A stretch of 63,501 bases of DNA, counting the filler, from Kipferlia bialata (Eukaryota): the NCBI GenBank assembly GCA_003568945.1. It is 3 parts of 3 records of this genome, joined end to end, with 100 filler letters (N's around TTAATTAATTAA, not from the genome) between each part and the next. Parts side by side here need not be neighbours in the genome. Positions count along the whole stretch, not along the records: positions 1 to 21,129 come from BDIP01000338.1; 2 more parts are not named here. The stretch is one strand, 5' to 3'. How positions within the stretch are numbered: the stretch's first letter is position 1; every line of letters starts with the position of its first letter. This document shows positions 1-63,501 of this stretch, piece by piece. The position numbers and the translations under genes were made by a program. Below the pieces are notes generated by a model, which did no database searches, was not told the origin of the DNA, and worked only from the letters and a program-made list of their open reading frames with translations.

Positions 1-55
<55 letters not shown>

Positions 56-56
56 C

Positions 57-95
<39 letters not shown>

Positions 96-96
96 G

Positions 97-159
97 ACCC
101 AGTCACCGGCAAGGAGTGCAGACAGGTATTGTAGTACATACATCCACACATATAGCTAG

Positions 160-202
<43 letters not shown>

Positions 203-271
203 AGAGGCAGAGAGACCCAGTCACCGGCAAGGAGTGCAGACAGGTAATTATATTCAATCTAGTGTATATAG

Positions 272-316
<45 letters not shown>

Positions 317-359
317 CCCAGTCACTGGCAAGGAGTGCAGACAGGTATAGAGGGATATG

Positions 360-412
<53 letters not shown>

Positions 413-650
413 CCCAGTCACCGGCAAGGAGTGCAGACAGGTATGAAGGGAAGATTTTTTACAATATAGATATATATGTATATATATATATATATATAGA
501 GAGAGATAGAGAGAGAGAGACCCAGTGACCGGCAATGAGTGCAGACAGGTATATATATATATGTATATATATTCTAGTATACATATATATGGAGAGAGAG
601 AGGGAGAGAGGGAGAGAGACCCAGTCACCGGCAAGGAGTACAGACAGGTA
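97..650 (+). repeat. Six dispersed copies of an exon 3' end plus GT donor (gacccagtcaccggcaaggagtgcagacag|gta) separated by (TA)n/(GA)n tracts
   Basis: Copies at ~97, 214, 315, 411, 519 and 618, each followed by GTA and a microsatellite. Confidence 0.9.
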
Positions 651-3600
651 TATTGATATTGTTATAGTTATATATATTTACATCTGATATATACATACCT
701 GGACATTTCTGGGTTGTGATCCTTGTTGACCCCTCGTTGACCTCCCCTGACCCCTCTTTGACTCCTCCCTGACCCCCTCAGATTGCCCTGTTGACCAAGG
801 AGGAGAGGAGGATAGCCCATGATGTGGCCAGAGCCTTCAACCAGAGAGTGTGTGGGTTCGATATGCTGAGGTACACATGCTACTTTGTAATGGAAATTAT
901 GTTTCCATTGGTTTGTCTCATAACTGTAAGAGTTTCTCTCTCTTCACCTCTCTCTCCCTCTCTGTGCGTGTGTATGTGTATGTTACCTATGTATTTTATT
1001 ACCTACCCCCAGGACTGACACTGGCTCCTATGTATGTGGTGTATCTTTCTCTGCATAGATATACATGTGTGTATAAATATGTGAATTGCTATACTTCTCA
1101 CCCCCAGGACTGACACTGGCTCCTATGTCTGTGATGTCAACGGGTGGTCGTTTGTCAAGGTATGGGTATAATCTACGCATATTAGATGCACACTGTGTGT
1201 GATAGTATTGGACGTACCCATAGTGTTTGTATGCTATGTCTGTGATGTCAGCAGGTGGTCGTTTGTCAAGGTGTGTATGTATTGTATAATGGGTAAATAT
1301 ATTGTGGTGTATGTGTATGTATCGAGATGTTTGTGAATGTATTGTCATTGTTTGTTGTAACCCCAGGGCAACAAGCACTATTACGACCACTGTGGGAGGA
1401 TCCTGAGGTCCCTCATTCTGCAGGTACACACATATTGTATATTAATGTATTTATATTTATATATTCGGATATATTCATCAATGTATGTCCATGTTATTTT
1501 TGGATCACGAGGTCCCTCATTCAACCAGTTCATATTCTACTTACATTGGTTAATAATAGTAAATATATGTTTGCATTTCATAAGAATATGATCTCTATAA
1601 CTGCTAGGCCACCCGCCCTGCTGCCGATGTTGCACCCACAACATAGCTCATATTGTAGTGTATATATATATATATATATATATGTATATACTCTATGTAC
1701 ATATATATACCATTACCTCAGGCCACCCGCCCTGCTGCCGATGTTGCACCCAGGATCATGCCTCTGGAGAAGCCAATCCTGAGGTATATATACACATATT
1801 AATATATATACTTTTATATACTTATATATACTTATATATACTTATATATGGTATGTATATGTGATCTACCTCTTATATATAATGTACATACTCTATATGG
1901 CACCCAGGATCATGCCTCTGGAGAATCCAGTACTGAGGTATATATATACACAGTAAATGCAGAATCTTAATGAGTATAATTACTTGTTGATATGATACTC
2001 TCTCTACCCTCACCCCCAGGGGAGTTGCTGTCATAGTATGTATATATACTACATGGTATTAGCTAATATATGTTTATACTTCACTCTCCCTCTCACCCCC
2101 AGGGGAGTTGTTACTGTCATGAGACATGCTAGTAATCTACCGTCACATACTTATAATAATTCATTAATGGTATATACTAGATAGTAGCTGGTCTGTGGTG
2201 TATTGTAAATATGCATGGTCTCTACCCTTACCTAGTTATAAGTGGTGTAATGTATATATGGTACATTTGTTTATGTACTCACCCCCAGGGGAGTGGTTGC
2301 TGTCATGAGACACGCAGACAGAGCGCCAAAGCAGAAGAGGTGTGTAAACATGTTTGGATAGGCATGTGTAGACACTGATAATGGTACCTGTAATGGATAC
2401 GCATATGTATGTATTCCAACATGAGGTGTTCTCCTCCACCCTCTCTCTCCCTCTCTACATCTGTTCTCTATAGAATGTACCACCTACAGTCTACCCCTCT
2501 CTCTCTCGACACCCTAATTATGAAGGTAGTTCCGCACCAACAGTCTCTCTCTCTCTCCCCCTCTTCCTCTCTTCATTCTCATCATGTAGGAAGTTCCGCA
2601 CCACCAACAAGCGCTTCATAGAGATGCTGTCTGGAGGTACGTCCATTAGAGTGATGCATATATATACATAGAGTAGAATAATGTATGCTGTTGAAAGACA
2701 ATAAGTATGGTATATATGTATGTGTGTGTGTGTGTGTACACACTAACTCATCAGGCAAGGACACCACCGATGTCAATGTGGAGCTGAAGCCAGAGTACAA
2801 GGTATATATATTTCTATTTACTAATGCGTATATATAGTTATATGTGTATATTTTTTAGAAATATATAGACTACTGATACATACATTGGTAGTTTATCATA
2901 TCTCTCAGTCCGAGAGGTGTGCTGCGTTCGTAATGTATAGCATCTCAATACAGCAGTTTGAGTAGTATATGTGAATGTGTATTGTCATATATGCGTGTTA
3001 CTAATACCCCAGGCCGAGAGGTGTGCTGCCCTCCTGGCCCTGACCAGAGACATCATAGCCAATGACACACTCACAGGTATAGAGTGTATATGTATAGTAG
3101 TATATATGTAGTAGTATATGGATATAGTAGTATATATATGTATATGTATATATGCTGCCCTCCTGGCCCTGACCAGAGACATCATAGCCAATGACACATT
3201 GACAGGATAATGTCTCTACTCATATGTAAACACTGACAACCTATGTCCAGTATTAATTCAGACTTTACCATATATATTTTATTATGTGTGTGAATACGTG
3301 TCTTACTCCAGCTGATGAACGCACTGGCTTCAGGTCCCTGGCCACCATGCTGGCCAACAGCTGGAGTGGATCCAAGGTGGGTATATATATTACTTATTGA
3401 TATAGTATGTATAGTGTGTATATGTGTGTATATAGATAGTCCCGGGCCACCATGCTGGCAAACAGCTGGAGTGGAAGCAAGGTACCAGTAATTATTCAAT
3501 AGTATTTATAATGATATCTACTGCTGACCTCTCTTGACCTCCCTAGACCTCCCCTGACCATCCAGATCCAGATGAAGTCCTACAAGGGCAGGAGGGACGA

Positions 3601-6600
3601 TGTAGTGGTGGTGTGCAAGTGGGCAGGTATGTGTCTATATGTAGATGTAGATAATGAATGTGTATATGGACACATGGGTGTGCATATCTTCATTTTCATA
3701 AATATGTAAATATGTATATATTAATATCATGGTGTGCAAGTAGGCAGGTATGAGTATGTATATATGGGTGTGTGTATATATCTGACTATCCTATTTCTAT
3801 CCCTGACCTCTAGGCTTCCTGACCGTGGCAGGGCTCAGACAGGCATTCCAGGTAGATATGTCTATGCATACTCATATATGTATGTGTGACTGTACCTTAT
3901 GCGATATGTATATACACATGATGTCACCCAGACTCACCCCCAGTCTGGCAAGCAGCTCAGGAAGCAGCTGTTCCCAGGGAAGGTATGGTATTGTGTATGA
4001 GTACTCTCTCTACCGGTCATTTTCCAGCCTCAGTGTCCTTACGTCTGTACTTGAGAGTATTATGTGTGTCATATGTCTGAGTACCATACTTGTGTAGGTC
4101 CGTATACCTCCCTTTACCCCCCTTTACCCTAGGAAGGCAAGCAGCTGATCAGGGAGAGACTCAGAGTGTCACACAGCAGTGAGAGGAGGGTGACGAGGTG
4201 GGTGGATTAGTAAATTACTTGTGATACATATTTGATACATAAATATATATATTTACTGACCCCCATGACCGGCGAGGGTGTGCTGATGGGTCTGATTGAA
4301 CACTATACTATACATGTATGCGAATATACATAGATGTATATACATTAGTGTTTATACTTCATGAATACTGATCCTAGGACCGGTGAGGGTGTGCTCATGG
4401 GTCTGATAGATGAGGACACAGGGATAGACACCCTGCTACCACAGCTGCATGGGCTCAGGTGAAGTAATATATAAATATAAAGTGTATATATTCATGTATT
4501 AATGCATGTGAATATATATCATGATTGACACACTGCTGCCACAGCTGCATGGACTCAGGTGCATATACACCAGTATATATACATATATATATATGAATGT
4601 ATCACAATATATATAGAGAGAGAGACAGAAATGTGCTGGTATAGACAGCTCCATGAACTAAGGTACGTAGTCAACATATCTTTGATGCCCTGAGATCACA
4701 TTTCCATTATTTCCCTCTTTCCTTATATGTATACATATACATGCTAACTCTCTAGGTCCTGTGACCCCTGCTCCTGTATCCATCTTTGATGACCCTCTAT
4801 CTCTCACTCTATGTATTATTGTGTATATTATATATTGAATATACTATGTATACACACAATGTATCCCTAGATATTAAGGAGTTGTGACCCCTGTCCCTCC
4901 ATCTTCGATGCCAACACCAGTTCCCTCACACACACACACACTCTCTCTCTCTATATATATATGTATATATATGGTGTATAGACTAACCATGTAGGTCCTG
5001 TGACCCCTGCCCCTCCATCTTTGATGCCAACAACAGTTCTCTCACACACTCTCTCTCTCTTTATATATATAGTATGTATTCACTTACATTAGGTCGTGTG
5101 ACCCCTGCCCCTCCATCTTCGATGCCAACACACCCGAGGCAGACACAGAGGAACATAACCTGGAGGTGAGACTCATGAATGTATGGGAGAAGAAGATATA
5201 TATACATATAGAGAGAGAGAGAGAGAAGTAGTATATGACACCAGATGCAGACACAGAGAAGCATAACCTGGAGGTCAGTGGTGCATATGAAGTGGATATA
5301 TATATACGTATAATACGCCTTCTACAGTGGCAGATACAGAGGAACACAACTTGGAGGTGAGGCCTTTGTATGTGTTGACATACATTATTTTGACACAACA
5401 CAATATAAACACAACACAATATCCACTAATCCACTAATCCAATTGACACTCAGGAGTTCGAGGGCATCAGAGTGGTGGACCTGGCACCCAGACTCACGAG
5501 GTGTGTGGATATTTATTATGTATATATGATTATATGTATACTATTATATACATAGTATACCATTATATACCCATGTATATGAGAAAGTGTTTGTATTTAC
5601 CAAGAGTGGTGGACCTGGCACCCAGACTCACGAGGTGGGTATATATGTATATACAATATATATATATATCTATGAATATGAGTGAGTGGATACAGTTACA
5701 TTACAATTACCGCCTCACCCGAGGGCGAATGAGTTTGTCTTTACATAGTAAGTCATCATGTTAACATACTTCTTAGTAGCTATTAGTATACCTCACCCCC
5801 CAGAGCCAATGAGGTCGGACACTATTCAATCATATCCACTCAACAAATACATGTGTTATCATTCTCTATGTGTATAATAGATAGATGTCCCTCTCACCCA
5901 TATATAATGGATATAGATACCCCTCTCACCCCCAGAGCCAATGAGGTCGTGATGGCACTGTCAAAGCCAACCAGATCGGTGAGTCTCTCTCTCTCTCTCT
6001 CTCTTTGCATCCTTAAGTTCAGGCCATTCGTGCCAATATAAATACATTTATGATATATATAATTTCGTCTAAATATCTTAGGTATTAGGGCCAATGAGCA
6101 GGCCATGCATGATACAATGTACACATACATATGTGTGTATTTGTTATCTCCCTCTGAATATACTAACCATAGGCCATCCGAGCCAATGAGCAAGCCATGC
6201 ACGATGCCATTCTCATCTCTCTCTCTCTATGTATATGGTATATATATATAGATAGGAAGTGTATAATTGTTCTAACCATAGGCAATCAGGGCCAATGAGC
6301 AGGCCATGCACGATGTCATGATAACCTCTCTCTCTCTCTCTACATATATATATATGTATTATTATTCATTACTTATGCTAACCATAGGCTATTAGGGCCA
6401 ATGAGCAGGCCATGCACGATGCCATGGTGCAGAAGAGCTGCTCATCCACTGTCTCTAACCTGGATGATGTATCGGGGAGTGTCTACACAGACGCAACAGG
6501 AGCTACACTGCTAGGTATAGTGTATATTATATATATATACATATACTATTATACAGTCCTCACCCAGGCATCGGCCTCAGGTCTATATATATTCGCAATT

Positions 6601-9600
6601 AGTATAGTATCCCCCATGGAAATGTATATAGTATAATATATGTCGTATATTGTATACAGTATATTGTATAGTGTATATTGTATATAGTGTTTACCAACCT
6701 CACCCCCCAGGCATCGGCCTCAGCCAGATCAAGCACCCCCTGCTCAGAATCAGGTGGGTCCTTATATGTATATAGTGGTTCTACTAATTATTAATATGAC
6801 TAATTCAGGGGATATTCAGTGGCTGTCACTGTAATGGTGTGTATGTTCCACTATATATTGCATCAGTGGCTGTTATTGTATTGGGATCATACTTTACATA
6901 TCTCCCTGACCCTCAGGGCCCTCATCCTGCGCATCGACTGTCTCATTGAGGTGCTGCAGAACAAGGTACTGTCTCAGTATCAGTATCATCAGATACTGCA
7001 CTGATTCTCGCACTGGAGTTCTGTGTTGTATACATGGAGGTGAATTTGTATCTATTAATATTTAATTCCCAGGCCGTTGAGCACCCTGAGAACTGTGACT
7101 GGGCAGACATTGCAGAGAGGTATAGGGACACATACAGATAGACAGATATACATATTCGTACATCCACTTATACTAATATGTGTTATATATATGTGTGACT
7201 GGGCAGACATTGCAGAGAGGTATGTAGATAGTTATATATAGATAGTTATATACAGATAGATATACGTTTATCCACGTATATGTATGTGTGTTATATTAGT
7301 ATATACTGTGCAGATATTGCGGAGAGGTGTGTACATTCATATGTATAGATGGATATATGTATAGCCTACGTACACACACTTATGTATATGTGTGACTGGG
7401 CAGACATTGCAGAGAGGTATGGACATATACATATAGACAGATATATATATATTCGTACATCCACTTATATATATATATGTTATATGTATATGTGTGACTG
7501 GGCAGACATTGCAGAGAGGTACACAATTTGTATGAGGGTTACTATTATATATATGTATATTCATGAATTCATTACATGTGTATGCCTCTAACACCCAGAT
7601 GGGTAGAGTACAGGCAGGCCCTGCTGTCTGGTGATCTACCCGAGGTGTCACAGACGGCAGAGCTGGCAGAGAATGTCAGAACATCCAAGGTGAGTAGGAT
7701 GTAGTCAGACTATATCCATATAAGTATGTATAGTATTTTTATACTCACTCCCAGCCCCCTTTGATTCCGGAGGCTGCCGGATTATGTATATATGTTGTAT
7801 CTGTATATATATATACTATGTGTGTGGATTATTGTATATTATCACTCATTTCCAGCCCCCTTTGATCCTGGAGGCTGCCAGGTTATGTGTATATGTTGTA
7901 TCTGTATATATCTATATATATGCATATTAGAATATATATATATATTAGTGCATTGTATTCTAACCCCAGCTCCCTCTGATCCTGGAGGCTGCCAGGTTCG
8001 ATGCCACTCATATATACACATATATATATATGAATATATATATGATATAACTATATGTATATATACATGTATACTAACTCCCAGCTCCCTCTGATCCTGG
8101 AGGCTGCCAGGTTCGATGCGACCCACCACAACAGGATGCTCAGAGATCTACCAGGTATAGAGTATAATGATTATATATATATACAATAGATAGAATGCAT
8201 ATATTGATTGATGCCACCCACCACAACAGGATGCTCAGAGACTTGCCAGGTACATACCAATATATGTATAACTACGTATATACATGTGTATGTATGCATA
8301 TATTCTGATTAATTAACACTGAGGGACCTGCCAGGTATAATGTGAATATATAAATATATATGTATAACTATCATTGTGTATGATATACTCACACCAGAGT
8401 TCGATGAGGTCTTCAGAGGCGTCAAGGTGCTGGCTGACATCTGCATCCCCCAGTTCTTCGGCATCACAACGCGAGATAAGCTGCACATTGGACACCAGAT
8501 TGCTGCACCCCTATTAGACGCAGTTGTGGATGATATTGTGTCCATTGCACACCCTCCACAGAGGACAATCACTAGGTTTGATAGTGTCTATATGCACACA
8601 TGTTTTACTAGTGGTCTTTGGTGTATGCTACTAGAGCGTATATATTTGGGTACTATAATGTATCCTCATACTAGGCTGCGTGACAGACTGGACAGGAGCA
8701 GAGACTCCGCTGAGGCCATCGTGCCACCCCTGCCACCTACTGTGGGCAGTGTAGGTATGGATATGCATATATGACTTGTAGTATACTCTTATATACTATA
8801 TATATACAATGAGTATCTCTAGCGGCACTTACTCCAGGCACTAACCTCTCCACCTCTGCCCCCAACACTGCCACCTCTGTGTCCTCTATCAGCAGTGAGG
8901 GGGTGGCACTGTTTGGACCCCAGACACCCACTAGGCCTCATCAGGTATGTATGTGTTGATATGTGTGTATATATGCATTTCTATATTGAGTATGGGTGTA
9001 CAAAGAGTGAGTAGTAGAGTACTTACAGATTCAGTATATTAAGTGTGGACTCCTAACCTCAGGTCGGTGACTCCCCCCTCCTCTCCCCTGCCAACAGCCC
9101 CCCAAACAGAAGCCCCCCAGGCTCAGTTGTGAGGTACGCATATATATAGATTTATATAGATATAATCATATATATATATAATCATATATATATGTGCATA
9201 TAAGTAGGAAATGCCTTGTGTGTTATCCCACAAGCAGAGGTCCACTAGGCTCAGTGGTCAGGTACGCATATATAGTGACTATATTATAGTATATATAGTA
9301 TATTCGGTATATATATATATATATACGTATAGTCCACCCAGAAGAAGCCCCCCCAGGCTCAGTTGTCAGGTATGCTATTTCATGTATATATAATGACTAT
9401 GGTATATAATGCATTGTTGGGTGATGTTGTGTCGAGTTCCCTAAATAGTATATACTATATTGAATATGTACAAGCCGAAGCCCCCCAGGCTCAGTGGGAA
9501 GGTTGGCATAGTGACATGGATCATTGTATTGATAGAGTATGTTTGTTCGATATGTATGTATTATACTGCGTATACATACCAATTGTATTCTCTCTAAATC

Positions 9601-12600
9601 TATGGAGCAGGGTCTGAACCATGGCAAGTTCCTGGACAATGAACAACATGTATATCTATATATACTAGTCCATGAATACTTGCGTGTAGTCCAATCTATT
9701 ACTATATGCTAACTATAGGGAGCAGGGCCTCAACCATGGTAAGTTCCTGGGCAATGTGTGATACTTGTTCCATAAACCCTTGTACTATATATAAGGATAT
9801 ATATATATGCGTATATATGGGCGTATATATACTAATGCTAGGGAGCAGGGCCTTAATCATGGCAAGTTCCTGGGCAATATATGTTTTGTGTATATGTAGA
9901 AATGTAGATTGCATATAGTTCATTGTATGTAGTATAGTTCATTCAATTATATGCTAACTATAGGGAGCAGGGTCTGAACCATGGCAAGTTCCTGGGCAAG
10001 GCCAGGGTATACGTCACAGATGAGGCCCACATGCATGCCATGGTGAACCTACTCTCACTAGGTATTTTCTATTACATACAATTAGAGAGAGTGATGGATT
10101 TAGAGACAAAGAGGGAAACTCATGCGTGCTATGGTCGACCTATCTGTCTCCGGGTATATAGTAACTATGATATATTTGATATGCATATTTATATAGTGGC
10201 ACGGATACTGCTACTGACCCTTAGGCGGTCTCCCCGGCGTCCTCCTTGACCGTACTCTAATCGGTGAGCTCAACTGGCTCTCCTCCGTTGCATTCCAGCT
10301 GTTTGAGATCCCACACGCACCTGAGCACGCTAGGTATGGTAGTGCTATGCTGATAGAGATATACTTATGTTTATGCTACGCATGGTATTGTTCTATGTAT
10401 AGACTTACCATTGGCGGTTTGTGTGGGTGTTTCTCTTTCTCTCTCTCTGTGTATATAGTTATGTGTGTCTATGTATATTATATTTTTTTGATACATAATA
10501 TTCTATCCTCAAGTGGTTTGAGCGCTTGTTCACTCATCTCCTCTCTCTCAATGAATTGTCTCTTATCCCAGGTGGTTTGTGCGTGTGTTCCTCTCCTGTG
10601 GTTCCTCTGCCAACCCATTTGAAATGACAGCTGAGGACAACGTACTGCCAACGGACAGATACGAGGCGTGTATTGTATTCTATTTGTATACATGTTGATA
10701 TATCCACTAATAGCTAGGTCCTGATTGACGGTCTTCTCCTGCCACCCCTGAGGGAACTGTCACTGAGAGTACTGAGAGACAGGACAACACACAAGTATGT
10801 ACATGTATGCATAATAGAGGATCTAACGATGGGTTGTATGTATTTGCTCACCCCAGGGGTCATGCTGAGCTGATTGATAACTGATGTCATTTATCAATTC
10901 ACATTAATAGTACCTAGTGTGCACATAGTATGCAGTGAACAGTGTATAATACTCACGTCAGGGGCCATGCTGAGTTGATGGCTGTGATTGGTGTGTTCAG
11001 ACACGGAGACAGGACACCTAAGCAGGTATATATAGTTGTGTAATCAGTGTATATTTATATATATATATATATATATAGTCAGCATGCGTGATGTAATGAA
11101 GGGGTATCAGACACGGAGACAGAACACCGAAGCATATATGTGTGTATATAGTCAATATATATATAGTCAGTATCTCTCTCTCTCTTGGTCTACACCCTTT
11201 TACCATCCAGAAGTACAAGGTGTCTATCAAGGACCCAGCAGTCATACAGGAGATGTTCCCAGGTACTACTATAGCTATCTTTCAGTTAATTCTCTATATG
11301 TGTCTACATGTATATTTATACAATATTTCGTATTCATATGTCCACCGGTAGATTGTCTCTCTCTCTCTCCGCCTAGCCCTTATTTCCAGGTGTTGACCTT
11401 GATGCTGACTTTGAGGATCTGACTCTCAAGCCGCACTCGAAGCCCAAGGACATACCCACTTGTGAGAGGTGATTACAGTTGTATATATGGATAGATATAT
11501 TTTGATATATATAGTCACAGTATACTCCAAGCCCAAGGACATACCCACATGTGAGAGGTGATTGCATTAGTGTTAATATCAATACTAGGCCTGGTATTTT
11601 GTAGTGTATTTATGTGTTAATATATATACTCTGTATCAGTCACAGTATCCACTCCAAGCCCAAGGACATACCTACTTGTGAGAGGTGACTGCATTAGTGT
11701 TAATACATTATGATTACTATGTATTAGTGTTAGTATCAATATTCTGTATCACTCTTAAGCCACACTCCAAGCCGAAGGACATACCCACTTGTGAGAGGTG
11801 ATGGAGTTAGTAATGTTAATGCCTAATGATTTCATTAATAATACATTATCAGTACTAAGCCTAGTATTATGAATTAGTGTTAATAGCAATATTATGTATC
11901 AGTCACAGTATCCACTCCAAGCCCAAGGACATACCCACATGCGAGAGGTATTTAGTTGTATCTGTACATATATACACGTGACATGTGTAATGTATACAAT
12001 TGACTCCCAGGTTCCAGAGAGTGTTGAACCAGAACGCTGAGAGTCTGGCATCCAGTGAGAAGGTATCTCTACACTCACACTTCTAACAGTGCCAAAATAA
12101 TCACATATGAATTTGAGAGAGATAGCTTACCCTATATGCACATGCCAGCTTTGTGTAGTATCCTATGTCTTACATCCAGGAGAGAGAGAAGCTCCGTTTC
12201 TACGCCGACGTCATCATGAAGCCAATAGACAGCCTCAAGATTCAGGTACATAAGTTGTTAACCCAATTGAAGATGAGATGGCTGTAAACTCCTTCTCATT
12301 CCTAATCTGCCTTCTCCATCACAACTATAAGGATTGCTCTATGTTTGTATTACCTCACCTCCCAGGTCAAGGCCAGGAAGGGCACCCTGAGGCACGGCAT
12401 ACAGGTACAGTCTCTCTCTCTCTCTCTTCCACCACGTTTATGTGTGTGTAGCAATGTGTACTATTTATAATACATAGTTGTACACTAACCCTCCTCTTTC
12501 TCTCTCTACCCCTATGTATTTGTGTGGGTCTATGGGTGTGTGTCTTATATCTATTCTAACACCCAGATGATCATCAAGTTCGGTGGCATGCTGACCTCTC

Positions 12601-15600
12601 TCTCTCTATCTCTCTCTGTATATATATGTATTTGTTATATACTAGTGTGTGTATGTATATACATACCTACTTACACCCAGATGATCATCAAGTTCGGTGG
12701 CATGCTGACCACGGCAGGGGAGGAGCAGGTATGCATACTACCCATGTACATGGTTCATTAATGAAGTACTCCTCTATGTCCTATAGTCCTATAGTAGTAG
12801 ACTATTACTATAAATTATTAGTATATAAATTACTATATATGGAATGGCATGCTGACCACGGCAGGGGAGGAGCAGGTGTGGGATATACATGTATACTATG
12901 TATACTGTATACAGTGTGAGTGTATATGATTGGACCATCATCAATTTGTAATTATTGCATTTTCCATATTGTTGTATATACATGTATACATATATATATA
13001 TTCATCTCATCCCAGGCAGAGATGTGTGGGGGTCTCTTCCACCGCTTTGTCCTACCCTCAGACGACATTGAGAGGAGGACATTCCTCAGAAACGTCAAGT
13101 ATGGACTTACTATATATGTATGCTATACAGTTTTGTGTCTCTATGTACAAGTGTGGAAAAGTATTCTTGGAAAAGTATTCTTGCATTGAGAGGAGGACAT
13201 TCCTCAGAAACGTCAAGTGAGTGTTATACACATTGATACATCACTTTGTATTCAGTATGTGCCCTGTTCTATTCTAACGACAGGGTCTACTCCAATGACG
13301 AAGTGAGTTCAGTTATGTATACCCATTGAGACATACTACTACATATAGTAACACACCATAGTGTATTCTAATGGCAGGGTCTATTCCAATGACGAGAGGC
13401 GTGTGCAGGACACGGCAAAGACATTCCTATCAGTGCTCTATAGCAGTGAGGTAGGACTGTACTTCTATTATATTGTTCTATATATACAATGAAATATGTA
13501 TGTTTATACTTACCTCAGGACGATGAGGAGATCAGGGCCATGACACCCCCCATCAAGGAGGTGCAGCTGCTGTCACTGGTGGACAAGACTGCTAGGATCA
13601 GGTATCTTTGTGTCTATATAGATGATAGAGAGCTAAGGAGTATGTATATATATAGAGAGAGAGTATTGGGACGTGTATATTTTAGGATGGTTCAGCTGCT
13701 ATCACTGGTGGACAAGACAGCCAGGATCAGGTGTACTCATCTTTCAATATATATGTATGTGTGTATGTATGCATGTATATGTGATATATGCATTTTATGT
13801 ATACTCACCCCCAGGATGGAGGTTGAGAAGGAAATGTAGAGGAACTGTATGAAGTAGTATATAGTATATAGTATGTGTATGTATATATATATGGAGAACC
13901 TAACACCCAGGATGGAGGTGGACAAGTTGAAGAAGCTCGAATTGAATGTGATATCTGACTCATTAACGTATATGGTAGCTATGCTAATATGGATAACCTA
14001 ACTCCCAGGATGGAGGTTGAGAAGGACAAGCTCAACAAGGCACTCACATCGACATCAGATCTAGGTGAGAGACACGACAGTGTATATGTAGTTCTAACAT
14101 AGTATTCTTATATGTTAATGTATATGTATTGGGACAAGCTCAACAAGGCACTCACATCGACATCGGACCTGGGTATGTTAACAAAAACAGACAGATACAG
14201 CTATATACTCTTTCACTGGTATCTATACGTGTGTAGGTATTCGCCCCATACAATGACCGCAAGACCTTTGAAGCCCAGAACACCCATACATACACACATA
14301 ATAGTGTATATACGTTGTAAGTCTATGTATATGATCTCACTCTCAGGCGATGACCCCAAGACCATACATACATACATAAATACATATCTTACACACACAC
14401 ACACACATATATATATATCATTGTATATATACCTCACACAAAGGCGATGACCCCAAGACCATCGAGCCCCCCTTCACTCATACATACATACATGTCATAT
14501 ACATATTAATATATATATAAATCATTATATGAATACCTCACTCTCAGGCGATGACCCCAAGACCATCGAGCCCCCCGACACCTATGTCTTCATCTATTCA
14601 TATATGAATGCATATACCTCTACTGAAAGAGAGAGTATTCGTATCACTGTCTTTGACCCCCAGGCGATGACCCCAAGACCATTGAGCCCCCCGAGGCCAG
14701 GGAGCTGTTGAAGCTGAGCGGGGCAGTGGACTTTAGCCAAGTGGGGGTGCCTAATGATAGGTATATATATGTGTATAAGTNNNNNNNNNNNNNNNNNNNN
14801 NNNNNNNNNNNNNNNNNNNNNNNNNNNNNNNNNNNNNNNNNNNNNNNNNNNNNNNNNNNNNNNNNNNNNNNNNNNNNNNNNNNNNNNNNNNNNNNNAGAG
14901 AGAGAGAGAGAGAGAGAGAGAGCTGTTGAAGCTGAGTGGGGCTGTGGACTTCAGCCAAGTGGGGGTGCCCAATGATAGGTATGTGTGTATATATTATTAT
15001 ATATAGTGTGTATATACACTGAGAGAGAGAGAGAGAGAGAGAGAGAGTTGAAGCTGAGTGGAGCTGTGGACTTCAGCCAAGTGGGGGTGCCTAATGACAG
15101 GTGTGTGTATAGATTAGTAACACATTCTTTCATTATTGAGATAGAATACTGTTGAACATGTATATTTGCCTAGTATTATACTGTCAAATCTTCCAATATA
15201 CACATGTAGGCATACAAACACCAGGCTGAAGGAGCTCCACAAGCTGCTGCACAGATACATGCAGAAACTGGATGACCTCGTGCCACTGCTAGGTATGCCC
15301 TACTGTATAGTATTCATTACACATAGATTCTTGCATTGGGATGTGTTATAGCCCTTATCACATCACATGATTGCAAAGCAACTCCTTCGGGACATACTCC
15401 CTGGATATCTACATCTCCCTCTCTCTCTCTCTCTCTCCCCCTCTGATCCAGGCAACTCCTACAAACTGTGCTCCATGGAGACCCTGCTCATGGCAAGACT
15501 CAGACTCAGCAAGGTGAATATATATATAACTATTTCTGTATGGTTTCTGTAGTATTATTTTATATATATATATTTCAGAATGATATTGTTGACATATGTA

Positions 15601-18600
15601 CACTGGTCTGCTAATCCGTCAGGTCGTTGCCGACTTTGGGGGAGAGGAGGACTGGAACAATTACATACATACTAGCGCATCAGTCTTGCATATATACTGA
15701 GTACCCTATTCTTCTTCTCTGTCTCTTAATGTACCCTCTGATCCCTAGGTCGTTGCCGACTTTGGGGGTGAGGAGGAGGGCTGGAACGTGTCCAAGATAG
15801 GGGACGTCATTGACAACCTCAGGTATGTCTCTCTCTATGTGTGTATATATATACATATATATACATATGTTATACACTTGTATGATAACATATTGCCTCG
15901 TCATCGACCTCAGGTATGTATACGTAATTCATATTTAGATCAAAGTAATATATATATATATGTAGTTAGTTTTTGGTTATTTGTCTAACACCAGGTTTGA
16001 GATTCTGCACCATCGGCAGAGCTATCCCAACACAGTCAAGAGAACACTCAGGTATATTGTTATGTGTATGAATGAATATGTATATATATATATATACATA
16101 CGTATATGTATATATATGCATGGGAGTGAGAGAGAGGGAGTGAGAGACCTATCCCAACACAGTCAAGAGGACACTCAGGTATAGATGAACTAACTAATAT
16201 TTGAAAAGTCGATACTTACATGAAGAGATCGTAATGTGGATATCTTATCTCACTCCCATACAGTGTTGGGAGGTGTCATTCCTGATCAGTATAATATATT
16301 GCATTAACACATAATAGTGTAGACTTGGTGTTAAGTGAATATATATTCATATTCACTTATATTTGAATCCACAATATATATATCCACTCATCCCCAGGCA
16401 ATGTTGGGAGGTGTCCTTCCTGATCGGCCAGCTGTCACTCTCCCAGGTAGCCTCTCTCTCTCTCTCCCTCTACACCCTTATTGTCAGGAGTATGACATGA
16501 CACCCCACTCCAAGTACTCTCTCTCTCTCTCTCCCTCTACACCCTTAATATCAGGAGACGGTATGACCCCCCACTCCAAGTACTCTCTCTCTCTCTCTCT
16601 CTAGACCCATAACATCAGGAGTATGGTATGACCCCCCACTCCAAGTATGAGATTGGTGTTCTGACCAGTGAGTCCTTCCTCAGCGACATCATCATGGCCA
16701 TACAGAAGGCTGGGTTCTCAGCTAGGTTAGTACTATATACTATGTATTTTAATTACTAAATAGTATATACTATATGATATAGTATAGTGAGTCCTTCCTG
16801 AGTGACATCAACATGACTATTCAGAAGGCTGGATTCTCAGCTAGGTAATGCAGTTGTATATAGACATTCCACATTGACGCTGGTTGCTAATCATTCCATA
16901 GTCATTCAAGGGTATTGAGTGAATATTCATTGATGTATATATCCTGACCCCCAGACCTGAGATGCGCCTGTACTTTACCAGTGAGAGTCACCTGCACGGA
17001 CTGTACGTGGATGTGTATGCTAAATGCAATACATATACATGTACTAATCCAATGAACTACGGAAGTGGACTGTTCGTAGTTAGTATATAATTACTCATAG
17101 TGTATGTACAGTGTCAGTATCATGATACTTCTCACTTCAGGCTCAACATGCTCCTGTACTCAGACATCCCAGGCCTACAGGTACACATGTGTTGTATATC
17201 TACTCTAGTTATACAAATTACATATTCTATATACTACATTTCTCATCATTCTGAATCAATATGTGTGAATATATAGTCTCACCCCAGGTGGACAAGGCTA
17301 CCATCTTTGATGTCGATAGTATACGTACATACCTATTTATTGAATAGCAATCTTCCCCTTTATCTATATCTACTCACCCCAGGTCGACAGGGCCTCCATC
17401 ATCGACGTTATCATTATGTGAATTAGTTTTTATACTTTCTATTATGTATTATATAGTACATGTATTGAGAGAGAGAGAAAGAGAGTCTCACCCCAGGTCG
17501 ACAGGGCCTCCATCATCGATGTAGACTTCATGGCCCACCTGATCTTCAAGCTCTACTCGGTCTGGAGCACAGAGCTGTCACGCAATGTCTGGACAGTTGA
17601 GGTATGTGCACATCACATATATGAGTACTATTGTACATGTATTGGTGTCCACTACTTACCGTCAGGTCTTCTGGTCCTCTGGAGCGGCACACAACCCTTG
17701 GAAGGTGGGGATAAATATGCATAGATATTGTATACACAAGTATACATATACTGCACCTGGGGTGTACTGATTTATAGGCTGGGTTCCCTGGCCCAAGGAC
17801 CATTCACTATCTCTAGCGATATGCCATGCATACTGTCCTATGGATGTATTCTGCATATGTTAAGGATATACTGATAATTAGGTCGAGGCCGGGTTCCCTG
17901 GCTCTAGGATCCAGACCCCCCTCCTCATACACTCTGCCATCAGGACAACAGACCTCAAGAGGCTGAGGTATATGTATATATATATATATTGAGAGAGTGT
18001 AGTATATGTATAGTATGCATATACCCTCCTGATCCACTCTGCCATCAGGACAACAGACCTCAAGAGGCTGAGGTAGAGATTGTAGTGTACATCCCTATAT
18101 ATATAGTGATGTGTGTATATTGAGGGATAGTATATAGTATATAGTGTATAGTGTATTTATATGCTTTGCTGATCCACAGGACACCAGACTGTCAATATAT
18201 ATATATATAAATATATAGCATGCATTGACCTCAGGAGAGATGCCAAGTTCTGCCAATATATATATATATATATATCACCCCCCTTATCCCAGGAGAGATG
18301 CCAAGTTCTTTAGGGAGGCCACCAGACAGTGTGCTGATGAGGACGTGGACAGCAAGGTATACATTAGCAACATATATATGACACCTTACAAAGATACATT
18401 AGTGTCTGTTTCCGCTATATATGTATTAGTATACCCCTCACCCCAGGCCAAGGAGCATGCCCAGTCTGGATATATATGTGTGTCGCCTTACAATTAGCAT
18501 TAATATATGCATATATTTATATGTATGACATATATATATCCTATTGTACCCCTCACCCCCAGGCCAAGGAGCATGCCCAGTCTGGATATATATATATGTC

Positions 18601-20420
18601 ACCTTACAATTAGCATTAATATATGTATATATTAATATGTATGACATATATGTATCCTATTATGCCCCTCACCCCCAGGCCAAGGAGCATGCCCAGCAGC
18701 CTGGATATATATGTGTGTCACCTTACATATATATATATTATATGTATACATATATGTATATATGACTTATATATATACATACTCTAACCCCCCAGGCCAA
18801 GGAGCATGCCCAGCAGCCTGGGTACATGACGTTGATGAACAGGTATAGTGCATTGTGTATAGGAGGGTATTTGTATATTTATATAGAGAGAGAGCTAGAA
18901 TGATATACAATTTATCATTGTGGTTGGGTTCATGACATTGATGAGCAGGTAGAGCGGATATGCCTATGGGTTTTGCGTCAGTATATACATATATTACCTA
19001 ACCCCCTAGACAGCCCAACAAGTTCAAGGGCATCCAGGGCCAGTGGCCTCTGTCCAGCAAGTACGGTAGACCTGTCAGCGCCATCAGATCACTTGCCAGT
19101 CAGATCCACGAGATTAAGGTAATCATGACATCAATCATTGCATTTGCGGGTTCCAATCTATATATTTGACCAATCAGTTCTTTGATGAACGACAATCAGT
19201 TGTTTGATGAATTCTTTCTTTTCTCTTGTTTTAATATTCCAGGCCCACTCCCACAAGGGGAAGGGGAAGGGCAAGGGGAAGGGCAAGGCTGGGTGGGAGC
19301 GGAAGAGAGACAAGGAGAGGGAGAGAGAGAGGGAGAGAGACAAGAAGCAGAAGCAGAAGGAGGTGGATCCCACCCCTGCAGGTATGTGTGTCACCTGGTA
19401 TATACTAGTATATATTTATATATTATCTCTTGTCCTTGTGTATCACGGACTGTTAATAGTAGGCCTCGACCCCATTGAGATTCCTGTGTTGTGTGTGTAT
19501 ATATATAGCATGTATATATCTAATGTGCATATAATCTTAGATGCGTATATGTACTGACAGTAGGCCTAGACCCCATTGAGATGTCTATGTATATAAATAT
19601 GTATATATACCTATAGAGTCTATATATAGTAAGTATAGTATCAATGATTGCTTACAGTAGGCCTGGCCCCCATTGAGATGTCCCCCAGACAGAGGGAGAG
19701 AGAGAGAGAGAGAGAGAGGGCCAGGATGACTGCCTCCAACCCCATACTGGCCACTACTAAGTCCCAGTCACAGACACACACGAGACAGAACAGCATCACG
19801 GCACTCCCGCACTCCAGGTATACTTACATATATATATTTGTGTGTATATCTGCGATATAGTACGTAGAACGTACCTGACACCCCAGGCTGTGTGTCATTG
19901 GCGACATAGCAGACAGACTCGGAAGCCTCAAGGTAATGTTGTTGGAGTACTGGAATCAATGGCAGTGTATATGAGTTATTCTATGTATTATGTGTATTGT
20001 AATTATTGCAAACAGACATGGAATTATCAATGATCTATATGATACACTCTGCTCTAACTACCAAGGGGAACTTAAGCTAAGGAGACCAGAAATGGTACTC
20101 TTTTATGATTAGACGACTTGTACTCTTACACCCAGGGAGAACTGGAGCTGAGGAGAGAGGCCCACAAGAAGAGAACCACCCTGGCTGGGAGCGGCCTCAA
20201 CACTATCGAGGTGGGGATATGCATTCCATAATTTCTGACGATATATTTGTTCTGTGTACAAGCGTTATGATTGTTGCAGTTGTAATGTAAGATTATTGAA
20301 TGTTTATTTTCTCGCTGTATCACTATACTTATATGCGTGTATATGTACTGAGCTCAGGAGGGTGAGCAGAGTGGAGAGACAGATGGGGACGGCAAGGGAG
20401 ATACCGCCAAGACACTGTAA
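97..20420 (+). CDS. VIP1: Inositol hexakisphosphate/diphosphoinositol-pentakisphosphate kinase (PPIP5K/Vip1 family), multi-exon, 5'-partial; kinase domain followed by two histidine acid phosphatase-like domains
   Basis: Spliced exons give DPVTGKECRQ|IALLTKEERRIAHDVARAFNQRVCGFDMLR|TDTGSYVCDVNGWSFVK|GNKHYYDHCGRILR (Vip1 ATP-grasp kinase motifs). Then VAVMRHADRAPKQK (~2295-2340), KWAGFLT, SSERRV, RFDATHH, RVYVTDEAHMH (~10005), and again VIGVFRHGDRTPKQK (~10985-11025), IIKFGGMLTTAGEEQA, SNDERRVQDTA, SKIGDVIDNLRFEILHH, RLYFTSESHLH (~16965). Last exon EGEQSGETDGDGKGDTAKTL ends at TAA 20418-20420. Confidence 0.9.
14781..14896. other. Assembly gap (N run)
   Basis: Run of N inside an intron of the PPIP5K gene. 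Confidence 0.98.
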
Positions 20421-21129
20421 TTGGTTCAGTGGTTGACGGACTGCATATACACGTGGACACCCGCTTCAGTCCCTCTCTTCCCGGTGGCGTTTCCGCTCTC
20501 TACGATGGTTTGAATGGGTTGTCCAATAGAATTACTCGTTTGTCGAATGATGTTCGGATTTTCTTGCCCATCTTGTGTCCTTATTGGTAGTAGTACGAAA
20601 CACTGTGATAGCTCTCGGTACAACAGCATCCATATATCGGTCTACCATAACAGTGTTAAGTTAACAGTGTGAGACCATAATATTTGCTTGGAGCTTTAGT
20701 GTTGGAATCATGAAATGAGTAACTACATACAGTTGTATATGTATGCCAGGGACTGGCCCAGTCTAGAACCATTCTTGTCAATGCTCAGATCATGAGGGAA
20801 CTTCCACACTCACATACATTTGTATGACGCTTGCATCGATGACAATTAGATGTTTTGTCTACCAATGGTGTACGATGTGGAAGCATTTCGCATTCGGTAA
20901 TATGGGCTGAAGGTATGCAGTATCTGTGACTCCCTATACGCAACTGTCTCTGTGTAGACCTCCTTTCTACTACGTGTCACTTCACTCTCTCACATTTATC
21001 TACTGGTCTATTTCTATCACTGTCTACGTCTCTGTCTCGCCTTTCTCTTGGCCAAAACTTCACTACTTGTCCTCATCCACCCCACCTCCCCTTCCATGCT
21101 GGTGTGGTACTCTGGACTCAGGATGTCAG

Positions 21130-21229
21130 NNNNNNNNNNNNNNNNNNNNNNNNNNNNNNNNNNNNNNNNNNNNTTAATTAATTAANNNNNNNNNNNNNNN
21201 NNNNNNNNNNNNNNNNNNNNNNNNNNNNN
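21130..21229. other. Artificial contig-joining linker N44-TTAATTAATTAA-N44
   Basis: Exactly 100 nt with a palindromic all-frame stop spacer at 21174-21185; identical design at 42352-42451. Confidence 0.95.
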
Positions 21230-21375
21230 TTTAAGGGTAAATTTACCTCCCCCCCCCCCCCCCCCAGCACTCTACCAGGTATATGTCCCTGAATAGTATG
21301 TATATCCCTCCACCCCAGAAACACTAACGTCAGGGACAGTACTGTTTCCACCGTTGTTATCTGGTGAGAGACAGG

Positions 21376-21407
<32 letters not shown>

Positions 21408-21787
21408 CTGGCCAGACCTTTGGTCTCCTGTCTCTGGTGGGTGTATGATTATATAGTTCACAATATATACTGTCGTAGTGCATGTTATAGAATATATACC
21501 ACATATAGTGTATTTACCATTTGTTGCAGTTTCAAATTGCAATAAATATTGTAATTTACAACTTGCAAATTACATTATTCTATGAGTATACGGGTATTAT
21601 GCTTCCAGTAGTATGGCACCGATGCACTCTCTTCTTGTCACAAGAAGTTCTTGTGAATGAGTATCTGGTTTACTGTATATTAGATATATATATATATATA
21701 TACGTATATATGTGTGCATATATGTCTCTCTGCTGTATACTCATAATCTTACCCGTGGACTACTTAACACCCAGTTCATAGACGCGT

Positions 21788-22741
21788 ATGACGCCTAAAC
21801 AGTGGTATGACCGATACGTTGTGGGAGTTTCTGAGATCACAGACCCATATCAGCAGCGAATAAGCCCTCAAGTGGTTGCCTTGGGACACAATGAGGCTCT
21901 ATTGACATACGAATTGTACATGCGGGGACGTGTGTGGAAACTGCTGACACTCAACGATGACCACACTGTGAGAGAGACCACACTCAACACCCCGGCTTAT
22001 GTCTCAGAACTCGTAGGTGTATCGATTGTCAGAGTGCAAGATAGTGTGGTTGTCTGTGGGGCCAAAAGGTCAAACGGTAGTGCTGAGTTTTCAATGGCCA
22101 GATTCGACTGTGAACATAGATCCTGGGAAAGCCTCGATCACCTTCCTGGAGACAAACCCTTCACGAGACTCTCTCCCATGTTGTCTACCTTAGGAGATTC
22201 TTCACTTATGCTCGGAGGTGGATGGGATACTGATGGTGAGGCTGCCACCAATGTGTGGGTGTGGAGTGCTAGTACTTGCACTTGGACCAAAGGTGAAGAC
22301 CTACCAGTGATTGCTTTTGACAAGGATTCAGCAGTGTCTACCCGCAATGAATGTATCTTTCCAGGGAGAGATGGCTTTAGCTTGTCTCTCTGCGACAACT
22401 ATCTCAGACAAGAAGGGGAGAGATGGACATTCGTCTCAACATATGCGGTTGAGCCTACGGAAGTATGTGCCAGTTTCGGATCCATGTATCAGGTTCTACT
22501 GCTTTGCCGCCGAGGTAGATGGTTGGGAGAGGGACATATGACCACCAGTGTGTGGTTGTACGACGTTGTGTATGGGGATCTGACCCCCTGTGAATCCCTT
22601 CCTGTTATAGACAGCAGCCAACGAAGTATATCTGCCACTATGATCAACCCCACTACTGCTATTGTGGTCGGCAACAAGGACATGGTTGTGGTGGATGTGC
22701 TGCCAAAGGTACCGGGTAGTAACGTATACCACGAGATATGA
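21788..22741 (+). CDS. Kelch/beta-propeller-like protein, paralog 1 (intronless CDS, 317 aa)
   Basis: Clean long ORF; Kelch-like segment LSTLGDSSLMLGGGWD...VWVWSASTCTWTKGEDLP; shares ends with neighbours (QWYdRxVV..EIT, NEALLTY, DDHTV, MINPTTA.VVG..D.VVVDV.P). Confidence 0.8.
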   Translation: MTPKQWYDRYVVGVSEITDPYQQRISPQVVALGHNEALLTYELYMRGRVWKLLTLNDDHTVRETTLNTPAYVSELVGVSIVRVQDSVVVCGAKRSNGSAEFSMARFDCEHRSWESLDHLPGDKPFTRLSPMLSTLGDSSLMLGGGWDTDGEAATNVWVWSASTCTWTKGEDLPVIAFDKDSAVSTRNECIFPGRDGFSLSLCDNYLRQEGERWTFVSTYAVEPTEVCASFGSMYQVLLLCRRGRWLGEGHMTTSVWLYDVVYGDLTPCESLPVIDSSQRSISATMINPTTAIVVGNKDMVVVDVLPKVPGSNVYHEI

Positions 22742-23783
22742 GTCGACATTATGACACAATGGTTGCAGACTCTATGTACATGACGAAATATATTCTACCA
22801 GTTACTGGTCCAGTATCAAGATACGTAGTGACTGCTGCAAAAGAGGTTACACTTATGGTTACCCTTCTAAGGCTCACCATAGCTACCGGCAATTAGTCCT
22901 TGGGGCACTGAAGTGGCTGCCATCCAAACAAACACTGCTCCAGATCGAGCCAACGCCGTTGGCCCAACGGGGGGAAATACTTTCTCAAAAAAGTGGAGAA
23001 ATATGCAGCCCTTCTGCATGTGTCACGTCCAAGAGAACTGCTGTCTAGTGTAGACATATCTACCTCTGATCTCTAGATAGTAATGTAAAATACTACTCAG
23101 TGAGTAGTACTCACGTATATGTGTAATTGTCAGTGGAACTATCAGCGTGTGTTCTTGCCCAACACACAAGGGATGTAGCCTACACCGTGTAGGCTCTGAC
23201 GGTCTATTGTTGTGAAAAGCCATAGATCTCTGGGAACATAGTGCTACAATAGGTCAGTGATTCACTGACTCAGTGAATACTGGCCGATAACTCTGACCCA
23301 AGGCGACCGAATTTACTTAGTTCTAGAACTCTTGTCTTGCTATTGTCTTGCTATTGTCATCATTTCCGCTCTCCTCCAGAGTTATCTAATAGAAATTTTC
23401 TTACTGTCAAACACTCGAGAGTCACTACGAGTATTTGATGGGCTAATTAATAATTGACGTGAATGAGACTACATCTGTCACTCTAACTTGAGTGTAATAC
23501 TTGCTCTAGTCTTTCCACAGTTTCTGTAGTATCAGTGATGACTCATTGTCCATAGTATGGACCATCGTACCTACTGAGGGATTTGGCTCACTAAAGTGGG
23601 GGTTCTAACTCAAATGTGTCAACAATATCCAAGGAGACTGCTGCCTCGTGCCAGACTCTGGCCCAGAGTGTGCCTCTGCACCCAACTCATGTGACAAACG
23701 GTAGGACAATAGTGAGTCCATAATTATTCCAGATAGAACATCAGTGCAGCTCCCATATGGGTACCAGTTGAATCGTTCAACCC

Positions 23784-24740
23784 TCATTCCTCATTGTATA
23801 TGCTGGGACCAAGCACCTCTGGCGGCACATCCACCACAACAGTGTCACTGCCGCCAACCAGAAGAGCAGTAGTGGGGTTGATCATAATAGCAGACACGCT
23901 GCCTCTTACGCTGTGTGTGGGAGGAAGGGGGGCACAGGGTGTAGCGTCACCGGAGACTATGTCGTACATACAGAAACATGTGCAGACCTCCCATTGTATC
24001 ATTCTCTGCTCTGTGTCACACAGCAGGATACGCTGGTATGTGGATCCTAGACTGGCCTGTACCCTATAGGGCTCAGGAACAGATGTTGAGACAGAGGTCC
24101 ACCTATCTTCTTCTAGTATGGGAGTCCCGTTGTGTAGTGAGAAGCTGACCCCCTCCTTTCCTGGGAAGATGCACCTATCATGGGAAGATACAGCTGTGTC
24201 CCCTTTATGGGACATGCGGTGTAGGTCTTCACACTCAGTCCACTCGCCAGAATTCCATATCCATGTTCCGTAAGCTCCCCTGGAAGTCTTACGTCCCAAG
24301 TGAAGAACGAAGGAAGAATCCCCTACGGCGCACAAGTTGGGATACAGATCTGGGAAAGGTTTCTCTCCAACAACGTGGTCTAGGCTTTCCCACGTTCTGC
24401 AATCACAGTTGAATTTGGCCATGGAAAACTCTCCACGATACCCTCTCTTCACTCCACAGGCAAATACACTGTCCCCCAGCTTTACAATCGAAGGGTAGTC
24501 GAGGTTTGAGACAAATGTAGGTACGTCAAGTGTGGTCTCGCTGACGGTGTGGTCATCATGTAGAGTCAGGACCTTCCAGAGACGTAACCTCTCTGGAAGA
24601 GATCCAGTGTATACATAGTAAGTCAAAAGGGCCTCGTTGTGTCCTATAGCAACCATGTCAGTGTCAAACCTCTCCTCACTGAGCTCTGTGATCTCTGGAA
24701 GTGCTATGACACATCGCTCATACCACTGCTTGAGAGGCAT
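23784..24740 (-). CDS. Kelch/beta-propeller-like protein, paralog 2 (intronless CDS, 318 aa)
   Basis: Colinear with paralog 1 along its whole length (MPLKQWYERCV...GHNEALLTY...IMINPTTALLVGGSDTVVVDVPPEVLGPSIYNEE). Confidence 0.8.
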   Translation of the reverse strand: MPLKQWYERCVIALPEITELSEERFDTDMVAIGHNEALLTYYVYTGSLPERLRLWKVLTLHDDHTVSETTLDVPTFVSNLDYPSIVKLGDSVFACGVKRGYRGEFSMAKFNCDCRTWESLDHVVGEKPFPDLYPNLCAVGDSSFVLHLGRKTSRGAYGTWIWNSGEWTECEDLHRMSHKGDTAVSSHDRCIFPGKEGVSFSLHNGTPILEEDRWTSVSTSVPEPYRVQASLGSTYQRILLCDTEQRMIQWEVCTCFCMYDIVSGDATPCAPLPPTHSVRGSVSAIMINPTTALLVGGSDTVVVDVPPEVLGPSIYNEE

Positions 24741-25389
24741 ATTGGTGTATATACAGGGGCCTGGTATCCTTGTCTACAAGTAAGGTAATGGAAGAAGAAG
24801 GCTCAGATGATGATTGAACAGTGGCAGTCTTCTTTCACTCTACTGTAATTAGTAGGTTTCTAGGACGTCTGAAACCATCAAATACCTGGAGAATACAGCT
24901 GCACACTGCATAGTGTACAGTAGTCTACAGTTTGAAGAACAAAACTTGTACGGTACAGACTGTACAATAGCAAGTGTCCTTGACTCAAGTACCTTGAGAG
25001 TATGTGAAGGTTAAGTCTTGGGTCACCACTTTCTGTTATCCCAATTTGATGTAGTAACTACACCATGCTTTTGTAATTCAGTTAATCTCTCTAATTACCT
25101 CAGTATTGCTATGTGTGACACTTACAAATTGAACGTTCCAAATATTAAAATGATATATAGTATCGTAGAACTGTGCAAAACCGCGCGTATTTGGATCCCA
25201 CACTATTCCTAACTCTCTTCCCCCTACACTATTGTTCACACATATCATCACCCTTACAATTAGAGATCCACTTTGTGAGAGTGAATGAGTATGACTTCAT
25301 ATAGTTTACAGTGTACACTTGTACTATATTCATGTTTACTCATCAGTAAGTCTTCCTCTTGCCAAGACTCTTGAAGAGTCTTGGTTCAA

Positions 25390-26605
25390 TCACTCATTGT
25401 ATATGCTAGAACCTAGCACCTCTGGCAGCACATCCACCACAACTGTGTCCTTGTAACCAACCACAATAGCAGTTGTAGGGTTGATCATGGTAGCACAGAC
25501 AGGGCGTTCCAGGGCACACCGTACAGGTAGAGACTCACATGGTTCCAACTCCCTGGAGACTACATCATATATATACGCCCCGGTATCAGCTACACCATTA
25601 CCAGAATAGTGCAATTTCAAGAGTATACGACTGTACGAATCTCCGATGGCTGCACTAACCCGACGGGGCTCAGCAACCGAGGTTGAGTTATACGTCCAGC
25701 ACTCTCTCGTTGACACTAGGGAACCACCTATGTCGGTGAACGTAACTCCACGCGACCCTGGAAATGACACGTTATCTCCGTATGAAATAGTGGCATCACA
25801 TGCAGTACGGTGCCTACATATGGGCTCCCACTCAGTGCACTGCATGGTATCAGCATGCCATAAGTATGCATGTGCACAAGAGTATGGGTACCTGCCAGAA
25901 TACACACCACCCGCCAAAAGGAAACGAGATGGTCCAGTATCTCCTATAGCGCAGAGAGAGGGACGCTTCATTGGCTGAAGGTTGATACTGGGCGCTGGAA
26001 TGGTCTCGTCCCAGGCTTGGGCCTCAATACTGTACCGGCCGAAGAAGAGCTCTTCTGGCAGCCCACTCGCTTGGAAGTCACCCGTAGACACCCCACATGC
26101 TATAACATAGTTCCCCACTCTGGCTATTGTCGGCCTCTCTGCTAAACCTAGTACTTTTGGCACAATTAGTGGCTTCTGTGTCACTGTGTGATCGTCATTG
26201 AGAGCTAATAGTCTCCAGACCTAGTAATTAGAACTGAGTGCTAAGGACACGTATGGCGACGCTATTGCACCCACCTACATATGGTTGGGAGGGCACAGCT
26301 TATGTATTTCATCAACTTACTGGCTCTGTAACCACTTCTTACCTGGTCCTCCCCCGCAGTCTGGTATGTAAGCATTGCTTCATTGTTATCCAGGGGGACG
26401 ACCTGGGGAAACAACCTCTCCTCTGCCTCCTCTGTTGTTAGTATAGAACACTAATCGGATTACTGTCATTTACTTGTCCAATTAGAAAGACCCTAACTGA
26501 TCCTGAGAGGAATTCAATTCTCTTATCGTTACCTAGGACTAACCCCTCACCTGTGATCTCTGGCAGAGCCACTACACACCGGTCGTACCACTGCTCCAAG
26601 GGCAT
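25390..26605 (-). CDS. Kelch/beta-propeller-like protein, paralog 3 (3 exons: 26605-26551, 26431-26343, 26220-25390; ~324 aa)
   Basis: Two GT-AG introns with CTAAY-type branch motifs restore a colinear protein: MPLEQWYDRCVVALPEIT|EEAEERLFPQVVPLDNNEAMLTYQTAGEDQ|VWRLLALNDDHTVTQK...MINPTTAIVVGYKDTVVVDVLPEVLGSSIYNE. Confidence 0.85.
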
Positions 26606-27693
26606 GATAATATCGCTGAAAGTCAGGGAATAGATATATATATTGGTCGTTTCACAGCTTCAGCGGCATGGCACTACCAGTCGTGGTATTCTTATATATA
26701 GAATTGATATTTATATATTCATATACATATAATTGACCAAAGGGGTGACACCTTGGAGCCTATATACAGTTGGCTCAACGACCACGTGACGTTAAGCTTA
26801 TGATGTCTAGACAGAGTCAGCAGCGCTGAGGGTTAGAGACAGAAGCAGTGTACACTATATTTTATTTGTAGTCTATGAATAATAGTATGCGTGAGATGTT
26901 GATACTGTAACGGTGGGGAAGGAGAGAGGGAGGAAGAGAGGGGTGATACAAACAAATGTAATTTGTGGTAGGTGGTATGTGCTTATCGATATACATAATG
27001 CATAGTAATTTTCCAAATAATGCTTAACAGTACATTGAAAAGCGATGACTCTCTATGACCCACACTATGAGAGAGACACTGAGATTCTCAGTGAGAAGTG
27101 CAGTTGTAGTGGTGTTGGGGGGGGGGGGTGGTGTGTGGGGGGGGGGGGGGGGGGGGGGGGGGGGGATTTAGGTTCCGTGTCATACTAATAATACATTTGT
27201 ACTGTTGTTTGTGTGTACACACGCCATTTTATCCCTTCGGGGACGATAGGTGGAGTCAGTCCATTGACCTAGTCTCCCCCGCCAAAACTGTATAGGCTCT
27301 TTAAAGAGGATTCCAACGCATCAGAGAGTGTTTATTGTTAGTGCCTACCATTCACTCTGCTCTTGTGAATGGAAGCGTCAAGGCAAGGCAATTAAGCTTA
27401 GGCTATACCCCAGACACTGTACTTCAGTCTTACCTACTTCAGTAGCCGGTCAGTCTGGACCCTTTTGAATGAAGACAAAAACAAAGGGGTGGAAAATATG
27501 TTTCGAAGATGAACATAATTCATCCCCAAAGTGCAATTCTGCGATTTCCCGTCTGGCTCTTCAAGCTCCAGTGCGTTGAGGCCTGGATAGTGAGAGACCA
27601 CCCGCTTGACTAGTAGAGGGTCTCTGAGTGAGATACGGGGCAGAAATGGAGAAGCCCAAGATGAGCATTGAGACTGCGTCTCAGTATGACACA

Positions 27694-29386
27694 ATGTCCC
27701 AGGTATATACATGTGTATATATGACCATGTGAATGTGTTGCATTAGGGCATCGCAATCCTCTCAAACTGATGTGTGGTAAGTATATATATGGTAAGGCGT
27801 GAGTCTCTGTACGTGTATAGTGCACTCGTGTGTCACGTTTAGAGTCCGCTTTGGTATCAAGGCCTTTCTTATGTCTTATTCTCATTCATACGGACCTGCT
27901 CCCTTAACACCCAGGCTGCTACCTCGCCCAGGGCCAGGGGCAAGCCTCTCAAGGAGGTCACGGTCAGGTGTGCATGCACTATACCGTCTACCTCTCTGCC
28001 TCTCTACCCCTCTCCTGTCTGACCCCAGACTGTCCAGGGGCACTGAGCCCAGGGCCAGGAAGGGCATATCGGCAGAGGAGGAGGTATATAGATATATGTG
28101 TAAATATACAGGCACAGACTTGAAAACTCAGCTGACCCGATGTCAGTATTTCTCTCTCCCCTTCCTCACCCTCAGGCCGAGACCCCCATGTCTGTTCTGC
28201 TGTGTGACACCCCGGCACACTGTGTCTATGAGCAGCAGGTAGAGTGTCTCCCCTCTTCTCTGCACTACTCTATACCCCCCCCCCCCTCATCTCTTCATAT
28301 ATATGTATATCTACTCTCTACCTAGTGATACTGACCCCAGCCCCGTGTGTTCCTGCTGGATGGAGATGAGGCAGACTACATCACAGCCAGAAACACACTG
28401 TACGAGGAGACGGCTGCACAGTACATGAAGGAGGGGAATGTGCAGGTACCAGCCTCTTACACACTCTCTCCAGTAGCGATAACCTCTCTCCCCCTCACCC
28501 CCTAGAACCGAGGCGTGCAGACCAGGCGTCTGGCCACCAAGACCAAGAGAGTGGGGTCCAGGGCAGTCACCAGTGTGGAAGTGAGCACGATGGCCAGTAG
28601 GGCAGCCATTTATGACGCAAGGTACCATGTATAGATGTTTGTCAGTTAGTATACATACACTGACCCCCAGGAGTGAGGATGGCATTGTGGACATCCTGCC
28701 TGAGGGTGCAGCACCTGAGGAGGAGGCCGAGGGCGAGGCCGAGGGAGAGGGAGAGGGGGAGGAGGGCGAGGGAGATAGGCCTCCCAGCCCCAGTGGCACC
28801 ATCGCAGACACAGTCATCACAGGTGGGGCAGACTCTCTCTCTCTCTCTGTATATATATGCCGTCCTCTCAATAATTACTCTCTGACCCCCAGGCATCACT
28901 AGGTCTGAGACTGGGACTGAGATTGGGCCAGGGGGTGCAGCCTCTGTCTCTGAGTCTGCCATCACAAAGATCACAGACATATCAGTGGCACTCACTATGC
29001 AGGTACAGGGCATGGGAGACAGTATTTGTATAGGACAGTGGTGACCTAGCATATATGAATCACACACACACACTCTCTACCCCTTACCCCCCAGTCCCGT
29101 GTCCCTGGGAGTGGTGTGTCCACAGCGGTGGGGGGAGAGAGAACCACACAGAGGAGCCAGGCACAGATTGAGAGGTACGTTTTCTCTCTCTCTTCCTTCT
29201 TCCATTAGTATAATACTCTCTCTTTCTCTTAAGGGACCGCCACAACAAGTTCTCCCCTCTCGCTCCCTCTCATTCTTAACCTTTAGGGAGCGCCGCACGC
29301 TGTTCCGTTCCCCTGACTTTGTGCGTTCCCTCAGGCTCATGGAACTGCTATCCCTGGAGGGCACACTCAGACCAAAGACCATGAAG
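27694..29386 (+). CDS. Probable axonemal dynein intermediate chain (WDR78/DNAI4/IC138-like), N-terminal part only, multi-exon
   Basis: Spliced exons AETPMSVLLCDTP...GDEADYITARNTLYEE...NRGVQTRRLATKTKRVGSRAVTSVEVSTMASRAAIYDA and DFVRSLRLMELLSLEGTLRPK resemble, from memory, the WDR78 N-terminal blocks (EEAEKV..RN..Y, ER.MQT..K.K.VQ, AWD.YD, MER...EN..QPK). No WD40 domain follows; the frame runs into a poly-C tract. Start codon uncertain. Confidence 0.55.
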
Positions 29387-29660
29387 GTACGGTTTATATT
29401 GTATACATAGTATACCTAGTATACACCCTGAGTTGTCTTTCTACTTCTCACATAGCTGTTATGGTTCATACATAATACTCTCACATATTGTACCCCCCCC
29501 CCCCCCCCCCCCCTCTTTTTTTCCCCCCTCCCCCCCCCCCCCCCCCCCCTTTTTTGTCCCCCCCCCCCCCCCCCCCCTCTTTCTCTCCTTCTACTCTTAC
29601 TAACTATATTTGTCTACCTCACAACCTGGCGATTCTCTGCACCTTCTCTCCACAGCTCGT

Positions 29661-29700
<40 letters not shown>

Positions 29701-29820
29701 AAATATATCTAAATATTCTTAGCTGTTCTCATTCCCTCATACCAGGCCATGCTATCTCCTATATATTCTCTCTCTCTCCCCCTCTCTCTATATATGTACA
29801 TGTATCTTTCTCAATATCAG

Positions 29821-32800
29821 GCCATGCTCTCAACCTTCTCCCCCAAGCTCTTCGATGGGTGTACCGATGACCCAGATTATACAGACCCAGACACACTAGG
29901 TATGGGTATATACATATATACATATATAGTATATAGAATATATATACTCAATAGTATATATACTCTATAGTATAAATAATAGATACTCTTCGATGCGTGC
30001 ACTGATGACCCAGACTACACAGACCCAGACACACTGGGTATAACCATGTTGTATATTAGTATGATATGCATAGTATATATGTATATATACTATTTGGTAT
30101 ATATTGGTCTAATAGATACTCCTTGTGCCGATGACCCAGACTACACAGACCCAGACACGATAGGTATGGGTATAGTATAGTATCATTATATATTATATAT
30201 ATAGTATATCTAGTACATATAATATATCTAGAGATAGATACCAATTATACAGACCCAGACACACTAGGAATGGGTATATACATATATCATGTGTATTGCT
30301 CCCCCTTATGGTGTATACTCTACAATACCACTCTATATACATAGACCCAGATTATACAGACCCAGACACGCTAGGTATGAATATAGTGAATAGTGATTGA
30401 CTCTCTCGCAGCATAGATTTCCATACTTGTACTCTTCACTTCACAGGCCCAGACACCGTAGGCGCACCAATTACCTCTCTACTCCCTATTGGATATATCT
30501 CTCTCTTTTTGCAACACTCCACTCTAGTGTGCCTATTGCAGATCTCTGCTCTTTATGGTGCCTACCCCATCTCTCTCTCTCTCTCTCAATATATATATAT
30601 ATATATATCTATACTCATCATTAGTCTGTCCCCTCCAGATCCCTGCCCTCTATGGTGCCTACCTATCTCTCTCTCTCTCTCTCAATATATACTCATCATC
30701 AGTGTGTCCCCTCCAGATCCCCGCCCTCTATGGTGCCTACCCTCTGTCCTACATAGCACCTGAGGGGGTGGAGCATGAGACACCGTCCATTGCCACTACC
30801 AGAGCTCTAGAGGTATACATATATGTACTATCATCATAACTTACTCCATATACGTGCGGTTTCTTGAATGTTCTCTCTCTCTTGTTAGACTAGTAGTATA
30901 TCTGATCCCTTTGATTATCATCTCTGGTCTGTACCCATCAACATGGATCAAGTCTCTCTATCCTGTCTCCTCTTTCTCTCTCTCCCCCGCTCTCTCTCGT
31001 TAATGCATAAGATTGTGATGTCTGGTCTGTACCCCTCGATGTTTTGATGCTATCCTCTCTCTCTTCATTTATATCCTCTGTTTGAGGTGGGTATATATTG
31101 ACACTGATGCTAGATTGTCATGTCCGGTCTCTATCCCTCGGCCTGGATCAAGTCACTCCTCAGTGGTGGAGAGTATGACAGTGCCTCAAGGTGTGTACTA
31201 TTGGTATATATATTGTATGTATAGTATAGTATAGTATATGTACTCTTCAGATTATGTGCAATCATATGATTGAAGTTTAGATGTTAGTATTTTCTCTCTA
31301 TATCGGTTAATACTAGGTGCCAAGAAGGTGTATTATTGAATGCAGAATAATGACAGTTCTTACCGCAGGGCCAATGTCGTGTGTGCACTCACCCTCTGTG
31401 TAACTCTTCTGGGACTACTGGGTATGTACTCTTTTCCTTTCTCTGTCGATTGTGTCTCCCTTCAGTATATAGTGTCCTTTCTGACACATAGTTAATTACT
31501 GTGGGATTCTATGGCTATGTTACTGTATTAGAAGTGTGACTCTGTGTACGTGATAGTGGCTCTCGCTCTCTCTGTTCCTCCCTCACGCCAGCCGTATGGT
31601 TGTATACTAACTATGGGCCAAACGGAAACACTAGGAGGTACTTCTTTGCACATGCACAATCCCCTTTCTCTCTCTCTTTCTCTCTGACGCATACTGTCTC
31701 TTGTCAACTGGTGTCTCCTCTGTTCTATAAACATGAAATATGCATATCTGCACCTTCACCCTTAGGCTTCTAAGGGACTGTTTCCGGTGGGTCGATACGT
31801 CCAAGTCTTCCATGGTCAATGTCACAAAGGTATATGTGGCAGTACGCTAGTATTCATATGTGCCCAAGACTCTGTAAGAGACACAATGTGAGTCACGTAT
31901 TACACATACACTCAGGATCTATGGCCGATATCGTTTGAAGAGTCCCTGAATATACGAATCAATGTATATACGTGTGTATATAGTAGAGTATCTCACTGCC
32001 AGGTCTATGGCCGGTATGGCATGAAGAGGCGCAATGAGGGGGATGAATACATCGACAACGAGTACAGAGGGACGATCATGGGTATGTGGTATCGACCAGT
32101 GTCGCTCTCTCTCTGCAATACCATACACCTTACCATATGTGTCAAGGGTGTGTGGTATTGGTCAGTGTGCTCTGCGTCAGTCCTAATGTATCTCTCTCTC
32201 TCTTTTCATCTCTCTTTAGAACTGTATGACTGTTTACATGTGTAGTAATATTCTAAGTCTCAGGCGGCTTTGTGACGAGTGTCTCTCTCTCTTTCTCCCT
32301 CTGACTATGTATGAGTATGGACATGTATAAGCACCTAAGTTCAGGCGGCTGTGTTACCAGTGTGCTCTATGTCATAGCTGCATTCACAGCTGTATGGACA
32401 CTGTATGTGTGCATGCACACTGACGCCATACCAACACTCCCAGAGGATATATACACAGGTGGGGTATATACTACCACTGATACCAACACACGCCACTGAT
32501 ATAGTCACTCCATCATTTGGCCTTTGGTGGATCCGCTACCTGAATATACGTATAACTGTTGTTATTCTTTCCCATATCTCAGTGTATATATATGTCTTAT
32601 ATTCCTGTCAGTAAATATTTGTATACGTATCTAACACACAGAGCTGACCCCCGACCAGCCCCCCTATCTGCGACAGAGGGATGTGCAGACAGTGCCATAC
32701 ACATCACTCCCAACAGAGCCTGGGCAGTACCTGAGTATGTGTAGTATAGTACAATTGAATATATAGAAGTATCATTGTCTTAATGCTATTGCCCTCCATT

Positions 32801-35800
32801 TGGTAGATTAGACAGTGCCATATACATCAGTCTGAACATAATCTCTCGGTGTATTTCTGTGTTTACCATTATCAATTGCTTACCCCAGACTCGGCTATCT
32901 CCAGCAGGGACAACCTCTATGTCATCGAGACCACAACAGGTATGGGTGTTTACTCATATACAGTCTCTGTATTTACGCATGGGTATACAATTGTTTATGC
33001 CCGGCTCTGAATTGGGGCACTGTGTTTTTCATCTAGCTATCTTATTCATAATACGTTTGCATGTATACTATTCTACATATATTCCCAACTGACACGGATT
33101 CATATATAAATATTCTCGTATAGAATCATCTCACACCCAGCGCTCAACTGGGGCACTGTGTGTATCCCCTCGGACCCTGTGTTCCTAGAGATGTCTCTAT
33201 CGGACAAGATTAGGTATGTATACGTAGAGAACTGATCTCCTCTCTCTCTCTCTCTCTCTCTCTGTATTTCTATTGTAGTACTCACCCTAAACTGATCTTC
33301 TCCACCAGTGCCGGTACAGCTGATCTCTCTCTCTCTCTCTCTCTCTCTCTTGGTCTATATACTAATCCTAGGCTCATCTTCTCCACCAGTGCCGGCACAG
33401 CTGATCTGTCCAGTGACCCCAAGGCAGTGCTGGACCCAACAACATGGGCTGAGTTGAGGTTAGACACTATCGTTCACCTTGTAGAAGAAGTACTTGCATA
33501 ATAGTTGTAGTTGGTATGCTGTGCTACCTCACTAACCACAGAGATAGTGGCTCTCTATCGATTGAGACAACTGGGTGCCTCCTGACAGGTGAGTCTTCAC
33601 ACACACACTTTCTCACGTTCAATATTTCTCTCTCGTTCAACCTCTATGTATCTCTGCCTTACATAGTATTGTTATTATACTATGTAGACTATACAAATAC
33701 AGTGAGTATTCATGTATTCTCTCTCTCTCTTTGAGTGTCTCTCTTACATCATAGGTGGACAGGCCTGCAGTGAAGACCTGTCCAATGTGCCTGACCTGGC
33801 TAGGTTGGATTCTATGCATACATCTTCAGAGACAGCTATAGATGTGTGTATATGTATGTACATATTCTATGACCTCTGACAACAGCGCCATTGCCTACAA
33901 GCCCCTGCTCAGCTATGGGTGCTATTTGGACGAAGACGCCATATACCACCACATGAGGTTAGGGGGCGAGACAACATCTATAGAGTGATACTAGTGTCTT
34001 CACTATTGATGATCTTACCCCCCAGTGTCATCACCCTCCCATGTGTGTTTGTGCATTGTATTCATAAGGATTCATAAGTATTCTTGAGTAGAATATAAAG
34101 TGGTATTGGTACTAATCCCAGTGTCATCACCCTCCCGTGGGTGTTTGGGTATCCATCCTTTGATGACATGACATTCGAGGTAAGGAATAGTGTACACACA
34201 CATACTAGTATATATGTATAGATAGAGAGAGAGAGAGATAATTGTCATTTGATGACATGACATTCGAGGTTGGTTATGGTATATTCATTATTACCCATTG
34301 TTGGAACTTACCCTTGGTGTGACCCCAGGAGTTAGTTGTTGATTATGTATTACAACAACCTCTCGCTTTTTCGTAGGTGTCCCGCCGGTCATGTTTCTTG
34401 AACCTATGATATATATATATTATTGTATACATTATTGTATATATATATATGTGCAGAGTGATATCTCACCCCAGGTGTCCCAGCAGCCCAGTGACTCCTT
34501 CCCATACTTCGGCCTAGCAGTGGGGGCAACAAGGTGTGTTATATGTGTACATATTAGTTTATGCGTACTAGAATATTCTATATTCTACAATTCTATTCTG
34601 CATGATATTACAACTCTTACGGACGGCCAGTGGGGTCACAAGGTAACAGGGGCTATAATTTTCCATGTGTTATACCTGGTCTTTCATCAGAACCCATGTC
34701 TTTCCGTCCATCTCGTCATATGTATATATATCCTACTGTGTGGGGATAGTTCAGCTCTAACGTCAGGACCCATGTCTTCCCGTCTCTATAGATATCTATA
34801 TTGTACATATATACACTGAATATGTATCTATATTACTATATCCCTAACCCAGAACCCATGTCTTCCCGTCCTATCTGAACCAGTACCTACAGGTCACAGC
34901 AGACGAGACGCAGCCACTGATCAAACATGACACAATTGTACGTGTTGTCCCTCCATTTTGTGGCTCTAAGAGAACTAGAGCAGATATATCAACTAACCTA
35001 ATCCCATCTCATCCCATTCCATCCCATTATAAGTATAACATACAGTACCAACCTCAACCCAGGAGACTGGTCTGATTTCTAGTGTATCTGATACACATGT
35101 TTGCATCATGCGTTCTCACCCCAGGAGACTGGTCTGTTTGCAGTGGGTGTAGGGTATATGTTTGGCCTGCCATACCCACAGTGCCACTGGGGGGAGGTCG
35201 AGGTATATCTTTATTAATGTACATATATTTGTGTGTATATATTGGTATTATGAAAAGTTCAAGTGTGTATATTTGGGTTAGTATATATATATATGTAATA
35301 TATGTTTTTTCCTGGCATACCCACAGTGCCACTGGGGGAAGGGGGAGGTATATCCTCATGTATATATGTGATACTGATACTGATACTGATAGGGAAGTCA
35401 AGGTAAGTTTCTCCCTCTCTCTCACAACTATTATGTATTTCATTTCATTATTATGCACCTGTCAATTGTAGATATATGATAGGCTTATGTATATATTATG
35501 AAATAGTTTATTTACCCCAGGAGGCACAGGCCGCTACTATCCTGGGGAACGTCCAGACAATGCTCGGGTATGGCGGTCAATATACGTATATCTTATGCCT
35601 TGATACAAAACAAACAATGCAGATTTCATATTTTTCATACAGTACGAATGTCAGTTCAGTCATCTGGCATTGAGATCTGTTCTTACCTCAGTGACGTCTC
35701 TCTGAACCCCTTCGACCCAGTTGTGTTTGGGGATGATGGCATGCAGACAGCAGAGTCACTCTCGGTATGTTGCAATATACTAATGTATATATGAATATTA

Positions 35801-38294
35801 GCACTTTGTATCTCTCTGGATCTCTCTGTGGTATGCCTGTATATAGTACTAAAAATACCTATAGTATATTATTATTTATTAATAATTATATTTAGTATAT
35901 ATAATATATATACTGCTAACCTCAGGCCCTGTGGGACCCCATATGTGCATTTATTCAAGGAATCAGTAATTATATATTCTGCAACTACGATTATGTGTGT
36001 GTGATTACTACTGACTCTAGGCCCTGTGGGACCCCAGTCAGCAGATGAGCTACACAGTGGGGCCGTTGCCAACGGTGGTGGCAGAGGTTCGATTGGTCTA
36101 TCTCTCTCTCTCGACATATGAAGTATTTCATTGGATCCTTTCCTGTTTTTATGCTCTCTATGTACTGACCTTCTGACCCCAGGTCCCAACCTCCACCGAG
36201 ATGTTTGGCAACTCATGCAGTGATATATATCACACATCTGAATTATGTATTGAGAGAGTATAGAACCAGTCTCATTCCCTTAGGTCCCCACCTCCACCGA
36301 GATGTTTGGCAACTCGTGTTTCGAACAGAACGGCATCTACTTTGGAGAGCTATGCGAGGCACTAAAGCAAGGTTAGACTGTCCATGAGTGTATCACTTCA
36401 TGCAGGTGTTCCCTTGGTCATCATAATTCTCTCTCTCTTAACACTTAGGCGTAGGCTTTACTGTGAATCCTGACATACTCTACATGCAGGGTGTCCTCTC
36501 TCTCATTCTCTCTCTCTCCCTCCCTCTCTCTCTGCAGACTTTTGGAAATACAAACCCACAGGTGTCGGTTTTACAGCTGACCCCGACATCCCCTATATGC
36601 AGGGTGTCCCCCTCGCTGTGCTATGCGGCACACAACACTTCACAGTAGATAGTCAGATCACACATGTGCCAGGTATATGTATATCTACCCTAATAGGGTT
36701 ACAGTGTATTATACTATTGTGAATATGTATGCCCGCAGCACTTCACAGTGGATAGCCAGATCACACATGTACCAGGTGCAAAATGTCATTATGTGTATGC
36801 ATAGACTTTGTATTCATGGGTATCATTATATGATATATTTACAGGTGTCATTATCCTTCTCACCTAGGTTGGTGTGCCGACCCCAGTTCCTCTGAGGGTC
36901 AGTTTGGAGACTGTGACTCCGATAGAGTATTCTATGCCGGACTGGCTTCTTCTATTACAGGGTGGGTACTCTCTGTATGTGATGTAAATATGTATATATA
37001 TGTTATACGTTCATTTAGATTGCTATGCCGGACTGGCATCATCCATCACAGGGTGAGTATCAAGTGGGTACATCGTGGCTATATCGTTAACTGTTCTTGA
37101 ATAGCTGGAGCGAAGTATATACACGTTCAGTAAGTAAGCCAGAGTAATATAGTTATCAGGAAGTCCACGAGTATTTGAGTCAGACAATGCATAAATACCA
37201 TGTATGAATATATAGTATTGTTGTGTTCTGACGTCAGCGAGCCCACCGTGTGCCCCTATGAGTCTGTGGACATTATGGAGAAAAGCCATACAGTCTCTAT
37301 CAGACACAGGGTCAGCAGTCAGGTATACATAGGGTCATATATAGTATATGTCAGTGTATGTATGTATAGTAGCATGAGTAGAATGGTGTATACAGTATCA
37401 ATCAGACACAGGGTCAGCAGTCAGGTATGTGTTGCACTGTATGATGGAGATATATATTGATATACACACATATTTCTATTTGAGAACCGTACTGTGTCTA
37501 GCAGGCACAGGGTCAGCAGTCAGGTATAGCTACTCTCTTATTGTTTACAACCAATATATACTAGGTATACATGACACTCTCTATGGTTGATATATGCGCA
37601 CATGGAAGTCCATCAGAGACATATATATAAGGAAGTTACAGTCTCAACAATTACAACACCCATTATTGCTCACCGTCAGGTCTCAGAGGTCACCTTCCAC
37701 AACCTAGAGCCAGTTGCTCTCCTTGGTGATGTTGTGTTGTTGCTAGTCTCTCTCTTTGGGTTCCAGACCCTGTTGGAGAGTGTCGCATCAGCAGTCAGGA
37801 GGTATATAATGTATTCCCTTTCTATTCATATGTATCTTGCCTCTCTTTGGGTTCCTGACACTGTTGGAGAGTGTGGCGTCGGCTGTCAGGAGGTATACCT
37901 AGTGACCCAATTTTGAGTTGATGCCAGCTGCATATCTAGAAATTGGGCACTAATCATTCTTATATGTGTAGGTATAATACATTCATGGCACTTTTACTTA
38001 TGTGTTGTCTGAGAGTGGCATCAGCAGTCAGGAGGTATACATAATATTACCTTTCTATTCGTATATATCTTACGCTACTCTTGTTCTTCTGCCCTGGTGA
38101 CTAACCCGACTAGATTGATGAAGATTAGAAAGGCCTCCCGACGCAAGAGGAGAGGGGGAGAGAGGGAGAGAAACAGAGCAAGGGAGGAGGCAACATATCC
38201 AGCAGAGAGAGTGCCTAGCCATATGATGGGTAGTGTGACTATGACCCCTAACCCCATGATGGGAGGGACAGCCGTTGGGCAGACAGGTGTATAA
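29821..38294 (+). CDS. Uncharacterised membrane protein, multi-exon, 5'-partial: hydrophobic helices flanking a large Cys-containing extracytoplasmic loop, basic C-tail
   Basis: Exons give AMLSTFSPKLFDGC..., TM ANVVCALTLCVTLLGLLAVWLY, RGTIMGGCVTSVLYVIAAFTAVWTLYV, a long loop, then EPVALLGDVVLLLVSLFGFQTLLESVASAVRRLMKIRKASRRKRR...GQTGV* (TAA 38292-38294). Not every exon phase was verified. Confidence 0.65.
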
Positions 38295-38434
38295 TAGAGT
38301 TTCTGTGTACTTCCCAGCTCTTCGATGTTTTCAACATATTTGTGGTCTCGCTTTAAGCGAGTCGCTTACATTGTGGCCAGGACGCAGTAGCTATGGGCTT
38401 GTATGGTAGGAGTGTGAGTGTCATTGTGATGAAG

Positions 38435-38605
38435 TGGGAGCACAAGGAATCGAACCTCGATCCCTTTCCCTGGGTCAATCGTCCCCGTTTCCAACACTCC
38501 ACCATCAACTTTGTACATGGTAAGTATATACAAAGCCGCAGGCGTGGGTTCGAACCGCGGGCGTTTGTCCCACAGAAAGGCGCTTTACCATTAAGCTATA
38601 CCCCC
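38435..38605 (-). tRNA. tRNA-like gene with ~100-nt structured insertion in the anticodon arm (tRNA-His GUG if spliced at 37/38; otherwise a tRNA-scaffolded ncRNA)
   Basis: Minus strand: GGGGGTA-TA-GCTTAATGGTAAAGC-G-CCTTT-CTGTGG...insert...G-AAAGG-GAT-CGAGGTTCGATTCCTTG-TGCTCCC-A. Acceptor stem (GGGGGTA/TGCTCCC), D arm, anticodon stem (CCTTT/AAAGG) and T arm all pair; A and B boxes intact. Variable loop only 3 nt and no nearby T4 terminator. Confidence 0.65.
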
Positions 38606-39014
38606 AGTTTGAAAGGCAATGGTCATAAAAGTATGTATTATTTCACATCTGTTCTGATATACATATATCACCCATATACAATGTTTCGAGTGCCAGACCC
38701 AGGGGGCAGTCACTGTATATATTTTATATAGTCACTGTATACAGTATATACCACCTCTTCAGCTCCATCTATTTTTTACACGTATATCGTACACTCATAC
38801 ACTTAGAAATGACAATTCATATTCTTATCATACACACCAGCACTCAAGTACACTTAGGCACTCCTACACCACAGCACTGCAATACATCACTACCTCTCTT
38901 ACTCAGTCACGTCGAATCTCTCCATCTCCCACACAAACTGAACCTATACCTTACTCTTACTCTCCTATACAGTTACAGTGACTCCCCCCCCCCCTCTCTC
39001 TCTCAGAGAGTGTC

Positions 39015-42000
39015 TTACACAGTCACGTCAAAGCTCTCCATCTCCCACACAAACTCAACCGGTAAGTCAGAGGCCTGGCTCTTGGCTGAACTGCCCGTGT
39101 CCTGTCGCCTGATGGGTGCACCTCCCTCACTCCCTATGCTACCCATACTTCCCATACTCCCTACACTGCCAATGCTACCACTCCCAGGCTTTACAGCGTT
39201 GTTGCCACGCCTCTCCTTGACCTGGGCATGAGAGGAATGAGATAGAATGCTACGAAGCAATACATATTAATCTATATACAGATTATGCGTAATAGTGTAT
39301 TCCGATACTCTAGGATTCCTAGTATAACAATACTGTGAGAACCTTGCGATATATGTCTGATACCACATCCAGCCTCCACCACATTAGTATGACATTGGCT
39401 GCCCCGTTCCACCATATAATATATAGAGTATATATACTATAAAATATGAGTATTAGTCTAAATATACCTTGCGGTATATGTCAGAGACTACGTCCAGCCT
39501 CCACCACACCAATATGACATTGGCTGCCCCATTCCACCCATTGCCAAAGGAGTGGTAGAGGATCAACCACCAGGGAGGTTGAACTAAGGTAAGAAAAACG
39601 GATAGAGAGAGAGAGAGAGAGAGAGAAAGGTATAGATAATGAACCACCAGGGGAGCTAGTCTAGACATCAGTAATGTATATAGTATATATATTATCTTTC
39701 ACTAGTGTCTTCAACACAATCACTTACCATGTTGGAGTATGCTCTGATTCAGCATGTATGTCCAGGGTACAATCAACACTATAAGAAATATTAGTGCACG
39801 AAATATATATACATGTACACATTATGAACATATGTACAATATCATGTTGACTTGTATATACTAGAGTACATACCGTGTTGTAACACATTCTGAGTCAGCA
39901 TGTATGTCCAGGGCACAATCAACAGCAGGATGGTGGTGCCAGTGATGACGAGGAGGCGGCGGGAGGCACGAAGCTGAGGATAAAGTCAATGATACTCTGA
40001 AAGAAGTGACGTCATTATATAGAGGGAGGAGAGCGGAGAAGAGAAATGATATAAACAACAATGAAAACCTTGGCGTGTGAGGCCAGAGCCTGTCTGATCC
40101 TGAGGAGAGAGCCCACGAAGCAGTAGACACCTGGAGGGTTAGTATAACCATGAATTTCCCATCTATCTATCATGGGTCTGAGGAAATCTAGTCCTAGAAA
40201 GAGAGAGACATAGTCCTTACATGTGAGTGACAGCAGTGCGGCAGGCCAGATGAATGCCACGTTACGGAGCATGGACCAGTAGGAGTCAATGAAGCACCTG
40301 GTGATGAGAATAGTAATAGGATAATACAAAATGCATGTACTATTTACAATTATAGTAGTCGGACCATGGGCAAGTGACTGTCAATGACGAATAGTGTATA
40401 TTATAGAATATGTTGAATATCTATAATATGAAGACATACCCATAGTATGACGCATCAGGTGTGACGTACTGGTGTGGACACTCAAACATGTCACCTGGCT
40501 CACAGGACCAGACCTGGGTGAATAAGGGTGTAGAGGGGGAGAGAGAGAGAGAGAGAGAGTGGTATACATACTAAACTTACCTCCCCAGCCAATAGAATGG
40601 ATATGGCCCCTGTGATTGGGTATCCAAAGGACATGGCCAGGTATAGGGGTTGATACCTAGAGTCAGACAAATATACTAACACATATTTGTGCAGGGATTC
40701 ACAGAAAGAGATTGGTTGGGTATCCAAGGACATGGCAAGGTAGAGGGGTTGGTATCTAGGGTCAGATAGGGGGGGACGGAGAGAAACAAACTAAGCACAG
40801 AACTCACTTTGGGTGGGCATTTGTGGTAGGTATGATTGATCTATAGACAGTATATGTGTGCCCTTGTGGTTGAACACAATGACGATTCAGACTATCATAT
40901 ATATCTATATCACTTGTGAATATATACATGTGTGTATAAACATCTACACTCACTTTGGGTGTGCCCTTGTTGTTGACCTGATTGACCTGTAGATCTCAAC
41001 GGACATGCACGTGGCAACAGCTATAGACCTAGGGTGAGTATAATAGCATGGTATATTCATTGTATACCTGTAGTATATAGCATACATATATATAGATACA
41101 TATGAATACTGGATCTCAATGGACATGCACGTGGCAACGGCGATGGAGCTGATGGTAAGGATATATAATCATATCGTATATTTTGGTATGGACATATGGA
41201 CATGTACGTGGCCACATGGATACACCTATGGTTAGATGAGGATATTCCCACAGACATCCAGACACATCTATTAGGTAACTGGTATATCCGTTCACTATAG
41301 TATTAAAGAAAATAGTTAGTACACAGTACTCAAAGATGAAGTATATATGCCCTCACCCCAGGTGGAAAGCTTTGCCCCTAAATACTAACTATGCATAAAT
41401 ACGTATACATATCTACAATACCTACATGAATGTGTGATTATAATGTATGTTCAATTATATGTAATATACTAATAGTAGTACTCACCCCAGGTGGAATGCC
41501 TCTCCTCCTATGAACTGGGTGAAACAGGGGATCTTGAGACCTTGGTTAGTACAGAGAGATAGCCACAGATGAAGAGACTGCCACGATATGAACACCATAA
41601 TATTCATACCTGAATCCCTTGTTCGCACGTGATGCGTATCGGCTCCAGAAGAAATATGACTAGACATTCAACTACATCATATAGTATATTTATACCTGAG
41701 TCCCTTGTTCTGATGAGTATGGGCTCCAGACTGTGCAGCATATCAACGATATTGAGCCAGAGCACCTAAGATTAAGAGGCCCACATATTAATTATACACT
41801 ACTTCTTTTGGAAAAGAGGCCAGCACCTAGGTAACTAGATGAGAGAGAGAGCATCTGATAACCATACTTAGTATCAAGATAACACACTATATGTGAATTA
41901 ACATACCATCCTGTTAGGCCACATGCTGCCTATCCTGTGATAAACCCTATATATATACAAGTATATATGAATACATGTATATGTGTGTGTGTATCATATA

Positions 42001-42351
42001 GTATATTCGAGATGTATATATCTTGACATATATTAGATATCTTACCATTCTGTTTGGCCACATGCTGCCTGTCCTGTGGTGGGGCAGGACCTGGAGTGAG
42101 GGAAAGATAGTGGTCATCAGGAAGAACTCAAGAATTAGAGAGATTCATGAGGGCAGAGAGAGAGATACCACACATAAAGACGGACATACCATATATACGT
42201 AGCATTTGGTGCATACATTCAAACATGGCATACATACTTTGTATATATAATTGGAACGTATACTCACCCACATATACATATATATAGTATAGTATATATA
42301 CATATATATGAGTATATACATACCCACATGAACACTATGATGGACATGAGG
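39015..42351 (-). CDS. Divergent seven-transmembrane GPCR-like protein (cAMP-receptor-like layout), multi-exon, 5'-partial at linker
   Basis: Exons: PNRMVLWLNIVDMLHSL (TM2 LxxxD), KIPCFTQFIGGEAFHLGSIAVATCMSVEIY (Cys before TM3), YQPLYLAMSFGYPITGAISILL, YYGCFIDSYW (ECL2 Cys), VAFIWPAALLSLTCVYCFVGSLLRIR, ASRRLLVITGTTILLLIVPW, LILYHSFGNGWNGAANVILVWW, then a Ser/Gly-rich tail ending ESFDVTV*. Confidence 0.65.
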
Positions 42352-42451
42352 NNNNNNNNNNNNNNNNNNNNNNNNNNNNNNNNNNNNNNNNNNNNTTAAT
42401 TAATTAANNNNNNNNNNNNNNNNNNNNNNNNNNNNNNNNNNNNNNNNNNNN
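42352..42451. other. Artificial contig-joining linker N44-TTAATTAATTAA-N44
   Basis: Same 100-nt design as 21130-21229; genes on both sides are truncated. Confidence 0.95.
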
Positions 42452-42474
42452 CAATATACTCCACCATATACAAA

Positions 42475-45400
42475 TGGGGTGGGTGGGTCTTCATGGTCAT
42501 GTCAGAACCGGACTCAAGCAAGGTACAAGCTATATATATTTACACTACACTATATACTATATACTACACTATTTACTATTTACTATATACTATACTATTT
42601 GCTATTTACTATACTATATACTCATGGGGTGGGTGGTCTTCATGGTCATGTCAGACCCTGACTCGGGCGAGGTGGGGGTATATTGATATACTATATACTA
42701 TATATACTACTATACTTTACATACTCCTGGGAAGGTTGGTGTTTGATATACTCCGTCTCTATCTCGCTCACTACGAGCCCCAGTGGATACATCTGTCTCT
42801 ATTCCTCTATACATACCTATTCTCTCTCTCACCCCAGGTGATGCTGAAGGAGTGGGACGAGAACAACCTGGAGTGGGACCTCGTTGACGATACCCTTCTG
42901 TCCGATGATCGGTTCACAGACCTGGGGGGGTCTGGTGAGTAGTATTTGTAGTATGGCAGTGTCGGTATCACCAGGAGACACGAACAGTGGAGAGATGTGG
43001 TGATTCCCCCTCACCCCCTATCCTCACCCCCAGTGGCTATTGGCTGGCCCGGGTGGTACGGCTACTACGCCTTTACCGCGTACTACCTGGACTACCTGAT
43101 GATCGCTGCATACAACACATGGCCAGGTAGGAACCATGTGTGTATCAGTATCTATACTGATACTAATACGATTACCTGGGCCAATTACTGGGACTACTAC
43201 ACACACACCTCTGACGCTAGGCAAGACCACCCCTGACACTTCTGTTCCCGACGGATTCGTGTGTGCGTCCATGAAGCCTAGGATATCACTCGGAGGTACA
43301 GCCTACTCCATAGCGGCCATAGTATTTACAAATGCACAAGATATTCGTATCGTCCCTAACTACACCCTTCTCTCACCTACAGGATCCTATCTGGCCCTCA
43401 CTGGCGGAGAGGACAGTTACGCCTATGTCATCGACCTCAGTGACACAGGTAGGGATATAGCTCTCTCTGTTGCTACACCGTCCTCTACACCTTCCTCTAC
43501 CACTTTCCTTACCTCCAGAGGCTGAGTGGCAGCGTCTCTACTGCTCCACAGGAACCGTGACAGACGTTGTGGTGTACGAATTGGATCTGGACCAGTGGCC
43601 GAAGTACAACATTGGGCTGGGCCTGGTGTCAGATGACAGTCCAGACATGAACGGGGATATCACAGGTATGTATATGTGTATGTGTGTGCATGTATATACG
43701 GTGATATCATAGGTGCCGCCACATCATCCATCCATATACAATAGAGCATGTATACATATATATATCTCACTCGCAGGCACCATCACGATGTACGAGTACT
43801 CCAAGGAGTCAACTCCTTTGTATATATACATCTATCTATATATGTACAGATATATGATATGTAGGTAGGCATGCATTCCTAACCCCCAGGCACCATCACC
43901 ATGTATGAGTACTCCAAGGAGTCAGCCACCCACGACGATGGGTTTGTCTACAAGTCAACTGTCTATGGCCCTGCAGACGCCTTCCCTAACGGGGTATGTA
44001 CCCCCCTCTCACTCTCTCTTTAGTCTTCCACCCCTTTCTCACTCAGGATCAGACGTCTGGAATAGCTGCCTGTGAGTTTGTTGACATGAAGAATGAGTAC
44101 ATGACATGTACCTACGCAGATGGACAGAACGGACCAGCCCTCACGTGAGTACTCTCCTTCGTTCTCTCCCCCCTCCTCTCTCTCTTGCTTATTCTCAGAT
44201 ACCACTATATATATATGTGTATATATATATATGCTTACTCCCAGATACCACTAGTACTATGATATATATATATATATATGCTTACTCCCAGATACCACTA
44301 TGAGGATGCCAACGGAGACTATGAGGCAGACGATACGGGAGGCCAGTCATACGTCCTGCAGCATGTGGACTACCCCTTCAGTGTACGTATATATATCTCT
44401 CTCATACTACCCTTCGCCGCTCTTTTCTTATAGGTACTCTACATATACTTGCGGTATACGTGGATGGCCAGACCACTTTTGATTAGATATCTCCCTCTCT
44501 TTCTATCTTGCTCCTACGCTACCCCCTATTCCCTGTGCTCTTAGTCAGGTTACTTGTACATACTCACTATGTCTTATACCCATCTAATGCCCAACTTATA
44601 CCCCCCTTATACCCAACTTATACCCCCGTTATACCCACCTTATGCCCAGGGTACCCAGGATACCTTTGCCGGAGATGTGGCGAGACTCCATGAGTACACG
44701 TTTGTCGCAGATAGGTACCCTTCCCTCCCCCATATTGTTGCTGTATCTATATGTGTACACTACCCCCACTACGTACCCCTTACCTATATATGTATACATA
44801 CTACTACTATATAGGTAGGTCCACCTCACCCCAGCACAGCCCTCGTTCCTGGCTCCACTACCGCTGCTGGAGGTATGTGTATGTGTGGTAGGTGTATAGT
44901 CGCTATAGTATTGATGCTGTAACTGACATACTAGGTGTGTATGTCATGCGTGATGTCTATGCAGACGAGGCCACTCTCAGTGTGACTGAGTACACTCTGA
45001 CTGAGGAGGAGGGCACTCTCTCTCTCTCTCTCCTCACTGACAAGAGCGACTCCTCTTCCACCCTAACCACACCCCTCCTCGATGGCCAGCTCTGGGTCGA
45101 GGTGTACGACTCACAGGGCACCCTCTCCTCAACTGTGGCCACCTACACATTCGACGAGACTGCCTACACATACACCTTCGACGTGACTATGCCTGTGGTG
45201 GCTGGCACCGCTGAGGTCAAGGTGGTACTGGCCGAGTGGTCGATGCTCGATACCAAGCTAGAGTTTGATGTCAAGATTGACGTCCTGTTCACATCTACAG
45301 ACATTTCTAGTCTGACCGGTACCTCTACTTGTGGCACTGAGACACTCACCTATTCCCTGCTGGGCGATGAGGGTGAGGGTGATGGCCCTGTACCATGGAC

Positions 45401-47886
45401 TGAGGACCTTGCTAGTGACATGACTGCAGTGTGGGACGATGCTGCTGAGACCACCAACACAGTCACATACACTGACGGAGTGTACTCTGTGGCGGTGGTA
45501 TACCCTAGTGGAGCAGGTACCTACACCCTCTCCATCAGTGTCATGGGGTCAGTGCTGCTAGGCACCAGGGAGGTCACGGTGGCACCCACCTTCTCCGCTT
45601 CCCTCTCCGTTGTCACTCTGTTGCCTGCACAGTCTCTCTATGGAGCCGCTACCTCGTACCAACTAGTACCTAGGGACGAGTGTGGTCTGCAGATGGACGA
45701 GACGGAGACGAGTGTTGCCTTTGCTCTTGGAGACGCCCCTCTCTCCACTCCTACCATACTGGATACAGCCAACAACTGGACGGTCTCTGTCACATCTGAC
45801 ATCACCTCCGAGGGTCTCTGGACCTTCACAGGCTATGCTGCAGACGGTGTGACTGAGGTGGACTCTACAGTGCTGGAGGTGGCACATGAGTACGTCACGG
45901 AGGACAGTGTCTCTAGGGGTGTCTCCAAGGGCCTCTCCTCTCTGACAGGCCTACCCTCTGCTACTGACACTGCCTTCTCTATTGTCTACACGGTGCGTGA
46001 CCTCTATGGTGAGGCCTTCCTCAGTGATGTCGCCTCTCTGCTCTGGGACGGGACTGCTATCACTACATGCACGGTAGACACTGTGACAGGTGCTGTGACA
46101 TGCACTGGCACCAGTGACGTGCATCCGGAGCAGCTGACAGTCGAGGTTGCCCTACCATCGGGTGAGGTTGTGGTATCCGATGATGTTGACACTGAGTACG
46201 GTCTCACCTCCTCCCTCTCCCTCTCCGTCTCCACCCCTTGTGACACCGAGTCTGCTGAGTTCACACTACTCAGAGACGGCACCCCCTATGTTACTAGCCT
46301 TCTCTCTGTCCTCTCTGCCTCATGGGATGACTCTGAGGACCTTACTACTGTGTCAAAGGGTACCGGTGATGGTGTCTACTACCTGGCTGTTGGAGCGAGA
46401 GAGGTTGGGACCCACACCCTGACCGTGTATCTAGACGGGGATGTCCTTTGTTCAGATACCGTTGACATCGCCCAGGTTGCAGCAGGGACAGACGGTGGCT
46501 CAGTCGTGGTGGCCGAGGGAGACGACCCAACTGTAGGGGACACCTTGGTCGTCCAGGTAAGATGCTCTCCCCCACTATCAGGCAACAGTTGCTCCTCAGT
46601 ACACCTCTCTCCACTACATGTTTCCCTCTGTGTCAGAGTATCTGCGCTTACCTTAGCTGTTGCTCTTGGATACATGTGGTGATCCCATGGATGCCGTAGA
46701 GGATATCCCAGCCACACTCAGAGTGAGTGGCTCCTATATGTATATATACTGTGCTCTGATAGCTACAGAGTGCTTGGCTCCTATAGGGCTTTGACAGTAA
46801 GATGCTTGCGTGATATACTCACTGTTGCCTTACCCTAGGTTCGCCGTTCCACTACATTCGAGGTGGTGGAGACAGTTGACTTCGTGTCCACCGTCTCTGA
46901 CGATGCTGCAAAGGTACACACCAAGGAGTCTGTGACCAGCACCAAGTACGCCGAGTCATGTTAGTTTACGAATCCCCAGTCCACTCTCACCCCCCAGCTA
47001 TAACTTCTACGCCACACCATCCGCCTTCACCAGTGAGGGTGTGTACTCACTCGAGGTTCTCTTTGGCGAGAGCGACGTAGCCGTACTCTCTTCCTCCCTC
47101 TCGGTGTTCACTGGATATGCTTCAGTGGGTGATGTCTCCGTCGGTGTCTCTGGGACCCTATCCACCCTCTCAGGCGTGCCATCCTCTGGCTACACTGTTG
47201 GTGACCCATACTCCCTGACGCTGGTACTCACCGACCTAGAGGGCACTGCTCTATCCCAGAATCTGTCCCCTACCTGTACCATGGCGGGTTATGCCATGGA
47301 TCCAGTGTACGATGCAGCTACCTCTGTCTACACCCTCTCTGGCCTAGTACCCGAGGTTGAGGACGCCGCGTCCCTTGACGTTGTGTGCAGTGTAGACGGG
47401 GTGGAGATGGTACGTGCAGTGTGTTCCCTCGACCAGGGTGGACTACCCTTCTGGGCATACCTTCTCATTGGAGGTGTGACCCTCTGTCTCATTGGCCTAG
47501 GCGTGTACTACTTGTGGACACACCAGACTAAGGACACGTGCAGTGGGATGGACAGACACGCCAAGGTACAGGACTCCAAGGTGGACGATGGACTGGTTGG
47601 TGTGGGTGGTACTGTTGCTGTAGAGCCAGTCATGGCCGTTCCCGTCATGCCAGTCCAGACAATTCCGGTAGGGTTTGTGCCTATCGAACTCATTCAGCCC
47701 CAGGTGGAGGAGGCAGGTGAGGAGGATGGTCTTCCCAACCCCTCTGTGCCTGTCAACCCCGACTCTGAGTCCTCGGTAGGGTTTGAGGGCGAGATTGACT
47801 GTGACTTCCATGTTGTAGTGGAGGACGGACAGGGGGAGAGAGAGGGAGAGGACGAGGCCCTTATGCCACTGGATTGCAAGGTGTGA
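42475..47886 (+). CDS. Large type I membrane/surface protein: beta-rich N-terminal region, Thr/Ser/Val/Asp-rich Ig/filamin-like repeats, single C-terminal TM, acidic tail; 5'-partial
   Basis: Short exons at 42838-44870, then long exons ~44935-46556 and ~46997-47886 with repeated W-D...G.Y.v.....aGt.tL.v motifs and vRDxyG/pRDeCG; TM LPFWAYLLIGGVTLCLIGLGVYYLW; stop at 47884-47886. Confidence 0.8.
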
Positions 47887-49131
47887 TATGGTTTGATATG
47901 TTACGATATTGTACGCGCCTTGTGTCTCGTATCTGACGTCAGGGTATCAGCCAGGTGAACCTTCTCACACAGACTGCGGAGGAGGGAGAGCTATAAGTAC
48001 CCCTTCAATCGACGGTATAGGGACTTGGATATATAGTTAGAGTAGGAGTCTACCTGCTCTACCTGTGGGGTGTATCTACTATTGTGTTACGAATCCGCTG
48101 ATTTGGTATATAGAGTGCCGAGGTAAACATAAATTGTATTTGTAGTCGTTGACTGTGTGGTTGCATGGTTTGTACTGCTTGAACCCACTCAGTGTGTAAC
48201 TCTGTGAGCTCTACCGTACACCCACTCTAAAGTCATACGCTGCCTTTTACCAGGCCAACTTTGTTCGAATGATTAATTGATATAGAAAGACTAACCTCAG
48301 TCACCTATTTCATGGGGAGTGTTGTCAACCTAGGGCAAGGACCAGCCCTTCGAGAGATCTGTGTCACACAGGCCGTTGCTAGCTGTAACCAGCCTAGCCC
48401 AGTCGGTCAGTGATTTCACACGCCTGTTGAAGGTAACCTCTAATGACGGTGTGACTCTTGACGCGGTCGCTGTAGCGGTATACGAGTCGTATCCGTTAAA
48501 CGAACAGGTGATATGGCAAGTTCTTCACGCATCAAGTGCTCTTAACTTTAGAGTCTTAAGTCACCATTGAGGGGCTCTTTGGTGCCGAGGGAAACCAATC
48601 TTAAGCTACAACCTTATGAGATCAACCCGTGGCTGCTGCTCTCATTCAGGTAGCATACGTTGATAACTCCTGGAACACAACCCCTGGGTATCATGGAGTA
48701 TATTCAATATACTATATTGTTCTTAGTACAATCTACTACTTCTTCTTGAAAGGCACACAAGTTGTGTGACACAACCAAGGGTGGAAACTTTCCACTGGAA
48801 AGTAGGCATATTGGTGTGCACTAGCCGATACTTGTATCATCATGTCTATTCGCATCCGGACCAGTCCAAACATATAGCAATGATTGACTCTACGCACTTG
48901 TGAGGTGGTCGGACCTACATGGTTTGTATATAGGTCCGCCAGTACGGATCCTGTGACAGAACCTGTCAGACAGGACCTGTCACTGCCTTGCGGTATGTCA
49001 GTGACAAATGTACAATGAACAATGTACACTGATCATATACACACTCTATTGTCTCTTAGTTAACATGTAAATATACAATTGAATACACAGGAATATGGAA
49101 GGGAGACCCCCCCTCCTCTCTCCCTCTCTCT

Positions 49132-50701
49132 TTACTCCACAGACCCAGGGAGAGACACCTCCCGTGCTGGAGCCTCCATCGAGACCTCCTCCTGCCCCTG
49201 CTCCGCCTCCACACTGGCAGTATCAGTGGGGTTGGCCTCGAGGTCGTCGGCCTTGGACTCAACGGAGCTGCGTCTGAGTCTCCTGGGCCTGACTGCATCC
49301 ATGAAGGGAGCCACACCCACCACAGCGTCACCCACAGTGGGTGAGAGGTAGGTGGCAGCTACCACGGCAACAGGGATAACAGCCACAGCAGCTACCAGCA
49401 CAAGGCCCCAGATACTGCCACCCTCGACGGTAACACTGCCTGAGGTAGGAGTAAGAGAGACAGTGTGCATTAGAGCTTTGGAAGAGAGGTGAAGTAATGG
49501 CGTTCAGAGAGAGAGGTGATGAAGTTGGCTCCACTCTACCTGTGGCAAAGGCGACGCCGTCAATGGCAGCAGAGAGAGAGACGTCTCCCTTGGTAGAGAG
49601 TGACGCTGCAGCCTGGTACACAGAGGCAGCAGCCACCCAGGCAGCAGGGTGGGCGACACCACCCACTGATAGCACCACGTCACTGGATGCCTCTATCGTG
49701 TTGCTGTACTGGTCGACAGGGGACATTGAGACGGTGAGGGTGTCGCCCTTGTTGGCGACGGCCTGGTGCGACATGGAAGAGAGAGAGGGGTAGACAGGGC
49801 CGGCGACAATGGTGACACTTCCCGTCTTGAACTCTGCTCCTGAAGGTGAGGCAGGAGACCGATAGACCGATAGATGGATAGATAGCTGACAGAGGAGAAG
49901 GGTAAAGAGGGCTACAACCAGAGAGAGAAAGAGAGAGTACCTGACACTCCATCATAGATGACTATAGGCTGCTCTCCAGCTGTGGTGAGGCCTGTAAGGT
50001 CAGGACACTCCCACCCCATAACAAAGGAGCCTGGTATAAGGGACTGGAGACAGAGAGAGGACGGTTACTATGACAGGGGAGGAAGATAGGAGGGTATAGG
50101 TGGGGGAAAGTCCCCTATTGCTAGAGAGTGCCAACCACACGTACATGGTGCGGGTGCTGTGTCGTTTGGGAGGCCGATGCTGAAGGAGTAAGGGTCCCTG
50201 TGGTCTGGGATGATGAGCACAGTCTCGGGCGAGTAAGGACTGAACGAGACAGAGACGGCATCCCCGGCAACAGTGGCTGAGGTTTGGATAACGGAGGTTG
50301 CGGCATCAGGGACACCGCACTGGGTCTGCACAGTGGCCTGGGTTAGGTATATACTAGGATACATAAGTATATAGAGAGCCATATATATAGTATCAGGGAC
50401 ACCACACTGGGTCTGCACAGTGGCCTGGGTTAGGGGTATGAGTATCTAGTACATATATATATGCTAGATACACAAATATATAGAGAGCCACATATAGAGT
50501 ATGAGGGACACCGCACTGGGTCTGGACGGTGGCCTTGGCTAAGGAGTATAGATATAGATATACAGATCATATACGGGTATATATATAGAGAGAGCCATAT
50601 ATATTGTATGAGGCACACCACACTGGGTCTGGACGGTGGCCTGGGGTAATGCGGTAGGGGGGGGGGGAGGGAGAGAGAGAGAGACAGTGGGGATTGCATG
50701 C

Positions 50702-50747
<46 letters not shown>

Positions 50748-50761
50748 ATATATACCTATGC

Positions 50762-50804
<43 letters not shown>

Positions 50805-51332
50805 TACATACTTGGTCAATGTACCCGTGAAGGCATTCGTCTATACTATATAATGATTATTATATAGTATGTATTATATAGTATACAATATATACCTGGT
50901 CAATGTACTCGTGACTCCTGACATAGGCTGCGGCATGGAACCCGGTGGCCGAGTTGGGCGTGAAGGTGAAGGAGTATGTCTGGGTGGCATTGTCCCACAC
51001 TGGAGTTATGGGAGACAAAGAGAGAGGAAGAGAGGGAGAGAGTACCTGGGGATATGGGATCCTCAGCCCCTACCACATTGGATATCTCAATTGTGAATGT
51101 CTCTGGCTCCCCGGCCTGGGAGTTGGGGAGAGAAAGGGGGGGGGGAGAGAGAGAGAGAGAGAGGGTGGAGGGGGAGAGATGTGCACCTGTGTGTTTGTGG
51201 TACTGAGACTGCCTGACCCGTCGTAGTAGGACATGGTGTTCCCATACTGGTCCTCAAGAGTGACATGGGGTTAGAGCAACTCTCAGGTGATATATATAGT
51301 TAGTGATAAATATATATTGATAGATAGATTGA
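49132..51332 (-). CDS. Type I membrane/surface protein with Ig/filamin-like repeats and C-terminal TM, multi-exon, 5'-partial
   Basis: Exons contain DQYGNT, VWDNATQTYSFTFTP, QTQCGVPDAATSVI, VSMSPVDQYSNTI; TM GGSIWGLVLVAAVAVIPVAVVAATYL; stop at 49132. 5' end lost at poly-G tract ~51350. Confidence 0.7.
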
Positions 51333-51349
51333 CCTGGGGTAGAGACGAT

Positions 51350-51384
<35 letters not shown>

Positions 51385-51423
51385 GGGGGGGGCCCCCCCC
51401 CCCCCCCCTCTCTGACTGTACAG

Positions 51424-63501: not shown

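Follow-up and report, generated by a model that had tools for sequence, protein, structure and literature searches.

The analyzed introns of Kipferlia bialata, a free-living protist, contain short copies of the adjoining exon edges that differ from the exon mostly at silent positions. This arrangement, hereafter termed echoes, was confirmed as general across the examined introns, nearly half of which are affected. Every statistic was drawn from one 63.5 kb window, i.e., the whole stretch of DNA that was analyzed.

Arrangement of the echoes

A total of 120 echoes were detected beside the 162 exons of the eight genes of the window, and 69 of the 154 introns carried them, on donor and acceptor sides alike. 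Each echo lay on the side of the edge that it copies (120/120), copies of exon starts being upstream and copies of exon ends downstream. An echo covers a median of 31 nt and a single splice site, the AG or GT being retained in 102 of the 120; the spacing is ∼108 nt, and arrays contain up to four echoes. The median intron length was 276 nt with echoes vs 112 nt, showing that the process more than doubles intron length. The counts exclude the array at 60–650 and the pair at 42466–42671, where the true exon lies outside the scaffold, and also echoes scoring <14 or containing gaps.

Inverted echoes were absent from the window, no exon matched a non-adjacent intron among the ∼12% of 3,481 pairs drawn at random, and direct repeats confined to the intron were present in 2 of 85 echo-free introns. 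Flanks from different loci, which formed the background set, scored low, with no repeat family evident in this window. One echo of gene C (38899–38944) reproduces the final part of the last coding exon and terminates at the stop codon instead of at a splice site. Echoes on both sides were found for 16 exons vs 11.1 expected (P = 0.07), and the upstream and downstream echoes of these 16 exons tiled more closely than by chance (misfit of 10.9 vs 18.9/15.1 nt; P = 0.0003/0.03).

The individual arrays listed in Table 1 belong to gene A, whose product contains a RimK-like ATP-grasp domain (C-terminal part) and two His_Phos_2 stretches. The model of gene A is the same as P0001 apart from four small indels, and its reading frames agree with P0001 and with the RNA-like contig described below. 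Genes B–H are our own models, on which their reading frames depend.

Table 1. Genes and echo arrays of the window
Feature	Position	Strand	Remarks
VIP1/PPIP5K-like gene (gene A)	782..20420	+	62 exons modelled; 66 echoes; 5' end beyond scaffold
Upstream echoes 6083-6113, 6173-6210 and 6282-6320 of exon 18 start (6388-6514)	6083..6426	+	
Exon 21 end and three downstream echoes (7194, 7391, 7493)	7094..7518	+	Shorter copy at ~7310 under threshold
Exon 28 start and three upstream echoes	9604..9999	+	All stop at one exon base; most distal without AG
Exon 34 end and four downstream echoes	11422..11947	+	GT in each; all differences silent
Exon 41 end and downstream echo 13689-13730	13560..13730	+	Four silent differences
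Exon 43 (14664-14760) array	14347..15100	+	Three upstream echoes; downstream echoes 14920-14978 and 15047-15100
Exon 49 (16619-16725) array	16488..16844	+	Two upstream echoes; downstream echo 16786-16844
Gene B	27915..38291	+	Second scaffold; model without RNA check; 24 echoes; 49 silent, 17 replacement
Gene C	38899..42090	-	Own model; 8 echoes; 22 silent, 8 replacement
Gene H	57376..63339	+	Third scaffold; own model; 12 echoes; 13 silent, 4 replacement

Silent excess and presence in DNA

The 120 echoes differed from their exons at 259 sites, 196 silent and 63 replacement, and 198 of the 259 fell at codon position 3. The pN/pS ratio was 0.12–0.13 between exon and echo and 0.11 between echoes, where 58.5 of 75 differences (78%) were silent. 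If a copy was dead from birth and only its exon is constrained, pN/pS against the exon is expected to be ∼0.5 or more, and ∼1 is expected between two dead copies; the corresponding silent share of exon–echo differences is ∼42% by formula and 0.39–0.43 when simulated through the detector. The observed share was 74–76% (131 of 177 differences in the 85 nearest echoes; P ∼ 1e-17), and it was replicated outside gene A (92/126) and between echoes, the exceptions being gene G (1/4) and gene F (1/2). Permutation preserving the trinucleotide context gave 57 ± 6 silent changes (maximum 77 in 20,000) vs 127/173 observed, which rules out context-dependent mutation bias as the cause; detector bias was ruled out by the simulation.

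The first-pass annotation had proposed, from a few copies, that the echoes diverged under coding constraint. The silent differences it named were borne out on codon reading for 13561 vs 13690 (GTG/GTT, CTG/CTA, ACT/ACA, GCT/GCC) and for 14711/14929/15051 (AGC/AGT, GGG/GGA, GCA/GCT, TTT/TTC, CCT/CCC, GAT/GAC). In the copies at 6173/6282/6388, AIR is encoded in all and CAA/CAG alternate as described, but the 6282 copy has an unlisted A>V replacement; four silent and two replacement codons do separate 16667–16725 from 16786–16844, with the exon ending at 16725 and not at 16724. These cases had not been cherry-picked, as the 37 echoes within 6080–16845 had 56 distinct silent changes and 8 distinct replacements, in line with the window-wide count. 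The pooled codon-position test that it called for likewise gave uneven spread. Its premise that neutral decay ignores codon position was too simple, since a constrained exon alone gives ∼42% silent changes; the exon–echo and echo–echo shares lie far above this value, and constraint during divergence is thus upheld.

Third-position divergence was uniform among 85 echoes, with a dispersion of 0.97; the expected values were 0.91 under a fixed distance, 1.41 under exponentially distributed ages (P = 0.005), and 1.22 under uniformly distributed ages (P = 0.035). Within arrays, the divergence between echoes (0.053–0.087) was similar to that between echo and exon (0.060–0.073), and four silent sites showed three states. 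Silent changes were symmetric (GC>AT 74, AT>GC 60) and GC3 was retained (0.686 vs 0.695). Replacements tilted toward GC>AT (31 vs 17; P = 0.06), showed no conservative tendency relative to random changes (BLOSUM −0.58 vs −0.63), and included one stop. Private replacements were more frequent in the most distant copy (11 vs 2; P = 0.02), which indicates that new units come in beside the exon. A simple frozen-snapshot ladder was ruled out because the nearest copy had 17 private silent sites. Compared with silent changes, replacements were a little more distant from the splice site (as a fraction of echo length, 0.51 vs 0.42; P = 0.03, all pairs).

The intron flanks were mostly at background similarity, with homology kept in a minority (22/106). 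The proportion of exon–echo flanks that exceeded the controls' 95th percentile varied with the control and pair set (9/74, 7/66, and 22/106), and for flanks beside identical exon parts it was 3/18, where 20% divergence would give 94%. Where the intron flanks of copies were similar, the exon parts were only slightly nearer to each other (0.058 vs 0.077; a trend, with a Spearman P of 0.10). The innermost 3–6 echo bases resembled intron sequence more than simulated blunt joins did (P = 0.008–0.035), an indirect proxy for microhomology.

The echoes are real genomic copies. DNA contigs from run X1, the longest being 1,544 nt, bridged exon–echo arrays with zero differences at a depth of 409–481, and echo-rich pieces had the same depth as exon-rich ones (16 pieces listed); run X1 is possibly the source of this assembly and hence not independent. 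A single DNA contig covers 16612–17402, including the exon 49 array, with zero differences. An assembly gap (N, 14781–14896) separates exon 43 from its first downstream echo, and none of the contigs listed crosses it. Contigs from run X2 were tentatively taken as RNA, not by record, and behave like mRNA; bins without X2 cover were left unused. The RNA-like contig was equal to the real exons in 16/16 listed pieces with zero differences, and no echo bases occurred in these pieces, which represent the main form as contigs hide minor isoforms. Alternative letters were absent at covered exons in either run, in contigs that drop rare variants and hide heterozygous sites. Present use in mRNA, one of the options in the first-pass annotation, thus finds no support in the main form, and the replacements also look random.

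Origin of the echoes

On balance, we favor the reading that the echoes were already diverged when they formed: each would be the edge of a once-working allele, displaced during break repair or unequal exchange with a diverged homologue. The introns would then document earlier genetic exchange. A break within a short exon would be followed by invasion of the homologue via the exon, the sole good homology, and by copying of ∼110 nt, past one splice site and on into the intron of the homologue. If re-annealing failed, the extended end could be joined to the other end by microhomology, probably by polymerase theta. The homologue's exon edge, with a piece of its intron, would then take the working position and the old edge would end in the intron. 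Unequal exchange between an echo and the homologue's exon would lengthen or shorten arrays, and only products with a single splice site would keep the mRNA intact. On this view, silent differences would reflect the distance between alleles when an echo formed (at least ∼0.14 per silent site), and replacements would reflect neutral decay thereafter.

Besides the silent share, this displacement of allele edges is favored by the uniform third-position divergence, the symmetric silent changes with GC3 kept, the random, GC>AT-leaning replacements concentrated in the farthest copy, the background similarity of most intron flanks, the scarcity of intron-only direct repeats, the echo ending at a stop codon, and the weakly intron-like junction bases. 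PolQ and Spo11 are listed for K. bialata and Ku70 is not, as far as the available part of the source extends (PMC8516963), and duplications from failed synthesis in Caenorhabditis elegans (see below) point the same way. Since no donor allele was seen in the contigs, and one weak protein search returned P0001 alone among 11 candidates, we infer the displacement route, as well as the donor alleles and the selective filter. Also counting against it, near-unalignable allelic introns are required together with just 15–20% silent difference, the congruence of flanks and exon parts is slight, the microhomology test is indirect, and the ∼110 nt unit is unexplained. Sex has never been observed in metamonads, and genes B–H rest on our own models. 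A single event, in which a new exon was inserted within the old one and the halves were left as echoes, was rejected as the general model because many exons have one-sided echoes; the tight tiling fits it, but independent breaks account for the tiling, and such an insertion may apply to some exons.

Among the other readings, ordinary dead tandem duplications with silent bias from exon selection alone seem scarcely credible. The geometry would fit duplications filtered to one splice site, but this reading predicts 39–43% silent exon–echo and ∼28% silent echo–echo differences, as well as alignable flanks beside identical exon parts, and it is rejected given correct reading frames, which in gene A have outside agreement. 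That pieces of different haplotypes were strung in tandem by the assembly is equally improbable. The scaffolds are short-read with gaps, the species is said to be probably diploid (PMC5874029), and X1 is perhaps not independent; however, separately assembled contigs bridge the arrays at exon-equal depth, four distinct echoes per array exceed two haplotypes, and decay is visible in distal copies. The haplotype-merging concern of the first-pass annotation is accordingly unsupported, and among its options the best fit is the capture of fragments from divergent alleles, with exon edges replaced serially; its interpretation is thus borne out in part.

Capture in the same manner, but from donors in a second subgenome or in gene copies that were left by past hybridization or genome doubling and later lost or homogenized, and not from alleles of a living, highly diverse population, is unlikely, even though the silent distance is uniform over echoes and the contigs lack a second haplotype: the within-array divergence, similar to that from the exon, and the three-state silent sites suggest more than two donors, and the greater age of distal copies implies capture spread through time. 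Slightly less probable is that the echoes are self-templated duplications kept by selection for use, as minor splice forms or as donors rebuilding the exon. The low pN/pS, the retained AG or GT, and the tiling on both sides are in its favor. Each echo has just one splice site, however, the real exons are what the RNA-like contig joins, the replacements look random, with a stop among them, and copies identical at birth but of varied age should be over-dispersed; by our own argument, exon–echo conversion on the same haplotype cannot lower pN/pS under ∼0.5, and tiling is also expected if breaks fall anywhere within short exons. To about the same low degree, old tandem duplications whose intron halves decayed while the exon halves were overwritten by conversion from diverse alleles, with no end-joining, could be considered. 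This reading likewise predicts the silent excess and flanks that do not align, and the slightly distal position of replacements agrees with it, but conversion over ∼30 nt of homology is needed, the sharp shared inner ends and the distal excess of replacements are not explained by it alone, and diverged alleles are still required.

Comparison with known systems and implications

Tandem exon duplication with mutually exclusive splicing involves whole exons with both splice sites, and AGGT duplication makes a new intron out of exon sequence. Neighboring exon copies diverge at silent sites in the former as in Kipferlia, but the echoes are partial, and none of those in the window was a whole exon with acceptor and donor. 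Nor was a duplicated stretch turned into a new GT–AG intron, as the mRNA-like contig, whose coordinates run on without a break, joins the proximal donor to the proximal acceptor across echoes; existing introns are lengthened and intron number is constant, whereas AGGT duplication adds an intron. Intron gain through AGGT-site tandem duplication, the topic of PMC3265369, is alike in that a local duplication includes splice signals.

In the sections available for human F7, intron 7 contains a 37-bp VNTR with silent 5' pseudo-sites, in which the unit crosses the exon–intron boundary and splicing relies on the first donor alone (PMC1557585). The echoes likewise span the border (120/120 sides), with the real exons used in the RNA-like contig. 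In contrast, the F7 repeat is described there as one locus with identical donors, while in Kipferlia 69/154 introns are affected, on both sides, with ∼108 nt units whose intron halves are dissimilar and exon halves silent-biased; the flank comparisons did not show units alike over their whole length. The accessible account of C. elegans helq-1 reports tandem duplications from failed SDSA intermediates and polymerase-theta joining (PMC8654963). The proposed likeness is an end extended on a template and end-joined, giving direct repeats with microhomology. There, however, the sister serves as template, and the copies are identical, with a median of ∼1 kb, in mutants, whereas the Kipferlia copies seem born diverged, ∼110 nt in size, and fixed in a natural isolate. 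No description of Kipferlia exon-edge echoes was found in the literature searched, which covered few subscription journals and the genome paper in part.

It is quite possible, though a little short of probable, that Kipferlia, without classical end-joining, routinely swaps exon edges with strongly diverged homologues and leaves the old edge in the intron. If so, allele fragments in the genome would number ∼100,000 and amount to an internal sample of the population, with silent diversity of ∼0.15–0.2, and would give direct evidence of outcrossing where sex has never been seen. A mutational process tied to Ku-less break repair would be a main engine of intron growth. The spliceosome is reduced, with 87/174 proteins found according to the part of the source at hand (PMC6679479), and it picks the exon-proximal site among near-identical donors or acceptors, which makes the echoes a natural test set for splice-site choice. 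At the practical level, gene prediction can be misled by echoes; the gene finder used here predicted several of them as exons.

Exon-edge echoes in gene A and seven other genes

The VIP1/PPIP5K-like gene (gene A) was modelled as 62 exons in a single open frame. A search with exon 8400-8573 as query matched only one protein among 11 candidates, P0001 from Kipferlia bialata (1,484 aa; annotated as histidine phosphatase clade 2; on a contig of 21,129 nt), and the gene A product was identical to it save four small indels. Pfam analysis of the product revealed a partial RimK-like ATP-grasp domain and two His_Phos_2 stretches, an architecture that we take to be VIP1/PPIP5K-like. The catalytic motif is RHADRAP in the first of the two tandem histidine-phosphatase domains and RHGDRTP in the second. 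The boundary of a modelled 52-nt intron with a GC donor (10665-10718) is uncertain because P0001 differs by 8 residues there.

An ungapped scan of every exon of gene A against its flanking introns identified 66 echoes, i.e., short intronic copies of the adjoining exon's edge, and a ∼12% sample of the 3,481 pairs of exon and non-adjacent intron showed none. The seven other genes were modelled, with hand curation and without an RNA check, by a small gene finder trained on gene A, which recovered 57 of its 62 exons. Altogether, 120 echoes were found at 85 edges of 162 exons, occupying 69 of 154 introns. Upstream echoes copy the exon start (60/60) and downstream echoes the exon end (60/60); none of the 120 is inverted, and AG or GT is retained in 102. 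The echo units, consisting of ∼31 nt of exon and ∼75 nt of intron-like DNA, are spaced at a median of 108 nt (IQR 97-122, n = 108 units). Median intron length is 276 nt with echoes versus 112 nt without, and in several arrays the segment lying farthest out is in itself a normal, complete intron (63-90 nt). Of the 85 introns without echoes, only 2 contained intron-only repeats. Each of the six exon-end copies near the window's start is entered via a GA run continuing into exon sequence. The echo that ends past a stop codon shows one silent and three replacement differences.

The K. bialata genome is a 51 Mb short-read assembly with 124,912 introns and is probably diploid; the passages covered of the genome paper leave duplications unmentioned and use 'repeat' only in unrelated senses (PMC5874029). 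Provided that the window's genes are typical, the ratio of 120 echoes to 154 introns would imply ∼97,000 echoes genome-wide.

Silent excess, presence in DNA contigs and absence from the RNA-like contig

For a copy dead from birth, i.e., without constraint from the start beside a constrained exon, ∼42% of differences are calculated to be silent (0.39-0.43 when simulated through the detector), since silent sites diverge twice as fast as others from a constrained exon. The first-pass annotation had proposed that the echoes were under coding constraint while diverging, and this is supported by the 131 silent differences among 177 at the nearest echo per edge (P 1e-17) and by an overall exon-echo pN/pS of 0.12-0.13. 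The silent share was 196/259 for all exon-echo pairs, 174/236 for distinct differences, 56/64 within the annotated span of gene A (6080-16845) and 92/126 outside gene A. Comparison of echo with echo in 23 arrays gave 58.5/75 silent (pN/pS 0.11), the silent share exceeded 42% in 53 of the 64 nearest echoes that differ at all from their exon, and trinucleotide-preserving permutation predicted 57 ± 6 silent against 127/173 observed. The bias was absent from genes F and G, which hold six differences in all. Codon reading of the four exon/echo cases originally named agreed with their description, apart from a replacement that had been passed over and a single end coordinate.

The echoes are real DNA and appear to be left out of the mRNA. 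Contigs of X1, a DNA run flagged as a possible source of the window's DNA, bridge exon-echo arrays (8090-9633 and 16612-17402 included) with no differing letters at a depth of 409-481 (16 pieces, among the matches listed), and a misassembly origin of the echoes is highly improbable. One 4,939-nt contig of X2, a run that is RNA by guess, showed no difference to the real exons in 16/16 pieces among the matches listed; its coordinates are contiguous on them, and therefore the echoes are skipped. Contigs conceal rare forms and small heterozygosity in both comparisons. That the echoes serve a present function is unlikely.

Origin of the divergence

Silent changes go both ways (74 vs. 60) with GC3 unchanged. 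Replacements are skewed GC>AT (31 vs. 17, P 0.06) and score on BLOSUM as random changes do, with one stop against 2.3 expected. In arrays, the farthest copy holds 11 private replacements and 26 private silent sites versus 2 and 17 in the nearest. The 85 echoes vary in third-position divergence no more than expected for a fixed distance (overall chi-square 71.7 on 84 df), and less than expected for ages distributed exponentially (P 0.005) or uniformly (P 0.035). Intron flanks mostly resemble each other as unrelated introns do, exceeding the 95th percentile in 9/74, 7/66 and 22/106 pairs (three set-ups); 94% of pairs would be expected above it after 20% substitution and two indels. Owing to this evenness, the unlike flanks and the random replacements, each echo appears to carry from its origin a similar load of silent differences and a flank that looks foreign yet related, and to decay neutrally thereafter. 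The starting load would be at least ∼0.14 per silent site, from pS minus twice pN (0.184 - 0.048).

Displaced alleles are the most likely reading, favored by a modest measure, and the three readings requiring diverged working donors are, jointly, quite probable. We infer displacement of an allele's edge through homologue copying and joining. In a diverse population, two working alleles would differ silently in exons and widely in introns, which is the relation of exon to echo. A break within a short exon could be extended on the homologue over one splice site and then joined to the opposite end. The exon edge and some intron sequence of the homologue would come to occupy the working position, leaving the old edge, together with its entire intron, as the echo. 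Products that span an entire exon or an entire intron would harm the mRNA and be lost. Hints in support are the rarity of intron-only repeats, the echo ending at a stop codon, junction bases that are weakly intron-like, and the repair-gene content. According to the parts covered of one survey, NHEJ is absent from metamonads and Rad51A from fornicates, and its supplement rows covered list PolQ and Spo11 for K. bialata and have none for Ku70 in this species (PMC8516963). In C. elegans, failed SDSA intermediates are joined into tandem duplications, as stated in the portion covered of PMC8654963. Counting against the mechanism, neither the X1/X2 contigs nor the 11 protein candidates revealed a donor allele or paralogue, and intron-exon congruence is a trend only. 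The mechanism would rest on highly divergent allelic introns and does not account for the ∼110-nt unit size.

Introns born by duplication are already known from the literature covered in part, and F7 intron 7 carries junction-spanning repeats with silent pseudo-sites (PMC1557585, part covered). The Kipferlia echoes are unlike F7-type repeats in that their units are not homogeneous, and unlike dead duplicated copies in their pN/pS ratio. No account of exon-edge echoes in Kipferlia, or of exon-edge allele capture, was found in the open-access literature searched.

Other features of the window

Features of the window and their coordinates
Feature	Coordinates	Strand	Remark
Scaffold parts	1-21129, 21230-42351, 42452-63501		N-linkers between
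Gene A	782-20420	+	
Exon-end copies	60-650		six copies of one exon end; real exon off scaffold
Last-coding-exon echo	38899-38944	-	ends just past stop codon, in presumed 3' UTR
Actin-related protein gene	51424-53617		presumably Arp2-like, by motifs; three echoes
Two multi-pass membrane protein genes	39015-42090, 54900-56860	-	presumably resemble cAMP-receptor-type GPCRs
tRNA-like sequences	38400-38610	-	between genes B and C
Intron-poor genes	21700-26200	both	several; no echoes

The intron-poor genes share similar C-terminal motifs (e.g., near 22640 and 25440) and are possibly a Kelch-like family. Intron acceptors in the window mostly read CTVAC followed by three or four bases and YAG, presumably with the branch point merged into the 3' splice site, an arrangement known from Giardia and Trichomonas.

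Follow-up and report, generated by a model that had tools for sequence, protein, structure and literature searches.

How an intron-rich fornicate recognizes the 5′ ends of its introns is the question raised by one locus in Kipferlia bialata. The genome was reported to contain 124,912 GU-AG introns (PMC5874029). Hudson et al. list U1A, U1C, Luc7, Prp39 and 9 Sm/LSm proteins for this organism, with no U1-70K among the entries given there, and the snRNA search they mention, described as preliminary ('data not shown'), reported no candidates, all five snRNAs being missed. That search may simply have failed, and the presence of U1A, U1C, Luc7, Prp39 and Sm/LSm proteins suggests that an Sm-type U1 has so far been overlooked. 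Within the 63,501-nucleotide stretch of DNA analysed here (the window, filler included), a 171-nt element on the minus strand (38435..38605) offers one concrete candidate for 5′-splice-site recognition in an organism without reported snRNAs or U1-70K: it consists of a tRNA body and a rod-shaped insert with a U1-like apical loop. The preliminary description left two readings of it, a tRNA-His(GUG) with a long hairpin intron, or a Pol III non-coding RNA displaying an anti-5′-splice-site loop on a tRNA scaffold.

A tRNA body carrying a rod-shaped insert

The element was delimited from its sequence, its predicted fold and ARAGORN, and the complete acceptor, D and T arms claimed for it are all present. 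The 5′ strand of the acceptor stem (nt 1–7, 38599..38605; this and all other parts of the element lie on the minus strand) is preceded by T, hence G-1 is not encoded. It forms 7 bp, including G4.U69 and U6.G67, with the 3′ strand at 38435..38442, where the discriminator A73 is present and CCA is not encoded. U8, A9 and the D arm, which contains the Pol III A-box, occupy 38582..38598, the D stem having 4 bp and its loop A14, A15, G18 and G19. The T arm proper (38443..38459), which carries the second B-box, has 5 bp and the loop UUCGAUU. The 5′ strand of the anticodon stem with C32, U33 and G37 (38570..38580) encloses the nominal anticodon GUG (38573-38571), all but G34 being paired into the rod; G38, the 3′ strand of the anticodon stem and the 3-nt variable region GAT follow at 38460..38468. 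Between these strands, at position 37/38, both ARAGORN and the fold place a 101-nt insert (38469..38569), which with the cloverleaf fixed is predicted to form one imperfect rod continuous with the anticodon stem.

The predicted fold of the whole element has an energy of -77.4 kcal/mol (z -5.81), equalled by 0/200 shuffles. The insert alone folds with z -3.13 on the minus strand vs -0.16 on the plus strand. The fold contains nine G.U pairs and four single mismatches, each of the latter being G.G or A.A and none A.C. A CCAC/GTGG helix proposed earlier is not among its pairs, the fold instead joining CGCC with a GGUG/GUGG stretch. We conclude that the element is real, single-copy and tRNA-shaped, and that it is probably under selection as an RNA. 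A dead chimera, in which a tRNA was altered by duplication or insertion and the rod is a decaying inverted repeat, seems improbable: the first 71 nt are laid out like a degenerate tRNA, a nearby terminator is absent and relatives were not found, but all arms are intact, the G.U pairs and the lack of A.C mismatches speak against decay, and neutral decay would not favour the folding of one strand.

The ARAGORN search with introns that had been suggested did return a gene, the only one in the window, as tRNA-His(GUG) with a 101-nt intron; such a call is weak taken alone, as 2/30 dinucleotide-shuffled windows also yielded one. With the intron option off, 0 genes were called in the window. Rfam gave 0 matches across the window at gathering score, and local comparison reached chance level only (tRNA, E 4.9; mascRNA, E 5.7). 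The D arm is generic, being found among 120 sampled viral loci in 69 tRNA-Met and 6 tRNA-His genes, and thus does not give the isotype.

Pol III signals

The element contains both boxes of a putative type 2 Pol III promoter. With consensus sequences taken from PMC7954030, an A-box is found at 38598 and B-boxes at 38556 (10/11 to RGTTCRANTCC) and 38456 (11/11). The former B-box lies within the insert as a second T-loop motif (38546..38556, nt 50–60), at a distance from the A-box like that in intronless tRNAs: T54 of this internal motif is at nt 52, as in 12/93 reference tRNAs, 68 others having it at 53. The window matches the pattern GGTTCRANYCC at only three places, and the element accounts for two of these; a B-box-like motif arose in 31/200,000 insert shuffles, in 6 of them near the actual position. 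The internal B-box may be a retained promoter element or the remnant of a tRNA duplication. No oligo-T terminator is close, the first T4 lying 1151 nt downstream, so that the 3′ end would need an RNase Z cut or another signal.

Comparison with a spliced tRNA-His

The element shares with eukaryotic intron-containing pre-tRNAs (TSEN substrates and tricRNA hosts) a hairpin insert at position 37/38 and an intact mature domain. It could therefore be a working tRNA-His(GUG) whose 101-nt intron is removed by a relaxed or divergent TSEN, the loop being incidental or active only in the excised intron. The ARAGORN call at the canonical position, the cloverleaf with conserved D and T bases, and C32, U33, GUG, G37 and A73 all fit this reading. 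The missing encoded G-1 is no objection, since G-1 of eukaryotic tRNA-His is added after transcription according to PMC10275265. Neither exon has a second copy in the DNA sequencing run, so this could be the only His gene. The available supplements of PMC5304391 yielded no metamonad tRNA-His sequence.

The predicted insert nevertheless departs from such introns at two features reported to matter for their cleavage. The proximal anticodon–intron pair is described as conserved and critical (PMC10485636), and for Drosophila an invariant 3-nt bulge is reported at the 3′ cut site, with tighter helices lowering splicing (bioRxiv 10.1101/497545). In the predicted fold of the element, C at position 32 stands opposite A at intron position -3, leaving the anticodon–intron pair absent, and the 3′ cut site is zipped (C32-G38 probability 1.0, U33-G(-1) 0.99), with no 3-nt bulge; opening it would cost 7.6 kcal/mol. 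As modelled, then, the element lacks the pair and the bulge of eukaryotic tRNA introns, and this together with the zipped site was counted in favour of an unspliced RNA. The predicted spliced product would also be unusual, with 70 nt, a C32-G38 pair and a 3-nt variable region, the last being found in 0/93 parsed phage tRNAs that share the D arm (108 distinct, 15 unparsed), a baseline of bacterial type. Eukaryotic tRNA introns are generally short as summarized in PMC10275265, against 101 nt here, and the internal B-box is a further difference from known pre-tRNAs. The tRNA-His half of the preliminary description keeps its ARAGORN call and is weakened at the 3′ site, the anticodon–intron pair and the bulge; we regard it as unlikely. 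Should the element be merely a tRNA-His, it would as a TSEN substrate be an exception to the usual rule.

The apical loop and local 5′ splice sites

In the predicted fold the rod ends in an apical hairpin (38506..38538) whose 13 bp include three G.U pairs and whose loop has 7 nt. The 9-mer ATACTTACC, corresponding to the 5′ end of U1, lies at 38519..38527 (nt 79–87 of the predicted RNA), and its ACTTACC (38525-38519) forms the loop. As had been proposed, this sequence is unpaired at the apex: all seven bases of ACUUACC are predicted to be single-stranded with probability 1.0, the preceding AU being paired. The bases flanking the core, AU before and C after, match U1 as well. The core itself, ACUUAC, is the donor-pairing segment of U1 and is described as kept even where donors differ (bioRxiv 10.1101/2022.06.08.495308; for Giardia, PMC3510501). 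Shuffling the insert produced ATACTTACC anywhere within it in 119/200,000 cases, and ACTTACC no more than 5 nt from its actual place in 309/200,000; the motif was picked after the fact, and these figures overstate the surprise, by our estimate perhaps 10-50 fold.

Pairing was examined with 12 local donors from two genes, 4 taken from joints in RNA contigs and 8 obtained by mapping the K. bialata protein P0001 onto the window. The loop could pair with each at 4 to 7 of 7 positions, counting G.U. It ranks 15th among 16,384 7-mers for donor pairing, a rank that mostly reflects the invariant G|GT. GTAAGT occurs in 0/12 of these donors, and none contains the perfect complement of the loop. The best 7-bp duplex of loop and donor has -7.4 kcal/mol, so that little more than -7 kcal/mol could be gained by a helix formed within a closed 7-nt loop. 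A is found at -2 in 11/12 donors; the base 3′ of the loop is A and is itself paired in the fold, so pairing cannot extend to donor position -2.

The same 12 introns (36673-38113 and 51538-53488) have loose donors, five beginning GTGGG and none GTAAGT, with G at -1 in all. Branch point and acceptor are fused in them, the likely branch A lying 6-11 nt from the intron end. A test for specific pairing of the 5′ with the 3′ end of each K. bialata intron led to its rejection (permutation p 0.91, 12 introns). Exon ends followed by GT are repeated several times in tandem across the window (for example at 11386-11949, 50271-50651 and 59155-59555), separated by (TA)n- and (GA)n-rich spacers; decoy donors, duplicated mini-exons and alternative exons are all conceivable explanations of these repeated segments.

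The window is enriched in GGTAAGT (13 observed vs 4.6 expected), which makes the capture of a donor-like piece easier. The enrichment lends itself to a reading in which the element is a non-decoding tRNA-like RNA with another job, such as a protein-binding rod or a small-RNA precursor, and the U1-like bases arose by chance or were captured as a piece of U1 or of a donor in inverted orientation. Such an RNA would account for the internal B-box, for a fold confined to one strand and for the departure from what TSEN needs, and it has a precedent in trypanosome sRNA76, as described in PMC2695483. It would, however, leave unexplained that the seven unpaired bases are the exact donor-pairing span, and we consider it rather unlikely.

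Relation to the U1 family

Both U1 (Rfam; Giardia U1, PMC3510501) and the element carry the donor-pairing ACUUAC core, complementary to 5′ splice sites and here to local donors. In U1, however, the pairing bases stand free at the 5′ end of a cloverleaf that also has an Sm site, whereas in the predicted RNA they lie in an internal hairpin loop carried by a tRNA body. No Sm site of the form RAT(3-6)G or ATTT[GT]TG occurs in the element and about 330 nt downstream, and no U1-70K or U1A loop sequence (TGCAC, GATCAC or AWCACGAA) in the element; one loose U1A-like match lies 12 nt past its 3′ end. Rfam U1 gave no match to E 10. Membership in the U1 family was rejected on these grounds, namely the lack of an Sm site, of a four-way junction with U1A and U1-70K loops and of an Rfam match. 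The element may still act like the 5′ end of U1, judging from its sequence.

A linear arrangement was also considered, in which a tRNA-derived Pol III leader, comprising the first 78 nt, is cleaved off, and a divergent U1 starts at ATACTTACC and refolds with the downstream flank. The 9-mer does start 8 nt past a tRNA-length unit with A- and B-boxes. The 3′ arm of the rod can form 15 bp with the flank at 38400-38417 (minus strand, 19-36 nt past the element), a better pairing than with its own 5′ arm, and the helix with the flank can close three hairpins. Equally good pairing with the rod arm was nonetheless found in 73/4,036 control windows, the fold z is merely -1.0 to -2.5, an Sm site and a U1A loop are lacking, and a full tRNA cloverleaf would be purposeless. 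Refolding from the U1 motif onward did not give a U1 cloverleaf with an Sm site. To this arrangement we give very little credence.

Nor is it at all probable that the insert is a spliceosomal intron, which would run from 38573 to 38470 (GT...AG, 104 nt), use GTG of the anticodon as its donor and leave a 67-nt tRNA-like product with no anticodon. It would start with GTGGG, as do 5/12 local donors, and end in the fused branch-point/acceptor pattern matched by 12/12 local introns, and by its intronic donor hexamer it ranks among the best 575 of 8,298 GT sites. With the exon side included, however, this donor scores below all 12 real donors and is equalled by 5,208/8,298 GT sites; the acceptor is among the best 812 of 8,438 only, below 10/12 real ones. 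Both ends are paired in the rod, and removal would leave an anticodon loop of 4 nt, not 7.

Copy number, genomic setting and relatives

The DNA run contains one contig over the element, at a depth of 445.7, and nothing else that matches at 85% likeness; at this sensitivity the element is single-copy. Its being a high-copy degenerate SINE, raised as one of the outcomes that would refute the preliminary description, is contradicted by the absence of many dispersed copies from the same run. None of the assembled contigs of a second run, presumed to be RNA, spans the element, and these contigs are uninformative on its expression. The element sits between two converging genes, a spliced plus-strand transcript ending at 38305 and a minus-strand open frame, read from the sequence alone, stopping at about 39015.

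Copies in relatives, with covariation or a conserved loop, had been proposed as a check, and scans of viral and metagenomic sequences gave 0 homologs. The D arm plus anticodon pattern had 0 matches in metagenomes. An architecture pattern (A-box, ACTTACC, T loop) had 5 matches in viral sequences, all of them tandem tRNA pairs, and 28 in metagenomes, of which 24 were called as ordinary tRNAs and 4 gave no call; the motif lay in a rod loop in none of them. Giardia GlsR28 and U1 showed no likeness to the element by eye, and GGTTCGA was missing from the Giardia supplement searched.

Two groups of unusual tRNA-like genes came to light in these scans. Ga0315293_10025498 (L133:301-427 and flanks) holds a tRNA-like gene, apparently Arg(CCT) by eye, with a two-hairpin insert in its anticodon loop; ARAGORN does not call it with introns off, and, its ACTTACC being paired, it was not taken for a homolog. 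Eight viral loci (L035, L051, L052, L056, L079, L120, L011 and L065) form a phage tRNA-like family with one common body and an enlarged or odd C-rich anticodon loop, 6/8 being called as Gly or Asp with 5-6-nt 'introns'.

Comparison with other tRNA-like and guide RNAs

The resemblance to the tRNA-like domain of tmRNA that had been pointed out comes down to the 3-nt GAT linker. In tmRNA too a long helix replaces the anticodon arm, and a 3-nt linker precedes the T arm. Nothing beyond this supports the likeness: the element has a true D stem, its G.U pair is at 4:69 and not 3:70, and it has no tag frame. With neither an ARAGORN tmRNA call nor an Rfam match, tmRNA was rejected.

In sRNA76 with 7SL, and in mascRNA/menRNA, a tRNA fold likewise probably serves processing or protein binding and not decoding. 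We know of no long anticodon-arm rod or antisense loop in sRNA76 or mascRNA/menRNA, and the Rfam match of the element to mascRNA is, as noted, at chance level. Precedents for separate parts of the arrangement do exist. The box C/D guide in an archaeal tRNA-Trp intron places a guide sequence inside a tRNA intron, and the branch-point stem-loop of U2 is a spliceosomal RNA segment that presents its pairing bases in a loop. The element differs from the archaeal guide in having no C/D-box family match, and its partner would be a 5′ splice site. A literature search, in which subscription journals were thinly covered, found no tRNA-scaffolded anti-donor RNA and no K. bialata tRNA-like RNAs.

Proposed function

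Our preferred reading, held tentatively and resting on the modelled fold, is that the locus encodes an RNA of ~170 nt that stays unspliced and whose loop would pair with spliceosomal introns at their 5′ ends, either replacing U1 or assisting it. Pol III would transcribe it from the A-box and the internal B-box, and its ends would be trimmed by RNase P and RNase Z, given the tRNA-like folding of the acceptor, D and T arms. The splicing endonuclease would leave the RNA whole, its cut sites being zipped, and the rod would hold ACUUACC out to pair with donor positions -1 to +6.

Several observations were counted for this anti-donor reading: the loop is exactly the donor-pairing span and fully unpaired, the insert folds on a single strand, and the host combines its large number of introns with no snRNA candidates and no U1-70K. 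Counted against it were the lack of a homolog, which leaves no covariation or loop conservation to draw on; the lack of an Sm, U1A or U1-70K site; an anticodon loop that still reads C32-U33-GUG-G37, with A73; and the lack of a nearby Pol III terminator. The Pol III anti-5′-splice-site RNA of the preliminary description thus retains circumstantial support, from the internal B-box, the single copy and a host lacking reported snRNAs and U1-70K.

As it stands, the element represents a variant form of tRNA-like RNA; a role of the loop in splicing would place it in a category of its own. In that case one tRNA body would provide a spliceosomal guide with its promoter, its processing signal and its scaffold. 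A bolder and unlikely extension is that K. bialata replaced the capped, Sm-bound U1 with a Pol III-transcribed, tRNA-scaffolded rod, and that other snRNA modules in such lineages may likewise ride on tRNA-His-like scaffolds; if true, this would explain why family models miss snRNAs despite 124,912 introns.

Other features of the window

Three related intronless open frames of about 280-330 aa lie at 21782-26220, one of them inverted relative to the others; the first, used as query in a protein search, had no homolog at E 0.001. Long Ser/Thr/Val-rich open frames at 44892-47886, with a hydrophobic, membrane-like end, may belong to one large surface protein. A nine-exon gene of the actin family (ARP-like) at 51436-53614 corresponds to the K. 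bialata protein P0001, one exon being 100% identical.
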